A DNA stretch of 64,000 nt from Treponemataceae bacterium (lineage in GTDB: Bacteria > Spirochaetota > Spirochaetia > Treponematales > Rectinemataceae). Under the pieces are notes generated by a model. The model saw only the letters and a list, made by a program, of their open reading frames with translations. It was not told the DNA's origin and ran no database searches. The position numbers were made by a program, and so were the translations under genes. This document shows, in pieces, positions 1-64,000 of the stretch. The stretch lies in assembly GCA_963678065.2 (NCBI GenBank), contig CAXXVZ010000003.1, positions 576,001-640,000 of the forward strand, written 5' to 3'. Within the stretch, counting starts at the first letter, position 1; the number at the start of each line of letters is the position of its first letter.

Positions 1-2
1 TC

Positions 3-1301
3 CTCAACCTCCTGGACGCCCTCACGCCGGACAATGGGCTCTCGCCCGTCGGCGAGATGATGTGCGCATTCCCCCTCCTGCCGAGACTCTCCCGGATGAT
101 TGTGGAGTCCATCCGCAGCTACCCCTCGGTGATCGAGGAAGTCCTCATCGCGGCGAGTTTCCTGTCCACGATGAGCCCTTACATTCTTCCTCCGGGCGAG
201 GAGATGGACGCGCGCCGGGCCCACCACGCATTCCGGGATCCTTTCGGGGATTTCGTCTCCTACCTGAAAATGTTCAGGGCCTTCAGGGATGCTCCCGACA
301 AGACGCGCTACTGCGAGAAGAACTACCTCGACCTCCGCACTATGTACGAGATCCAGAGAATCAAGGAGCAGATTGAACTCATCGTCTCCTCACTCGGCGT
401 GCCCGTCTCGGGCGGCGGATCGCACGAGGACTACCTCTGCGCCGTGAGCCGCGGGCTCATCCAGTTTGTCTGCGAGCGCCAGGACCGCGGGCTCTTCCGC
501 TCGCTCACCGCCGAGAAGATCCAGATCCACCCCGGCTCCGTGATGTTCAGGGAGAATCCCGAGTTCATCGTCGCCGGCGAAATTGTCAGGACGACGCGCA
601 TGTACGCGATGTCGGTCTCTCCCCTCGACAGGGACATGCTCGCGCGAATTTCGCCCCGCCTCGCGAAGGGTTTCGGGACGAAGCTGCGCGGCCAGGCAGG
701 CAGACCGAAGGAGCGCAAGGAGAAGGCCGCCGAGAGGGATTTCACCAACAAAATCAAGATTGGGGGCGAAGTCTTCGAGATCCACATCGAGAAAGGGAAG
801 AAAAAAGTCGTCGTGCTCGATTGGCCATCTTATTCCCGGGCGCGGGCCTCCATCGACATAGATTCCGCGGCAGGTATGTACAAGGGGCTCAAGGCCTGCG
901 TCACCTACGGGAAGTACAGCCTCATGGATGGAGAAAAGCTCGAAGTCGCCCTGAAGGTGGCAGCCGGTCTCGATCCCGAGCGCGATCTTTCGGAAAATCT
1001 GCCCTCGAGACAGAACCTCGTCATGCCGGACGACGCCGAGGCCCTCATGGGCGGCCTCGACTGGGTGTTCCGGCTCGCGAAGCACAAAGGGAAAACCGCC
1101 GAGCTCGGATTCATAGCTCTGTATACGGATACCGAGGGAGCCTACTGGTTCCGCGTCTCCCGCGGCTTCCACACGGCCCTCAATGAGAGCCTCGCCTCGC
1201 TGGAGGCGCTCGCCGATGCGCTCGGCGATCACGCTCCAGCTTCCTGGCGCGAGAAGGTCGGGGCGCTGTACCGCAGGCTCTCCTCCTTCATCGAAGGCTG
1301 A
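3..1301 (+). CDS. hrpA: DEAH-box ATP-dependent RNA helicase (HrpA-like), C-terminal part; 5' end lies outside the window
   Basis: Frame is open from base 3 (LNLLDALTPDNGLSPVGEMMCAFPLLPRLSRMI resembles the HA2 domain). IQIHPGSVMF..PEFIVAGEIVRTTRMY resembles the OB-fold of DEAH helicases. Confidence 0.8.
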   Translation, partial: LNLLDALTPDNGLSPVGEMMCAFPLLPRLSRMIVESIRSYPSVIEEVLIAASFLSTMSPYILPPGEEMDARRAHHAFRDPFGDFVSYLKMFRAFRDAPDKTRYCEKNYLDLRTMYEIQRIKEQIELIVSSLGVPVSGGGSHEDYLCAVSRGLIQFVCERQDRGLFRSLTAEKIQIHPGSVMFRENPEFIVAGEIVRTTRMYAMSVSPLDRDMLARISPRLAKGFGTKLRGQAGRPKERKEKAAERDFTNKIKIGGEVFEIHIEKGKKKVVVLDWPSYSRARASIDIDSAAGMYKGLKACVTYGKYSLMDGEKLEVALKVAAGLDPERDLSENLPSRQNLVMPDDAEALMGGLDWVFRLAKHKGKTAELGFIALYTDTEGAYWFRVSRGFHTALNESLASLEALADALGDHAPASWREKVGALYRRLSSFIEG

Positions 1302-1334
1302 GCGCGTCCGGCAACCTTGGCACGCGGTCAGTGG

Positions 1335-2123
1335 TCAGGATTTCACGAACATCAGCTCCCAGACAGCCCGCCCGACGCCTTTTGCTCTGGCCTCGAACTT
1401 GGTTTCGGGGCGCCATTCCTGGCGCGGCGCGAACCCGTCGTGACTGTTGACGAGGCCGTCGGTCCGTGAAAGTACATCGAGGGCCTGATTGGCGTAGTCC
1501 TCGATGTCGGTCACGAAATAGAGGTACCCACCTGGCGAGAGCCGGGAGGCGAGCAGCCCGGACAGGCCGTCGCGGATGAGCCTGCGCTTGTTGTGCCGTT
1601 TTTTCTGCCAGGGATCCGGATAGAAGATGTGATAGCCGGCGAGTGATCCGGGCGCGATGATTTTCTCCAGAACCTCGACGACATCGTGGTTGATGATGCG
1701 CAGGTTGCCTATCTTTTCGCGCTCGATGTCGATGAGGAGCTTTCCGACTCCCGGCGTGTGGACCTCGACCCCGAGATAGTTCATTTCGGGGCGGGCGAGG
1801 GCTATCCTCCATGTCGCCTGCCCCATGCCAAAGCCGATCTCCATGACAACAGGTGCGCCGTTTCCGAAGGCGGCCGGGAAATCGAGGATCGCATCCGGTT
1901 CGAAGGGAATGACGTAGCGGGGTCCCAGGGCCGCTATCGCCTCCTTCTGGGCCTCGGTCATCCTTCCGGTCCGGAGGACATAGGTGCGGATGCCTCTGTC
2001 CGCGACGACTGCTGTCCGGGCTCTGTCCTGCCCGCCTGAGCCTGTCGCGGGACCTGCGGAGTGGAGGGTGTCGGCGGGGTCAGGGCTGCCGGGGATTTCG
2101 CGCGAGTCCATGTCGCCCCTCAC
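1335..2123 (-). CDS. trmB: tRNA (guanine-N7)-methyltransferase
   Basis: IRTYVLRTGRMT, EIGFGMG, GVEVH, FYPDPWQKKRHNKRRL and ETKFEAR motifs. An alternative ATG lies at 2111. Confidence 0.95.
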   Translation of the reverse strand: MRGDMDSREIPGSPDPADTLHSAGPATGSGGQDRARTAVVADRGIRTYVLRTGRMTEAQKEAIAALGPRYVIPFEPDAILDFPAAFGNGAPVVMEIGFGMGQATWRIALARPEMNYLGVEVHTPGVGKLLIDIEREKIGNLRIINHDVVEVLEKIIAPGSLAGYHIFYPDPWQKKRHNKRRLIRDGLSGLLASRLSPGGYLYFVTDIEDYANQALDVLSRTDGLVNSHDGFAPRQEWRPETKFEARAKGVGRAVWELMFVKS

Positions 2124-3439
2124 GCCGCCCCTCTTCCGGTCGACGCCAGCACGAAGGCGACGGCGGCTTCCGGGCTCGAGGTCTCCGTCGTCTCGCGCGT
2201 CGCGAGATCCTTCACGGGAAGGACGCCCCGCGCTTTTTCTCCGCTTCCAAGGACAATGGCGAAGCGGATTCCCTTCTTTTCCGCGTACCCGAACTGCTGG
2301 GCAAGTTTCTTCTGCTCGGGGAACACCTCCGCGATGAGTCCGAGGCTCCGCAGCCGTGCCGCGATCCTCTGGTATTCAGGCGCGAGGCTTTCATCCATGT
2401 TGAGGACAAGGATCGACGGAGAGCCCGACTTTGCGCGCGAGGTCCCGATGACGTCGAGGGCGGCCATGAGCCGGTCGAGCCCGACCGAGGCGCCGACGCC
2501 GGGCAGCCTGCGCGTGGTGTAGAGAGAAGCCAGCTCGTCGTATCGGCCGCCCGAGCAGACCGAACCTATCTGGGGGAGCGCTTCGAGCGTCGTCTCGAAG
2601 ACCATGCCGGTATAGTAATCGAGCCCCCTCGTGATCGAGGGGTCGAGCACGAGGCGGTCTTTCGCGCCTGCAGCCCCGGCAGCGGCGAGAACGGCCCTCA
2701 CCCTGTCGCTGTCGGCCGCCGGCCCTCCCGCCATCGATTCGATCTTGGCGAGAGTGGCGAGGGCGTAGTCTTCCTTCCGGATGAAATCCATGACGAGCCC
2801 GGCGGACTCTGCGCCCAGGTCCAGAGCGAGCTGGCTCTGGACCTGGGCGGGGCCTATCTTCTCGAGCTTGTCGACGAGGCGGAGTACCGCCACGGATTTC
2901 TCGCCCGCGCCGAGCCGGGTCAGGAAGCGGTTGAAAATTCCTCTGTGGTTTATCCTGATGCAAAACCCTCCCACTTCCAGCGCGCGCATCGCGGCATCGA
3001 TCACGAGCACGATGTCGGCGTCCGCCATGGCCGAATCGACTCCGACGATGTCGAAATCGCACTGCATGAACTCGCGGTAGCGTCCGCGCTGGGTGTTCTC
3101 GCCGCGCCAGACCTTAGCCACGTGGAAGCGGCGGAAGGGCAGGTAGAGTTCGTCGACGTGTTCGGCCATGAAACGCGCGAAAGGCACAGTCAGGTCGAAG
3201 CGCATGGCGACCTCGCGTCCGCCGTTGTCGGTGAAGTGGTAGACCTGCTTGTCAGTTTCGCCGCCTCCCTTGCCGAGGAGGATCTCCGCGTATTCCAGGA
3301 CGGGCGTATCGATGGGAACGAATCCGAAAGATCCGAAGGTCTTTTCCAGGATGGCGACGAGCGCCTTGCGCCCGGCTTCGGATTCGGGCAAAAAGTCGCG
3401 GAATCCCTTGAGGACCCGCGGCTGGATGATGTCGGCCAT
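2120..3439 (-). CDS. hisS: Histidine--tRNA ligase
   Basis: PRVLKGFRDFLP, MRFDLTVPFAR, RGRYREFMQCDFD, TRGLDYYTG and GGRYD motifs. True start is ATG 3439 after an AAGGAG RBS; the ORF-track extension to 3823 overlaps rpsF. Confidence 0.97.
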   Translation of the reverse strand: MADIIQPRVLKGFRDFLPESEAGRKALVAILEKTFGSFGFVPIDTPVLEYAEILLGKGGGETDKQVYHFTDNGGREVAMRFDLTVPFARFMAEHVDELYLPFRRFHVAKVWRGENTQRGRYREFMQCDFDIVGVDSAMADADIVLVIDAAMRALEVGGFCIRINHRGIFNRFLTRLGAGEKSVAVLRLVDKLEKIGPAQVQSQLALDLGAESAGLVMDFIRKEDYALATLAKIESMAGGPAADSDRVRAVLAAAGAAGAKDRLVLDPSITRGLDYYTGMVFETTLEALPQIGSVCSGGRYDELASLYTTRRLPGVGASVGLDRLMAALDVIGTSRAKSGSPSILVLNMDESLAPEYQRIAARLRSLGLIAEVFPEQKKLAQQFGYAEKKGIRFAIVLGSGEKARGVLPVKDLATRETTETSSPEAAVAFVLASTGRGAA

Positions 3440-3603
3440 GTCTGCTCCTTGGTTTTCTTCATTATGGAAAAAAGAAGGGCGCGGATCAAGCGCGTCCGCC
3501 GCTGCCCCCGGCCACAGGTCCTGCCACCGCGGCCCGCTCTGTCGCTGAGCTCCGTGGCCCCGGCGCCTTGCCATTGTCAGCTCTTTGTGGTACAAGTTAT
3601 TCG

Positions 3604-3648
3604 CCTCTTTATCCGCCCGTATGGGCGGATCCCAAGTCCATAGGGAGG
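3604..3648 (+). promoter_or_regulatory. Candidate S6:S18 ribosomal protein leader RNA
   Basis: CCTCTTT (3604-3610) can pair with the SD AGGGAGG (3642-3648). It encloses hairpin ATCCGCCC-GTAT-GGGCGGAT and a CCA-containing internal loop, directly upstream of rpsF. Confidence 0.6.
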
Positions 3649-3652
3649 AACC

Positions 3653-3934
3653 ATGAGACAATACGAACTTGTCGCCATCTTTCCGTCGGAAGAAGATCTT
3701 TTCCGACAGGGAAGGGAGACAGTCGCGGCCGAACTCGTAAAAGAAGGCGCGACGGACATCAAGGAAGACGACATGGGCGACAGACAGCTCGCCTATGTCA
3801 TCAAGAAACGCGAGCGCGGACACTACATCCTGTTCACGATGAACCTCGATCCGCAGAAAGTCACGCCGATCGAAAAAGCTTTCAAGCTCAATCCCAATGT
3901 CCTCAAGTACCTTTTCGTCAAGGTAGAGGCCTGA
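3653..3934 (+). CDS. rpsF: 30S ribosomal protein S6
   Basis: MRQYELVAIF and GDRQLAYVIKK..RGHY motifs; first gene of the rpsF-ssb-rpsR cluster. Confidence 0.97.
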   Translation: MRQYELVAIFPSEEDLFRQGRETVAAELVKEGATDIKEDDMGDRQLAYVIKKRERGHYILFTMNLDPQKVTPIEKAFKLNPNVLKYLFVKVEA

Positions 3935-3959
3935 TTCCAGGCCGGGAGATCAACACAAG

Positions 3960-4490
3960 GTGAGCGAAACCAACGTCGTAGTACTGGTCGGAAGATTGAC
4001 CCGCGATGCAGAACTGAAATACACCAAGTCGGGAATGGCCCTCAGCACCTTCGCGATAGCCCTCAACAGGCGCATCAAACAGGGTGAGGAGTGGGTCGAC
4101 GAGGCCAATTTCTTCGATATCAATTATTGGGGAAAGGGAGCTGAGTCCGTGAGCCAGTACCTCACGAAGGGAAAGCAGGTCGCGATTCAGGGCGAACTCC
4201 GCCAGGACAGATGGGAGCAGGATGGACAGTCCCGAAGCAAGGTCGTCATCCACGCGAACAATGTCCAGCTTCTGGGCAGCTCCGGAACCTCCGGATCCCA
4301 GGGCATGTCGTCCGGAGGCGGTCAGGTTGCCAACGAAAGGGGCGGCGCCAGGCCATATGCCAATCCCGCGCAGACAGGCGGACAGACCGGATACCAGCAG
4401 ACCCCGAAACCTCTGAATCCGGTAAAAAGCTTTCCCAATCAGGGCGGTGCACCCGCCAACGACGATTTCACCGACGATATCCCATTCTAA
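3960..4490 (+). CDS. ssb: Single-stranded DNA-binding protein
   Basis: NVVVLVGRLTRDAELKYT, YLTKGKQVAIQGEL, G/Q-rich linker and DDIPF tail. Confidence 0.98.
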   Translation: MSETNVVVLVGRLTRDAELKYTKSGMALSTFAIALNRRIKQGEEWVDEANFFDINYWGKGAESVSQYLTKGKQVAIQGELRQDRWEQDGQSRSKVVIHANNVQLLGSSGTSGSQGMSSGGGQVANERGGARPYANPAQTGGQTGYQQTPKPLNPVKSFPNQGGAPANDDFTDDIPF

Positions 4491-4508
4491 TCCAAGGAGA
4501 ACACACTT

Positions 4509-4820
4509 ATGTCCGATACACGCGATCAGATGGATAGCCGCCGCCCGGATGGCGATTCCGATCAGCGCCGCGATGGAGAAGAGCGCGGCTCCGGCCCCCG
4601 CAGGGGAAAAGGCTTCTTCAAAAAGAAGGTCTGCAAATTCTGCGTCCAGAAGCTCAAGGTCAACTACAAGGACCTCGATGTCCTCAAGCGCTTCGTGACC
4701 GAACGCGGAAAGATCCTTCCCCGCCGCATCACCGGGACCTGCTCCAAGCATCAGCGCTTCCTCGCGGTCAGCATCAAGCGTGCCCGCGCCATCGCGACCC
4801 TTCCCTACGTCGCGAAGTAA
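4509..4820 (+). CDS. rpsR: 30S ribosomal protein S18 (Zn-ribbon type, N-terminal extension)
   Basis: KKKVCKFC...[31 protein letters not shown]. Confidence 0.98.
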
Positions 4821-4841
4821 GAGCAAGAAAGGCTGACGCTC

Positions 4842-5849
4842 ATGACCGAAACGACAGGAAACCGGGACAGGCGGATGCTGGTCGCTTCCATTGCGGCCGG
4901 ACTCGCTTCCGGTATCCTCTACCTCTCCCTGGCCCTGGCCATATTCTTCCTCCTCCCCGTCCAGATCGTTTTCGGACGTTCCGGCAGGAAGGCGGGAATG
5001 ATTGCGGCCTGCGCGGCGATCGCGGTGATCGGCGCGGGCCAGGTGTGGAGAATGGTCGGACTCGGCATGACGGACGCGGCTTCGCTGGCCTTCGCCCTGG
5101 TACCGCCGGCAATCCTCACGGGTTCGCTGGTGGCGCTCAATGCCTCCCTTGGGGGAGCCTTCTGGGGGAAGGTCGATCCCCTGTTCCGCGCCCTCGCGGT
5201 CACCCTCGTGCTCGCGCTCGCCGCCCTGCCCCTCGTTCTCGATCTCGGTCGGGACGGGGCCTTCACATCCCTTCTCGAGGAGAGCATCGGAGCCCTCACG
5301 GCGCCCCTGACAAAGAACCTCGGAGAGGGATATGAGGCACAGGTCCTCGCCGCATCACTCGACGTGAAGAACCTCGTCGCCGAAGCGAAAAACATTCTCG
5401 CTTCAAGCTATGTGGTATTCATTTTCGTGCTCGACGCCGGCAGCTGGTGGCTGGGTTCCAGGCTCTCCGGAGCCGGCAGCACCGGCAGGAAAAACCTTCC
5501 CGCCCTGCGCGATTTCCGTATTCCCTACGCACTCCTGTGGCCCGTTCTGGGCGCATGGGCAGGTGTTTTCGCTTCTCTGGCCTTTTCTTTAAAGGGATGG
5601 TTCCCGGCATGTGCCTGGAACACAGCCCTTGTGCTTTCACTGTGTTACGCCGCGCAGGGAGTGGGGGTACTGTCCCACTTGCTTTCCAGGCGCAACCTAC
5701 CGGGAATCACGCGATTGGCCGTCGCCCTGACGGTTCTCATCATGCTGGTCAGCCCCGTTGCGGGCGGCCTTCTGGCGGGAGCCCTTGCGATTCTCGGCAT
5801 CACAGAGGTATGGATACCGTACCGAAACCCTAAAGGAGTCGGAGCATGA
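4842..5849 (+). CDS. DUF2232/YybS-like multi-pass membrane protein
   Basis: Many hydrophobic segments; sits between rpsR and rplI, the conserved position of this family. Confidence 0.75.
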   Translation: MTETTGNRDRRMLVASIAAGLASGILYLSLALAIFFLLPVQIVFGRSGRKAGMIAACAAIAVIGAGQVWRMVGLGMTDAASLAFALVPPAILTGSLVALNASLGGAFWGKVDPLFRALAVTLVLALAALPLVLDLGRDGAFTSLLEESIGALTAPLTKNLGEGYEAQVLAASLDVKNLVAEAKNILASSYVVFIFVLDAGSWWLGSRLSGAGSTGRKNLPALRDFRIPYALLWPVLGAWAGVFASLAFSLKGWFPACAWNTALVLSLCYAAQGVGVLSHLLSRRNLPGITRLAVALTVLIMLVSPVAGGLLAGALAILGITEVWIPYRNPKGVGA

Positions 5850-6442
5850 AAGTCATCCTCAGTCAGGACGTTCCGAATCTCGGCGAGCTCGGAGACGTCA
5901 AGGACGTATCTCCCGGTTACGCCCGCAATTATCTTCTTCCCAGGAACTATGTTCTGGTTTACAACCGCGGCACCGTCACGCTCTTCGAAAAGCGCAAGGC
6001 GGAAATCGAGGCGATGAAGGAAGCCAAACGCAGATCCAGCATGTCCCTCAAGGAAAAGCTCGAATCCGAAGAAATTCAGATTCAGGTTCCTGCTGGCGCC
6101 AACGGCAAGCTCTACGGAGCCGTCACCAACGCCACTGTCGCCGACGAACTTCTCAAGAGAGGAATCGAAGTCGACCGCAAGAAGATCGAAGTCCCCGGTC
6201 GCTCCATCAAGAGCACCGGCAACTACAAGGTCCTCGTCCGCCTCTACGAGAAGGAAGAAGCGACCATCCGGATTTCCATCGCCGGACAAGAGATCAAGGC
6301 AGAGGTCAGGGCCGAAGACGAAAACGCTCCCCGCCGCAGGGAGAGGGCTGCCCGCCGCCGCGTAGAAGAGGCCGAGCCGACCACTCTCGAAGAGCAGGCT
6401 GCGGCTTTCGAGGCCGCCGTCTCCGCCGGTCGCATGAACTGA
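5846..6442 (+). CDS. rplI: 50S ribosomal protein L9
   Basis: MKVILSQDVPNLGELGDVKDVSPGYARNYLLP and GKLYGAVT motifs. Confidence 0.98.
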   Translation: MKVILSQDVPNLGELGDVKDVSPGYARNYLLPRNYVLVYNRGTVTLFEKRKAEIEAMKEAKRRSSMSLKEKLESEEIQIQVPAGANGKLYGAVTNATVADELLKRGIEVDRKKIEVPGRSIKSTGNYKVLVRLYEKEEATIRISIAGQEIKAEVRAEDENAPRRRERAARRRVEEAEPTTLEEQAAAFEAAVSAGRMN

Positions 6443-6603
6443 GTTTTCCTCCGGACCGAAAGTCCGGAGATCCGCGCCGGGGATAAGGAAGACCACAGCG
6501 GTGCGTCTTTCTCGCCCGGAGAAACCGGGGTGGGGGAGCGGATTGTCGCGCAGGCGCGGCGATTTCGATTCTCCCTCCCCGGTTTTTTTGCTATACTCCC
6601 GTC

Positions 6604-7944
6604 ATGATTCCCGCCCAGCTCAAGGACAAGGTTCCACCATACAACGCCGAAGCCGAACAGGCCTGCCTCGGCGCCGTCCTGCTCGACGCAGATGCCCTCC
6701 CCATCGTCCTTCGCTACCTCAGGCCGGATGATTTCTATGTGAACGCCAACAAGGACATCCTCGCGGGCGTCATCTCCCTCTATGAGAAGGGCCAGAAATC
6801 CGACCTCATCACGCTGACCGACGAGTTGCGCCTCATGGGAACGCTCGACAGGACGGGAGGGCCAGGCTACATAGCCAACCTGACATCTGTTACGCCTTCC
6901 TCGGCCAATGTCGAGTACTACGCCAAGATCGTCCAGGAAAATTCGATCAGACGCAACCTCATCCGTCTCTCCGCCACGCTGTCCACGAGCGCCCACGACG
7001 ATTCGGTCGAGTCCGGGGTCATCCTCGACGAGGCGCAGGCGAAAATCTTCGAGATCACGCAGAACCGTCAGGCCGTCAGCTACAAAAGCGCGCGCGATCT
7101 TCTGCCGGAGACGATCAAAAACATCGAGGCGCTGTACAAAAACAAGGAACCCTACACTGGCATCCCAACAGGATTCTCCGACCTCGACTCCATGACTTCA
7201 GGATTCCAGAACTCCGAGTTCATCGTAATTGGCGCGCGTCCTTCCGTCGGAAAGACAGCCCTCGCCCTCACGATGGCCGCCCATGTGACCATAGACAAAA
7301 AAATTCCTGCCGCCTTCTTCTCACTCGAAATGGCCGACATGGCCATCATGCAGCGTCTCATTTCCAGCGAAGCGCGCATCCCGAACGAAAAGCTCCGCAC
7401 AGGACTCATCAAGGCCTCCGATTTCACCGACCTCATGGCGGCCGCGGGCCGGATCTACGAAGCTCCCCTTTACATCATCGACATGCCCAACATGAAGCTC
7501 CTCGATTTAAGGACCATGGCGCGCCGGCTCAAGGCGGAGAAAAGCATACAGATCGTCTATGTCGACTACCTGACCCTCATCACTCACGAGAACGCCGACC
7601 TCCCGCGCTGGGAGCAGATTGCTAGCATCTCACGTTCGCTCAAGGCACTAGCCCGCGAGCTCAAGATCCCCGTCGTCGCCCTGTCTCAGCTCAAACGAGA
7701 GGCGGAGGGCAAGCAGCCGAGCCTCGCGGACCTGCGCGAGTCGGGGTCCATCGAGCAGGACGCCGACGTGATTTTCTTCCTGCACCGCGACCGTGAGATA
7801 GACCGCAAGCGCGATGAGCAATCCAACGTGATAGAGACCGACCTCATCGTCGCAAAAAACCGCAATGGCCCGGTCGGCAAGACGACGATAGCCTTCCTGC
7901 CCAAATTCACCAAATTCGAAGAGATGGACAGAAGACACAGCTGA
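6604..7944 (+). CDS. dnaB: Replicative DNA helicase
   Basis: PPYNAEAEQACLG, Walker A GARPSVGKT, VDYLTL, ALSQL and DLRESGSIEQDAD motifs; no intein. Confidence 0.98.
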   Translation: MIPAQLKDKVPPYNAEAEQACLGAVLLDADALPIVLRYLRPDDFYVNANKDILAGVISLYEKGQKSDLITLTDELRLMGTLDRTGGPGYIANLTSVTPSSANVEYYAKIVQENSIRRNLIRLSATLSTSAHDDSVESGVILDEAQAKIFEITQNRQAVSYKSARDLLPETIKNIEALYKNKEPYTGIPTGFSDLDSMTSGFQNSEFIVIGARPSVGKTALALTMAAHVTIDKKIPAAFFSLEMADMAIMQRLISSEARIPNEKLRTGLIKASDFTDLMAAAGRIYEAPLYIIDMPNMKLLDLRTMARRLKAEKSIQIVYVDYLTLITHENADLPRWEQIASISRSLKALARELKIPVVALSQLKREAEGKQPSLADLRESGSIEQDADVIFFLHRDREIDRKRDEQSNVIETDLIVAKNRNGPVGKTTIAFLPKFTKFEEMDRRHS

Positions 7945-8012
7945 GGGTGAGGTCTGCGGAGTTGGGTTGATGGGGTAAAAGTAAGCAATCGGACGATGGA
8001 GCGATAATACGC

Positions 8013-8038
8013 GGAGCCCGGCCAGATGGCCGGGCTCC
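8013..8038. terminator. GC-rich hairpin between convergent dnaB and rseP
   Basis: GGAGCCCGGCCA-GA-TGGCCGGGCTCC perfect inverted repeat; no clear U tract. Confidence 0.55.
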
Positions 8039-8046
8039 ACTGCACT

Positions 8047-9450
8047 CTAGAGTTTCGTGAAGAAGAGTATGTCGCTCAGCGTCGCGACGAGGAAGAGAAC
8101 CATGATCATGGCTGAACCAGCGAACTGAAAACGCATGATCGTCTTGGCCTTGAGCGGGCGCTTCCTGAAAATTTCCACGATGAACATGAGAATGAGTCCG
8201 CCGTCCAGGGCAGGGATGGGCAACAGGTTCATTATGAACAATCCGACGGAAAGAAAAGCGAGAAAATTGAAAGTCTGCACGAGGCCGGCTACGCCGCTCT
8301 GACTGACCGAGTCCTTGGTTGCCTTCCCCACCATCCAGGTGATGCGGGCCGGACCGGAGATGGCCTGGAAAACATCGACGCCCCTGAACAAGAGACCGAT
8401 ACTCTTGAGCGTGAGGAGAGATGTGTTCCATGTCTCACGTGCCCCGTCGACCACGGCGGAGGGCAGGCTGGCGGAGCGGACGCTGCGGGTTAGGGTCCGG
8501 AAACTGACTCCGAGGTTGGATTCGCCTGAGCCCGACCAGGAAAGGATCATCTGGGTATCCTTCGCCGAACCGCTCCGGGAATAGGATACCAGAACCTTTT
8601 CCGGTTTCGCCTTGAGGGCGGAAATGATATCGAGGGAATTGCGGACGGGAATCGAATTGACCGCGAGGACGATGTCCCCCGGCTCGAGCCCGGCCAGGGC
8701 CGCTGCGCTCCCGGGCTCGACATTGGAGATCACCGGGTCGATCCAGGAATAGACGCCGATCTTTCCAGCCCCCGAAGATTTGTCGAGACGGGGTACAACT
8801 GTGGTCTCGACCTTCGCGCCCCCCCGCTCCAGGACGACAGGAAGACGCTTGCCCGGCGAGGTTGCGATGATATCCTGGATGTCGGTGTAGTCCCGGACTG
8901 GCCTGCCGGCGATCGAAACGATGAGGTCTCCTGACACCATGCCCGCTTCGTCGGCGGGATTGAGGAGCGCGACAGGGGAGGCTGCCCCCTTCGCGGATGA
9001 CGTGGAGGCCGCCGTCGTGTCGAAGGAATAGCCGCTCGCGAGTATGATCCTCGCGGGAGTGGTGTTGATCGTGTAGCCAAGTGCCGCCACGATGGAAAAA
9101 ACGATGACTGCGAAGATGATGTTGGCTGTCGGGCCTGCGAGGGCCACCGCTATGCGTCGAAGGGCGGAAACGCCGTAGAAACTGCCGGGATCGCGGGGCA
9201 GCTCATCGAGATGTTCGCTCATGGCACGGCGGAAGGCGTCCTCGCCCCTCATCTTGCAGAACCCACCCACAGGAAAGGCAGAAATCTGCCATTCCGTGCC
9301 GCCTTTTTTGAAGCCGGCTATCTTCGGCCCCCAGCCGATGGAGAATGTCTCGACTTCTATGCCTACCGCGCGTGCGGCAACAAAATGGCCAAGCTCGTGG
9401 AAAAGCACCACGAGGCCGAGACCGGCAAGTCCAAGCAGGATTGTGATCAT
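8047..9450 (-). CDS. rseP: RIP metalloprotease RseP (M50, PDZ domains)
   Basis: FHELGH, FSIGWGP, AGPTAN and NLLPIPALDGG motifs; two PDZ-like repeats; downstream of dxr. Confidence 0.95.
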   Translation of the reverse strand: MITILLGLAGLGLVVLFHELGHFVAARAVGIEVETFSIGWGPKIAGFKKGGTEWQISAFPVGGFCKMRGEDAFRRAMSEHLDELPRDPGSFYGVSALRRIAVALAGPTANIIFAVIVFSIVAALGYTINTTPARIILASGYSFDTTAASTSSAKGAASPVALLNPADEAGMVSGDLIVSIAGRPVRDYTDIQDIIATSPGKRLPVVLERGGAKVETTVVPRLDKSSGAGKIGVYSWIDPVISNVEPGSAAALAGLEPGDIVLAVNSIPVRNSLDIISALKAKPEKVLVSYSRSGSAKDTQMILSWSGSGESNLGVSFRTLTRSVRSASLPSAVVDGARETWNTSLLTLKSIGLLFRGVDVFQAISGPARITWMVGKATKDSVSQSGVAGLVQTFNFLAFLSVGLFIMNLLPIPALDGGLILMFIVEIFRKRPLKAKTIMRFQFAGSAMIMVLFLVATLSDILFFTKL

Positions 9451-9452
9451 TG

Positions 9453-10601
9453 TTACTCCGGAATGGCCCGGGCTGCAGCGGCCCTGGACCTCGAATCTAC
9501 TTCGAATATACTGCCGAGATCATCCAGATGCGAAGGCCAATCCAGAGAGAGAGCGGCCTCGACGATGGAGGGGATATCCGTGAAGCGAATCCGTCCCGCC
9601 TCGAAGGCGGCGACCGCGATTTCGTCCGCGGCATTGTAGGCGACCGTGTGGCCCTCTCCCGCGGCGACTGCACGGTAGGCGAGGGCGAGAAGTGGATAAC
9701 GCTCCGGTTCGGGGCGACGGAAGTCCAGACTTCTTCCGGCGAGATCCAGGCGCCCCCAGGCGCAGGGCAACTGTTCAGGCCAGGTCAGGGCGTTCTGAAT
9801 GGGCACCCGCATGTCGGGGTCAGAAATCTGTGCGTAGAGAGATCCATCCGTCGTTCGAACGAGGGCGTGGACATAGCTCTGCGGGTGGACGAGGACCTTG
9901 ACGCAGGAAGGAGCAAAACCGAAGAGGCGCACAGCCTCTATGACTTCGAGGCCTTTGTTGGCCATGCTGGCAGAATCTATCGTGATCTTGCGACCCATGC
10001 TCCAGTTGGGGTGGGAAGACGCCTGGTCGGGTGTGACCTCAGAGAGCAACTCAAGAGGGAGGTCGCGGAAGGCTCCGCCCGAAGCCGTTATGGTGAGTTC
10101 GGCGATCTCTTCCACCCCGACCCGCGAGACAAGCTGAAAGAGTGCGGCATGCTCGGAGTCGACGGGAATGATGGATTTTCCAGCCTTCCCGGCGCAGGCG
10201 CGGAGAAGGCCGTATCCCATGACGACGCTTTCTTTGTTGGCGAGGGCGAGATCTTTTCCGGCCGATAGGCTCGCGAGGGAGGGAGCGAGACCGCCTGAGC
10301 CCGCTATGCCGTTCACGACCATATCAGCATCGGTCTCTGTGACGAGGGCGCACAGGGCAGCGGATACGTCCTGAGCGGGACCGCCAAAGACTCCTTTCCG
10401 TGCCTGGCTCGGGCGCTCCGGGCCGGAGAGAAGTATCTTCGCCGCGGGAAATTCTTTCGCGAGCGCGGAGAGCCCGGCACGGTCACTGTGGGCTGACAGG
10501 CCGGCGATCTCAAAAAGGTCGGGGAAGGCCCTGACAACGTCGAGGGTTTGGCGGCCGATCGAACCTGTGGCGCCAAGGATGATAATCTTTTTTTTGGGCA
10601 T
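9453..10601 (-). CDS. dxr: 1-deoxy-D-xylulose-5-phosphate reductoisomerase
   Basis: ILGATGSIGRQTL, LALANKES, PVDSEH and HPNWSMGRKITIDSA motifs. Confidence 0.98.
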   Translation of the reverse strand: MPKKKIIILGATGSIGRQTLDVVRAFPDLFEIAGLSAHSDRAGLSALAKEFPAAKILLSGPERPSQARKGVFGGPAQDVSAALCALVTETDADMVVNGIAGSGGLAPSLASLSAGKDLALANKESVVMGYGLLRACAGKAGKSIIPVDSEHAALFQLVSRVGVEEIAELTITASGGAFRDLPLELLSEVTPDQASSHPNWSMGRKITIDSASMANKGLEVIEAVRLFGFAPSCVKVLVHPQSYVHALVRTTDGSLYAQISDPDMRVPIQNALTWPEQLPCAWGRLDLAGRSLDFRRPEPERYPLLALAYRAVAAGEGHTVAYNAADEIAVAAFEAGRIRFTDIPSIVEAALSLDWPSHLDDLGSIFEVDSRSRAAAARAIPE

Positions 10602-10603
10602 GG

Positions 10604-11479
10604 CTAAACCTGGTTGAAAAATCCGGCAAAACGAGCGATGAGGAGGAATACCGGAGCGGCGAAGAGGAGGCTGTCGAAGGAATCAAGGAGGCCGCCGCGG
10701 CCGGGAACGATGGTTCCGGAATCCTTGACTCCCACGCTCCGTTTGAGAGCGCTCTCGAACAGGTCTCCTGCGATGACACAAAGTCCCGTCGTGAGCCCCC
10801 AGAGCGAGAGGACAATCCATGACGCATGGATCGCGTCCGGGAAAAGAAAACGAGAGATGAAGGTCGCGAGGACAGATCCTGCGAGCCCGCCTATGAAGCC
10901 CGCGAGGCTCTTGTTCGGGGAGGCGGCGACAATCCCGCGCCTCCGGCCGAGAGTCACGCCGAAAAACCAGGCCAGCGAATCGTTACCGAATGTCATGAAG
11001 GAGAAAGAAAAAATGGCGGCCATTCCCTGCTCGAAACCCGAGGCTATGAGCACCCAGAAGGCTCCGAGAATTCCTGGATAGACGAGCACGAGGCTCATTG
11101 CGGCTGTAGTGCGCATGACCTGGGGCATCTTATCGCGGGAAGTGAAGGCCACCGGAGCAAAGAGAAGGACAGCCGCCAGGCCTGCGGCGAGAAAAAGCGC
11201 CTCGGCTGGTCTTGGCGAACCGGGAATGGCGTCGACATAGAGGCAGGCGATATACCCGGAGAGGGAGATAAAGAGATTTGCCACGATCATTCTGCCCGGT
11301 TTCAGGCTCGTTCCCGAGGTTTTAAGCAAAGTGAGCATCTCGTGGGTGGCGACCGCGACGACGATCAGCGCTATGACGACGACGGGAAGGTGGCGCGCAA
11401 AAGGAAAAAAGATAACGAGGGCGACAAAGCCGGGAATCCCGACAAAAAACAGAAGAAGCCTCTGAAGAGTGTTGCTCAT
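10604..11479 (-). CDS. cdsA: Phosphatidate cytidylyltransferase
   Basis: SPNKSLAG and GDLFESALKRSVGVKDSGTIVPGRGGLLDSFDS signature. Start ATG 11479 overlaps the uppS stop. Confidence 0.95.
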   Translation of the reverse strand: MSNTLQRLLLFFVGIPGFVALVIFFPFARHLPVVVIALIVVAVATHEMLTLLKTSGTSLKPGRMIVANLFISLSGYIACLYVDAIPGSPRPAEALFLAAGLAAVLLFAPVAFTSRDKMPQVMRTTAAMSLVLVYPGILGAFWVLIASGFEQGMAAIFSFSFMTFGNDSLAWFFGVTLGRRRGIVAASPNKSLAGFIGGLAGSVLATFISRFLFPDAIHASWIVLSLWGLTTGLCVIAGDLFESALKRSVGVKDSGTIVPGRGGLLDSFDSLLFAAPVFLLIARFAGFFNQV

Positions 11480-12186
11480 GGTCTCCCGCCGAAGCGACGT
11501 TTCCTTGAGCCGAAAGATTCGATGGCCGCGTCGAGGTCTTCGGCGCAGAAGTCGGGCCAATACTTGTCGGTGAACCAGAGTTCGGAGTAGGCCGACTGCC
11601 ACAGAAGGAAATTGGACATGCGCAGATCTCCCGCGGTCCTGATGATCAGGTCGGGATCGGGAAGTTCAGGCCGATCGAGGGCGGACCGAATCGATTCTTC
11701 GGTTATTTCCCTGCCTGAGCGGGCGACGCGTCGGGCGGCGCGGGCGATTTCATCTCGTCCGCCGTAATTCACCGCTATATTGACAGTGATCCTTTCGTAC
11801 TGTGCCGTGTCCTTCTCGACCTGGCGGATGTCGGCGACGATGCCTCTGTCGAGGCCGTCGGGGTCTCCGGAGTGAACGACGCGAATCCTGTTTTGACGGT
11901 AGAAATCATACTCCGCGAGGAGATAGTTCTTGAGAAGCCCCATGAGGAACCCGACTTCCTCGGTCGTGCGCTTCCAGTTCTCAGTCGAGAAGACGTAGAG
12001 GGAGAGGTAGCGGATACCGGCCTTTTCGGCGGCGAGCACGACGCGTTTTGCCGCCTTCCTGCCTTCCTGGTGCCCTTCTGCGCGGGAAAGCCCACGGTCG
12101 GTCGCCCAGCGCCCGTTGCCGTCCATTATTATGCCGATATGGACGGGGAGGGCGCGCGAGACCTTGAGGACAGGGGATTCCTGCAT
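11476..12186 (-). CDS. uppS: Undecaprenyl diphosphate synthase
   Basis: HIGIIMDGNGRWA, FSTENWKR, NYGGRDEI and RMSNFLLWQSAYSE motifs. Confidence 0.98.
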   Translation of the reverse strand: MQESPVLKVSRALPVHIGIIMDGNGRWATDRGLSRAEGHQEGRKAAKRVVLAAEKAGIRYLSLYVFSTENWKRTTEEVGFLMGLLKNYLLAEYDFYRQNRIRVVHSGDPDGLDRGIVADIRQVEKDTAQYERITVNIAVNYGGRDEIARAARRVARSGREITEESIRSALDRPELPDPDLIIRTAGDLRMSNFLLWQSAYSELWFTDKYWPDFCAEDLDAAIESFGSRKRRFGGRP

Positions 12187-12189
12187 GGA

Positions 12190-12744
12190 TCAGACTTCCA
12201 GGATTTCTTTTTCTTTTTCTTCGAGGGCCTTGCCGACCTGAAGGACAAAAGAGTCAGTGAGCTTCTGAAGTTCCTCTTCTTCCTTTTTGATCACATCTTC
12301 GGCGATGCCGCCTGCCGCGAGCTGTTTTTTGAGATCCTCGAGGCCATCGCGCCTGATGTTGCGGATGGCGACGCGGGATTGCTCAGTCATGGCCTTTGCA
12401 GTCTTGGCGAGCTGTTTGCGGCGCTCCTCGGTGAGGGGCGGAATGGCGATGCGGATGACCTTGCCGTCATTGGAGGGGTTGAGTGAGAGCTCCGACTTCA
12501 TGATGGCTTTTTCTATCTCGACGATGAGGTTGCGGTCCCAGGGCTGGATGACGATGAGTCTCGCTTCGGGAACGGAAATCGTCGCAACCTGGGCGAGGGG
12601 AGTTTTCTGGCCGTAGTAGTCCACTCGGATCTTATCGAGGAGCGCGGGAGAAGCCCGCCCCGTCCTGACGCCATTGAACTCATCCTTGAGGCTGGCCACG
12701 GTTTTCTTCATGCGCTCTTCGCACGCGGCTTTCACGGTACTCAT
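12190..12744 (-). CDS. frr: Ribosome recycling factor
   Basis: VRTGRASPALLD..VDYYG, PPLTEERRK and RVAIRNIRRD motifs; start ATG 12744. Confidence 0.98.
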   Translation of the reverse strand: MSTVKAACEERMKKTVASLKDEFNGVRTGRASPALLDKIRVDYYGQKTPLAQVATISVPEARLIVIQPWDRNLIVEIEKAIMKSELSLNPSNDGKVIRIAIPPLTEERRKQLAKTAKAMTEQSRVAIRNIRRDGLEDLKKQLAAGGIAEDVIKKEEEELQKLTDSFVLQVGKALEEKEKEILEV

Positions 12745-12855
12745 GATTCCCCCTTGCATGTACAAAGGCCCGGCTTCAAGAGCTGCCGGGCCTCGGGACG
12801 GAACGTCATCCCCGTTCGCGGATGGAGTTCCGTCCGGACAGGGATGATGCTGAAC

Positions 12856-13710
12856 TCACTGGGCCTCGCCAACCTTCATGTAGACGAAATCGACGATTTC
12901 GAGCTTGCACTGCGCCTGTTTGGCGACAGCGGCCATTGTGTCGGCGACGGAGACTTTCTCGTCCTTGACGAAACCCTGGTCGAGGAGGCAGATCTCGGAC
13001 ATAAGCTTTTTGAGCTTGCCTTTGAGGATGCCCTGAACGACTTTCTCGGGCTTGCCCTTCATCTTCTCGTCGAGCTCGACCTGCTTCGCGAAGATCTCTT
13101 CCTGCTCCTTGATCCAGGCCGCATCGGGCTTGGACTCGTCGAGGAAGCTGGGGTTGAAGGCGGCGATGTGGAGGGCGATGTCGTGCACGAAGGCGACGGC
13201 GGCGGGGTTCGCGAAGGCCTCGGGCTTGTCTGCCCTGACCTTGACAACGACGCAGAGGTGCCCTTCTCCGTGGGAGTACGAGTGCACATACTCGTTTGTT
13301 CCGGCGCTGACCCGGCGAACGCGCTTCAGGGTGATGTTTTCCTTGATGACGGAGGCGATGTCCTTGACCATGCCCTCGAGCTCGGCGTTGGGGGCATCGA
13401 AGGCCTTTTCATGGGCGACAGCGGCGATTTGGGCGCCGGCGGCCTGGAAATTGGCGTTGCGGGTCACGAAATCGGTCTCACAGGCGATCTCGACGAGGGT
13501 GATGACGCCTTCGCTCTCCACGATGAAGATGCGGCCCTCGTTGGTGGCACGTCCAGCGCGCTTTTCTACGCCGGCCATTCCCCACTCGCGAAGGAGTTTT
13601 TCGGCAGCGGCGACATTGCCGCCCGCCTCGGTGAGGGCTTTCTTGCAATCGAGCATGCCGGCGCCGGTCTTCTCGCGCAGACTCTTTACGTCACTGGCTT
13701 TGATATCCAC
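12856..13710 (-). CDS. tsf: Elongation factor Ts
   Basis: VKSLREKTGAGMLDCKKAL and CETDFV motifs. Confidence 0.98.
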   Translation of the reverse strand: MDIKASDVKSLREKTGAGMLDCKKALTEAGGNVAAAEKLLREWGMAGVEKRAGRATNEGRIFIVESEGVITLVEIACETDFVTRNANFQAAGAQIAAVAHEKAFDAPNAELEGMVKDIASVIKENITLKRVRRVSAGTNEYVHSYSHGEGHLCVVVKVRADKPEAFANPAAVAFVHDIALHIAAFNPSFLDESKPDAAWIKEQEEIFAKQVELDEKMKGKPEKVVQGILKGKLKKLMSEICLLDQGFVKDEKVSVADTMAAVAKQAQCKLEIVDFVYMKVGEAQ

Positions 13711-13730
13711 GGTAGTTCTCCTTCCAGCCC

Positions 13731-14612
13731 TTACTTGGTCTCGTACAGCCTGTCTTCATCCACGATAGGAGAGGCTTCGGGAGCTGCGGGCTCTTCGGCC
13801 TTGACTTTCTCGCTGGCGCTGTAGGTGCTGGGATCGATTTCGACCTCGTCGTCCTCTTCGGCGACGGCGGCGTCGGTCTTGACTTCCTCGGGCTCATCGC
13901 CGGGGAGTGTTTCGATGATCTTGAGGCCTTCTGCGGCGCCGGCCTCGACGACCGCGTTGGCGATGATCTGCGTGAAGAGGCTGATCGAGCGGATGGCGTC
14001 ATCGTTGCCGGGGATGGGATAGGTGATGCCTTCGGGGTTGCAGTTGGTGTCGACGACGGCCACGATCGGAATGCCGAGGCGCTGGGCTTCGGCGACGGCA
14101 ATGGTCTCCTTGCGGGTGTCGATGACGAAGATGGCTCCGGGAAGTTCCTTCATCTCCTTGATCCCGCCGAGATTCTTCTCGAGTTTTGTCTTTTCCTTGG
14201 CGAGACTGGCGATTTCTTTCTTGGTGAGGCTTTCGAAGGTTCCGTCGACTTCCATCTTCTCTATCTTCTTGAGGCGGAGAATGGATTTCTTGATGGTCGT
14301 GAAATTGGTGAGCATGCCGCCGAGCCAGCGATTGTTCACGTAGAACATCTCGCAGCGCTCCGCTTCCTTCTGGATGGCAGTCTGGGCCTGTTTTTTGGTT
14401 CCGACAAAGAGGACGCTCTTGCCGCCGGCGACGATTTTCTGGACAGCCTCGTAGGCTTCCTTGATGGACTGTATCGTTTTCTGGAGATCGATGATGTGGA
14501 TGCCGTTGCGCTCGGCGAAGATGTACTTCTTCATGCGCGGATCCCAGCGTTTGACCTGATGTCCGAAGTGGACGCCAGACTCGAGCAGGTTCTTCATTGT
14601 GACGACTGCCAA
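13731..14612 (-). CDS. rpsB: 30S ribosomal protein S2 (acidic C-terminal extension)
   Basis: [29 protein letters not shown] and [18 protein letters not shown] motifs. Likely TTG start at 14612 after GGAGG. Confidence 0.98.
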
Positions 14613-14792
14613 GAGTTCCTCCCACGACCGGATCGTGTGTCCGGTCCCCGTCTCTGATTCTCGTCCCTGACAACGTGGCGCCGATGTGCGGGTTGCCCGC
14701 GGATCACGCGCTTTAGTGTTCCGGCAGTGCCGGAGACCGGCCTTTGGGGGCCGGAGGGACGGAAGATGTCGGCGCACAGGCGCCGATTGTGC
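14613..14792 (-). promoter_or_regulatory. Structured rpsB 5' leader, candidate S2 autoregulatory RNA
   Basis: About 180 nt of non-coding sequence with several hairpins (14626-14646, 14688-14700, 14721-14733, 14769-14786). Confidence 0.5.
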
Positions 14793-15428
14793 CTACCCCC
14801 TGGGGGGAAGGCCGCCTCCGCGAGGAAGCGGGCGGAAATCCGCCGCCGCCAGCATGCCATAAAGCTCGCGGATTGGCAAGCCCACGATGCCGGACCAGGA
14901 ACCTTCGATACGGTCGATGAACCAGGCGGCGAGGCCTTGGATCTTGTATGCGCCTGCTGCGCCTTCCCAATCCCCTGCCATTATATAGAAGTCGATCTCG
15001 TCGGGGCTCATGGGAGCGAATCGTACGAGACTGTCGGAGGATGCCGTAAACAGTTGTCCCGAGCCGCAACAGTAAAGGGCGAGGCCTGTGTGGACGTGAT
15101 GGGTTCTGCCGGCAAGAAGGCGGATCATATCCCTGGCCTCGGCAGCGTCGGCGGGCTTGCCGAGGGCGATTTCAGCTCCGGATTCTTCCAGACAGACGAG
15201 GGTGTCGGCGCCGAGGATGGCGTCACCGGGCGTGAAACCTGATTCGGGCGCCACGAGAGCGGCGGAGCGCGCCTTGCGCTCGGCCAGGGCGAGGACGCGC
15301 GATGAGACTCCGAGATGATCGCAGGCCGATTCGTCGATATCCGAGGGGAGGATGACAGGATCGAAGCCGAGTGAACAGAGGATTTCCCGGCGCCGGGGAG
15401 AAGCAGAGGCAAGGATGAGGCGGTTCAT
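14793..15428 (-). CDS. maf: Maf family nucleoside triphosphate pyrophosphatase
   Basis: LILASASPRRREIL, ILGADTLV, ALGKP, AGAYKIQG and IVGLP motifs. Confidence 0.93.
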   Translation of the reverse strand: MNRLILASASPRRREILCSLGFDPVILPSDIDESACDHLGVSSRVLALAERKARSAALVAPESGFTPGDAILGADTLVCLEESGAEIALGKPADAAEARDMIRLLAGRTHHVHTGLALYCCGSGQLFTASSDSLVRFAPMSPDEIDFYIMAGDWEGAAGAYKIQGLAAWFIDRIEGSWSGIVGLPIRELYGMLAAADFRPLPRGGGLPPRG

Positions 15429-15549
15429 GGGAGATCATGGAAGCGAAGGTGAAAGCCAGGGTCAAGTACCCGCAGGAAGCGGTGGCAGCGAGAACGGCAG
15501 TCGGTCTGAACCGGAACATTCCTCCGCGCCGGCAGAGAAGCGCTTCGCC

Positions 15550-15579
15550 TTGACAGCGGAGGAAGCGGCATACTAGTAT
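15550..15579 (+). promoter_or_regulatory. Sigma70-type promoter for tRNA-Arg
   Basis: TTGACA (15550-15555), 18 nt spacer, TAGTAT (15574-15579), 12 nt before the tRNA. Confidence 0.6.
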
Positions 15580-15591
15580 CCACCTTACCAT

Positions 15592-15665
15592 GAGCGATTA
15601 GCTCAGCTGGATAGAGTATCGGCCTCCGAAGCCGAGGGTCACGCGTTCGAATCGCGTATCGCTCA
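15592..15665 (+). tRNA. tRNA-Arg(CCG); CCA end not encoded
   Basis: Acceptor GAGCGAT/ATCGCTC, D arm GCTC-AGCTGGATA-GAGT, anticodon arm TCGGC-CTCCGAA-GCCGA, T arm ACGCG-TTCGAAT-CGCGT. Confidence 0.97.
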
Positions 15666-15675
15666 CTCTGTGTTG

Positions 15676-15710
15676 GCCACCCCATACGGCTGTATGGGGT
15701 GGCTTTTTTT
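15676..15710 (+). terminator. Rho-independent terminator after the tRNA
   Basis: GCCACCCCATAC-GGCT-GTATGGGGTGGC followed by a T7 run. Confidence 0.9.
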
Positions 15711-15776
15711 CCCCTCCGGCCACGGGACTGGAGCAGTTGTGCAGGAAGAGAGCGGGGGACATCGCTCCCGCCAGAC

Positions 15777-16220
15777 CTACCTGAATTTCCCGATTTCGAT
15801 CTGGACCAAGGCATCACAGAGTTCGTTCGGTTCGATGCCGGCATGCCCTTTGACCCACTCGTAGTGGGGCCTGACTCGGGAAGCTACGGCATCGAGTTCT
15901 TCCCACAGCTCCTTGTTCTTTACCGGTTTCTTGTCGGCGGTGCGCCAGCCATTGCGCTTCCATGAGATGATCCAGGAGCTGATACCGTTTTTTACATACT
16001 GCGAGTCGGTGTACAGGATGACAGGCTGTCCGGGGGCTCTTTGCTCGGCAAGCCCGAGGGCCTCGATGACGGCGCGAAGTTCCATGCGATTGTTGGTAGT
16101 GGGGTTTTCGCCGCCCGATCCACGTACTTCCCCGTTTCCGTCGCGATAGACGAAAGCCCAGCCGCCAGGGCCGGGATTTCCGGAGCAACCGCCGTCGGTG
16201 TAGATTATGATGGGTTCCAT
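15777..16220 (-). CDS. rnhA: Ribonuclease HI
   Basis: IYTDGGCSGNPGPGGW, TTNNRMEL, TDSQYV and WVKGHAG..NELCD motifs. Confidence 0.98.
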   Translation of the reverse strand: MEPIIIYTDGGCSGNPGPGGWAFVYRDGNGEVRGSGGENPTTNNRMELRAVIEALGLAEQRAPGQPVILYTDSQYVKNGISSWIISWKRNGWRTADKKPVKNKELWEELDAVASRVRPHYEWVKGHAGIEPNELCDALVQIEIGKFR

Positions 16221-16339
16221 TCAGGCACCCTACGACGACGACGCCCTCCGGGTCAATGCCGACTTGCGTGGCGCCGGAGATGGCAGGCCGGCGACCCGAG
16301 GCTTGTGCATACAGAGACTAGACTGTAAACTTGTGTTTT

Positions 16340-18142
16340 ATGTCCACCCCATTCAAGGCCATCGGGCCCTATCTGAAAAAACATAAACTTAGATACATCG
16401 CAGGCATCACCTGCCTCGTCATCGTCGATGCCGCACAGGTCCTCATCCCGCGTTTCATCAAAGCGGCCGTGGATCTCGTCTCCGAAGGCGTTTTTGACAT
16501 GGTGGACATTTTCCGTCTTGCCCTCTACATGATTCTGACCGCCGCCGCAATCTCGGCCGGCAGATTTTTGTGGCGCTTTTTCATCATCGGGGCTTCCCGA
16601 CGGATCGAAACAGAGATGCGGGACCGGTTTTTCGCCCACATACTCGGACTCTCGGGCGGTTTCTTTCAGAAAAACAAGACCGGCGATCTCATGGCCCGCG
16701 CGACGAATGACATCGGAGCGGTCCGGCAAGCCCTCGGCATGGGCTTCGTCTCCTTCGTCGACGCGGTTTTCATGTCGGCAATGATCCTCGTCGCGATGTT
16801 CGCGGGGAATTTCAAGGTCGCCCTCTATTCGATCATCCCGCTGCCCTTCATCTCGATCCTCATCTTCTTCTTCGGGCGCATGGTGGGTGGGCGCTTCAAG
16901 AGGGTCCAGGAAGTCTTCTCGAAGATGTCCGACGTCGCCCAAGAGACCATGGCCGGCATGCGTGTCGTGAAAGCCTTTGTGAAGGAAGAGCATTTTACCG
17001 GAGAATTCGCTCGGACGAACGATGAATACTCCTTTGCGACGATGTCGCTCGTCCGGGTCTTCGGTCTGTTTTTCCCACTCGTCAGCTTCTTAGCCGGTCT
17101 CTCCACCCTCATCCTTCTCGCGGTCGGAGGCTCCTCGGTGATCGGCAATACGATGAGCGCCGGCGACATCGTCGCGATGCTCGCCTACCTCGAGATGCTG
17201 ATCTGGCCCCTCATGGGCGCTGGCTTCACGGTCAACACCATCCAGAGGGGCGGGGCGAGTCTGAAGCGACTCTCCGAAATCATGGATACAGTGCCCGACA
17301 TCGACTCCCCCGAAGGCGCGGTCACGAAGACCCCGGAAGGGAGACTCAGTATCGCGGGACTCGACTTCTCCTATCCCGGCATCGAGAAACCGGCGCTCGC
17401 GGGCATCAGCCTCGATCTGGAAAAAGGAAGGACACTCGGCATCCTGGGACGAGTCGGGTCCGGCAAATCCACCCTCCTCAAGCTTCTGCCGCGCCTTGTC
17501 GACCCGCCTCCAGGAACGATTTTCCTCGACGGGATCGACATCAGGCTCTACGACCTGGGCATACTGAGGAAGGCGTTCGGTTTCGTGCCTCAGGATTCTT
17601 TCCTCTTCTCGGACACGGTCGAGGAGAATATCCGCTTCGGCGGCGAGGACCTCTCCGCAGAGCGGTTTGCCCGGATCGCGGCCATCTCCACGATAGACCG
17701 GGATATCGCCACCTTCCCCGCGGGATGGAAGACTGTCGTCGGCGAGAAAGGGCTCACTCTCTCGGGCGGACAGAAGCAGCGGGTCGCGATCTCCCGCGCC
17801 CTGGCCGCCGATCCGGAAGTGCTGGTCCTCGACGACGCACTCTCCGCCGTCGACACGGAAACCGAAGAGAAGATTCTCGCGGCTCTTCTCGATGAAAGAC
17901 GGGGACGGACGAACATCATCGTCTCGCATCGCGTCTCGACCTTACGGCACGCCGACCACATCGTGGTGCTGGATGGAGGAGTCGTGACGCAGAGCGGCAG
18001 CCACGAGGAACTCCTCATGGATCAGGCGGGATTCTACGCGGAAATCGCGCGACTCCAGGAACTCGAGTCCGGAGCGGGGTCCGAAAACCAGAGCTCCGAC
18101 GGGAAAGGCAAGGATTGTGCACCGAGCGGGAAGGGAGCCTGA
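16340..18142 (+). CDS. ABC exporter, fused TMD/NBD (MdlA/YheI-like subunit)
   Basis: TGDLMARATNDI, GRVGSGKST, LSGGQKQR and degenerate Walker B LDDALSAVD. Confidence 0.9.
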   Translation: MSTPFKAIGPYLKKHKLRYIAGITCLVIVDAAQVLIPRFIKAAVDLVSEGVFDMVDIFRLALYMILTAAAISAGRFLWRFFIIGASRRIETEMRDRFFAHILGLSGGFFQKNKTGDLMARATNDIGAVRQALGMGFVSFVDAVFMSAMILVAMFAGNFKVALYSIIPLPFISILIFFFGRMVGGRFKRVQEVFSKMSDVAQETMAGMRVVKAFVKEEHFTGEFARTNDEYSFATMSLVRVFGLFFPLVSFLAGLSTLILLAVGGSSVIGNTMSAGDIVAMLAYLEMLIWPLMGAGFTVNTIQRGGASLKRLSEIMDTVPDIDSPEGAVTKTPEGRLSIAGLDFSYPGIEKPALAGISLDLEKGRTLGILGRVGSGKSTLLKLLPRLVDPPPGTIFLDGIDIRLYDLGILRKAFGFVPQDSFLFSDTVEENIRFGGEDLSAERFARIAAISTIDRDIATFPAGWKTVVGEKGLTLSGGQKQRVAISRALAADPEVLVLDDALSAVDTETEEKILAALLDERRGRTNIIVSHRVSTLRHADHIVVLDGGVVTQSGSHEELLMDQAGFYAEIARLQELESGAGSENQSSDGKGKDCAPSGKGA

Positions 18143-18147
18143 AGACC

Positions 18148-20247
18148 ATGTCCGACTACTTCGAAAACGACGAAATAACCAAGGGCTACGATTCGCGCAT
18201 CGCGGCGAGGATCTTCGGCTACCTCAAACCCTACAGACTTCTGGCTCTTCTCTGCCTCGTGGCTCTCGCTCTCAGCACGGCCGGCGAGCTCATCATCCCC
18301 ATCATCGTGCGGCGTGCCGTGGACCAATCGCTCATGGTCTCCTGGTTCGAGGTCGACCAATCCATCGAGACGATGCCCGAAGCGCGTCTACTGAAACTGA
18401 ATCCCTCCGACCCGCGACTCGCGGGGAAGATCTATCTCAGGGCTTCACGATTCACCTCGATTCCAGGCGCGCGGAGGACAGAGCTCGAACAGGCCGGGCT
18501 CTATTCGACGAAAGAGTACTACATTCTTGCCGTGGACAAAGCGGATGCCGGGCAGGCAGGCGCCCTTGCCGCTCTCGGCCCTTCCGTCATCTCCGACGGA
18601 ATATACGCGGCTCTGCCTGTAAGTGAGCTGCGCTCCCTGCCCGGGACACAGGCGAAGGCCCTGCGCAAGGCCGATACCGCGCGCATAGCTTCATACATCG
18701 TTTTCCTCCTGGCCTCCCTCGTCGTCGTCCTTGCGGGAACCTTCGTGATGATCTACCTCGCGAGTCTCGTCGCGCTCAGGGTCATGAAGGACCTGCGCAT
18801 CCAGCTCTTCCGCCACACAGCGACACGATCTCTCGATTTTCTCTCCAGGCAACCAGTGGGAAGGCTCGTCACGCGGCTTACGAGCGACGTGGAGACTATC
18901 AACCAGTTCTTCACCGACGTCCTCATCGCTTTCATCAAGGACGCCTCGGTGATGGTGGGCTCGCTCGCCGTGCTTTTCGTGCTCGATTACCGCCTCGCCC
19001 TGGTCGTGACCATATGCCTGCCGCCCGTCCTCATCGGATCGACGATCTCGCGCCGCAAGGCCCGCGATGCCTTCCGCAGACAGAGGCAGTGGACGAGCAA
19101 GGTCAATTCCTTCATCTCGGAGCGACTTTCGGGGGTCAATGTCGTCAAACTCTTCGTGCGCGAGGCCCGTTCGAGGCAGGAGTTCGAGTCCCGCGACCGC
19201 GAACTCATGAAGGCCAACCTGGGGGAGATGTATGTATTCGCGACCTTCCGTCCCCTCGTCGACTTTCTTGGAACTATGACGACGGCGGTCGTGATCTGCG
19301 CAGGCTCCCTCCTTTTCAGGACACACACGCTATCCCTCGGCACAATCATAGCCTTCGTCAACCTCGTTTCGATGTTCTACTCGCCGATCAAGGATCTCGC
19401 GGAAAAATATACACTCCTCCAGAGCGCCATGGCTGGCGGGGAGAGGATCTTCCAGCTCCTGGACCACACAGAGGCCATCGAAGACAGACCCGTGGCTCCG
19501 ATGCCCGCGGTAGTCAGAGGGCACATCGAGTTCAGAAAGGTCTGGTTCGCGTACAAAGGCGATGACTGGGTGCTGAAGGATCTCTCGTTCGCCATCGAAC
19601 CCGGGAAAATGGTGGCCATCGTGGGCTACACCGGGGCAGGGAAAACGACGATAGCCAACCTCGTGCCCCGCTTCTGGGACATACAGAAGGGCGAGATTCT
19701 CGTGGACGGCATTCCCGTCCGCGACCTTCCGCTCGGGGAACTGCGCAGAGCCATCCAGCCAGTGCCGCAGGACGTTTTCCTCTTTTCGGGGACCATCGAG
19801 GACAACATCAAGCTCGGAAGTCCCATCGACGATGAGAGGATGAAGGCTGCGGCCCAGGCCGTGGCCGCGGATGAGTTTATCGAGACACTGCCGGGGAAAT
19901 ACCGGACGATGCTCGCCGAGGGGGCGTCGAACCTCTCCCAGGGGCAGCGCCAGATCCTCTCTTTCGCCCGGGTCCTCGCCCACAATCCCTCGGTCATCAT
20001 CCTGGACGAGGCGACGAGCTCGGTGGATACAGAAACGGAGCGGCTGATTCAAAGGGGGCTCGAAGGCCTGCTCGCCGGGAAAACGAGCCTCGTCATAGCG
20101 CACCGGCTCTCGACGATCCGTCACGCGGACACCATCCTCGTGCTCTCTCGCGGGAGAATAGCCGAATCCGGCACGCACGACGAACTCATCGCCCGACGCG
20201 GCCTGTACTGGAACCTCTACAGGCTTCAGTACGGAGGGGAGTGCTGA
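18148..20247 (+). CDS. ABC exporter, fused TMD/NBD (MdlB/YheH-like subunit)
   Basis: GRLVTRLTSDV, GYTGAGKTT, LSQGQRQ, LDEATSSVD and IAHRLSTI motifs; long loop after TM1. Confidence 0.9.
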   Translation: MSDYFENDEITKGYDSRIAARIFGYLKPYRLLALLCLVALALSTAGELIIPIIVRRAVDQSLMVSWFEVDQSIETMPEARLLKLNPSDPRLAGKIYLRASRFTSIPGARRTELEQAGLYSTKEYYILAVDKADAGQAGALAALGPSVISDGIYAALPVSELRSLPGTQAKALRKADTARIASYIVFLLASLVVVLAGTFVMIYLASLVALRVMKDLRIQLFRHTATRSLDFLSRQPVGRLVTRLTSDVETINQFFTDVLIAFIKDASVMVGSLAVLFVLDYRLALVVTICLPPVLIGSTISRRKARDAFRRQRQWTSKVNSFISERLSGVNVVKLFVREARSRQEFESRDRELMKANLGEMYVFATFRPLVDFLGTMTTAVVICAGSLLFRTHTLSLGTIIAFVNLVSMFYSPIKDLAEKYTLLQSAMAGGERIFQLLDHTEAIEDRPVAPMPAVVRGHIEFRKVWFAYKGDDWVLKDLSFAIEPGKMVAIVGYTGAGKTTIANLVPRFWDIQKGEILVDGIPVRDLPLGELRRAIQPVPQDVFLFSGTIEDNIKLGSPIDDERMKAAAQAVAADEFIETLPGKYRTMLAEGASNLSQGQRQILSFARVLAHNPSVIILDEATSSVDTETERLIQRGLEGLLAGKTSLVIAHRLSTIRHADTILVLSRGRIAESGTHDELIARRGLYWNLYRLQYGGEC

Positions 20248-21263
20248 TGGCAGGGACCGCAGCGTCTCATGGCCATGGCCGGAAAACACAGAGTGAATCC
20301 TGCCCGCTGCCGATGGAGTCCCGCGGGCTGCCTGTCCCGGGCTCATCCACGGAACAGGCAGCCTGGTTCATTGCCGGCTTCCCTTCCGGGCAGGATGCAC
20401 CGCGCCTGATCTTCGAATGTGCCGATTTTCTCGTCGTCCGGAAACCCGCGGGAATGCCCTGCCTGCCCCTCTCAGGGAGAGGTGACAGCCGGGCTGATCG
20501 GTGGTCCATAGAGGGAGCGGTGGCTGGGACCTTAGCCACCGCTGCCCTGGACTCCGTCCGGGACGATGCCCTCCCGACCTCCGGGCAGACGAGCCTGGCA
20601 CAGTGGCTCTGCACAGGATTCCCCGGACTCGCCACCATCCGGATGCCTAGTGGCACAAAGGGACGCGGTTCGGATTTCGGTCTCGTCCACCGCCTTGATT
20701 CCGGCACCTCGGGACTCGTTCTCGTCGCCCGCAATGTTGAAACTCTGTCCGGCTTCCTTGCCTTACAGGAAAAAGATCTCATCCTCAAGGAATACCGCTT
20801 CCTCGCCACCTACTCCGCCGATGGTTTGGTAGGGTCTAAACCAGTCCGCTTCCTGCTGCCGGGCATCTGGCCTCCTTCCGGGCCGATGGCCTACTCGTCG
20901 TCCTGGCCGATAGCCGTCAGTTCGCGCTTCAGGCCGTATGGACCGGGGCGCGCGCGGGTGGCCTGCCTCGCATCCGGAGAACAGGTTCCAGGAACAAAGG
21001 ATCCTACGCGCGAGTCCTATACGACGCTCTTCCTGTCCTGTTCGGAATATGGGAGCTGGCTAAAGACCCCTGTGCTTGACTGCCGAGCGCGCATAACCAA
21101 GGGCTTCCGGCACCAGATCCGGGCGCACGCGGCCTGGATCGGACTTCCCCTCCTCGGCGACAGATCCTACGGTGGCCTTCCGGCCGGCCGACTCTGCCTC
21201 CATGCCCGGAAGATATCGTTCCCCGGTCCCGATGGCTGCATGCTCACATTCGAGGATGATTGA
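20247..21263 (+). CDS. RluA-family RNA pseudouridine synthase
   Basis: VVRKPAG, catalytic VHRLDSGTSG and GFRHQIRAH..GLPLLGD..YG..LCLHA motifs. Confidence 0.88.
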   Translation: MAGTAASHGHGRKTQSESCPLPMESRGLPVPGSSTEQAAWFIAGFPSGQDAPRLIFECADFLVVRKPAGMPCLPLSGRGDSRADRWSIEGAVAGTLATAALDSVRDDALPTSGQTSLAQWLCTGFPGLATIRMPSGTKGRGSDFGLVHRLDSGTSGLVLVARNVETLSGFLALQEKDLILKEYRFLATYSADGLVGSKPVRFLLPGIWPPSGPMAYSSSWPIAVSSRFRPYGPGRARVACLASGEQVPGTKDPTRESYTTLFLSCSEYGSWLKTPVLDCRARITKGFRHQIRAHAAWIGLPLLGDRSYGGLPAGRLCLHARKISFPGPDGCMLTFEDD

Positions 21264-21317
21264 GGTGGTCCCTGTCTATAGTACTTCTTCAGTTACGCAA
21301 CAAGTCTTTTGATTCGC

Positions 21318-21388
21318 ATGCGGGTCCATACCCCGAAGCTCTGCTTCGCTCTTTTTTCCGGCCGGGACTTTCGGGTATGGACCCGCAT
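21318..21388. repeat. 16-bp perfect inverted repeat at the core/accessory junction
   Basis: ATGCGGGTCCATACCC (21318-21333) and GGGTATGGACCCGCAT (21373-21388). Confidence 0.8.
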
Positions 21389-21449
21389 ACAATCCAATTC
21401 CTTGCAGAACGAACGATACCTCGCAGCTCTGCTGCGGGGTTCGTTCATT

Positions 21450-22118
21450 TCATTCGTCCGTCAACTGCTGCCCTGTTGCCGAGAGAATCTCCGCCATACC
21501 GTACCTGATATGCTCGCGTATCAACCGCTCGGCGTCATCCTCTTCATTATTCTGGAGCGCATTGATGATCTTCTCGTGCATATCGCTGTAAACACTCGCG
21601 ATTTCGAGGAATCGCGGACTTCTCTGCGCGATGCTGATCAGATTGAAATTTGTTTTATTCATTAGTTCGAGAAGCTTCGCGTTATTGGAATGTTCGATGA
21701 GTGTAGTGTGGAAACTATAGTCTTCCTGGGTACAGGCGGTTTCGTCGCTGCGATTCGCGGCGTCCCTGAAACGCTGGTTGATATCCTGTAATTTCCTTAT
21801 TGCCAAAGAATCTTTGCGCCGGCAAACAAGACGGACAGCCAAGGCTTCCAGCATTTCACGGATCTGGAATACTTCCTCGATATCTTTCGTCGAGATTTTT
21901 CGAACGAAAGTTCCCTTGCGCTTTACGGTCACAAGGTAGCCGTCGTTCTCGAGTCGAGTAAAAGCTTCTTTTATCGGAGTCTGGCTCACACCGAGTTCTT
22001 CCACAAGGCGATTGTAGAGAAGGCGCTCGCCCGGCTTGATTTTGCCCCAAATGATGAGGTTCTTTATCGCGTTGTATGTTTCTTCTCCCAAAGTGGGATG
22101 CTGTATACCCTTCGCCAT
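21450..22118 (-). CDS. GntR-family (FCD) transcriptional regulator
   Basis: IKPGERL...ELGVSQTPIKEAFTRLENDG...KGTFV HTH and D..FH FCD motif; likely start ATG 22118. Confidence 0.92.
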   Translation of the reverse strand: MAKGIQHPTLGEETYNAIKNLIIWGKIKPGERLLYNRLVEELGVSQTPIKEAFTRLENDGYLVTVKRKGTFVRKISTKDIEEVFQIREMLEALAVRLVCRRKDSLAIRKLQDINQRFRDAANRSDETACTQEDYSFHTTLIEHSNNAKLLELMNKTNFNLISIAQRSPRFLEIASVYSDMHEKIINALQNNEEDDAERLIREHIRYGMAEILSATGQQLTDE

Positions 22119-22388
22119 AGCGCAAAACCTCTCGCCTCTAGTGTGCCTACCGGAAAGTATCATCTCAAACATTTCTATCTACGTACGTAGAATAATGTCG
22201 GATTGCCGCAAGTGCATAGTAGTGAATTTATATACACGGATCTGTTCAGTCAGAGTCTGGATATCTTCATAAAACTCTCGAAACCGGATCGGAAAATCCA
22301 GGGCATTGTGGTGTCTCCTGCAGTTCAGCCCAACGCAACAGGTTAGTTCCAGCCAGCTTGAAACTGACCCGCACTTGCTGGACGCTTG

Positions 22389-23432
22389 TCATAAATGGCT
22401 TTCGCGGAAATCCCGGCCAAGATCGCGTGCTTCGCCTACTGTGGGCGTGTGCGTCCAGAGGAGCGTCCCGTTCGTTCCGAAATATTCTACGAGATACCGT
22501 GAATAGGCTTGTAAATCGACGTTTGAACCGAAAGGGAAATCCCAATCGAAGTAGCGCAGGCACAAAGCCGTGTGGCCGCACGCGATCCGTTTGATAAGGG
22601 ATAAATCGTTCTGCGGGGCGACGATGTCGATCCCCACCAAGCCTTCCGTCTCCATCATGGCGGGGAGTGCGTTCCCGACATCGCCGCACGAATGTACCAC
22701 GATTCCGCCGAACTCGCGCGAAAGCAGGTTGTTGTACTGTACTCCGAATTCCCGATAGAGCTCGGGGGAAAGGACAGCGGCGACATCGTCGCTCACCCTG
22801 ATAGCCAAGTCGGGGGGGATGTAGACTGACTCATGGGTAAATGCGAATAGATTATCGATTTTCTCGCGCTCGATCTTGAGGAAATCGATTGTTGCCGCCG
22901 TGACCCGCTCGAGAAGGCGATGAACTTTGTCCGGCGAGAGCATCATGCCCGTGAGAAAGGATCCATACTCCCAAATCAGAGATGCACTGAGGAGCGGCGA
23001 TGGTATGTTGACGCAACGAGTGGAGACGCTCTTTTGCGAGCTAAAGAGTTTGATGCGTTCGAGGGCCAGGGGGAAAAGACCCGAGCGCAGAGGGTCTGGA
23101 GCTTTCAGCGATTCGAGTGCGTCGGCGCCGTCGTCGGTGATCAGGGGTTTGACCCATGGGTCGGCGTTCTCATCCAGCACATACGGGCATCCGAACGCGA
23201 TCGCCATGACGCCGATCCCGATATTCGGCTTGAAGCTTGGAACACTATAATCTTCGACTTCCAGCGAAGCCTCAAGCGCGCTCTTTTGCCGAGCCAGATC
23301 AAAGCCTGGATCGCTCAGCGCGGATCGTGTCGCCTTGAGATTCTCTCCCGCCTCGATGAAAAACGGAACCTCACTCCCGTTCTCGCGGCGCCAGGCTGCC
23401 CGGATGATTGCTTTTTTTTCGTCGTCGTTCAT
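22389..23432 (-). CDS. URO-D / MtaA-CmuA methyltransferase-like TIM-barrel protein
   Basis: AFGC..PW, SPLLSA, DDVAAVLSPELYREF and HSCG (HxC metal motif). Confidence 0.75.
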   Translation of the reverse strand: MNDDEKKAIIRAAWRRENGSEVPFFIEAGENLKATRSALSDPGFDLARQKSALEASLEVEDYSVPSFKPNIGIGVMAIAFGCPYVLDENADPWVKPLITDDGADALESLKAPDPLRSGLFPLALERIKLFSSQKSVSTRCVNIPSPLLSASLIWEYGSFLTGMMLSPDKVHRLLERVTAATIDFLKIEREKIDNLFAFTHESVYIPPDLAIRVSDDVAAVLSPELYREFGVQYNNLLSREFGGIVVHSCGDVGNALPAMMETEGLVGIDIVAPQNDLSLIKRIACGHTALCLRYFDWDFPFGSNVDLQAYSRYLVEYFGTNGTLLWTHTPTVGEARDLGRDFRESHL

Positions 23433-23459
23433 AGAATGACTGTCTTTTCTGCCACTGTG

Positions 23460-24293
23460 CTATTCGGAAAATCCGAACATGCGGGCAACGTTGCCGCCCA
23501 TGACGCCGCTGCGCACGGTCTCAGGCAACTGCAGGTCATCGAAAAGACGATGGTACTGCTCCATGCTGTAGCCCATTTCCCGCACAGGCACATCGGTACC
23601 GAAACAAATTCGGTCGAAGGGATTGCTGAGCGTATAGTGCGTGTCCTTGTCCCTCGCCAGCCTGGCCATTCGTTCTGGAGTCCACCAGAGTACTTCGTTG
23701 AACCAATCCGCGTTTTTCCGCGCCAACAGTGTCCCGGAAAGATCGAAATAGACATTGGGATTCCAGAACAGCGTCATCGCAGCTTCTTCGTACCATGGGT
23801 TCCCCAAGTGAGCGCCGATGATCTTCAGAGTGGGGAACCTGCGCGCGATGCGATCGAGAAAAATGGGTCTCAGCCTGCTGGAGTCGATATCGTAATACTG
23901 GTCTTCTTCAGCGCGCATCACGGTGCCTGTGTGGAAAAGCATGACCATATTGCGGGCGCAAGCCCTCGCGTAGTACTCCATGAGCCGGTCATCGTTGTAG
24001 TTGTATCTGGTCCTGGTGACCTTGAGGCCGCGACAGCCCATCATGGCCAGTTCATCCACCATCGTGACGGGGTCGACTCCCAAGTCGATATAGCCGAAGG
24101 GGATGATCCTGTCAGGGTATCGGGCGTAGGCGGCCATCAGCTGCGAATTGGTTGCGGCCCTGCTGCCCCAAATCGGAATGCTCTGCATGGCGAGCAGGCA
24201 GACTTTGTCGATGCCCAAGCGGTCCATTTCCGCGACGATCTTGTCGACGTGATCCGGTTCACTCAACAGATGCACATGACAGTCTATTACCAC
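23460..24293 (-). CDS. Amidohydrolase_2 family metal-dependent hydrolase
   Basis: IDCHVH, FHTG, FPTLKIIGAHLG, NVYFDLSG and FGTD motifs. Confidence 0.88.
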   Translation of the reverse strand: MVIDCHVHLLSEPDHVDKIVAEMDRLGIDKVCLLAMQSIPIWGSRAATNSQLMAAYARYPDRIIPFGYIDLGVDPVTMVDELAMMGCRGLKVTRTRYNYNDDRLMEYYARACARNMVMLFHTGTVMRAEEDQYYDIDSSRLRPIFLDRIARRFPTLKIIGAHLGNPWYEEAAMTLFWNPNVYFDLSGTLLARKNADWFNEVLWWTPERMARLARDKDTHYTLSNPFDRICFGTDVPVREMGYSMEQYHRLFDDLQLPETVRSGVMGGNVARMFGFSE

Positions 24294-24305
24294 GACAGTC
24301 TCCTT

Positions 24306-25589
24306 CTATTTCGGCGCGGAATTCCGCGTCGAGGGTATCATGCTGCAAGCATTCTTCAGAACGGCGATCTCTGCGCCGGGGCCGAGCCTGGCGCGAGCTT
24401 CATCGATGGCTTCGGACACGGTGAAAGATGATCGCAACCCCACACGTTTCAGAAGGTCGCGATCAAGACCGGGGGAGACAATCAAAAGCTCCCCCCGCTC
24501 CAGAATGCGCCCCAACGCAGCGAGGTGGCAGGCGATGGTGAGGTTCTCGAAACTGCCCTCGTTGACTCTACGGACTACCTCGGAATAGGGCAGATAGCCA
24601 GTCTTCATGATCTGCCGACCATGCGCGCCGAGTCCTTCCGGGCAGGGCGTTGCGAGGATGATTGTGCCGCCGGGCCGCACGACCAATTCGGCGACCGATA
24701 TCCCCTTGCACGCTTGCCACAGGTCGATATCGAAAGGGTAGGAATCTACCACTACGATATCCGCGCTCTGTACGGTCACTGAAGCCATCCGGCGGACTTC
24801 TTTGCACCCCTCCATGAATGCGGCCCATGGATCGCCTGCGAAAAAGCGATAGGGTCTGCCGTCTGTGCCGAGCACGACATTGAGGATGAAGCGCAAACCC
24901 GCTTTTTCGCCTATCGCATGCATCTCGCGCCTGATGGGATTATCCGCGATCCCGTAGAGTGCCTTTCCCTCACTGCTCCAGCCCCTCCAGTGCACTGAAG
25001 CGGTGATCTGTTCGCCGCAAATTCCCGGCTGTACCATTTTCGAACTTCCGGAAAAACCGGCGACACGATGAGGTTCAATGCAGCCGACGGCGATAATGAA
25101 GTCGTGTTCCCGCACCATCCTGTTCACGAGAACCGGCGTCCCATCCTCGGCCGCGCCCAGGGAAACCAGATTTTCCCTGTCGCAGGCGTTGTGGTTCACG
25201 ATCTTGACGCGGTTCACCGCAGCCTCTCCGAATCGATCCCGGATCTCTCTCGTATCCATCCCGCGATGCAGGCCGGTAGCGATCACTACGCAGATATCCT
25301 CTGACCTGATTCCTGACTCCCCGAGCGCGGAAAGCAGAGCTGGCAGTATGCGTCGCTGAGGCGTTGGGCGCGTCATATCGTCGACGAGAATAAGGACTTT
25401 TTTCGCCGATGAGTCGCGCAACATCGTAGCCAATGGAGGACAGCCCGCAGGCTTTTCCAGACAGTCCCGGACAGCTTCCTCCAGCGATTGGGATACGAGA
25501 GAAGTATGCTCTCCAGGCTCATATACGGTGCAGTTTGGCAGGGACTCTGTATCGAGCGCCTCAACCCACGGATAGGGAAAACGGTACAT
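24306..25589 (-). CDS. LarA-family nickel-pincer-nucleotide-dependent racemase/epimerase
   Basis: ILVDDMTRPTP, ATGLHR, EPHRVAGFSGSSK and VRPGGTIILATPCPEGLG motifs. Confidence 0.88.
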   Translation of the reverse strand: MYRFPYPWVEALDTESLPNCTVYEPGEHTSLVSQSLEEAVRDCLEKPAGCPPLATMLRDSSAKKVLILVDDMTRPTPQRRILPALLSALGESGIRSEDICVVIATGLHRGMDTREIRDRFGEAAVNRVKIVNHNACDRENLVSLGAAEDGTPVLVNRMVREHDFIIAVGCIEPHRVAGFSGSSKMVQPGICGEQITASVHWRGWSSEGKALYGIADNPIRREMHAIGEKAGLRFILNVVLGTDGRPYRFFAGDPWAAFMEGCKEVRRMASVTVQSADIVVVDSYPFDIDLWQACKGISVAELVVRPGGTIILATPCPEGLGAHGRQIMKTGYLPYSEVVRRVNEGSFENLTIACHLAALGRILERGELLIVSPGLDRDLLKRVGLRSSFTVSEAIDEARARLGPGAEIAVLKNACSMIPSTRNSAPK

Positions 25590-26914
25590 CAGAACCCTTC
25601 CCGCACCATCTGGCGGAAGATATCCTCTATTTTACCGAGAGCCACATCGAGAATCTCCTTGCTGTGCGCCGAAGTGATGCCGGAGTGCATGGGAGTCAAG
25701 CCGTCGCCATAGTCATGGAAGTACATGCCACTGCCTGTAGCGAGCTCGACGAATCTCCGAGCGGATTTTGGCCGGTAGAAACTGGCCGCTTCGCGGTAGT
25801 CATACGTCGCGTGATCCAAACCGAAAAAGAGTCCAAAGCGTGCCCCAAGACCAAGGAGGATCCCCTTGAGGCCAGTACTGGAGAAGAGCACGTTCACTCT
25901 TTCGTAGAAATAGTTGGCATTGAAGTTCAATCGCTCATAGAAACCAGGCTGATCCAGTACTTTCAAACCGGCGAGCCCTGCCATGACTCCCATAAGAGGG
26001 CCGGTATAGGTGCCGCTCATCACAACCGGTCCTATAGGGTTCAGGTGGCTCATCACTTCGTCCGATCCGGCCAAAGCGGCGATACCCATCCCGTTGCCCA
26101 GTACCTTGCCCAAGGTTGTCAGGTCAGGGGTTACGCCGTAATGCCCCTGAGCCGAACCGCGGCCCATGCGGAATCCTGACAGAACCTCGTCAAAGATAAG
26201 TACGATATTCTCTTTCTTCGTGATTTCACGCACCATCTGGAGGTAGGAAGGTCGCGGTTCAATGCAGCCTGCGTTGTACATGATCGGTTCCATGATGACA
26301 GCCGCGATTTCCCCCCGGTGGGCTTTGACAGTTCTTTCAAAAATTTCAATGTCGTTGAAAGGAATGACGATAAGAAGGTCATCCAGCTCAGGAACCATGC
26401 CTGCGGTGTCCCGTATTTTCTGTATCTCTCCGGACGATTCCACCGCTCCCAGTCTGTTGTGCCAGTTGTAAAATACAAATTCATGCATGCCATGGAAGTG
26501 GCCTTCAAACTTGATCACCTTGCGCCGGCCTGAATATTCGCGCGCCAGCCGCAGGGCCGCGAGGGTTGCCTCGGTTCCGGAATTGGCGAGTCGGACCTTC
26601 TGGGCGCAGGGAAGCATTGTGGATACCTGTTCGGCGAGTTCGGCGTGATAGGGTGATTCAAAATTGATGAAATATCCGAGCTCCAGACTTTTCTGCAGAG
26701 CCTCACGCATTGATGGATGATTGAACCCGAGGAGGGTAGCGCCGCTGCACGAGTGAAAATCGACCCACTCCCTGCCATCGACATCCTTCATGATGCAGCC
26801 GTCTGCCGACTCGAGGATGAGCGGTTTCTGAAGCACACGATGGTATCTGCCGCCTGCGGAGACGCCCCCAACCATGTAATTTTTTGCTTTCTGGAAAATG
26901 TCATCTGATCTCAT
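25589..26914 (-). CDS. Class III PLP aminotransferase, glutamate-1-semialdehyde aminomutase (HemL)-like
   Basis: NSGTEATLAALRLAR, KFEGHFHG, FDEVLSGFR, TTLGKVLG and SGTY motifs. Confidence 0.88.
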   Translation of the reverse strand: MRSDDIFQKAKNYMVGGVSAGGRYHRVLQKPLILESADGCIMKDVDGREWVDFHSCSGATLLGFNHPSMREALQKSLELGYFINFESPYHAELAEQVSTMLPCAQKVRLANSGTEATLAALRLAREYSGRRKVIKFEGHFHGMHEFVFYNWHNRLGAVESSGEIQKIRDTAGMVPELDDLLIVIPFNDIEIFERTVKAHRGEIAAVIMEPIMYNAGCIEPRPSYLQMVREITKKENIVLIFDEVLSGFRMGRGSAQGHYGVTPDLTTLGKVLGNGMGIAALAGSDEVMSHLNPIGPVVMSGTYTGPLMGVMAGLAGLKVLDQPGFYERLNFNANYFYERVNVLFSSTGLKGILLGLGARFGLFFGLDHATYDYREAASFYRPKSARRFVELATGSGMYFHDYGDGLTPMHSGITSAHSKEILDVALGKIEDIFRQMVREGF

Positions 26915-26938
26915 GCAATACCTCGCTTTTGCGGGTGG

Positions 26939-27766
26939 CTATCCTTTGACAGCCCCTGCGGTAAGTCCTGCGATAATGTGGCGTTGTGTCAGAAAGGCTA
27001 TGAGTAGAACAGGAAGCGTGATGATGATTGATGCCGCCATGAGGGCGCCCCAGTTGATCTGGGCATAGGAGACGAAATTGAACAATGCCAGAGGCAGGGT
27101 TTTTGTATTGCCGCCGCTCAGGACCATCGAGAATACAAAATTGTTCCAGGAAAATACGAAGGAGAGCAATGAAGCAGTTATGATTCCCGGACTCGCCAGC
27201 GGAAGCACGATCTTCGTGAAGGAATCAATAGTGTAGCAGCCGTCCACACGGGCAGATTCCTCGATTTCTCTGGGCATGGCATCGAAAAACGGAACCATTA
27301 TCCAGATGATGAACGGTAGATTGATCAGAAGGTGGCTCAGCGTCAGGGCAATGTAGGTATCGATCAGTCCGATACGCGAGAAGATTATGAACCAGGGGAT
27401 CAAGAAGGTGATGCCTGGGAAAAAACGGATTACGAGGATCACCATGCCGAACTTTTTTTGCTTGTATCGCGCTATCGCGTATGAAGCCGGCAGCCCGATC
27501 AACAAGCCGATGGCAGTGGAAAGAGTGGCGACTATCAGGCTGTTGGCGATTGGTTTCAAGAAGTCATAGCCGGAGAAAACCGCCAGATAGTTTTGAAAAG
27601 TCGGCGTGAATATGAAAAGATTCTTCATCGACTGTATCTGCACCTGGGTCTTGAATGACGCGAGCAGCATCCAGATGATGGGGAACAGTACGACGAGAAG
27701 AATAAGTGCCAGAGGAACATATGTGAGGGCTGTACGCTTTATGGATCTGATCTGCTTTGTGGTCAT
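26939..27766 (-). CDS. Carbohydrate ABC transporter permease (MalG-like)
   Basis: EAA loop PREIEESARVDG; C-terminal GLTAGAVKG. Confidence 0.93.
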   Translation of the reverse strand: MTTKQIRSIKRTALTYVPLALILLVVLFPIIWMLLASFKTQVQIQSMKNLFIFTPTFQNYLAVFSGYDFLKPIANSLIVATLSTAIGLLIGLPASYAIARYKQKKFGMVILVIRFFPGITFLIPWFIIFSRIGLIDTYIALTLSHLLINLPFIIWIMVPFFDAMPREIEESARVDGCYTIDSFTKIVLPLASPGIITASLLSFVFSWNNFVFSMVLSGGNTKTLPLALFNFVSYAQINWGALMAASIIITLPVLLIAFLTQRHIIAGLTAGAVKG

Positions 27767-27775
27767 GCGTTTCCC

Positions 27776-28666
27776 CTATGCCATGTCTTGCCGTTCGAGC
27801 TTATTCTTCAGGAAAAGCACGAGTAGGCTTACCGCAGTCACTGTTATCAGGAACAGGACGATCAACGCGGCTCCCCGGCCCATCTTGAAATAGCTGAATC
27901 CGAGCACATAGCCGAGAATGTTCAGGGTTTCAGAAGATTCGCCCGGGCCGCCTTGAGTCGTTGAGTAGATGATGTCATAGGTTTTCAAAGCGTCGATGAG
28001 CCGTATAAGCACCCCGACCAGTAAGGTCGGCAACACTTGCGGAATTGTTACGCGCGTCAGTATCTGGAATCCGTTCGCCCCGTCGATGCGGGCCGAATCG
28101 TAGGGATCCTGCGGCAGGATCGCGAGTCCAGCGAGAGAAATCAGCATTATTATGGGAGTCCATTGCCAGATATCGATCAGCATCAGCGAAAAGAGGACTG
28201 TTTTCCGCGAAGTGAGCCAGAGCTGGGGAGCGATACCCAGCCCGCCGAGGAGGTGATTGGCCAATCCGATTGTCGGCTCATAAATGAGGAGCCAAACCAT
28301 TCCCACAGCTACCGGTGTCGCCACCATCGGCAACAGGAAGATCGTCTTGGTCATATTCTTGCCGTGAAACTCCCTGTTAAGGAAGAGGGCGATGGCGAAA
28401 CCGAGTGTCGCCTCGATCGCCACCGCGCCGAAGGAGAAAACGAGCGTTCTGCTCATCGCTCCCCAGAAACGCGGGTCATTGAACAGACTCGCGTAATTCT
28501 TGAAACCGACCCATTTGGGCGTAGCATATGAACCAAGGTTCCAATCGCGGAAGCTCACGACAATAGTGGAGAGAAACGGAAAGGCAACCATAAGAATGAC
28601 GAATATCACCGCGGGCAGTGTGAATAGGAGCCGGATATTTTTCTCGACCCAGTCTTTGAACGCCAT
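27776..28666 (-). CDS. Carbohydrate ABC transporter permease (MalF-like)
   Basis: WVGFKNY, WQWTP, YDSARIDGA and TQGGPG motifs. Confidence 0.93.
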   Translation of the reverse strand: MAFKDWVEKNIRLLFTLPAVIFVILMVAFPFLSTIVVSFRDWNLGSYATPKWVGFKNYASLFNDPRFWGAMSRTLVFSFGAVAIEATLGFAIALFLNREFHGKNMTKTIFLLPMVATPVAVGMVWLLIYEPTIGLANHLLGGLGIAPQLWLTSRKTVLFSLMLIDIWQWTPIIMLISLAGLAILPQDPYDSARIDGANGFQILTRVTIPQVLPTLLVGVLIRLIDALKTYDIIYSTTQGGPGESSETLNILGYVLGFSYFKMGRGAALIVLFLITVTAVSLLVLFLKNKLERQDMA

Positions 28667-28760
28667 ATGTGCTGCTTTATTGTGCTTCAGATTGTGAGAG
28701 CGGCAGGATGATCGCTCACCCTGCCGTCAAATATTTCAACAATACAAAGTCTGCGATAAA

Positions 28761-30053
28761 TTATTTCTTTTCGCCATCTATCAGTTCCTGGAATTCCTTG
28801 TTAGCCTGTCTGGCCGCTTTCGCTACGTCTCCACCCTCGAATCCAACCAGGATTGGCATGCTCACAATGTCACGAGCCTCATTCACATTGATCACTCGTG
28901 GCCTGTCCCAGCCGACTCCAATGAGATTGCTTGCATTCACGACTTCAACCAGCTCTTTGGGCCAGTTCTTGGTGGATTCGGGGTTTGCCCACACCGATTT
29001 ACGAGCCCCTGAGTTGCCGGCAGCCTGCAACTGCATAACGATATTTTTGCTGGTAACCCACTTCACGAAGAGGGCAGCGGCGTCCTTTTTCTTTGAAAAA
29101 TTACTGATGCCGATTGCGCCAGAGCACACATTGAATGGCTTGGAACCGGCAGGGCCCGCCGGGAAAACCGCGAAACCGATCTTGTCGCCGACTATGGATT
29201 TGTCCGGGGCCACGACGTTGAGGTAGATCGCATCGGCGTCAGTGAACATGCCAGCCTTGCCTTGGGCCATCAGAGCGGCTGCTTCAGGCCAACTGAAGTT
29301 GACAATACCGGGAGGACCGTATTTGCGCAGGATATCTGTGTAGTACTTGAAGGCCGCAATAGCTTCAGGAGTATCGATCACGGCTTTGTCCCCGATGTTG
29401 AATTCACCACCGAAACTATGCAGATAACTGGAGAATTGGGTAACGGCGATATTCTTTTTTCCACGATTCACAATCGCGTAGAAGCCGTTGGCAGGGTCAT
29501 TGATCTTCGACGCCACCACCATCATCTCATCGAGTGTTTTGGGCGGTTTCAAGCCTGCCTTCTCCAAAACATCCTTTCGGTAGTAGAGAATCTGATGTTC
29601 CGTCGTTGTGGGCAGACCGATGAGTTTGCCTTCATAGGTCAGACTCTCGATCGTCCCGGAAGTGAAATCCTTGAGGTCAAAAGCCTGATCGCCTTCCAAA
29701 TAGGGGGTCAAATCGGCCGCCCACAGGTTCTTGGCAAAAAGCTTTGTTTCATTCAAGGGCCTGATGTAGACCAAATCGAGTGAGGAAGACCGGGCATTGA
29801 ATTCCACCGCAATCTTGTTGCTCATCTGGTCAGTTCCGTATTCCTCGAACTGAACGGTGATACCCGTGCTTTCTTTGAACTCGGGAAGAAGCAGTTTCAC
29901 CGCTGTCGTCCACGGATGGACCGCAGTAATAAACCGCAGTGTCGTTCCCGAGTACTGCTTACTGAGAGGCGAGGCCGTTTTTTGCGCTCCCGCCATCGGT
30001 AAGGACAGTGAAAACACCGCCATTGCCAAGAACAACGCCCTCATTGAATGCAT
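28761..30053 (-). CDS. Carbohydrate ABC transporter substrate-binding protein
   Basis: Signal peptide; LYYRKDVLEKAGLKPPKTLDE and QGKAGM motifs. Confidence 0.92.
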   Translation of the reverse strand: MHSMRALFLAMAVFSLSLPMAGAQKTASPLSKQYSGTTLRFITAVHPWTTAVKLLLPEFKESTGITVQFEEYGTDQMSNKIAVEFNARSSSLDLVYIRPLNETKLFAKNLWAADLTPYLEGDQAFDLKDFTSGTIESLTYEGKLIGLPTTTEHQILYYRKDVLEKAGLKPPKTLDEMMVVASKINDPANGFYAIVNRGKKNIAVTQFSSYLHSFGGEFNIGDKAVIDTPEAIAAFKYYTDILRKYGPPGIVNFSWPEAAALMAQGKAGMFTDADAIYLNVVAPDKSIVGDKIGFAVFPAGPAGSKPFNVCSGAIGISNFSKKKDAAALFVKWVTSKNIVMQLQAAGNSGARKSVWANPESTKNWPKELVEVVNASNLIGVGWDRPRVINVNEARDIVSMPILVGFEGGDVAKAARQANKEFQELIDGEKK

Positions 30054-30079
30054 ACCTACCTCCTGTCGTAATAAAGATA

Positions 30080-30147
30080 AGGTTATGGTTGGAAATCCGG
30101 ATTTGTCAATATAAAATATTTTATTTTTTATATTTGATTTTTGTCAA
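30080..30147 (-). promoter_or_regulatory. Two tandem sigma70-like promoters for the leftward operon
   Basis: Minus strand TTGACA(30147-30142)-18-TAAAAT and TTGACA(30109-30104)-18-TAACCT in an AT-rich tract. Confidence 0.5.
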
Positions 30148-30308
30148 TTGTGTCTACATCCTCCACCTTCAGACTTCAGATGGAAAGCTTCAGAACGAAA
30201 TATCGCTATCAGGGGTGAGGGATACATGACAACGCGAGCCCGTGAAAATGGGGTCTGCGGACCAATTGTGTTCAAGGGAGGAAATTTGCCGGAACTCAAA
30301 CAAAATCC

Positions 30309-30358
30309 TTGACAGATCATATTTCCCATAATATGGTAATGATTACCACAATATGGGA
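30309..30358 (+). promoter_or_regulatory. Promoter plus palindromic operator upstream of the IclR gene
   Basis: TTGACA(30309)-17-TATGGT(30332), overlapped by TCCCATAATATGGTAAT-G-ATTACCACAATATGGGA (15 of 17 positions inverted-match). Confidence 0.7.
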
Positions 30359-30364
30359 GTAACG

Positions 30365-31162
30365 ATGGACCGCAAACCATTAATCCAGTCAGTAGAACGT
30401 GCACTTGAAATCCTGGATCTCGTAGGGGACTCGGAGCATCCAATTGGCTCGACGCAGATTGCACAGATGTTGAATTTGCATGTAAGCACAACGAATAATC
30501 TCATTCGGACACTTTTCCGGAAAGGGTATCTGAATCAAACCAATGACGGGAAATACCATATTGGCCTCCAGTGTTACAGTCTTGGATCGCTGTGCGATCG
30601 GTGGGGAATACTGCGAGATATCGCACAGATACACATCGCAGAACTTTCGGATAAAACAGGGGACAATTCTGTCCTGGCTTCGGAGAGCGGAGGCAGACTT
30701 ATCACAATCGCGAGCGCAGAAGGTTCAGGTGCGATAGTGATTTCGAATCAACATCTTTTTCGTGATCATCTCCACTGCACGGCAGTCGGAAAGCTCCTCA
30801 TGGCACACAGTACCGCCGAGTTCATAACTCTGCTCAAAAAGACTCGCCCACTACAGCGTTTCACTGAAAAGACGATCACGGACTGGGAGTCTCTGACTGC
30901 CAACCTGCAGAAAATCAAAGACCTGGGGTATTCCGTGAATAGAGGCGAAGGCCTATTGAGCGTCGCGGCAGTCGCAGTGCCCGTACTCGACGCCAAAGGG
31001 CATCTCGTTTGCGCCCTGGGTCAGTCTTTTCCCGACTACTTCATAGAAACGAAACAGGTCAACCTGGCCGAACGCATCGAGCTGGTCAGCAAATATGCCC
31101 GTCTCATCGGGAAGGACTACTGCGATGCATTCAAACACAAGAAAGGAATCGAGCAATGCTGA
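30365..31162 (+). CDS. IclR-family transcriptional regulator
   Basis: IQSVERALEILD, STTNNLIRTL..GYL, HCTAVGKLLMA and GYSV..E...VAAVAVPV motifs. Confidence 0.93.
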   Translation: MDRKPLIQSVERALEILDLVGDSEHPIGSTQIAQMLNLHVSTTNNLIRTLFRKGYLNQTNDGKYHIGLQCYSLGSLCDRWGILRDIAQIHIAELSDKTGDNSVLASESGGRLITIASAEGSGAIVISNQHLFRDHLHCTAVGKLLMAHSTAEFITLLKKTRPLQRFTEKTITDWESLTANLQKIKDLGYSVNRGEGLLSVAAVAVPVLDAKGHLVCALGQSFPDYFIETKQVNLAERIELVSKYARLIGKDYCDAFKHKKGIEQC

Positions 31163-32220
31163 CAGCCGCAGATGTCAAGCGCGAAGCGATATTGTGCGGC
31201 GCAGACGATGTTGGCATCGGCGATCTTGGTCGATTCGACGGCGCGCCACAGGAGATGGATCCGCGTTATCTTTTCCCCGACGCAAAAAGCCTCATCTGTC
31301 TCATTTTCCGCATACCGCGCGGCCTCATCCGGGGTGTCGAGGAGGGGACTAACTTCTACCAATATCCTTCCATGGGCTATGGCGGCATCAATGAGGTGTT
31401 TGCGCCTACTGTCCTCTACGAACTCGGGCGGTATATCGAGTTGAATGGATTCGAGGCTGCGGTCTTTCGTAATGCGGGAGGGCGAGGCTCCGTTTCCGAC
31501 ATGACAGGGAAAAAAGAGCGTGAACTCTCGCCTGAACTCCATGGATCAGCTCTTTCGATCGGCTCTGAAACTACTCCAGTGGAACGTTCCCTCCAGGGTC
31601 TCCAATCTGTCAGGGTTGGCATACCCCCACCGGATGTATTCATCCACTTCCGCCTCGGCGCCTATATCTGCGGCCTTGGTGAGATCGGCTACAGCAAAAT
31701 GTTTCTCTCGTCGCGTTTCGGTCCATTGAACCGACAGGCTTTCATCCTTACGGATGCTCCTCTCGAACCGGATCCACTGTATTCGGGTCCAAAACTCTGC
31801 AACCGCTGCATGGCATGCGCGGTCGCCTGCCCGGGAAGCTGCATAAGCCGCAGCGAGGAAGTGAGCATCGAAGTCGCCCGGACGAAAGTCTCGTGGGGTA
31901 AACTCGACGAATGGAGTTGCTTCGGCTACTACATCGGCGCGGCGAAATCCTCGAATCCCTTCGTTAAGGACGAGATGTACGACAGTCTTCCGGGAGGCGA
32001 CTCATTGCGCCGCGGCGAGAAGCGCATCACGCCCGATGAGTATGCAGAACTCAATCGAAGTATCAGCGAGAGTTACCCAATAGAGCTTGGCGGATATAAC
32101 CCGCCTAAATGCGGAGGCTGCCTCCGCGCTTGTTATACATCCCTCGAGCGGCGCGGTGTCCTCAGTACCTCGTTCGAGAATCGGTTTCGTACAGCTCCTG
32201 CTTGGAAAAGGAAGGATTGA
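31156..32220 (+). CDS. QueG/reductive-dehalogenase-like 2x[4Fe-4S] protein, paralog 1
   Basis: GADDVGI, GAYICGLGEIG..FGPLNRQAFILTDAPLEPD, CNRCMACAVACP and distal C...CGGCLRAC. Start ATG 31156 is coupled to the IclR stop. Confidence 0.8.
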   Translation: MLTAADVKREAILCGADDVGIGDLGRFDGAPQEMDPRYLFPDAKSLICLIFRIPRGLIRGVEEGTNFYQYPSMGYGGINEVFAPTVLYELGRYIELNGFEAAVFRNAGGRGSVSDMTGKKERELSPELHGSALSIGSETTPVERSLQGLQSVRVGIPPPDVFIHFRLGAYICGLGEIGYSKMFLSSRFGPLNRQAFILTDAPLEPDPLYSGPKLCNRCMACAVACPGSCISRSEEVSIEVARTKVSWGKLDEWSCFGYYIGAAKSSNPFVKDEMYDSLPGGDSLRRGEKRITPDEYAELNRSISESYPIELGGYNPPKCGGCLRACYTSLERRGVLSTSFENRFRTAPAWKRKD

Positions 32221-32224
32221 GACT

Positions 32225-33235
32225 ATGGCTATAACGTCGGAGTGGTTGAAGCGGGTCGCACATGAATACGGTGCCGACCTTGTCGGGATCGGAGATGTCT
32301 CCCTATTCGAAGGGACTCCGAAGGAGCACGATCCGCGTTTTATTGCTCCTGCGGCGAAACGCATCATCGGGCTCGGGTTCAAGGTTCTCAGAGGCTCATT
32401 GCGCGGCATTGAGGAAGGAACGCAGTTCTACCAATACTCCGAGATGGGAGTCGTGCATATCGATGAAGTGTTCGCTCCCACCGTAGCCCGCCGGGTGGCC
32501 TGTGCGCTGGAAGATGCGGGCTACGAAGGGGTCCCGCTCCGGAGCGAACCTGACCGGGGCCCGCAAAGCGAATCCGGAACCAACCCCGAGCACGCTCCGA
32601 CGGTGCGTCTCGATGCGGTCCCTGTCGCCCCCGGCAAGCCGGCGCCCGATGTCCTCGTCGACTTCCGCCAAGCCGCCGTAATCTGTGGTCTCGGGGAGAT
32701 AGGGAAGGGGGGCTTCGTTCTGACAAAGGAGTTCGGACCTCTCCAGCGTTTTGTCTTTATCCTGACCGATGCCGCGCTCGATCCCGATCCTGTGGCGGTG
32801 GGCGGCCTCTGCGATGGGTGTGAAGCGTGTATGCGCGCCTGCCCCGGGAAAGCCTACCGCGAGCAGGTCCCGGAACACTTCATCGTACAGGGAACCGAAC
32901 ACGCATTCATTGATGTCGATCCATGGCAGTGCGCGTCATTCTATATGGGGGCCAATCCTGCCACGAATCCCTTCATGTCCGACATTCTCCTTGAAAAGTC
33001 ACCGTTCAAAAGCCATGCACTCACGGGTAACGTCCGGTTTGGCGAGAACGAGTTTCGTCCGCTCAAAGATTTTCTCGAAAGTGCCTATCCCGGCATGCGC
33101 TTTGGCTACAACGCGTCGATATGCGGACGTTCCTGTTGGAGGGCATGTCTCGTCCAGCTCGAACGACGAGACATACTGACTCACAAGTTCATGTTCCCTT
33201 TCCGAACGAAGCCTGAATGGGAGTTGTCCCGGTGA
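32225..33235 (+). CDS. QueG/reductive-dehalogenase-like 2x[4Fe-4S] protein, paralog 2
   Basis: GADLVGI, AAVICGLGEIG..FGPLQRFVFILTDAALDPD, CDGCEACMRACP and distal C...CGRSCWRAC. Confidence 0.8.
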   Translation: MAITSEWLKRVAHEYGADLVGIGDVSLFEGTPKEHDPRFIAPAAKRIIGLGFKVLRGSLRGIEEGTQFYQYSEMGVVHIDEVFAPTVARRVACALEDAGYEGVPLRSEPDRGPQSESGTNPEHAPTVRLDAVPVAPGKPAPDVLVDFRQAAVICGLGEIGKGGFVLTKEFGPLQRFVFILTDAALDPDPVAVGGLCDGCEACMRACPGKAYREQVPEHFIVQGTEHAFIDVDPWQCASFYMGANPATNPFMSDILLEKSPFKSHALTGNVRFGENEFRPLKDFLESAYPGMRFGYNASICGRSCWRACLVQLERRDILTHKFMFPFRTKPEWELSR

Positions 33236-34227
33236 AACTGTCCGTAGGCTACTCGCTCATGGAGCGTGGTCGTTTTCTCGATGCAGTCGACCAATATACC
33301 GGGTCTATCGGCGAGGTGTATTTCTCGTGGCCAGGCACTCCCTCCGGGCGCACCGATATTCGAGAAAGGGATCCTGAGTACATCCTCGCAAAGATCGAGG
33401 CGCTTGGTGCCGATCTCGCACGCTTCGGCTCCTCAGGCATAAGGCTCATTCTTCTTCTCAATGGTAGCTGTTACGGAGAACTCGCCCTGAGCGACGCACT
33501 TGCGGCTTCTGTCCTTGAGTCCATCTCTCGAGTTCTCGGAGCGGCCGGTCGGCTGGACGCGGTGACAACAGCCTCGCCCTTCATCGCCAGCATTGTCCGC
33601 GCAGCTTTTCCCTCTATAGAAATTCGGGCATCGGTCAATATGAGGGTCGGGACAATCGAAGCCATGGAGTACCTTGCCGAACGTTTCGATGGTTTCTACG
33701 TTCAAAAGGAGCAGAACAGGAATCTCGACATCCTTCGGGAGATGCGGGAATGGGCCGCTCTGAATGGGAAAAAAATCTATCTTCTCGCGAACTCAGGTTG
33801 CCTGAACTGGTGTCCAAACCAGGTTTTTCACGACAATCTCGTCTCGCATGAGCTTGGACTGCGCGGACTCACCCGGAAAGGTTTCGAACCCATTATGTGT
33901 CGGGCATATCTCGAGCGAAGCAAGGATTGGGCTCGCTTGCTTAGTTGCAGCAACTGGATACGACCTGAGGATGCGGACCGATATGAACCACTCGTCGATG
34001 GCCTGAAACTGGCGACTCGAATGCATGCCAGGCCCGATCTTGTGATCGCGGCTTACGCGAGACGATCTTTTTCCGGAAACGTACTGGATTTGCTGGAACC
34101 AGGTTTCTCTGACCTGCTCTATCCTTCCATCCTTCGGAACGAAGAATTTCCCGATGATTGGCAAAGTCTGGTCCGGGGAAAGGAGGTGGAAAATCTCTTG
34201 TCAAGGGTCATGAAAGTCCTCGCATGA
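33232..34227 (+). CDS. U32-family (peptidase-like, Fe-S) protein
   Basis: LLLNGSC, VTTASPF, EIRASV, LLANSGCLNWCP...H, distal C, WIRPED..Y and LKLATR motifs; GTGA overlap with the upstream gene. Confidence 0.72.
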   Translation: MKLSVGYSLMERGRFLDAVDQYTGSIGEVYFSWPGTPSGRTDIRERDPEYILAKIEALGADLARFGSSGIRLILLLNGSCYGELALSDALAASVLESISRVLGAAGRLDAVTTASPFIASIVRAAFPSIEIRASVNMRVGTIEAMEYLAERFDGFYVQKEQNRNLDILREMREWAALNGKKIYLLANSGCLNWCPNQVFHDNLVSHELGLRGLTRKGFEPIMCRAYLERSKDWARLLSCSNWIRPEDADRYEPLVDGLKLATRMHARPDLVIAAYARRSFSGNVLDLLEPGFSDLLYPSILRNEEFPDDWQSLVRGKEVENLLSRVMKVLA

Positions 34228-34273
34228 TTCACCGCGGGGGAAAATCATACGTTTGAGTAGGGAGGCGATGGGT

Positions 34274-35581
34274 ATGAAAAGATGGGCAATCGTCGTGCTG
34301 ATCGCACTGACGACACTGGCTTTCACGGCAATTCCGGCGGCTGCACAGGATGAAGGCTATGCGCTGACGGTATGGAAATTCGGCGGAGTTCGCATTGAAA
34401 AGGCATTTGCGGTGACGCGGGCAAATGAGTGGAATACGCTCCATCCCGACATGAAGGTGAAATGGGTAGAGTACGACTGGGGCGCCCGTACGGAAAAAAT
34501 CGTCAGTGCGCTTTCAAACGGTCGCTTGCCCGACATCATCGTCGTGGACACTCAGAGCATCCCGGACTTCGCTAATATGGGCGTCATCAAGGCTATAAGC
34601 GACCTGGACGCAGGCTACGTCGCGAAATGGAAAAAGTTATTCGTACCGGAAGCCTTCGACCTCGGCTACTACGGTGGGAAGTACTACGGGTTCTCGACCT
34701 ATGTGGATATCGCGACCTTTCTCGCGTATAACACTGAACAGGTCCGGAAGGCGGGGCTGGTCGACGAAGAGGGCGATGCGACACCCCCCCGCACATGGGA
34801 CGAACTCATTTCCTACTGTAAAAAGATCCAGTCAAAAGGTCGGATGGCTATAGCACTCTCCTGCACGCAGAATGTATGCGACGTCAATATGCTCGAGGGC
34901 ATAGCGTACGCAAACGGTGGACGCTGGCTCGACGAGAAAGGCAACATCGCTGTGAACCAGGCGGGATTCGTCGACGCTCTCAGGCTCTACAAGACGCTGA
35001 GCGAGTACGCATTGCCTGGCTTCATCGAGTCAAACTACCGGGACAATGCAGTTCAATTTTTCAATAAGCAAGCCGCCATGTATCCGGCCCTCTCATGGGT
35101 CGGCGTGTTCAACACCGAACTGCAAGTTCCAGTGGATTTCTCGTACCGAATGACGGTTTTCCCGACAAACCCCAAGCCTACGGGACGTTTCACGCCGGTG
35201 AGCGGCATCATGACCGGCACCTTCTGTCCTATGATCACAACAAATTGTAAAAACAATGCTGTCGCCCTGAAATTCATCGACTTCTGGACTGAGGACAAGA
35301 GTCTCCTCGCCTGGGATGGTTCAGTGCAATTCGGACGCGTTCCAACGGGAGTAGTGGCCTGGAAAGGCAAGTCGATCGGGAAATACTGGCCAGATCTCAA
35401 AAAGAAATATGATGAGGGAACCCTTTTCAGGGGCGTTCAGCCCATGCCCGCATTCCCCGGCCTGAGCTCCGGTCAGACCTACCTCGCCGAGGCGATGCAG
35501 GAGGTGCTTCTTGGCGTATCCGAACCGCAGGCCGCGCTTGACAAAGTCGCGACCAGACTCAAAGCGGTGATGAAGAAATAA
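34274..35581 (+). CDS. Carbohydrate ABC transporter substrate-binding protein
   Basis: Signal peptide ending AAA-QD; LPDII, LAYN..VRKAGL..PPRTWDEL motifs. Confidence 0.9.
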   Translation: MKRWAIVVLIALTTLAFTAIPAAAQDEGYALTVWKFGGVRIEKAFAVTRANEWNTLHPDMKVKWVEYDWGARTEKIVSALSNGRLPDIIVVDTQSIPDFANMGVIKAISDLDAGYVAKWKKLFVPEAFDLGYYGGKYYGFSTYVDIATFLAYNTEQVRKAGLVDEEGDATPPRTWDELISYCKKIQSKGRMAIALSCTQNVCDVNMLEGIAYANGGRWLDEKGNIAVNQAGFVDALRLYKTLSEYALPGFIESNYRDNAVQFFNKQAAMYPALSWVGVFNTELQVPVDFSYRMTVFPTNPKPTGRFTPVSGIMTGTFCPMITTNCKNNAVALKFIDFWTEDKSLLAWDGSVQFGRVPTGVVAWKGKSIGKYWPDLKKKYDEGTLFRGVQPMPAFPGLSSGQTYLAEAMQEVLLGVSEPQAALDKVATRLKAVMKK

Positions 35582-35656
35582 GTATTCGAGTACGTGGCGG
35601 ATCGGTTCTCCCTCGAAAGGGGGAGGCCGGCCGAACCGGATCGAGGCAGGGGAGCC

Positions 35657-36565
35657 ATGAACCGTCAAAAGAAAATATTTGCCTTTGTATGTATCGCGCC
35701 GGTAGTGCTTTTCGTTGTGTCCTTCATCATCTATCCGGTCGTCGATCTGTTCAGGTTGAGCATGACGGACAAGGTTCTCACAGACCCTGGGAGCGGTGGT
35801 TTCGTCGGTCTCGCCTCGTATGTCCGGGTATTTTCGGACAATGTAACCTTCCTCGCTCTCAAGAATACTCTTGTCTACGTGGGAGGAGGCGTGGCCCTTA
35901 CGCTCGTACTCGGACTCATCGCCGGGCTGGTCCTGAGCGAGGATAGCCTCATGACAAAAATTACCACTGGTCTCATTCTGATTCCATGGGCTTTGCCGCC
36001 CGTCATCATTGCTTCAGTGTGGAAATGGATGCTCCATCCCCAGCTCGGTGTCATCAACGACCTTCTTGTGAAAACCGGGATCCTTGCAAGTCCGGTTCCT
36101 TTCCTCAGCAAGCCGGGCACAGCACTGTATGTCCTCACTATCGTGCTCGCGTGGCGGCTTTTCCCCTTCGAGGGGATAATGCTGGCAGCTGGAATGAAGG
36201 GTATCCCGATCGAGCGGTATGAGGCCGCTCTGGTTGACGGGGCGAATGGCTTCCAGCGTTTTCGGTTCATCACACTGCCAGGGATCAAGTCCCTCATATT
36301 GACGACGACAATTATGAATACGGTCTGGATACTGAACAGTATCGCGCTGGTACTCATCATGACCGGCGGTGGACCGCTTCACTACACCGAGCTGCTTTCG
36401 ACCCTGATCTATAAAACCGGATTCCAGCATTATCGCTTTGGAGAGGCTTCGGCCCTGTCGGTCCTCAACTTCTTGATCATTCTGGCTCTCACAATGATGT
36501 ATCTGCGTCTGTTCAGGGATAGATCGAAGCACATGATCGCGGCCAAAGCGGGAGGCGCCCGATGA
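35657..36565 (+). CDS. Carbohydrate ABC transporter permease (MalF-like)
   Basis: FVGLASY, IPWALP, YEAALVDGA and MTGGGP motifs. Confidence 0.93.
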   Translation: MNRQKKIFAFVCIAPVVLFVVSFIIYPVVDLFRLSMTDKVLTDPGSGGFVGLASYVRVFSDNVTFLALKNTLVYVGGGVALTLVLGLIAGLVLSEDSLMTKITTGLILIPWALPPVIIASVWKWMLHPQLGVINDLLVKTGILASPVPFLSKPGTALYVLTIVLAWRLFPFEGIMLAAGMKGIPIERYEAALVDGANGFQRFRFITLPGIKSLILTTTIMNTVWILNSIALVLIMTGGGPLHYTELLSTLIYKTGFQHYRFGEASALSVLNFLIILALTMMYLRLFRDRSKHMIAAKAGGAR

Positions 36566-37419
36566 GCAATCGAAAGGTTTCAGCGCGCACGGCGGCACGA
36601 CGGCAGGGACGTAACCTGCTCTGTATAGTCATTCTTCTGATCGTCCTCTTCCCCTTTCTCTGGATTTTGGTTTCTTCGTTCAAAGGAATCGCCGAAGTCC
36701 AAAAAGTACCGATCGAGTACATTCCGAAGAATCCGACGCTCGAAACCTACAAGTCCGTACTGTTCGACTACAGGAATGGAAGCTGGATCAGCTATCTCCT
36801 GAATAGCCTCAAGATTGCCGTTATCACGACCCTCATTGTGACATTCCTGTCGGCCCTCAGCGGATATGCATTCTCGCGCATTCATTTCAAAGGCGCAGAT
36901 GCGCTCCTCATCCTTCTACTCGTCACCCAGATGTTTCCCGGTCCCTCAATACTCATCCCTTTATACGGAATGATGGACCGTTTGAAGCTCGTGGACACGC
37001 ATTTTGCCCTCATTCTCATCAATATGGCATTTACGCTACCATTCGCCGTTTGGATGTCGATGGGCTGCTATGAAAACATCCCGAACGATATGGAAGAGGC
37101 TGCATATATCGACGGTTGCAGCGTACTCAAGGCGTACTGGCTTATCGTTTTCCCTGTTTCAAAAATCGGTCTCGTCGCAGTCGCCCTTTACACCTTCATC
37201 ATTACCTGGGCCGAGTATATCTTCACTCTTGTAATCCTTGAATCGAAAGAAAAAGCGACAGTATCGCTGAAACTGGGCGCCATGGTCTCCGAGATTACCG
37301 TTCATTGGAATGAAATCAGCGCTGCTACCATAATTGTCTCTCTGCCTCTTCTTGTTTTCTTCCTCTGGGCACAGCGGTACTACGTAAGCGGCGTTATCGC
37401 AGGAGCAGTAAAGGAATAA
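36562..37419 (+). CDS. Carbohydrate ABC transporter permease (MalG-like)
   Basis: IPNDMEEAAYIDG; C-terminal GVIAGAVKE. Confidence 0.93.
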   Translation: MSNRKVSARTAARRQGRNLLCIVILLIVLFPFLWILVSSFKGIAEVQKVPIEYIPKNPTLETYKSVLFDYRNGSWISYLLNSLKIAVITTLIVTFLSALSGYAFSRIHFKGADALLILLLVTQMFPGPSILIPLYGMMDRLKLVDTHFALILINMAFTLPFAVWMSMGCYENIPNDMEEAAYIDGCSVLKAYWLIVFPVSKIGLVAVALYTFIITWAEYIFTLVILESKEKATVSLKLGAMVSEITVHWNEISAATIIVSLPLLVFFLWAQRYYVSGVIAGAVKE

Positions 37420-37566
37420 AGTTGAAAGGAATTGATAAGCTCCTTCGCTTCTCTTCCATACATGTCGACACATGTCGACGGTTCCCAAAGACTTAAGTCA
37501 TGAAGAAGTCCTCCAGACAGGGAAACGGGTCCAAGGCCGCATTCACCAGACCTTTTCCACAGTAAA

Positions 37567-37619
37567 TAGACAATATGTAGACAGATAATGTTGACAGATT
37601 GTAAAGTCAATCCTATACT
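37567..37619 (+). promoter_or_regulatory. Sigma70 promoter with repeated T(A/T)GACA boxes upstream of the YheO-like gene
   Basis: TTGACA(37591)-17-TATACT(37614); TAGACA at 37567 and 37578; inverted GTCAA at 37606. Confidence 0.7.
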
Positions 37620-37702
37620 TACCTGACTGAAGGCTTGGTATCCACTGGCAGCATCAGCGCCGCTGGACTGATTGCCTTTGGACGAAGAGGCGGGATGGGA
37701 TC

Positions 37703-38326
37703 ATGAAGCGGGAAGAAGTCTACGTTTTCTTGTGCAATTTGGCGGAAGGAATAGCTGAAACCTTCGGTCCGAACTGCGAGACCCTCATCCACGACCTGAG
37801 TGTTCCGGATCATCCGATATTGAAGATATGCAACAACGGAGTTTCGGGAAGGGAAGTCGGATCAACCGAGGATATCTATGGAGGCGAGTTCGACCCCGCC
37901 ATGGAGAGGCCATTCATAGGATCCGATTATGTGAATCACCTGGTAATCACGAAAAAAGGCAAGAAGGTGAAAACGTCGACATGGGTGCTGAAGGGCGACA
38001 GCTATCGCTTCGGGTTCGGCGTCAATTACGACTTCACCGATATGGAGGCCATGACCAGAACCCTGGAGTCCTTCATTCGCGTCAACTCGGATCTTGAAGA
38101 GGCGATTACCGAAGACAACAAGGGCAATCAGCTGGAACTCAAAGTCAAAGCCTGCATCGATGCGATGGGCAAGCGGGTAGATGAAATGACAAAGCAGGAT
38201 CGCCTCGAGATCATCAGGCGGCTGCAGGGCATGAACATATTTCGATTCCAGAAGGCGGTTCCCTATGTCGCCGAAAAGCTGGAAGTGTCGCGCTACACCG
38301 TCTACAAGTATCTCAACGAAGCCTGA
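37703..38326 (+). CDS. YheO/DauR-like PAS-HTH transcriptional regulator
   Basis: FGPNCETLIHDL..ICNNGVSGREVG and AVPYVAEKLEVSRYTVYKYL motifs. Confidence 0.92.
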   Translation: MKREEVYVFLCNLAEGIAETFGPNCETLIHDLSVPDHPILKICNNGVSGREVGSTEDIYGGEFDPAMERPFIGSDYVNHLVITKKGKKVKTSTWVLKGDSYRFGFGVNYDFTDMEAMTRTLESFIRVNSDLEEAITEDNKGNQLELKVKACIDAMGKRVDEMTKQDRLEIIRRLQGMNIFRFQKAVPYVAEKLEVSRYTVYKYLNEA

Positions 38327-38338
38327 GGGTAGGGTGCC

Positions 38339-39718
38339 ATGCTGCAGCGCGACGAGTTGAACCTGATACTGCATAGGGCCCTGTCTTCAGGCGGAGATTT
38401 TTCCGAGCTGTTTTGGGAAGACCGGCGGGACACGAACATTCGCTGTGCAAAGCGAATGTTCGGGGGCATCACCTCCCTCCACATCCACGGGGCTGGCATC
38501 TACGTGCTGAAGGGTACCCGCAGCGTATATGTCCACACCAACGACACTAGCTTGGGCGGGCTCGTGCGGCTTGCCGAGCGGGCGGCCGATCTTCTCCCGC
38601 CTATGACCCCTTCCCGGCTTCCGGATATCCAATTCTCCCCCCACAGATACCCGACTCCGACTCCTGTCGAGATCTGGCCTCACACGGTCGACTTCGGCAG
38701 GAAGATCAAGATACTGAAAGAGATGGACGGGGCTGCAAGAGAGGCCGGAGGGGTCCGGAATCTCAACCTCGTGTACTTTGATTCGAACCAGCATATCCTC
38801 GTCGCGAACAGCGAAGGCCTGCTGACGGAAGACGACAGGGTCAGGACACGGGTCCGTCTGGATGCGACGGTCGAGGTCGGCACGGAGTCGCTCTTCGAGT
38901 TCAACGATTTCGTGGGCCCCTGCGGTTTCGAGCTGTTCGAGGGCGACTACGAGGCTTTCGCCCGGGGCCAGGTCGCTTCGATGACAGCCAGGCTCAAGGC
39001 CAGGCCCGCCGAATCCTGCGTCGTGCCGGTAGTGATCGAAGGGGGGAACGGGGGCGTGCTGTGGCACGAGGCCTGTGGCCACCCGCTCGAGGCCGAGAAC
39101 ATCGCCGTCGGATACGGGGAATTCGCCGGAAAGCTTGGGCAGAAGGTCGCCTCCGAAAAGGTAACGCTTGTCGACGACGGCGGCATCCCGGGGATGTACG
39201 GGTCGGAGGCTGTCGACGATGAGGGCCACCCCACCAGGAAGAACCTGCTCATCGAAAACGGCATTCTCAAGAGCTATCTCTGCGGACGGAAAGGTGCCCG
39301 CCTTTTGGGCATGGAGTCGACAGGGAGCGGCAGGAGGCAGAGCTACTGCTTCGCGCCGGCTTCCCGCATGCACAATACCTACCTTGCCGCCGGGGAAGAT
39401 GACGAGGAGGAGATGATCCGGTCCATGGATGAGGGCCTGTACGTCAAGGAATTGGGAGGCGGGGACAGCGGCGTCGAGTTCTCGATCGAGGTGAAGGAAG
39501 CCTATTGGGTCAGGAACGGATCGATCTCCCATCAGGTGAAGGGCATCACCTTGAGCGGGAACAGCATGGAGATGATCAAGCGCGTGGATCGGGTCGGGAG
39601 AATACTCGTGCCTGAAAAGGGGTCGTTTTGCGGCGCCTCTTCGGGATTGGTCCCCACCACAGCCTTCCAGCCGCGCATCCGGATTTCCGGAATGACGGTA
39701 GGCGGTACAAAACGATGA
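38339..39718 (+). CDS. tldD: TldD metalloprotease subunit
   Basis: GGDFSELFWED, HEACGHPLE (HExxGH), DDEG, TGSGRRQSY...RMHNTY and C-terminal Cys (SFCG). Confidence 0.9.
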   Translation: MLQRDELNLILHRALSSGGDFSELFWEDRRDTNIRCAKRMFGGITSLHIHGAGIYVLKGTRSVYVHTNDTSLGGLVRLAERAADLLPPMTPSRLPDIQFSPHRYPTPTPVEIWPHTVDFGRKIKILKEMDGAAREAGGVRNLNLVYFDSNQHILVANSEGLLTEDDRVRTRVRLDATVEVGTESLFEFNDFVGPCGFELFEGDYEAFARGQVASMTARLKARPAESCVVPVVIEGGNGGVLWHEACGHPLEAENIAVGYGEFAGKLGQKVASEKVTLVDDGGIPGMYGSEAVDDEGHPTRKNLLIENGILKSYLCGRKGARLLGMESTGSGRRQSYCFAPASRMHNTYLAAGEDDEEEMIRSMDEGLYVKELGGGDSGVEFSIEVKEAYWVRNGSISHQVKGITLSGNSMEMIKRVDRVGRILVPEKGSFCGASSGLVPTTAFQPRIRISGMTVGGTKR

Positions 39719-41073
39719 CCGACATGACAGCGTTCCAGAAGGCCTTTGCCTCCCTTCCGCGTGGAGCCGTGGAAGCAGAAGTGAATGCCGAAAGCCATAG
39801 AATCGGCCAGGTGGAGGTTCACGGTGGAGCCGTGACCGGCGCCGACCGCTCCGAAGATGCGGCGCTGTACCTTCGGGTTTCGGGAGACAAGACGGGGTAT
39901 TCCTACACCCAGGATCTCCACGACGATCCCGTGAAGGTTCTGCGCGAAGCCTATGAGAACGGCCGGTTTTCCGAAAGCTCCTCGCCGGACGAAATCCACC
40001 GGGGTCCAGGCGCCGTCACCGTGGACCTCGGCCATATCGAGGCTGAACTCGATATCGATTCGCTCAGTTCTTATGGCCAGGCCTTCGAGCAGGATCTTTG
40101 CGCCTTTGACTCCAGGATATCCGAGGTATTCCTCTCCCTGCGGGCCGAGACGATCGGGATGCACACGGTCAATTCGCATGGCCTGGATGTCGGCTCGACG
40201 CGGCCCCTGTACATCCTGACGGCCGTGGCCAACTCCGGAAAGGGAGGCCGCCTGTATACGGCGAGCTACAACAGGACGGCCTCGGCCCTGGACCGTTTCA
40301 GCGTCGAGGATTTCGGCCACAACCTGGTGGAGATGCTGGAAAGCCAGTATGACCCGAAGCCTTTCCGCTCGGGTTCCTATAAGGCCATCCTCCACAGGAA
40401 CGTCGTCTACAACATCATGTCCACAGTTTGGCAGCTCTTTTCCGGCCAGCGATACCTGGAGGGTTCATCCCTGTTTTCGGGGAAGCTGGGCGGCAAGGTC
40501 GCCGCCGATTGCCTCAGGGTGAGGGACTATCCCTCCCGTCCGGACAGCGGCTTCGACATTGCCTGCGATTGCGAGGGCAGTTCGGGGGGAGTCGTCGACC
40601 TGCTGGATCGCGGCCTCTTCGTGGGCCTCATGCATAACCTGGCGACGGCCAAAGCTCTCGTGGCTAAACCGACGGGGAACGCCGGGCGCCGGCCCCTCCT
40701 TTCCGGGAACATCCCCACCGCCATCCAGGTAACGCCGCGAAACCTGTGCATCGAACCGGGCTTGCGCGGCCTCGGCGAGATGGTCGAAGGTCTGGAGGAC
40801 GGGATCCTCGTCACGGCAAGCTTCGATGTCTTCCATTCCATCAACATAGCCTCAGGAGCCTTCAGCATTCCATGCAAGGGCCTTGCCGTACGAAATGGGA
40901 GGCGGGAATCGGCTACAGGCCCTCTCGTGCTTACCGGCAGCTTGGGGGGCTTGCTGAAGGGAGTCGAGGAGGTCGGAAGGGATTTTTATATCGGGACCAT
41001 GCTGGCTCTGGACAACTACGGGATCGGAGCCTGCAGCCTGCAGGTCAATGAATTGAGCATCAGCGGGGCCTAG
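39715..41073 (+). CDS. pmbA: PmbA/TldE partner subunit
   Basis: Lacks HExxH; SLFSGKLGGKVA, DCEG, TGNAGR, N+ASGAFS motifs; ATGA overlap with tldD. Confidence 0.82.
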   Translation: MTDMTAFQKAFASLPRGAVEAEVNAESHRIGQVEVHGGAVTGADRSEDAALYLRVSGDKTGYSYTQDLHDDPVKVLREAYENGRFSESSSPDEIHRGPGAVTVDLGHIEAELDIDSLSSYGQAFEQDLCAFDSRISEVFLSLRAETIGMHTVNSHGLDVGSTRPLYILTAVANSGKGGRLYTASYNRTASALDRFSVEDFGHNLVEMLESQYDPKPFRSGSYKAILHRNVVYNIMSTVWQLFSGQRYLEGSSLFSGKLGGKVAADCLRVRDYPSRPDSGFDIACDCEGSSGGVVDLLDRGLFVGLMHNLATAKALVAKPTGNAGRRPLLSGNIPTAIQVTPRNLCIEPGLRGLGEMVEGLEDGILVTASFDVFHSINIASGAFSIPCKGLAVRNGRRESATGPLVLTGSLGGLLKGVEEVGRDFYIGTMLALDNYGIGACSLQVNELSISGA

Positions 41074-41131
41074 AGCGACCGAATCACTACAAGGCCCGCT
41101 TATAAGAGTTCTTGATCAAGGAGGAACTGCT

Positions 41132-42739
41132 ATGATGAAACGATGGCTGATCATTCTCACAGTCTGTGCCCTGGCCGTGAACCTGGCGGGCGCCCAAGGG
41201 GCAAACGACGGAAGCAACACGATCCTGAAGGTGGGTTGGCCCTACGAACCGGCCAGCATGGACCCGCACAGGGCAAATGAGGACGCCGCCTACAATGCAC
41301 TGCGGATGATGGTGGAAGGCCTTGTAAGGAACGTCAACGGCGAGGCAGTCCCGGGCATCGCCGAGTCCTGGGAGGTATCGGCCGACAACAAGGAGTATAC
41401 CTTCCACCTTCGCAAAAGCCGTTTCAGCGACGGCAGCCCCGTGACGGCGAAGGATTTCCAATACGGCTTCTTCAGGCTCCTCGACTCCTCGAAGGCTTTC
41501 GCGAAAGCCAACTCCGCCTTTGTCATCAAAAACGCGGAGGCATACTACAAGGGCAAAAGCAAGGCTGAAGATGTCGGCATCGAGGTGAAGAACGACTACA
41601 CCCTGAAGCTTTCCCTGGCCGTGCCGACCTTCCCTCTGGTATTTTCCGACTGGCCCTTCAGCCCGATGAGCAAGGCTTTCGTCGAGGCCAAGGGGGCTGT
41701 CTACGGATCCGAGGCTGCAAATCTGCTCACCAATGGCCCCTTCACCCTCAAGTCCTGGGACCATGATTCGAAGCTGGTTCTCGTCAAGAACGAAAACTAT
41801 TGGGATGCCCGCTCCATCTCTCTTGCCGAGATCGACGCATTCATCAATGCGGCAGGAGATACGGCGGTCGACATGATGCTGGCCAGGCAATTGGACCTCG
41901 TCGAACTCAGCAACCGCAACCAGGTCAAGACACTCACGGACAAGGGCTTTGCCGTGGAGTCCTACGCATCCAACTATCAGTTCCTCCACGTCAACCACAA
42001 GGGCAAGAACGAGAAGACTGGCCGGTTCCTTTCGAACGCCAATTTCCGCAAGGCCCTCAGCTACGCGATAGACCGCCAGGCCCTGGTATCGACCGTGTAC
42101 ACGACCTCAACCCCCTCGACGAGGCTCACCGCACCGAACGAGCGGGGCGTGAAGGGTCGATTCAACCTCGAGTATCCATACACGGGCTTCCAGGTTGACG
42201 ATAACCCCGCGAAGGCCAGGGAGTACCTCGGCCTTGCCTTGAAGGAACTGGGACTCGGCGCGTCCGATATCCCCACCTTCACGATGCTCTGCTTCGATTC
42301 CCAGGGCAGCCTCATGGCACTGCAGGCCATCCAGGACATGCTGAAGAAAAATCTCGGCGTGACCTGCGCGATAGACGCCCAGCCCATACCTTCCATGATC
42401 GCCAAAGTCTACGCGAGCGACTACGATTTGTGGAAGGGCGGCTCCTCGCTCGGCAAGATCGACTGGCTCGACGATATCGCAAAATCCTACCTGAGCAATG
42501 CCGGCGCCCCGTACAACTACAAGAATGCAGCTTTTGACTTCCTCTATCAAAAGGCCTCCATGGCGACCAACTGGAAAGAGCGAAAAGACAGGATGTTCGA
42601 TCTTGAAAAGTATTATTGCGACAATGTGGTCGACCTTCTCCTGAATTGGCAGCAGGTATATGTCGTCTACAACCCGAAACTCGGTGGTATGTACATGGCT
42701 ACGTATCTCGACTATTCGCAGGCGGACTTCAAGAAATAG
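41132..42739 (+). CDS. oppA: Oligopeptide ABC transporter substrate-binding protein
   Basis: PGIAESWEVSADNKEYTFHLR..FSDGSPVTAKDF, NGPF and FRKALSYAIDR motifs. Confidence 0.9.
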   Translation: MMKRWLIILTVCALAVNLAGAQGANDGSNTILKVGWPYEPASMDPHRANEDAAYNALRMMVEGLVRNVNGEAVPGIAESWEVSADNKEYTFHLRKSRFSDGSPVTAKDFQYGFFRLLDSSKAFAKANSAFVIKNAEAYYKGKSKAEDVGIEVKNDYTLKLSLAVPTFPLVFSDWPFSPMSKAFVEAKGAVYGSEAANLLTNGPFTLKSWDHDSKLVLVKNENYWDARSISLAEIDAFINAAGDTAVDMMLARQLDLVELSNRNQVKTLTDKGFAVESYASNYQFLHVNHKGKNEKTGRFLSNANFRKALSYAIDRQALVSTVYTTSTPSTRLTAPNERGVKGRFNLEYPYTGFQVDDNPAKAREYLGLALKELGLGASDIPTFTMLCFDSQGSLMALQAIQDMLKKNLGVTCAIDAQPIPSMIAKVYASDYDLWKGGSSLGKIDWLDDIAKSYLSNAGAPYNYKNAAFDFLYQKASMATNWKERKDRMFDLEKYYCDNVVDLLLNWQQVYVVYNPKLGGMYMATYLDYSQADFKK

Positions 42740-42837
42740 AAAAGTCATTTCAGAAAAAAACGTGGCGTCAGCCGCCGGATTCCATGATCAGGGCCGGCGG
42801 CCGCTTACGTCGAGGGAAAGGGGGCGGTGGACAATCG

Positions 42838-43752
42838 ATGCTCGGCTATATATGGCGAAAACTGGTGACGGCTGTCGCAACGGTCCTCATCCTGGCCACT
42901 CTGACCTTTTTCCTTGTCAAGTTGCTTCCCGGGAATCCTTTCCTGAGCGAAACCGTTCCCGAGGTCATCCAGCAGAAACAGCGGGAATACTACGGGCTCG
43001 ACAAGCCAGTATACGTACAATACTTCCACTACATGAAAAACCTTCTGCGCGGCGACTTGGGCTATTCGCTCAAGAAGGTGGGAAGAAGCGTAGTGACGAT
43101 CATCACGGAAAGCTTTCCCGTATCAGCCAGGCTCGGCTTGATTTCGTTCATAATCAGCGAATCCATTGGTATCCTTTTCGGGATACTGTGCGCCCAATTC
43201 AAGAACAAGTGGCCCGACTACCTCTTGATGATAGTGGCGATCCTCGGTATTGCCCTGCCGGCGATGGTGCTCGGTCCCCTCCTGCGCTTCCTCCTGGGAG
43301 TCAAGCTGAGGATCCTTCCGGTGACAGGATGGGGAAGCCTGAAGCAGCTTGTCATGCCCGCCTTCGTCCTGGGCATGGGAACCATTGCCGTCACAACGCG
43401 CAACATGCGCGCCAGCATGCTCGGCGTAACCACGCAGGATTACATCAAAACCGCCCGGTCCAAGGGGATTTCTCCCATCCGGGTCGTCATGAAGCACGAG
43501 TTCAAAAATTCCCTCGTGCCCATCATCACGAACATGGGCGTGCAGATTGCGTCGGTCCTGACCGGTTCCTTCGTGGTGGAGAGCATTTTCCTGATACCCG
43601 GCCTCGGAAAGCACTTTGTGGACTCGATAACGACGCTGGACTATACGCTGATCATGGGTCTCACCATTTTTTACGGGACCTTCCTCGTCGTCATGAATTT
43701 GCTCGTTGACCTCCTGTATGGATTCATTGATCCCAGGATTCGCCTGAAGTGA
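42838..43752 (+). CDS. oppB: Oligopeptide ABC transporter permease
   Basis: YGLDKP..VQY, DYIKTARSKG and IDPRIR motifs; start ATG 42838. Confidence 0.92.
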   Translation: MLGYIWRKLVTAVATVLILATLTFFLVKLLPGNPFLSETVPEVIQQKQREYYGLDKPVYVQYFHYMKNLLRGDLGYSLKKVGRSVVTIITESFPVSARLGLISFIISESIGILFGILCAQFKNKWPDYLLMIVAILGIALPAMVLGPLLRFLLGVKLRILPVTGWGSLKQLVMPAFVLGMGTIAVTTRNMRASMLGVTTQDYIKTARSKGISPIRVVMKHEFKNSLVPIITNMGVQIASVLTGSFVVESIFLIPGLGKHFVDSITTLDYTLIMGLTIFYGTFLVVMNLLVDLLYGFIDPRIRLK

Positions 43753-43759
43753 GGAAGGA

Positions 43760-44692
43760 ATGACGCAGCAAGACAGGTGCTTTATGGAGGATGATTTCCT
43801 CCCCCTCCCTCAGGACAGCATGGAGACCGACGCGGTGGTCAGGAAATCCACGAGCTTCGCCAAGGATGTCTGGCGGAGTTTCCGCAAGAGCGCGACCGCG
43901 GTCGCGAGCCTGGTGATTCTCTCCATCCTGGTCTTCTTTGTCATCTTCGGCCCGCTGATGACCAGGTACGACTACTTCAGCAACGACTACGGCGCCGCCA
44001 ATTCCCCGCCGAGCTCGGCGCACTGGTTCGGAACGGACGCGCTCGGGCGCGACCTGTGGACCCGCGTCTGGGTGGGCGGGCGGGTATCCCTCCTTATCGC
44101 CCTCCTGGCCACCGTCATCCCCTATCTCATCGGAATGACCATCGGGGGGATCTCCGGCTACTTCGGCGGAAAACTCGATCAGATAATCATGCGCGGCATA
44201 GACGTTCTCATAGGGATCCCGCCGCTCATCTACATGATACTCATCATGGTGATACTCGGCAGCGGGAACATAATGACCCTGGTGCTCGCCATGTCCATCA
44301 CCGGATGGATGGGATCGGCCCGCCTGACCCGAGGCCTCATTCTCCAGCTGAAATCCAGGGAATTCGTGGTCGCCAGCGAGACCCTGGGAGCCTCGCCGTT
44401 CAGACTGATCTTCAGGCATCTCATTCCCAACACCCTCGGGATAATGGTGGTCGGCATGACGCTGACTATGCCCTCGATCATCTTCTACGAGGCCTTCCTG
44501 AGCTACATCGGCCTCGGAATCAAGCCGCCGAACCCAAGCTGGGGGCAACTGATCAAGATAGCGTCGGAGATTTTCCGCTACTATCCCTACCAGTTCGTCT
44601 TTCCCTGCCTCTGCGTGAGCATCGCCATGCTCTGTTTCAACATGATCGGCGATGGCTTGCGCGATGCGCTGGACCCGAAGCTGAGGTCCTGA
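43760..44692 (+). CDS. oppC: Oligopeptide ABC transporter permease
   Basis: HWFGTDALGRDLW and GDGLRDALDPK motifs. Confidence 0.93.
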   Translation: MTQQDRCFMEDDFLPLPQDSMETDAVVRKSTSFAKDVWRSFRKSATAVASLVILSILVFFVIFGPLMTRYDYFSNDYGAANSPPSSAHWFGTDALGRDLWTRVWVGGRVSLLIALLATVIPYLIGMTIGGISGYFGGKLDQIIMRGIDVLIGIPPLIYMILIMVILGSGNIMTLVLAMSITGWMGSARLTRGLILQLKSREFVVASETLGASPFRLIFRHLIPNTLGIMVVGMTLTMPSIIFYEAFLSYIGLGIKPPNPSWGQLIKIASEIFRYYPYQFVFPCLCVSIAMLCFNMIGDGLRDALDPKLRS

Positions 44693-44693
44693 C

Positions 44694-45758
44694 ATGAAAC
44701 CCGAGACAAAGGGAGCGAAGACGCCGATGGATGCAAAGCCGATCCTGTCCGTCAATAATCTGGCGGTCTCATTCGACACCTACCAGGGGGAGGTGCAGGC
44801 CGTCCGCGGCGTCACCTGGCATCTCGGGAAGGGGGAGACCATCGCCATCGTCGGCGAATCGGGCTGCGGAAAGACTGTTTCGATTCAGACCGTCCTCCGG
44901 ACGAACCCCAAAGGCGTCGGAAGGGTCAAGAGCGGGGAGATCCTCTTCGACGGCGAGAATCTCCTGGCGAAGTCGGCGAAGGAGATGAGGGCCTATCAGG
45001 GAAACAGGATGTCCATCATATTCCAGGATCCCTTCACCTACCTCAATCCGACGATGACTGTTGGGGATCAGATAATCGAGAACTACCGGCAGCACAGAGT
45101 GGCCACGAGGCAGGAAGCCGAGCACCGGGTCCTGGAGATCATGCGCTTGGTCAACATGCCCTCCCCGGAGAAGAACATGCGACGGTATCCCCACCAGCTC
45201 TCGGGCGGGATGCGCCAGCGCATCATGATAGCCATCGCCATCATCTGCGGCCCCGAGATACTCTTCGCGGACGAGCCCACGACGGCGCTGGATGTCACTA
45301 TCCAGGCACAGGTCATCGACTTGATGAACGGGCTCAAGGCGAAGCTGAATACGGCCATTGTCCTGATCACCCACGACATGGGAGTGGTCGCCAACATGGC
45401 CGACAGGATTTACATAATGTACGCTGGCAAGATCGTCGAGCATGGAAGGTCGGACGACATCTTCAAGGGAAGCGCCCATCCCTATACAAAAGGACTTCTG
45501 GGCTCAGTCCCGCGGGTGGACCGCAAGACTGATGAGGATCTGTACTCCATCAGGGGTGCGCCTCCCGACCTGATAGCCCCGCCTCCCGGATGCGCCTTCG
45601 CCTCGAGGTGCCGATACGCGATGAACATATGCGTCAGGGCCGAGCCCGAATCTGTGCATCTCGGGGATTCCGGCCATTTCTCGGCCTGCTGGCTCAACCA
45701 TCCCGCCTTCACTCGCGACGCGAGGGGAGAGCGGGGGGCGGAAGTGCGTCATGGTTAG
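44694..45758 (+). CDS. oppD: Oligopeptide ABC transporter ATP-binding protein
   Basis: GESGCGKT, YPHQLSGGMRQR, ADEPTTALDVT and C-terminal Cys-rich oligo_HPY region. Confidence 0.93.
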   Translation: MKPETKGAKTPMDAKPILSVNNLAVSFDTYQGEVQAVRGVTWHLGKGETIAIVGESGCGKTVSIQTVLRTNPKGVGRVKSGEILFDGENLLAKSAKEMRAYQGNRMSIIFQDPFTYLNPTMTVGDQIIENYRQHRVATRQEAEHRVLEIMRLVNMPSPEKNMRRYPHQLSGGMRQRIMIAIAIICGPEILFADEPTTALDVTIQAQVIDLMNGLKAKLNTAIVLITHDMGVVANMADRIYIMYAGKIVEHGRSDDIFKGSAHPYTKGLLGSVPRVDRKTDEDLYSIRGAPPDLIAPPPGCAFASRCRYAMNICVRAEPESVHLGDSGHFSACWLNHPAFTRDARGERGAEVRHG

Positions 45759-46719
45759 CGACAAGCTCCTGGAAATCCAGGATCTGAAGGTGTTCTACCG
45801 CATTGACAAGGGAGTCCTGAAGGCCGTCAACGGCCTCAGTCTCGCCATAAAGAGAGGGACGACCACCGGCCTCGTGGGTGAGTCCGGCTGCGGAAAAACC
45901 ACGCTGGGGAAGAGCATACTCAGGCTGCACAGGCCGGACGAGGGGCGGATACTCTTCAAGGGCAGGGATATCTGGACGCTCGACCGGAAGGAAAGGAAGC
46001 GTTTCCGCAAAGAGGTTCAGATGATCTTTCAGGATCCCTACGCCTCGCTGGATCCCCTGTGCGTCGTCAGCGACATCGTCGCCGAGGGCATGGACATCCA
46101 CGGCCTCTATCCGGGAAGCGAAAGGCGAAGCCGCGTGCTCGAACTCCTGCGGCTGGTGGGCCTGAACGAGGGGCACGCCAACCGCTTCCCCCACGAATTT
46201 TCCGGGGGCCAGCGGCAGCGGATCGGCATAGCGCGGGCGCTGGCGGTTGAGCCCGAATTGATCGTCTGCGACGAGCCCATTTCCGCCCTCGATGTCTCCA
46301 TCCAGGCGCAGATCGTGAACCTGATCAAGCAACTGCAGAAGAAGATGAACCTGTCTCTCCTCTTCATCACCCACGATTTGTCCATGGTCAGGCACATCTC
46401 GGACCAGATCGCTGTCATGTACCTCGGATCCCTGATGGAGTTGGCGCCGAGCGACAGTCTGTACGAAAAGAGCTATCACCCCTACACCAAGGCTCTCCTG
46501 TCAGCCATCCCCGTCGCCGATCCGGATGTGGAGCGGGGACGAAAGCGGATACTCCTGGCCGGAGACGTGCCCAGCCCGATCAACCTTGGCGAAGGCTGCA
46601 GCTTCAACAAGAGATGCGCCTACGCGAGCGACATCTGTCTTTCCCGGAGACCCGAACTGCGGGAGCGCGGGCCGGGGCATTTTGTGGCATGCCACAATGT
46701 CGACACCATAAATCAATGA
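45751..46719 (+). CDS. oppF: Oligopeptide ABC transporter ATP-binding protein
   Basis: GESGCGKTT, FPHEFSGGQRQR and CDEPISALDVSIQAQ motifs. Confidence 0.93.
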   Translation: MVSDKLLEIQDLKVFYRIDKGVLKAVNGLSLAIKRGTTTGLVGESGCGKTTLGKSILRLHRPDEGRILFKGRDIWTLDRKERKRFRKEVQMIFQDPYASLDPLCVVSDIVAEGMDIHGLYPGSERRSRVLELLRLVGLNEGHANRFPHEFSGGQRQRIGIARALAVEPELIVCDEPISALDVSIQAQIVNLIKQLQKKMNLSLLFITHDLSMVRHISDQIAVMYLGSLMELAPSDSLYEKSYHPYTKALLSAIPVADPDVERGRKRILLAGDVPSPINLGEGCSFNKRCAYASDICLSRRPELRERGPGHFVACHNVDTINQ

Positions 46720-46794
46720 GCCGCCCGCGAGCTGAAACGCGACAATCCCGAGATCCCTCGGCTGGTCGAAGGCCATACCTGGAGAAGCGTCTAT

Positions 46795-48012
46795 ATGAGA
46801 TATGATTTTGATACTGCCGTCGATCGATCCGGCATCGGCAACATGATCGAGGAGTGGCAACCTCCGGCAATCCGCGACGCCGGCCTGACGAGCTATTGGG
46901 GGGCCGAGTTCGGCTTCAGGACAGCGCCTGCCATAGTCGACGCGGTGAGGAAGGCCGCTGACAACGGATTGCTCGGATTCACCATATTGACGCCGGAATA
47001 CCTCGACCGGGTCGTCTGGTGGTTCGAGAACCGGAGAGGCGCACGGATACGACCCGAGTGGATACTGCCCACCCACGGGGTGATTTTTTCGCTCGCCACC
47101 TCGATCCGCGCCTTCACGGGGCCGGAGGAGTCGATCATCACGCTCACTCCCGGCTACCGGAGATACAACCAGGCGGCCGGGCGCCTGGGGAGAAAGGTTG
47201 CCGAGAGCCCGCTAGTCCTGAAAAAGGGCCGGTATCACATCGACTTCGAAGACCTCGAGGCGAGGATGAGCGAATCGGGGAACAGACTCCTCGTCCTCTG
47301 CAATCCGAACAATCCCACGGGCACCATCTGGGGAATCCATGATCTGGAGAGGATAGCCGAGCTCGCGGCAAGACACGATGTGCTTGTGTTCAGCGATGAG
47401 ATATTTGCGGAGGTCGTCTTCGGCGAGGCCTCGATCCCGCCATATCATACGGTCGCCGGGGAAGGCGCCCAGAGCATCACCTGCAGCTCCCTCGGCAAGT
47501 GTTTCGGGCTCACGGGCGTCAATCATTCAAATGTCGTCATCCCCGACGCAAGTTTGAGAGAGCGTTTTTTGCTCCAGCGGAATTCCGACCATTACGGAAG
47601 CATCGACCCCTTCCTCCACGCTGCGCTCCTTGGCGCCTACACCGAAGAAGGGGCGGCCTGGCTCGATGCCATGCTGGAATACGTATGGGACAATTATCTG
47701 TTCATCGATTCCTTTTTCAGGGAGCGCCTTCCGGCCGTGTCGGTCCTCAGGCCGGAGGGGACCTACGTCCTGTGGATCGATTTCCGGGGTCTCGGACTGG
47801 CGGCGGGGGAGCTCAATCGATTCCTTCTCGAAGAGGCTCTCCTCTGCCTCGACCCGGGAGAGAACTACGGAGGACCCGCCGGATATATGCGCATGAACAT
47901 TTCCGTACCGCGGCGTGAAATCGAACGTTCCCTCGAACTTCTGCTCGAGGCCGCACGCGCCCGAAGCCTCGGTAAATCGGGCGATACAAGAACAAGCGAG
48001 GACGAGCCATGA
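46795..48012 (+). CDS. MalY/PatB family PLP enzyme (C-S lyase / aminotransferase class I)
   Basis: MRYDFD..VDR, LCNPNNPTG, SDEI, SLGKCFGL and EGTYVLWIDF motifs. Confidence 0.88.
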   Translation: MRYDFDTAVDRSGIGNMIEEWQPPAIRDAGLTSYWGAEFGFRTAPAIVDAVRKAADNGLLGFTILTPEYLDRVVWWFENRRGARIRPEWILPTHGVIFSLATSIRAFTGPEESIITLTPGYRRYNQAAGRLGRKVAESPLVLKKGRYHIDFEDLEARMSESGNRLLVLCNPNNPTGTIWGIHDLERIAELAARHDVLVFSDEIFAEVVFGEASIPPYHTVAGEGAQSITCSSLGKCFGLTGVNHSNVVIPDASLRERFLLQRNSDHYGSIDPFLHAALLGAYTEEGAAWLDAMLEYVWDNYLFIDSFFRERLPAVSVLRPEGTYVLWIDFRGLGLAAGELNRFLLEEALLCLDPGENYGGPAGYMRMNISVPRREIERSLELLLEAARARSLGKSGDTRTSEDEP

Positions 48013-49211
48013 AGAAGTATGTCCTGAAGGGAAGGATCATAGACGCCGTTTCGGACCAGGCACTGGAAAAGGGCCTCGTGTGCTTCGGAGAGACAATTGA
48101 ATACGTCGGTTCCGGGCTGGGCTTCGACATCCCCGCGGAAGCCGAGGTCATAGATGTTGGGAGCGGGACCATCCTGCCCGGATTCATCGACTGCCACGCC
48201 CACCTCACGGGAGAACAGGACTCAGGAGGCTCCGAGTTCTTCGGAGATCAGCTTCTCGGCGCCGCCTACCAGATGGGGCTCCTCCTCGACTCAGGCTTCA
48301 CAGGGCTGCGGGAAATGAGCGAGGCCGGTCTCTACCTCTCCCGCGCCGTCGAGCGGGGAGCGCTTAAGGGGCCACGCATCCTGCCGGGAGGCAAAATCCT
48401 CGGAATAACGGGCGGCCACGTGGACGCGACGCTCCACCTGTCCAAAGAGTTTTCCAACGCGCACAGTCATTCCCACCGGCTCGTGGACGGCGTCGACGAC
48501 TGCGTCCTCGGCGTGAGGGAGCAGTTCCGCGCCGGCGCCAAGTTCATAAAGATATGCGCTACCGGAGGCGTCTCCTCCCCGGGCGACCGCATCGACGACG
48601 TCCAGTTCTCCCCCGAAGAATTGAAGGCGATCGTCGACGAGACGAGGCGCCACCACGGCTACGTCGCCGCCCATTGCACGGGCAACGAAGGCGCCTTCCA
48701 GGCGCTGAAGGCAGGGGTTTCGAGCATCGAGCACGGCGTCTTCCTCACCCAGCGGGAGATCGACCTCATGGCCGAGCTCGGCGTCCCCCTCGTCACGACG
48801 CTCGCGGTATCCCTGGGGGTCGCCAATTTGCCTAATCTTCCGCCATGGATGGCGGAGAAGGCTAAGGATTGCGCCGAGGCCAACGTGAAGACCATCGCCA
48901 TGGCCAGGAAGGCGGGAGTCAGGATCGTCCTCGGCACCGATTTCGGCAATACAAAGAATTTCCCCTATCTCGACAATGGCGCCGAGTTTGTGGCCATGAC
49001 GCAGGCGGGCATGACGTCCATGGAGGCGATCGTGGCTGGCACGGCCAACGCCGCGCGCCTTATGATGGACGACCGCATCGGAAGCCTCGAGGCCGGCAAG
49101 CTGGCCGACATCGTCGTAGCGAGCGGGAATCCGCTCGAGAATATCAGCGTGCTGAAAGGCGCCCGGAACATCGCGATGCTGTTCAAGGGCGGAAAGCGGA
49201 TGAAGGGATAG
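48009..49211 (+). CDS. Amidohydrolase family (Xaa-Pro dipeptidase/prolidase-like) metallohydrolase
   Basis: LPGFIDCHAH, FIKICATGG, AAH, SIEHG, GTD and GSLEAGKLADIV motifs. Confidence 0.88.
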   Translation: MKKYVLKGRIIDAVSDQALEKGLVCFGETIEYVGSGLGFDIPAEAEVIDVGSGTILPGFIDCHAHLTGEQDSGGSEFFGDQLLGAAYQMGLLLDSGFTGLREMSEAGLYLSRAVERGALKGPRILPGGKILGITGGHVDATLHLSKEFSNAHSHSHRLVDGVDDCVLGVREQFRAGAKFIKICATGGVSSPGDRIDDVQFSPEELKAIVDETRRHHGYVAAHCTGNEGAFQALKAGVSSIEHGVFLTQREIDLMAELGVPLVTTLAVSLGVANLPNLPPWMAEKAKDCAEANVKTIAMARKAGVRIVLGTDFGNTKNFPYLDNGAEFVAMTQAGMTSMEAIVAGTANAARLMMDDRIGSLEAGKLADIVVASGNPLENISVLKGARNIAMLFKGGKRMKG

Positions 49212-49228
49212 CCGGGCGGGAGCGAATA

Positions 49229-50170
49229 ATGAACGTGATCGAAGAAAAGGAAGTATGCGAGGTCTTGTCGATGGAGACCTGCATCGAGCTCATGGAGAGA
49301 ACCCTGGCCGACCTCGCCGACGGCCGATACATTCAGCCTCCCAGGTCAGTCCTTCGCCTTCCGGGGGATGATCTCTTCGGGTTCATGCCCGCCTGCCTCG
49401 GCGAGGGCGACTACTTCGGCGCGAAGGTCATCACCGCCTTTCACCGGAACGCGGGGACCGGGTACCCGTCGCACATGGGCTACGTGATGCTCTTCGAGTC
49501 CGGGCACGGCAGTCTCGTGGCCATGGTCGACGCGACCAGCATCACCAGAATCCGGACCGGCGCGGTGAGCGCGGTCGCCACGAGGCTCCTCGCCCGCGTG
49601 GAGGCCCCGATCCTCGCTCTCGTCGGCTCAGGCGAGCAGGCTCGTTCGCATATCGAGGCCGTCAGGCTCGTGCGGAACATCGAGCGGGTCAATGTGTACG
49701 ACATTTCGGCGGAGCGGGCCCTGGCCTTCGCCCGGGAGGCGGAGGAGAAGTACGGCTTGCCCGTCCACGTGTTCCCTTCCGTCGAAGAGACGGTGCGGGA
49801 CGCGGACATCATATGCACGCTCACCCCCAGCGCCGAGCCCATCCTGAGGCTCGAGTGGGTGAAACCCGGCGCCCATGTCAACGCCGTGGGCGCCTTCAGC
49901 CCGGACAAGCGAGAGGTGAGTTCCGATCTCGTGGCGGCGTCGAAACTATACGCCGACGAGGTCGGGGCGATGAAAAGAGAGTGCGGGGAATATATCATCC
50001 CCGCCCGGGAAGGGCTCTTCGACGAGCGTCACATACAGGGATCGATAGGGGACATCATACTGGGCAGCGCCCCCGGGCGGCTGAACGAGACGGACATCAC
50101 CCTGTTCAGCGCCTTGGGACAGGCTGTCGAGGATGTAGCCTGCGCCAAGTATGTGTATCTGTGTCGGTAA
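49229..50170 (+). CDS. Ornithine cyclodeaminase / mu-crystallin family protein
   Basis: FMPA..GAKVI, TRIRTGAVSAVAT, GSGEQA, VKPGAHVNAVG and G.AVEDVA motifs; start ATG 49229. Confidence 0.9.
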   Translation: MNVIEEKEVCEVLSMETCIELMERTLADLADGRYIQPPRSVLRLPGDDLFGFMPACLGEGDYFGAKVITAFHRNAGTGYPSHMGYVMLFESGHGSLVAMVDATSITRIRTGAVSAVATRLLARVEAPILALVGSGEQARSHIEAVRLVRNIERVNVYDISAERALAFAREAEEKYGLPVHVFPSVEETVRDADIICTLTPSAEPILRLEWVKPGAHVNAVGAFSPDKREVSSDLVAASKLYADEVGAMKRECGEYIIPAREGLFDERHIQGSIGDIILGSAPGRLNETDITLFSALGQAVEDVACAKYVYLCR

Positions 50171-50254
50171 AACGCGTTGAACGTCCAGCACATGCTCTAA
50201 ACTTGCGTCGGAGCCCTGCTCTCCGTCGATGTTTGTATTCCGATGATCACACCG

Positions 50255-51325
50255 CTAATCGGACCACCTGCGGATAAACGCAAGTATTTCCTTCGCCTGG
50301 TCCATCGAAGGCGACACGATATTGAAAAACAAGCCTCGGGCAGGCACGTTCTTCTTTATCAGCTCCAGATCGGCGATTGAATAGTCTCCCCACAATATGA
50401 GGTTTTTCTTTTCCGCGATCCGTTTGAGGAAGGGCAACATTTGCCCGACATCTGGACCTCCTGAGTCCTTGTTGACTTCGATCGCTCTGAGCCCTTCGTT
50501 CGCGAGGAGTTGGTCGAGGATGAAGAACGAAGCGGGATGGAGATGGACGGCAGTGTACTCGTGGTCCCGGCAGATCGATCGGGCCGGTTCGTCGAGGAAG
50601 CTCCCGTACATTTTCGGCGACATGATCGCCGACAGATCGTCCTGGAACCAGATCGACGAGCCGGGGCAGAAAACATGGTAGAATCCCAAACATGTTCCGC
50701 CGTGAAAAGGCGGAATCTGTTTTTTCTGTTCGCGGATTACCGTCAAAAATGCCTCTGCAACCTTCAGGAAAAAGGTTTTCATTCGCTCCGGTTCGTCGGC
50801 GAGAGCGAAGACCATCTCGGTCTGGCCAAGAATGGCGCCGACGATGTCCGATGGTCCCCGCATGATGGGCATGCCAACCGTGAACCGCCCCTTCCCCAGG
50901 TCGACGAGCCTTCGGGTAAACTCCAGGTACTTTTGAAGCCAAGGATTGTCCAGATCGATACGTATGCTTTCGATCCCATCTAGAGATCGGAGACAGGAGC
51001 GGGTGGAAAAACTTTCCCCGTTTGCGTAAACCTCGCACCCGAGGATGGCTTCCATCCAGGGAATTCCTGTAAAGGGTTCGGCTGTCCAGAACCCATCCTG
51101 CCCCAATGATTCGGTTTCGGCGAACATTCGCTCGTAGTCCGAAAGAAAGTCTTCGACCACGAGCATATCAGGGGTTATCCTCTTGTTTTGAACCAGAAAT
51201 GGTTTTGCGGCCTCGAAATGACGGCTGAAGAAATAATCGCCGATTCGAAACGAAGCCGGCGGATAGGGTAGGGGCAAACGGTTCCAGTATCGTCGATGAA
51301 GATCGAGTCGGGATTCGATGGTCAT
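50255..51325 (-). CDS. URO-D/methyltransferase-like TIM-barrel protein (HLH variant)
   Basis: WMEAILGC, RGPSDI..ILG, QDDLSAIMSPKMY and VHLH motifs; start ATG 51325 after AAGGAG. Confidence 0.65.
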   Translation of the reverse strand: MTIESRLDLHRRYWNRLPLPYPPASFRIGDYFFSRHFEAAKPFLVQNKRITPDMLVVEDFLSDYERMFAETESLGQDGFWTAEPFTGIPWMEAILGCEVYANGESFSTRSCLRSLDGIESIRIDLDNPWLQKYLEFTRRLVDLGKGRFTVGMPIMRGPSDIVGAILGQTEMVFALADEPERMKTFFLKVAEAFLTVIREQKKQIPPFHGGTCLGFYHVFCPGSSIWFQDDLSAIMSPKMYGSFLDEPARSICRDHEYTAVHLHPASFFILDQLLANEGLRAIEVNKDSGGPDVGQMLPFLKRIAEKKNLILWGDYSIADLELIKKNVPARGLFFNIVSPSMDQAKEILAFIRRWSD

Positions 51326-51450
51326 GGTTGGCGCTCCTTCCGAAACGGGAGAGCTCAGATTGAGAGCGTCCCGTCCGCTTGTTTCGGGAATTACAGCATG
51401 TTGTAAATCATGGGGGCGCAGGAGTAGGTCTCCGCGCTCCCCGCCCTGAA

Positions 51451-53535
51451 TCATCCGTACAAGTGACGGCCTATGATGTGATCCTGGTACTCCGGCGCCA
51501 GCTCGCAGAAGTAGCCACTCCAGCCCCAGACGCGCACGATCAGATTGCGGTGGCGTTCCGGATGCCGGCGCGCATCCTTCAACGTTTCCACATTGAGAGT
51601 GTTCATCTGCAATTGCTGGCAGCCGGTCTGGGCAAAGCTGCGAATCAGCATGGCGACTTTATGGATGGATTCAGTGTCGCGGAAGACCGTGTCCGATAGC
51701 TCCAAAGTAATGGGACCGCCATTGCAGATCCGCCGGTAATTCAATTTCCCGAAGGTCTGCAGAATGCTGATGGGCCCTCTGACTTTGACACCGGGCGAAG
51801 GTGCCAGACTGGAGCTGAAAAACTCCCCTTTCCGGCGACCGTCCGCCGTGGCCTCCACGACCGGTTCCTGCATCGACTGAGCGCCGCGCGCCAGCCAGAC
51901 ATAATACATGGCCGAACCTGTGCCGGGACGGATCACGCGACCTCCGGATCGATCTGAGTGTTTCTCACACGCCTCGGCGAAATCATCGAATAATTGCGCC
52001 AGCAATCCATCTGCCCTGTCATCGTTGTTGCCGACTTTGGGTGCTTCTTGCTCCAGGTTGATTCGCATGTCCTCATGGTCATCGAAATTCGTACTCAATG
52101 CCTTCAGCAGCTCTTCGCCGCTGATTGTCCTTTTATCAAAGACGAAATGTCTGACAGCGCCCAGCGCGTCCGCCGCATTGGCCGAACAGGCGCCATGAAT
52201 GCCAAGGTTGTTGTAGGTGGCGCCCGTCGATAGATCGCGTCCGCGCTCCAGACAATCGCTCATCAAGACTGAATAATACGGGGCGGGCGGAAGTATTATT
52301 TTTCCGCAGCGCGACATGATCGCGTCGACTTGGTTCGAAATGTCCTCACGTGTGCGGCGAAGAATGCCGCTGAAATCATCGCCTGCGCTCAGGCCTTCGC
52401 GAATTCCTCTGTCCGCCGCAGCCGGGAAAGAAACAGCGCCAATATTGACGATATCCATGCCCCTGCCCGGAATGGAATACTCCCAACATGCAGCAACAGT
52501 ATAGTCGCGCGCATCTTCGAGCGTATAACCGTGGGCAACCAATCCGGGGATAACCACTTCGTCGTTTGAATACTGGGGAAATCCGAGCCCTTGGCGCGTC
52601 ATTTCAGAAGCCAGTTCCAACAGATCCAGGGGTGTATTGGGCGTGACACGAAGGTTGATCTTCGGATCGATCATGCTTACATCGCGGGCTACGCGAAGCG
52701 CCATGCGCGTGAGTTCATTCACCGCGTCGCTGCCATCGCGTTTCGTGCCGCCGAGCATCAGCGATTGACCATTATCGCCCTGCTGAATGCCAGGATAGAG
52801 ATCGCTGTCCTTATTAAGGCAGATAAAAAACTCCGCGAGAAGGTCCTCCGCTTCGACGGTGTCAAGCCGGCCGGATTTCAGATCCGGCTCAAGGTATGTC
52901 CACATGTATTGGTCGAACCGCCCGAGACCGACATGGTAGTTTCCGCTCAACCAGATCACGGCGCGCAAAATGACCAGAGACTGCAATGCTTCCTGAAAAC
53001 CGCGCGGCGGATTCGCGGGAACAATATCCAGAATTGCCGCGAGATCCTCTCGTCCGATTCGACGCGCCTCAACGGCGTAGCGGCCGGCCAGATCGAGAAC
53101 GGCATCAATGGTCTCGATGGCGCAGTCAAGGAATTCAACGGCCTCCGGTGTTGTGGCCATGCGCGCGCGCGTTGCTTCGGCCACACGCCTTCTCCCCGCA
53201 AGACCTTGGGAAAGGACCAATCCCCAGTCCGCGCAGACATTGCTTATGGGGCCTAATTCATGAGCATGTCCATCTTCGAACCGCGCCGCCCATTTCTCCG
53301 GCGAATCATAGGCAGGTACTGTCGGGAGTGTTCGCATAAAAACGATTTTCTCACCATCCCGGATTACAGGTTTTTCCGCTTCGCACTGCATCCGCGTCAA
53401 TAGCGACGTTCGTCGCATCCACGACAACTGCTGCTCTTCGCATTGCGCCAATACATCGGGCGAAGATTTCTGGCGAAGATACACATGCTCGCGGGCCCGT
53501 ACCCGTTCCCGCATTTCGTCTAGTCTCCGATTCAT
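51451..53535 (-). CDS. Glycyl radical enzyme (PFL superfamily), uncharacterised subtype
   Basis: FQEALQ, GRFDQY, QSLMLGG, PKINLR, Cys loop AACWE, ATADGR and Gly loop LIVRVWGWSGYF. Confidence 0.93.
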   Translation of the reverse strand: MNRRLDEMRERVRAREHVYLRQKSSPDVLAQCEEQQLSWMRRTSLLTRMQCEAEKPVIRDGEKIVFMRTLPTVPAYDSPEKWAARFEDGHAHELGPISNVCADWGLVLSQGLAGRRRVAEATRARMATTPEAVEFLDCAIETIDAVLDLAGRYAVEARRIGREDLAAILDIVPANPPRGFQEALQSLVILRAVIWLSGNYHVGLGRFDQYMWTYLEPDLKSGRLDTVEAEDLLAEFFICLNKDSDLYPGIQQGDNGQSLMLGGTKRDGSDAVNELTRMALRVARDVSMIDPKINLRVTPNTPLDLLELASEMTRQGLGFPQYSNDEVVIPGLVAHGYTLEDARDYTVAACWEYSIPGRGMDIVNIGAVSFPAAADRGIREGLSAGDDFSGILRRTREDISNQVDAIMSRCGKIILPPAPYYSVLMSDCLERGRDLSTGATYNNLGIHGACSANAADALGAVRHFVFDKRTISGEELLKALSTNFDDHEDMRINLEQEAPKVGNNDDRADGLLAQLFDDFAEACEKHSDRSGGRVIRPGTGSAMYYVWLARGAQSMQEPVVEATADGRRKGEFFSSSLAPSPGVKVRGPISILQTFGKLNYRRICNGGPITLELSDTVFRDTESIHKVAMLIRSFAQTGCQQLQMNTLNVETLKDARRHPERHRNLIVRVWGWSGYFCELAPEYQDHIIGRHLYG

Positions 53536-53568
53536 GGCCAGTTTCTCCTTCCACGGGCTAAAGCCCTG

Positions 53569-54324
53569 TCAGCAAACCCGTACCGGCACACCCAGGCGCT
53601 CGAAAGCCGCCGTGTCGGTATTCGTGGCGACCGACTCGTCAAACATGGGAGAAAATTTCATTCCACATGCAGCATATTTGCCGCCGGCAGCCCTGTTGTA
53701 GGGCAGGAGATCCGCACGCATGACACCACTGGTTCTACTGGCCAGAAGAGCTACGGCCTCCAGATTCTCCAGTGTATCGGTCACGCCGGGAACCAATGGT
53801 GTACGAAGGATGATCGGAACATGCATGGTCGATAGTATAGCCAGGTTCCGCAGAATGACTGCATTGTCCACTCCGGTGAATCGACGATGGAGTTCGGGAT
53901 CAATGATCTTGAGGTCGAAATGGACCATGGCGCAACGCCCGGTGACCTGCCGGAAATCTTCTTCGGGAGCATAGCCAGAGGTATCGAGCAGAACAGTCAA
54001 ATCGTCCAGACGATCGATAACTTCAAGCAAAAAGGCCGATTGCATCATTGGCTCGCCCCCGGAAAACGTGATCCCTCCCTCGCCGTTGCGGAGAATGAAA
54101 GCCTGTCGGTTCAGGATGGAGGCCAGTTCTTTAGCCGTGTAAAAGTCTCCGACAAGGCGTTTCCCTGCCACGGTGTGCAGCCGCTGAGGCAGTGAAGAAA
54201 GTCCTTCCGGGTTGTGGCACCAGTTGCAGCGTAGCGGGCAACCCTTCAAAAAAACCGTAGTGCGAATGCCTGGCCCGTCATGGACCGTAAATTCCCGGAT
54301 ATCAAAAACACATCCACGCACCAT
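53569..54324 (-). CDS. Glycyl-radical enzyme activating enzyme (radical SAM)
   Basis: HDGPGIRTTVFLKGCPLRCNWCHNPE, GGITFSGGEP and DTSG motifs; no ferredoxin insert. Confidence 0.95.
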   Translation of the reverse strand: MVRGCVFDIREFTVHDGPGIRTTVFLKGCPLRCNWCHNPEGLSSLPQRLHTVAGKRLVGDFYTAKELASILNRQAFILRNGEGGITFSGGEPMMQSAFLLEVIDRLDDLTVLLDTSGYAPEEDFRQVTGRCAMVHFDLKIIDPELHRRFTGVDNAVILRNLAILSTMHVPIILRTPLVPGVTDTLENLEAVALLASRTSGVMRADLLPYNRAAGGKYAACGMKFSPMFDESVATNTDTAAFERLGVPVRVC

Positions 54325-54397
54325 GAAACCGACCTTGGGTCAAAATATTTTCACACGGGCACCACTCCATGGTCATTCTACTGGTAGTAGAAAATCT

Positions 54398-54495
54398 ACA
54401 CTAGGCTTCATTTTGTAGTTAGTCAAGTAATATCACGTAAAATAACTTGACAAAATGATAATACCGGTTAATGATAACGCAAGAAAAGCGCTTTT
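54398..54495. promoter_or_regulatory. Divergent promoter region with a LacI-type palindrome
   Basis: Minus strand TTGACT(54426)-17-TAGTGT; plus strand TTGACA at 54447; palindrome AAAAGCGCTTTT at 54484-54495. Confidence 0.5.
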
Positions 54496-54609
54496 TCCAA
54501 TTCTCCTTGAGGATAGGAAGAGCCTGGACCATAGCTAATGTCGATTCGATCAGATTCGTCAGTGGAACAGTATCTCTACTGACTGCACGTCGTTCCAAAG
54601 GAAAAAAAG

Positions 54610-56085
54610 ATGCGGATTTTTGCCTGCACCCTCGCCACAGAAAGTAACATGTTCTCCCCACTTCCAACCTCGTTACGTGCATACAAAGAGTGTGTATATC
54701 TCCGCCCGGGCGAACATCCCGACGACACAGCGCTCTTTTGCACAGCGCCTCTGTGGGTTGCTCGCCATAGGGCAAAGGCAGAAGGGTTTACGCTCATCGA
54801 GGGAAGCTGTTTCGCTGCCAATCCTTCAGGGTTAACAAACCGTGCCGATTATGAGGCGATGCGCGATGAGATCCTGGCTCAGGTCAAGGCCGCTATGCCA
54901 CTCGACGGTGTGTTGCTAGGCTTGCATGGCGCGATGGTCGCCTATGGCTACGATGATGTAGAGGGCGATATCGTCGAGCGCGTGCGGGCCATTGTTGGTC
55001 CCGATTGCGTGATTGGCATGGAGCTTGATCTGCACTGCCACCTCACTCTGAAACGTGTACGGCTCACGGATATAATCATCCTTTATAAGGAATTTCCGCA
55101 TGTCGATGTCGTGGACCGAGCTGATGAGTTGCTGACTCTCGTGCAGAAGACGATTCGCAAGCAGATCAAACCGGTGATGTCGGTGTACGACTGCCGGCAG
55201 ATTGGGAGCTATCCCACGACGCTGCCGCTGATGCGCGGTCTTGTCGATAAGATAAAGGCCCTGGAAGGCAAGAACGGTGTTTTGTCCATCTCGATCGCCC
55301 ATTGCTTCCCTTACGCCGACGTCTTTGAGATGGGCGGGCGGGTGTTGGTTGTCACAGATGATGACAAAGCGATGGCGGACCGCCTCGCGACTGAGATAGG
55401 AGAGGAATTCGTCGCGATGCGAGGTCGTAGTGCACCTCAGTACTACGATGTCGACGGCGGCATTTTAGCCGCCATCGCTGTCGATGGCTTTCCGGTTGTG
55501 ATCGCCGATACTGCCGATAACCCCGGTGGGGGAGCATCGTCGGATAATACTACTATCCTGCGTCGGCTGATCGCGCGAGACGTCCGTGGGGCGGCTTTGG
55601 GCCCGATTTGGGACCCCATCGCCGTGCGGCTTTGTTTTGACGCCGGACTTGGCGCAACTTTCCCCTTGCGCTTCGGTGGCAAGACAGGTCCTGCCTCGGA
55701 TACACCCGTTGATGCCGATGTAACGGTCACGGGCCTCGCTCGCGATTGTATGCAGAGTTTCGGTCCAACACAGGTGGCGCTTGGGGACTGCGCGGCGGTG
55801 AAAGTGGGCGGTGTCGAAACCGTTCTTATCAGCAACCGCACACAAGCGTTGGGTTTGGAGCTATTCCGCAATGTTGGCATCGAACCTGCGGACCGCAAGA
55901 TCCTGGTAGTGAAATCTACCAATCACTTCATGGGAGCATTCGGACCGATCGCCAAAGAAGTGCTCTACATAGACACTGACATTGATGGACCGATCCCTAT
56001 CAACTATCACAGAATACCATACACAAAGATACAGCGTCCGATGTGGCCACTCGACGATACTACGACAACCGGCCTTATCTACTAG
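54610..56085 (+). CDS. M81 (MlrC-like) metallopeptidase/amidase
   Basis: TESNMFSP, LGLHGAM, LDLHCH, YKEFPHVD, DTADNPGGG and VVKSTNHF motifs. Confidence 0.92.
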   Translation: MRIFACTLATESNMFSPLPTSLRAYKECVYLRPGEHPDDTALFCTAPLWVARHRAKAEGFTLIEGSCFAANPSGLTNRADYEAMRDEILAQVKAAMPLDGVLLGLHGAMVAYGYDDVEGDIVERVRAIVGPDCVIGMELDLHCHLTLKRVRLTDIIILYKEFPHVDVVDRADELLTLVQKTIRKQIKPVMSVYDCRQIGSYPTTLPLMRGLVDKIKALEGKNGVLSISIAHCFPYADVFEMGGRVLVVTDDDKAMADRLATEIGEEFVAMRGRSAPQYYDVDGGILAAIAVDGFPVVIADTADNPGGGASSDNTTILRRLIARDVRGAALGPIWDPIAVRLCFDAGLGATFPLRFGGKTGPASDTPVDADVTVTGLARDCMQSFGPTQVALGDCAAVKVGGVETVLISNRTQALGLELFRNVGIEPADRKILVVKSTNHFMGAFGPIAKEVLYIDTDIDGPIPINYHRIPYTKIQRPMWPLDDTTTTGLIY

Positions 56086-56215
56086 ACCGGCGACAGGCGT
56101 TGTAGGAAAACAGGAGTGTGGAAGATGGCTGCATGAAAAAAACAAGTACTGTGGATACTACGTCTGCGCGTGGCCTATGGGTGCGCACGCAGGCGACAAC
56201 AGGAGGAGAGGAAAC

Positions 56216-57328
56216 ATGGATGGGATTCCATTTGTCAAGAATTCTGCTTCGCTGCCTTCTCCCTCACTGCTGCTCTACGAGGAAGCGATTCGTAAAAATT
56301 TTATCGAGGCGATTCGGATTGCAGGATCGGTGTCACGGTTGAGACCTCATGTCAAGACACACAAAACAGTGGAGATTTCTCGCCTCGCGATGTCCTTCGG
56401 GATCGAGAAGTTCAAGTGTGCCACGATCGCCGAAGCGGAGATGCTAGCCGCAGCCGAAGCGCCGGATATCCTTGTCGCCTATCCCCTTGTCGGCAGGAAC
56501 GCAGAACGATTTGTAGAGCTCGTGCGCCGTTATCCCCGGACGAAATTCTCCACTCTCGTCGATGCCCTAGGTCCGGCGCGAAGACTTGGTGAGTTGATCG
56601 AGGAGGCAGGTATTTCAGCAGGTGCGTTCCTCGATCTCGATGTTGGCCAACACCGCACGGGCGTCGGCCCCGGAACAGTAGCGGAAGAGCTCTACAGATT
56701 TATCTCCTCTCGCCAAGGTCTGCACCCCGCGGGGCTTCACTGCTTCGATGGCCACAATCACCAGAGTGATCTCGGAGAACGAACTGCCGCGGCTGAAGCG
56801 TGTCACGCAATCATGGACTCAGTACGTCGCCCTCTAGTAGACGCGGGAATGTCCGTGCCGGAAGTCGTCATGGGAGGGACACCTACATTCCCGTGCTATG
56901 CAAAGATGGAAGGGATAATTCTATCCCCTGGCACCTGTTTCCTCCACGATTATAGCTACGCGTCGAGTTTCCCCGACCTTCATTTTATGACCGCCGCGAT
57001 AATCCTCGCGCATGTCGTGAGCAGGAATGAAGGACTGGGTACATTCTGCATCGATCTCGGACACAAGGGTATTTCGGCTGACCCCAAGGGTTTGCGTGGG
57101 AAAATCCTCAATCTTGACGGCTGTGAACCACTATTGCAGAACGAGGAACACTGGGTCTTCAAGAAGCCCGAAGGACAATTGCCCGAAATAGGTGATGAAG
57201 TTTACGTACTCCCGACCCATATCTGTCCCACCGTCGCACTCTATGAGCGCGCGCATATCGTCGATGCAGATGATTTGTGGCGATCGGAGTGGAAAATCGC
57301 GGCGAGAGACAGGAGTATCGGCGTTTAA
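56216..57328 (+). CDS. D-threonine aldolase / DSD1-family fold-III PLP enzyme
   Basis: LRPHVKTHK (PLP Lys), CATIAEAE, HRTGV, GGTP, NEEH and HICP motifs; start ATG 56216. Confidence 0.88.
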   Translation: MDGIPFVKNSASLPSPSLLLYEEAIRKNFIEAIRIAGSVSRLRPHVKTHKTVEISRLAMSFGIEKFKCATIAEAEMLAAAEAPDILVAYPLVGRNAERFVELVRRYPRTKFSTLVDALGPARRLGELIEEAGISAGAFLDLDVGQHRTGVGPGTVAEELYRFISSRQGLHPAGLHCFDGHNHQSDLGERTAAAEACHAIMDSVRRPLVDAGMSVPEVVMGGTPTFPCYAKMEGIILSPGTCFLHDYSYASSFPDLHFMTAAIILAHVVSRNEGLGTFCIDLGHKGISADPKGLRGKILNLDGCEPLLQNEEHWVFKKPEGQLPEIGDEVYVLPTHICPTVALYERAHIVDADDLWRSEWKIAARDRSIGV

Positions 57329-57373
57329 GAGTCTTCAGAGGGTATGTTTTCATCCTGCCCATAGGAGGTAAGC

Positions 57374-57832
57374 ATGAGTGCGTACGAAAATCTGTCCAAA
57401 CTTGGGTATACACTTCCGGCGCCACCGCCACTCGGGGGGCTGTATGTTAGGGTGAAACGGATCGGTAACATGGCTTACGTATCCGGGCAAGGGCCCACCT
57501 TGAACGGGGTGCCCGCGTTCAAAGGTAAGCTCGGCGTTGAGGTGACTCTGGCGCAGGGGCAGGAAGCCGCCAGGACCTGTACGCTTAACGCTCTGGCGGT
57601 TCTGCATGATTCGCTCGGTTCGCTCGATAAAGTCAAAAACGTTGTGAAAGTACTTGGATTCGTGGCGAGTGCTCCGGGATTCAACGACCAGCCAATGGTG
57701 ATCAACGGCTGTTCGCAACTACTCATCGACGTCTTCGGAGAGTCGGGAAAGCACGCTCGCTCAGCGATCGGTACCAATGAATTGCCCGGTAACATTCCTG
57801 TGGAGATAGAGTTCATATTCGAGGTCGAGTGA
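57374..57832 (+). CDS. Rid (YjgF/YER057c/UK114) family protein
   Basis: YVSGQGP, VVKVLGFV..F.DQP.VINGCS and HARSAIG..LP...PVEIE motifs. Confidence 0.93.
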   Translation: MSAYENLSKLGYTLPAPPPLGGLYVRVKRIGNMAYVSGQGPTLNGVPAFKGKLGVEVTLAQGQEAARTCTLNALAVLHDSLGSLDKVKNVVKVLGFVASAPGFNDQPMVINGCSQLLIDVFGESGKHARSAIGTNELPGNIPVEIEFIFEVE

Positions 57833-57944
57833 GCAGAGCACAGCGCACAGCCTCCTACCTGGTGCATGATGCTTTGAGAATGATGTATCTACCCGACATC
57901 GATTCATCGAAGCACGAAAAACCAGGTACCGGACCTTTGAAATC

Positions 57945-59222
57945 TCACTTATTCGCAAACCGGGACGTATGACTCCACAGTCCGAGTGAGGGGTTGGGAA
58001 TAAAAAAGAAAGGTTCACCTGCTCTGTTCGTGTTCCATCCTGGCACGCATGCTTCAGGCCTGTAGAGGGAAACGGCTTCGCTCATGCCGGTCCAACCAAA
58101 GTCAACCGATTCAATCTCTTCTTTTGTGACTCCAGGACCTGGAGCGTAGGTGACCGTGAATCTGCCCTCGGGACAGCCATGGATGAGATGCGCGGCGGCG
58201 GACATGCTCGCAGCAAGATCGGCGTTGTCTGCGACGAGCTGTACGATTTCCTTGCCCGACCGGTACCCGTATTTTCTGATGAGTGCGTCGATCTCGAGGT
58301 CTTCCCCGAAGCGCTCAAGCCCCGGAGCTATCACGACGAGCTCGCCACCGTCCGCCATAGCCATCCGTGTGCGGTAAACAGCCTTGTTTCCGATCCAGGT
58401 CGTCCTGAACATGGAAGGGTCGAGCCAGACGACCGCCTTTTTCAGGGGCACATCGAGGAGGTCGAGGTTGACCTCGCGGGAGAGGGCGGCTGCCCGCTCG
58501 AAGCAGTCCCTGTCGTCCCCCGAGAAAAATCCCCTGAGAGCAAGACTGCCATCCTGCCGTTGTCCGACGACCGTGAGCATCCAGAGGATGGGCGGCAGTT
58601 TGCTGCCATACCGTGCCAGCGCTTCGTCGAAAAGGGCGCGCACCGGGGTGTTCGTCCTGCCCATCATGCGCTCCATTCCGTAGACGGCTCCAAGGAAGTG
58701 GCTTTTGTCAATAGCTTCCTTTCCGCCCGCTCCGACGAATATGTTTTTGGCCTGGTTGGCCATGCCGACGACTTCGTGAGGGACCACCTGGCCGATCGAA
58801 ATGATCTTGTCGTAGGCACCAGATACGAGATCCCTGTGGACAGGCCAGTCATAATCGAGGAGGCCGCCAGAAACCGACGATACAAAACTCCCTTCGATCC
58901 GCCCAAGTTCAGTGACCCCATTTCTCCAGTCGTGACTGCGGAAAAGCGAAAGTGGGGTTTTCGGAAACATCGAGCCAAGCTCGGCACAGGTCATGGGTAT
59001 GTGGGTTCCAAGCGCGGGCATGACTGCCGCAAGGGAAGATCCCAGGTGGCCGTACACCATGTCAGTGATGAGGCCAGCCCTCGAGTGATGGCGAGTAAGG
59101 TCGGGAGGAAGCGCGATTGCGCGCTTTGAAGGGCCTGATTTCGTGATGCTCGACTCGACGAGCGAACGCAGTTCTTCGTCCGTGATGTCGGCCAGGGCCG
59201 AGCCGGTAGCTTCATATGTCAT
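57945..59222 (-). CDS. LarA-domain protein (second, divergent subfamily; possible sugar-acid epimerase)
   Basis: PPDLTRHHSRAG, PALGTH, HDWR, QVVPHEVVGMAN..KN and DGGELVVIAPG motifs; start ATG 59222. Confidence 0.82.
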   Translation of the reverse strand: MTYEATGSALADITDEELRSLVESSITKSGPSKRAIALPPDLTRHHSRAGLITDMVYGHLGSSLAAVMPALGTHIPMTCAELGSMFPKTPLSLFRSHDWRNGVTELGRIEGSFVSSVSGGLLDYDWPVHRDLVSGAYDKIISIGQVVPHEVVGMANQAKNIFVGAGGKEAIDKSHFLGAVYGMERMMGRTNTPVRALFDEALARYGSKLPPILWMLTVVGQRQDGSLALRGFFSGDDRDCFERAAALSREVNLDLLDVPLKKAVVWLDPSMFRTTWIGNKAVYRTRMAMADGGELVVIAPGLERFGEDLEIDALIRKYGYRSGKEIVQLVADNADLAASMSAAAHLIHGCPEGRFTVTYAPGPGVTKEEIESVDFGWTGMSEAVSLYRPEACVPGWNTNRAGEPFFFIPNPSLGLWSHTSRFANK

Positions 59223-59599
59223 GACCAACGAGTATACAGGAATCTGCACAAAAAACACCAGAAGGGTCTGATAGAACCATGGAAGAGAGTTGATTCCAGG
59301 TGACAGAGCCCGAAAATCTCCACCGTCCGGATAAAAGGAGACAACTCCTGCATTGAAATCCCTTGTCAGATCCATTCCGGAATCACGATACAGAAAATGG
59401 TACTTCCCCCGGCGATGAGATCATGAATTTCTTTCATTGACATTGCAATACGCTTTTTTGCGGGTTATCCTGAATAAGTTCCCTTGGTCATTCATGAGTT
59501 TTTTCAATGTGACCAATCGCATCTCGATTGAGATCCTTTGCGTTTCACGCAAAGATTCGGATCTGTCCCCGATCCTTGGGAATTTGCAAGGAAGCTGAA

Positions 59600-60763
59600 A
59601 TGTACAGACCGCCACGGGTGGCCCTCTTGGTCGAGACCTCGGTAGTGTACGGCCGGGGGATCCTAACCGGGATTTCTCAATATCTGCGTGAACATTATCC
59701 CTGGTCTATCTTTCTCGAACAGAAAGAACTTGGAGCCTTGCCGCCATCGTGGCTCGAATCGGGGAAATGGGACGGCATCATCAGCCGACCCACGAACCAC
59801 GAGCTGGCAGAGATCTTCCGGCGGATGAGCATGCCCGTCGTCGATCTCAACGATTTCTTCGACGATCTCGGTTTTCCCCGTATTGCATCGGACAACAGGA
59901 TGATCGGCAGATTGGGAGCCGAGCACCTTATAGAGAAGGGGTTCAGGCGCTTCGGTTTCTGTAGTTTCGTGCATGAGCTTTGGGCTGCGGACAGGCAGGA
60001 GGGCTTCGAGTCGTCGATAGAGAAAACCGGATGCACATGTTCTGTCTTTTCCACAGAATGGCGCGGGACGGCAGTTCCGACATGGGACAGAGACCAGAAG
60101 GATATCATGGACTGGCTTTCTTCTTTCGATCATCCGGCAGCCATAATGGCGTGCAACGATGTCCGCGGACGTCAGGTTCTCGACGCCTGCTATCTTCTGG
60201 GCATCCATGTACCGGAGGAGATTGCCGTCATCGGCGTAGACGACGAGAAAATTTTCTGCGAACTGAGTACCCCGCCGCTCTCAAGCGTCAGACCCAATCC
60301 CGAGTTGATCGGCTACCAGGCCGCGGACATGCTGGCCGCCCTCATGGCAGGCGGAGGGCCTCAGGGGGATGTACTCAGTCTAGTAGCTCCGATAGGTATC
60401 GTTTCACGTCAGTCTAGTGACGTGAGCGCCATCACCGACCCGGCTGTCGCTCAGGCTTTGCGCTTCATCAGGGATCAGGCATTGCACGGCTGCACCGTAG
60501 ACGATGTGCTCAAAAACGTCGCAATCTCCAGAAGTCCCCTCGAGAGAAAATTCCGCAAATTCATCGGAAGATCCCCCCAGGAAGAAATCTGGGCGATCAG
60601 GATCAACAGGATAAAAGAGCTGCTCAGGGAAACCGACCTCAAATTGCCTGCGATCGCGGAACTCTGCGGCTTCGAGCATCCCGAATACATGAGCGTGATA
60701 TTCAAGCGCGAAACCTGCATGACTCCGGGTGAGTATCGTGTCAGGACACACATGGCGGTTTGA
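59600..60763 (+). CDS. XylR-type regulator (periplasmic-binding-like domain plus AraC HTH)
   Basis: RVALLVETSVVYGRGILTGI, ACND..GRQVL, VPEEIAVIGVD and IAELCGFEHPEYMS..FKRE motifs. Confidence 0.9.
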   Translation: MYRPPRVALLVETSVVYGRGILTGISQYLREHYPWSIFLEQKELGALPPSWLESGKWDGIISRPTNHELAEIFRRMSMPVVDLNDFFDDLGFPRIASDNRMIGRLGAEHLIEKGFRRFGFCSFVHELWAADRQEGFESSIEKTGCTCSVFSTEWRGTAVPTWDRDQKDIMDWLSSFDHPAAIMACNDVRGRQVLDACYLLGIHVPEEIAVIGVDDEKIFCELSTPPLSSVRPNPELIGYQAADMLAALMAGGGPQGDVLSLVAPIGIVSRQSSDVSAITDPAVAQALRFIRDQALHGCTVDDVLKNVAISRSPLERKFRKFIGRSPQEEIWAIRINRIKELLRETDLKLPAIAELCGFEHPEYMSVIFKRETCMTPGEYRVRTHMAV

Positions 60764-60978
60764 AGCACAGCGTGAATCATTCTGCATTCCATGAGAATGG
60801 GTAAAGGATCTCAAGAAGGGGATGACCTCTCTCATTGCGGATTCCGGAATACGGCCTGACAATAACAACCGAAACGACGTGAGACGTGACTCCACGCCTG
60901 ACTCGAGTTGGGTTTTTCTGCCGGATCAAACGGTGGATAGTCTCTGGCGATTCCGATCGGCTTATGGAGAGAGGTATC

Positions 60979-62382
60979 ATGAATCCGGGGAAAACAACAT
61001 TCGCTTTATTCTTCGGCAACAGAGGCTTTTTTCCGGGGGAAGGGATACTGAAAGCCAGATTGCAGATGAAGGAGGCTGTCGAGAAAGCCGGTTGCGATGC
61101 GCTACTCATGGATGAAAGTCTGACCCACTTCGGAGCCGCAGAAAGCCTCGCCGAAGGTGAAAAATTCGCGGCTTTTCTAAAGGTAAACGAAGATGTATAC
61201 GATGGCGTCATAGTCTGCCTGCCGAATTTTGGCGACGAAAACGGCGCTCTCGCCGCATTGAAATTTTGCCGCAAACCGATTTTTATCCAGGCCTTTGAAG
61301 ACTCGCTTGACAAGATGGCTCCCGACGAGCGCTGTGATGCCTTCTGCGGAAAACTGGCCATGATGGACGCTCTGACACAGTCTGGCAAAAAATTCACAAT
61401 TTTCAAACCACATGTGCTCAATCCGGATCGCCCGCAATTCATTGGTCAACTCAAAGATTTCGCGGCGATTTGCCGGATTGTGCGAGGCATGAGCAACGTG
61501 AATATCGGCGCCATCGGCGCGCGCACCACCGCCTTCAAATCAGTGCGATGCGATGAGCTTACCCTGCAGAAATTCGGAATCAATGTGGAAACGATCGACC
61601 TTTCGACGGTCATCAACTTGGTAAAAACCTTTTCTGACGTACCGCGAGTTCGCGGAAAACTGGAATCGTTGAGGAAATACACGAATTTCGGCTGTGTTTC
61701 AGATGAAAAAGCGGAAACTATCGCGAAGCTCGAGTTGGTAGTTGAAGACTTGATTGCCGACTATCGCCTGGACTCCATCGCGATACGTTGCTGGAGCGAG
61801 ATTCAACAGCAATTGGGTGTTTCCCCCTGTGTGGTGATTTGCCGTCTCAACGATAGGGGCATCGCTGCTGCCTGTGAGTTGGATATTTCCAGCGCCGTAA
61901 TGCTCCGTATGCTCAGCCTGGCCAGCCAAGAAGCATCCTGTTGCATGGATTGGAATAACAATTACGGTACCGAATCGGAAAAATGTATTCTATTTCACTG
62001 TGGACCGGTGGCCAACAGCATGCTTAAAGCCAAGGGCACACTGCAGCCTCACGCCGTCTTGGGTAAAAGCTATGATCATGAAAACTGTGTAGGTGTCAAT
62101 ATCGGGGAGATGGCACAATTCGACTTCACGTATTCCGGTTTGAAGACTCAGGACGGCGTCATATCGATATATATTGGCGAAGGCGAATTGACCGATGATC
62201 CGGTCGATAAAGAATTTTTCGGCGTGCACAGTGTGGCGCTTGTGCCACGCTTGCAGGATGTCCTTTACCATATCGGCAAAAATGGATACCGGCATCATGT
62301 CTGCCTTTCCAAGGGGCGTTTTAGTGCCGCGGTCATGGAGGCCGCCGTAAACTATTTGGGATATAAAGCGGTTATATTGTGA
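60979..62382 (+). CDS. L-fucose/L-arabinose isomerase family protein
   Basis: GNRGFFP, NFGDE, DAFCGK, IRCW, ACELD, LFHCG and GYRHH motifs. Confidence 0.85.
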   Translation: MNPGKTTFALFFGNRGFFPGEGILKARLQMKEAVEKAGCDALLMDESLTHFGAAESLAEGEKFAAFLKVNEDVYDGVIVCLPNFGDENGALAALKFCRKPIFIQAFEDSLDKMAPDERCDAFCGKLAMMDALTQSGKKFTIFKPHVLNPDRPQFIGQLKDFAAICRIVRGMSNVNIGAIGARTTAFKSVRCDELTLQKFGINVETIDLSTVINLVKTFSDVPRVRGKLESLRKYTNFGCVSDEKAETIAKLELVVEDLIADYRLDSIAIRCWSEIQQQLGVSPCVVICRLNDRGIAAACELDISSAVMLRMLSLASQEASCCMDWNNNYGTESEKCILFHCGPVANSMLKAKGTLQPHAVLGKSYDHENCVGVNIGEMAQFDFTYSGLKTQDGVISIYIGEGELTDDPVDKEFFGVHSVALVPRLQDVLYHIGKNGYRHHVCLSKGRFSAAVMEAAVNYLGYKAVIL

Positions 62383-62408
62383 TATCGGTATAAGGCAGAG
62401 GGATCAGT

Positions 62409-63908
62409 ATGGCATATATCGCGCTGGACGTCGGCACAACAGGGTGTAAGGCCACGGTTATAGATGCTTTCGGGAAACCCCTGTACGCGGGTTATCACGA
62501 ATACGATCTTGTCTTTCCTCAGCCTGGTTGGATCGAGATAAACGCGAACAGGGTATTTAATAATGTATGTGCCGTATTGGCCGATGTGGGGATGCAGGGG
62601 ATCCCTGAACTTTCCGCTCTGGCGATCGCCTCTTTCGGCGAAGCAGTCATTCTTCTGGATGAAAACGACAAGGTTCTGGACAACAGCATCTATTACTCCG
62701 ACGTCCGGGGCAGCGCCGAGATCTCTGATATTCTCGAAAAGCTGGATCACACATCCATTCAGCGTATCACAGGCATGCCTGTAAATTCCATGTATTCTCT
62801 GAACAAACTTTTGTGGATCACCAAGCATAAACCGGAACTGCTCAAAAAAGCCAGGCGATTCATGCTATTCGGGGATTATATCGGCTTTCGCCTGAGCGGC
62901 GAGGCCTGCATTGATTTTTCACTGGCCTCTCGCAGCATGATGTTTGACATAGACAGGAAGCAATGGTCGGAAAGCATTTTCAACTGTTTCGGTTTTGACC
63001 GCGAGCGCTTCTCAAAGCCCATTGCAAGCGGCACGATATACGGAAATATTCGACCTGAAATAGCGAGAAAGCTCTCCCTGAATCCGGATCTGCGAATAGT
63101 GACTGGAGGCCACGATCAGGCTTGTGCGGCGCTGGGGACGGGCGCGATCGAAGCGGGTCAGGCGACAATCGGAATGGGGGCCTCTGATTGCCTCGTGGCA
63201 GTCCTCGATAAAGAACAAGCTGAATCCGACATGTACGCCGATAATTTTTGCCGCGAGCCTCATGTCGTTGGCGACAACTACATCACTCTCGCGTTTACAA
63301 CGACCTCCGGAGCCGCGCTCAAGTGGTACAGAGACACTTTCGAGAAATATCGCCATGCTGAGAATATACAGTGCAGCGTGAATACCTACGCCCGGTTGGA
63401 CGAAGAATGCCCTGACGCACCGACCGGCCTGCTTTTTCTTCCGCATATGGCGGGAAGTGGTACTCCAGCCATGGATTCAAACTCTTCCGGCGCTTTTCTG
63501 GGATTGAGACTCTCAACGACAAAATCGCAGATGTACAAAGCCATAATGGAAGGAATTTGTTTCGAGGGCAAATACAATCTTGAAAAGCTCGCGCAGCACG
63601 GCATTGCTGTCGCCCACTTGGTCGCGGCGGGAGGCGGCGCCTGCTCCCAGACTTTTTTGCAGATAAAAGCCGATATCACAGGTCTGGATATTGAAACGGC
63701 CGCAGTTACCGAAGCCGGAACCTTGGGGTTGGGCATCCTCTGCGCCCTGGCCCTGAAGGACTACCCCGATGTCCGCAGTGCAGTGGCCTCCATGACAAGA
63801 ACCATGGATCATTATGCGCCCGATCCCGTGCGGCATGCGCAATATGAAAATTACTACCGGCACTACAAGCGGATATACCAGACCTGCAATACCATCTGGG
63901 AGGAATAG
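62409..63908 (+). CDS. FGGY-family carbohydrate kinase (xylulokinase-like)
   Basis: ALDVGTTGCKA, YPQPGW-like FPQPGWIE, GGHDQ, FLPHMAGSGTP and GGGA motifs. Confidence 0.92.
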   Translation: MAYIALDVGTTGCKATVIDAFGKPLYAGYHEYDLVFPQPGWIEINANRVFNNVCAVLADVGMQGIPELSALAIASFGEAVILLDENDKVLDNSIYYSDVRGSAEISDILEKLDHTSIQRITGMPVNSMYSLNKLLWITKHKPELLKKARRFMLFGDYIGFRLSGEACIDFSLASRSMMFDIDRKQWSESIFNCFGFDRERFSKPIASGTIYGNIRPEIARKLSLNPDLRIVTGGHDQACAALGTGAIEAGQATIGMGASDCLVAVLDKEQAESDMYADNFCREPHVVGDNYITLAFTTTSGAALKWYRDTFEKYRHAENIQCSVNTYARLDEECPDAPTGLLFLPHMAGSGTPAMDSNSSGAFLGLRLSTTKSQMYKAIMEGICFEGKYNLEKLAQHGIAVAHLVAAGGGACSQTFLQIKADITGLDIETAAVTEAGTLGLGILCALALKDYPDVRSAVASMTRTMDHYAPDPVRHAQYENYYRHYKRIYQTCNTIWEE

Positions 63909-63913
63909 GAAAA

Positions 63914-64000
63914 ATGCCGCTTACGCAATCGCGACAAGAAGCCCTTGAACAAATCGATCGTATGCGTGCCAACAAAGCCTGTATGGCGATCTTTTGCACG
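63914..64000 (+). CDS. Start of next operon gene (truncated by the window); possibly a class II aldolase
   Basis: ATG 5 nt after the kinase stop, preceded by AGGA; MPLTQSRQEALEQIDRMRANKACMAIFCT. Product is guessed from context only. Confidence 0.4.
   Translation, partial: MPLTQSRQEALEQIDRMRANKACMAIFCT

Follow-up and report, generated by a model that had tools for sequence, protein, structure and literature searches.

A recurrent module of QueG/RdhA-like and U32-like genes in an IclR-headed operon of a Treponemataceae bacterium

To our knowledge, the only reactions established for class III cobalamin enzymes are tRNA epoxide reduction and dehalogenation. These enzymes carry no cobalamin sequence motif and share a conserved active-site Tyr above the corrin, and the paper on the QueG structure foresees further families, describes redox partners as little known and gives as proton-transfer residues the Tyr, Arg/Lys and Asp of QueG and RdhA that are the counterparts of a residue set discussed below (PMC4646009). 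The U32 hydroxylases TrhP, RlhA and UbiU/V are marked by the Fe-S motif CX6CX15CX3C (PMC11574389), and they require an electron acceptor whose identity has not been established, with most U32 subfamilies uncharacterised (PMC10990095). The U32 family has been divided into 12 subfamilies (PMC5727448). The window analysed here, a stretch of 64,000 nucleotides from a Treponemataceae bacterium, contains an operon in which relatives of both families are neighbours (Table 1). The explanation we prefer, and to which we give an even chance, is that it encodes a cytoplasmic reductase of cobamide/[4Fe-4S] type, which the U32-like protein probably serves and which would cleave a C-O bond of a small, probably sugar-derived molecule, imported by an ABC transporter in this lineage. 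A preliminary description had called the gene set undescribed, and no account of such a module has been found in the literature covered, which takes in few subscription papers.

Operon layout and control elements

The tight and partly overlapping gene order read earlier from the DNA has been confirmed from the ORF coordinates. Seven genes run in one direction from iclR through two QueG/RdhA-like paralogs (QG1 and QG2) and the U32-like gene to a solute-binding protein (SBP) and two permeases, with an overlap of 7 nt between iclR and QG1, a gap of 4 nt between QG1 and QG2, overlaps of 4 nt between QG2 and U32 and between the permeases, and no ABC ATPase gene within the operon.

Table 1. Features of the operon, in positions of the window
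Feature	Position	Strand	Basis
Candidate operon promoter, sigma-70-like TTGACA-17-TATGGT	30309..30337	+	sequence motif
Candidate IclR operator, 35-bp palindrome, 17-nt arms, 88% complementary	30324..30358		overlies the -10 box; putative function
IclR-family regulator, 265 aa	30365..31162	+	profile match, relatives' gene neighbourhoods
QG1 (paralog 1), 354 aa, QueG/RdhA superfamily, unnamed clade	31156..32220	+	profiles, alignment, tree
QG2 (paralog 2), 336 aa, predicted class III cobalamin-enzyme fold	32225..33235	+	alignment, model, fold search
U32-like TIM barrel (predicted), 331 aa	33232..34227	+	fold search, conserved residues
SBP, family 1 (CUT1) solute-binding protein, 435 aa; lineage-specific accessory	34274..35581	+	profile, neighbourhoods
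CUT1 ABC permease, alternative GTG start at 35594	35657..36565	+	ORF, profile
CUT1 ABC permease (second)	36562..37419	+	ORF, profile

Regarding its control, sigma-70-like sites number 8 against 5.2±2.1 in shuffles, a count so near the shuffle level that position is the sole argument for the candidate promoter. No palindrome similar to the candidate operator has been seen upstream of five related loci, and the idea of a shared operator has been rejected; likewise, no cobalamin riboswitch has been found in the window and five loci. The nearest relatives of the IclR regulator (32-54% identity) adjoin QG genes of the window's type. A divergent operon with a LarA-like gene, considered as part of the module, was dropped, as it was not co-located in the five genomes tested. 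In an independent DNA run, one single contig spans QG2-U32 (32168-34121) and another the SBP and permeases (34186-37437), and these junctions are thus not assembly artefacts. Near-identical contigs that cover parts of iclR, QG2, U32, the SBP and the first permease, and also the divergent SBP, occur in two metatranscriptomes from a single study, with mostly short partial matches for a control stretch; as contigs cannot show transcription, these matches are a hint only. Composition makes no case for transfer, as the cassette GC of 0.541 ranks at percentile 13 among 749 genome windows, although the SBP was not found in 60 relatives.

A third clade within the QueG/RdhA superfamily

QG1 and QG2 are 40% identical, and both carry the motifs previously noticed, namely GADxVGI, the GLGExG-type GLGEIG..FGP..R..ILTD..L.PD and two Cys clusters. 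Each has eight Cys in two groups, as for two [4Fe-4S] clusters (Cys215/218/221/225/255/319/322/326 in QG1), and the last group is spaced C-X2/3-C-X3-C without Pro. Their placement in the QueG/RdhA superfamily agrees with the predicted fold of QG2: the best Foldseek matches of the model (pLDDT 90) are RdhA and QueG (E 7e-9 to 1e-6), with which it aligns in VIA across residues 1-335, comprising a predicted B12-binding nitroreductase-like domain and a ferredoxin domain for two [4Fe-4S] clusters (Z 15.7-16.9, rmsd 2.8-4.0 Å over 206-231 residues; Z 16.2-16.6 for QueG, 5d6s and 5d08, and 15.7-16.9 for the RdhA enzymes PceA, 4uqu and 8q4h, and catabolic NpRdhA, 4ras). The next structural match is the B12 protein MMACHC (Z 9). 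Both proteins score far below the cut-offs of the RDH profile (TIGR02486; 43 bits for QG1 and 34 for QG2 versus 160) and the QueG profile (TIGR00276; 21 and 29 bits versus 200), and in a tree of 31 rows the QG family (support 100/98), QueG (99/96) and RdhA (98/92) form three separate clades. Accordingly, the assignment of QG1 and QG2 to the superfamily, as a third and unnamed clade that is neither QueG nor RdhA, is supported by the tree and by the predicted fold.

The candidate active site of QG1, as aligned by sequence, is a hybrid of Tyr75, Asp160 and Arg193. Tyr75 aligns with the Tyr of the QueG DYH motif and with the RdhA Tyr, Arg193 aligns with PceA Arg305 and NpRdhA Lys488, and Asp160 lies one column off the catalytic QueG Asp. 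In this alignment QG1 has the RdhA-type proton-transfer pair (Tyr75 and Arg193), whereas QG2 has the Arg only, keeping Asp142, Arg175 and the eight Fe-S Cys with a Val in the Tyr column. Among 209 QG-family domains, Tyr75 is retained in 172, Asp160 in 199, Arg193 in 206 and the first five Fe-S Cys in 207-209. In contrast to QueG, the DYH motif is absent (the aligned columns read GYG in QG1 and GVV in QG2), the QG proteins carry the Arg of the RdhA position, which QueG lacks according to PMC4646009, and their genes are multi-copy and linked to regulators and a U32 partner. In contrast to RdhA, the QG proteins have only 330-355 aa, an Asp in place of PceA Asn272 and an Arg-rich RG..RG.EEGT segment, and the respiratory traits of a TAT signal and rdhB are missing as judged by eye: no signal peptide is seen on QG1 and QG2, which begin at the first core helix, and no RdhB anchor gene is seen, the gaps between ORFs being too small for a small gene.

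A system in which cytoplasmic reductive dehalogenases act on natural organohalides, for catabolism or detoxification, would account for RdhA being the top match in sequence and structure, for the PceA Tyr-Arg pair in QG1 and for a paralog expansion with one regulator each that resembles rdhA sets; cytosolic rdhA-like genes often adjoin IclR/MarR regulators (PMC12219181). We nevertheless regard it as quite unlikely, taking into account the low RDH scores and separate clade, the QueG-type Asp where PceA has Asn, the record titles, which place many hosts among gut and rumen assemblies, and the U32 partner, which dehalogenation leaves unexplained. A role in modifying RNA, salvaging modified nucleosides or processing cobamides, after the manner of QueG, TrhP/RlhA or MMACHC, appears highly improbable. 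Both parent families act on RNA (PMC4646009, PMC5727448), and MMACHC is structurally related, but the DYH motif is absent, no RNA-binding extension is seen in proteins of this length, and the distribution is patchy, multi-copy and regulator-linked; moreover, a bona fide QueG is separately present in 14 of 50 host genomes, and the source genome has a QueG-clade gene and two canonical U32 genes elsewhere. In favour of the preferred explanation this genome has CobS; against it, CobS has been found in only 23 of the 50 host genomes, which are incomplete. B12-binding domains were discarded as a marker because they do not discriminate (49/50 hosts versus 12/14 controls).

The U32-like partner and its linkage to QG genes

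The fourth protein had been taken for a U32-type Fe-S enzyme, of which the fold has stood as a prediction and the hydroxylase role has not. Its Peptidase_U32 score of 16 bits falls below the Pfam cut-off of 22.4, whereas its model is best matched by the U32 protein Mk0906 (5d88; Foldseek E 7e-9; VIA Z 19.3, rmsd 3.0 Å, 222 residues), with the next-best VIA match at Z 13.1. Like the U32 hydroxylases it combines a predicted TIM barrel with four conserved Cys, but their spacing is different: the CX6CX15CX3C motif is missing and replaced by Cys80, Cys190-X3-Cys194 and Cys223 (C-X109-C-X3-C-X28-C) together with His200 and His206, so O2-independent hydroxylation is not to be assumed. The two canonical U32 proteins of the same genome do carry HGALC-X6-C..C-X3-C, and the profile of the U32-like protein matches a canonical one only weakly (E 0.0007, probability 27%). 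Searching the PDB by sequence with the U32 profile was unproductive, and an ESM Atlas search returned clusters of hypothetical proteins only, one of them 20% Peptidase_U32.

The module recurs widely, in numerous uncultured bacteria. A QG gene lies within 400 bp of U32 in 70 of 80 U32 loci from many phyla, the conserved unit being one or more QueG-like genes, U32 and an IclR or AraC regulator (a regulator is found within 3 kb in 28/40 loci), and host assemblies belong by their record titles to Bacillota, Planctomycetota, Armatimonadota, Chloroflexota, Bacteroidota and Spirochaetota. The QG family is present in 49 of 50 U32-bearing genomes, and about half of 201 sampled Lentisphaeria-class genomes hold the module, with both genes in 86 (~47 expected), U32 only in 14, QG only in 8 and neither in 93, kin genomes being counted that are not independent. 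U32 is often multi-copy in this class, and a closely related sister group of U32 genes occurs as tandem arrays with no QG gene in 4 of 14 genomes examined; among 80 QG loci, 14 that are well flanked have no U32. One genome (G264) has a single U32 and scattered QG genes, of which several lie among housekeeping genes and 5/6 such loci have their own AraC or IclR. A fusion of QG and U32 was sought among 150 representatives and none was found, two matches and a long ORF (L115) looking like frameshifted read-throughs.

One may ask whether the U32-like barrel is itself the catalyst, as an Fe-S oxidase, hydroxylase or dehydratase, with the QG proteins mainly as electron-carrying subunits or sinks, with or without cobamide. 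The four Cys are kept in 62-64 of 66 diverse full-length relatives and three of them align with ligand positions of canonical U32s, U32 hydroxylases need the acceptor mentioned above, and QG paralogs differ from one another at the Tyr and at one Cys. Yet the diversity lies in QG and not in U32: 170 QG versus 61 U32 matches are found in 50 genomes, with up to 13 QG copies per genome, many of them with a regulator of their own and without U32, and the QG proteins retain the active-site Tyr/Asp/Arg. Furthermore, no chorismate mutase or DAHP synthase occurs among the neighbours scanned (55 cluster representatives, and 97 of 102 immediate neighbours); prephenate genes have not been seen near U32-like genes among the neighbours scanned either. 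We consider catalysis by the barrel rather unlikely.

Transporter context and proposed mechanism

The importer, included in the gene set by the preliminary description, has proved to be the variable part. Only 4 of 40 well-flanked loci have a CUT1 gene within 3 kb, the others having MFS, SSF or family-5 SBP transporters or none, and across loci neither a transporter nor a downstream catabolic enzyme is conserved. The window's SBP has a direct link to the module in one further spirochaete, and an indirect link on four contigs. The ABC transporter hence falls outside the family core and belongs to the system only within a restricted cassette of spirochaete type. A transporter linkage that is not conserved in other genomes, which the preliminary description had named as speaking against its reading, is thus seen for the family but not for this lineage. 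Glycoside hydrolases, sulfatases, esterases and sugar-type transporters are frequent neighbours of the module; as the hosts are rich in carbohydrate genes, this sugar association may be chance.

A specific case of C-O cleavage is anaerobic ether cleavage by O-demethylation, in which an O-methylated sugar or a similar ether would yield its methyl group to the Co(I) of QG and the U32-like protein would activate the substrate or discharge methyl-cobalt. It is consistent with the fucosidase, rhamnosidase and xylanase genes among the neighbours, with UroD-like genes flanking the window's divergent operon, one further locus (L005) and 9/160 loci, and with relatives of the SBP at 36-40% that adjoin MtaA/CmuA-like (UroD-fold) genes instead of QG/U32 in 9 regions, profile-confirmed in 5/5 regions scanned. 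The MtaA/CmuA scores, however, are at most 90 bits versus cut-offs of 235-244, UroD-like genes lie within 3 kb in 0/40 well-flanked loci, and no conserved methyl-acceptor enzyme is seen in the loci; we know of no demethylation by a class III cobalamin enzyme. We thus hold O-demethylation to be unlikely.

For the wider explanation of reductive C-O cleavage, a base-off cobamide would be reduced to Co(I) via two [4Fe-4S] clusters, by analogy with QueG and RdhA, and Co(I) would attack a substrate carbon, the leaving oxygen being protonated by Tyr75/Asp160/Arg193. Since two-domain fusions occur naturally, QG1 and QG2 may work together, the Tyr-less QG2 taking a different role, and inducer and substrate may differ from one paralog or pair to the next. 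Through a Cys-bound metal centre the U32-like protein, whose copies are mostly fewer, could serve them in common by supplying electrons, by reactivation or by carrying out the next step, and the ABC transporter would import the substrate in this lineage. The explanation draws on the predicted folds, the clade, the conserved residues, the gene linkage and the uneven copy numbers; the missing riboswitch, the patchy CobS, the lack of a conserved transporter or downstream enzyme, the QG loci without U32, the U32 arrays without QG and the Tyr-less QG2 tell against it.

In this module a third clade, clearly set apart and with a hybrid active site, is accompanied by a genomic partner that stays the same, and the window's version is useful for substrate finding, since its own SBP and IclR are two independent handles on substrate identity. 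It is a tentative and rather doubtful prospect that class III cobalamin enzymes have here a third branch in function, with a U32-type Fe-S protein as its redox partner, which would join an oxidase family that lacks a known electron acceptor with a reductase family that lacks a known donor and may allow O2-free cleavage of ether or other C-O bonds of modified sugars in polysaccharide-degrading anaerobes, one sugar per paralog.

Operon structure and the two Fe-S paralogs

The preliminary description had proposed a seven-gene operon, which comprises an IclR regulator, two Fe-S paralogs of the QueG/RdhA superfamily (QG1 and QG2, members of the clade termed here the QG family), a U32-like protein, and the solute-binding protein (SBP) and two permeases of a CUT1 importer. 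All genes have been recovered at their proposed positions, closely packed on the + strand, and the junctions QG2-U32 and SBP-permeases are both bridged in one independent DNA run. No ABC ATPase gene has been found within the operon.

Features of the window and of compared loci (window coordinates unless a locus is named)
Feature	Position	Strand	Remark
Promoter-like site	30309-30337		candidate; overlapped by the palindrome
35-bp palindrome	30324-30358		putative, candidate IclR operator
QG1	31156-32220	+	GADxVGI and GLGExG-type motifs, eight Cys
QG2	32225-33235	+	GADxVGI and GLGExG-type motifs, eight Cys
Divergent operon	21450-30053	-	SBP, two permeases, class III aminotransferase, LarA-like, amidohydrolase, UroD-like, GntR
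Peptide-use-like operon	37703-49211		YheO-type PAS/HTH regulator, TldD/PmbA pair, peptide ABC transporter, aminotransferase, amidohydrolase
Glycyl radical enzyme genes	50255-54324	-	694 aa, PFL-like but short for the family; activase; downstream 399-aa gene without Pfam match
U32-like arrays	L239:6795-12797; L240:7143-10644; L242:7270-10702; L241:6329-9575		3-5 close paralogs, no QG gene
U32-like and cyclase-like pairs	L208:7072-10444 (G291); L209:7805-11206 (G218); L210:7548-10892 (G283)		distant U32-like gene
U32-like gene, convergent	L165:1351-3714		distant; faces type III polyketide synthase-methyltransferase fusion

QG1 and QG2 share 40% identity and score weakly against the RDH profile TIGR02486 (43 and 34 bits, cut-off 160) and the QueG profile TIGR00276 (21 and 29 bits, cut-off 200). 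The predicted QG2 model (pLDDT 90) has nevertheless matched RdhA and QueG structures over its full length (Z 15.7-16.9, rmsd 2.8-4.0 A), followed by MMACHC (Z 9). Trees have been built with QueG proteins above the QueG cut-off (usable ORF from 12 of 14 loci) and RdhA-profile matches, some under the cut-off (13 of 14 loci), and FastTree (52 rows) and IQ-TREE (31-row subset) agree on three groups, namely the QG family (support 100/98), QueG (99/96) and RdhA (98/92). As short uncharacterised QueG-like proteins found as weak matches are absent from both trees, the nearest relatives of the QG family are not settled. The window genome's own QueG-like gene (L183) groups with QueG, two canonical U32 genes lie elsewhere in the same genome, and work on RNA or cobamides is a highly improbable role for the module.

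According to the available text of PMC4646009, QueG carries a DYH motif and Asp130, while RdhA uses Tyr246/Asn272/Arg305, of which the Arg305 equivalent is absent from QueG. The DYH motif is absent from QG1 and QG2; QG1 Tyr75 aligns with its Tyr, and QG1 Asp160 lies one column away from the QueG Asp. A QG-family Arg aligns with Arg305 of PceA and with the residue distinguishing NpRdhA from its K488Q variant (Y426 and K488 being named in the available part of PMC10463259). Across 209 QG-family domains, the Tyr, Asp and Arg are conserved in 172, 199 and 206, with Val in the Tyr column of QG2. Judged from these alignments, the active site looks like a QueG/RdhA hybrid; dehalogenation, to which the Tyr-Arg pair of QG1 and the RdhA top hits would point, is distinctly unlikely for a family grouping apart from RdhA. 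Natural fusions of two QG domains (L022, L026, L062, L086, and similar genes of 760-785 aa elsewhere) suggest that the paralogs work in pairs.

The U32-like protein and its linkage to the QG family

The U32-like protein scores below the Pfam cut-off, and its model (pLDDT 92) has Mk0906 as top match (Z 19.3), with other barrels far lower (at most 13.1). Among 66 diverse full-length relatives, Cys80/190/194/223 are conserved in 62/64/63/64, and His200 and His206 in 60 and 61. Three of the Cys align at ligand positions of canonical U32s, but CX6CX15CX3C, the motif found in those U32 oxidases that have been characterised (PMC11574389, available part), is missing. A role of this protein as the catalyst is unlikely. 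Its branch may be among the 12 U32 subfamilies that PMC5727448, in its available text, assigns to a supplement.

Confirmed U32 loci in GTDB genomes number 564; among the 80 best of these, a same-strand QG gene has been found within 400 bp in 70, farther away in 2 and not at all in 8, of which 3 are incomplete. By their record titles, the loci come from Bacillota, Planctomycetota, Armatimonadota, Lentisphaeria, Kiritimatiellia, Chloroflexota, Bacteroidota, Spirochaetota and Omnitrophota. Conversely, of 498 QG loci from metagenomes the 80 best have been inspected, and 37 of them contain a U32; among the remaining 43, the flanks reach 1.2 kb or more on each side in 14. Of 50 U32-carrier genomes picked from the 80 loci, 49 contain the QG family, with 170 QG versus 61 U32 matches in total. 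In the window's phylum (301 genomes), strong U32 matches occur in 3 genomes and strong QG matches in 4, including those 3. In 201 genomes of the class to which G309, a Victivallaceae record, belongs, 86 have both, 14 U32 only, 8 QG only and 93 neither, where ∼47 with both would be expected under independence, which related genomes do not satisfy. Four U32-only genomes inspected there hold tandem arrays of a lower-scoring U32 sister group and no QG gene, which counts against the linkage reading.

Tandem U32-like arrays of this kind lie at L239-L242 in Lentisphaeria-class genomes, three near MetH-like and two upstream of glycosyltransferase-like genes, names that derive from N-terminal sequence only. 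In all three same-phylum genomes inspected (L208-L210), a distant U32-like gene immediately precedes a gene resembling oxidosqualene cyclases (717 bits against TIGR03463, whose cut-off is 851; above cut-off for TIGR01787), followed by isoprenoid genes; O2-independent squalene epoxidation is possible for this set, and no publication on the pairing has been found.

Regulators, transporters and neighbouring operons

Regulators and transporters have been counted within 3 kb of those 40 QG+U32 loci whose flanks extend 3 kb or more on each side. AraC-type regulators occur in 20, IclR in 9 and either in 28, and a PF12831 FAD oxidoreductase in 3. The importer had been proposed as part of the system, which stands for the window-type cassette and fails for the family: CUT1 genes accompany 4 of the 40 loci, MFS 3, family-5 SBP 2 and SSF 2, and the transporter is therefore exchangeable. 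Within the cassette the linkage is real, as L005 (Spirochaetaceae) has the seven genes in the same order plus an extra FAD oxidoreductase and an orthologous SBP (71% over 208 aa). The contigs of the four best non-self SBP matches have the same lengths (10,313; 387,061; 4,356,794; 5,378,709) as contigs of top QG2 and U32 matches, an indirect link. Remoter SBP relatives (8 of 400 genomes, 9 regions) adjoin MtaA/CmuA-like genes and sulfatases, not QG/U32; at L199-L207, the operons of these 36-40% relatives combine sulfatases with UroD/MtaA-like genes, one or two in number, as a recurring uncharacterised set. Other QG/U32 neighbours vary (glycoside hydrolases, sulfatases, esterases, Gfo/Idh/MocA oxidoreductases), in hosts generally rich in such genes. 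In G264, a genome of the window's phylum, there is a single isolated U32, and QG genes are spread over six retrieved loci; five of these loci have an AraC or IclR regulator of their own, and some lie amid housekeeping genes.

The divergent operon of the window is a second uncharacterised catabolic set, whose LarA-like gene resembles nickel-pincer racemases/epimerases (306 bits, under cut-offs); in 5 other genomes examined, this operon is not co-located with the QG/U32 module. The operon at 37703-49211 looks like an ordinary peptide-use operon.

Proposed chemistry

The window's genome encodes CobS and several B12-binding proteins, CobS occurs in 23 of the 50 carrier genomes, and a search for a cobalamin riboswitch in the window and 5 loci has found none; this gene content is compatible with B12 use by the module. 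The reading preferred here, at an even chance, is that the module forms a cobamide/2x[4Fe-4S] reductase of the cytoplasm. As modelled on the QueG proposal (PMC4646009, available text), its Co(I) would attack a carbon of a small, probably sugar-derived substrate, and Tyr/Asp/Arg would protonate the leaving oxygen. O-demethylation as the specific chemistry is quite unlikely. For the reductase, QG would be the part that determines specificity, as suggested by the expansion of the paralogs, each set with a separate regulator. The U32-like protein, closely linked to QG but present in fewer copies, would be a shared partner. Formation of Co(I) requires a low potential. A direct QG-U32 redox couple is attractive because both sides are little defined, U32 hydroxylation requiring an as yet unidentified electron acceptor (PMC10990095) and redox partners of class III enzymes being little known (PMC4646009, both in their available parts). 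It is not assured, as the U32 oxidant is expected to be high-potential (PMC10990095, available part).

The claim of an undescribed gene set agrees with our literature search, which has returned no description of it: in their available text, PMC12219181 divides RdhA-like proteins into four groups without mention of U32, and PMC10418091 mentions neither QueG nor U32. The module is real and widespread, has apparently escaped description so far, and is composed of new branches of two known superfamilies; its function is the one proposed above.
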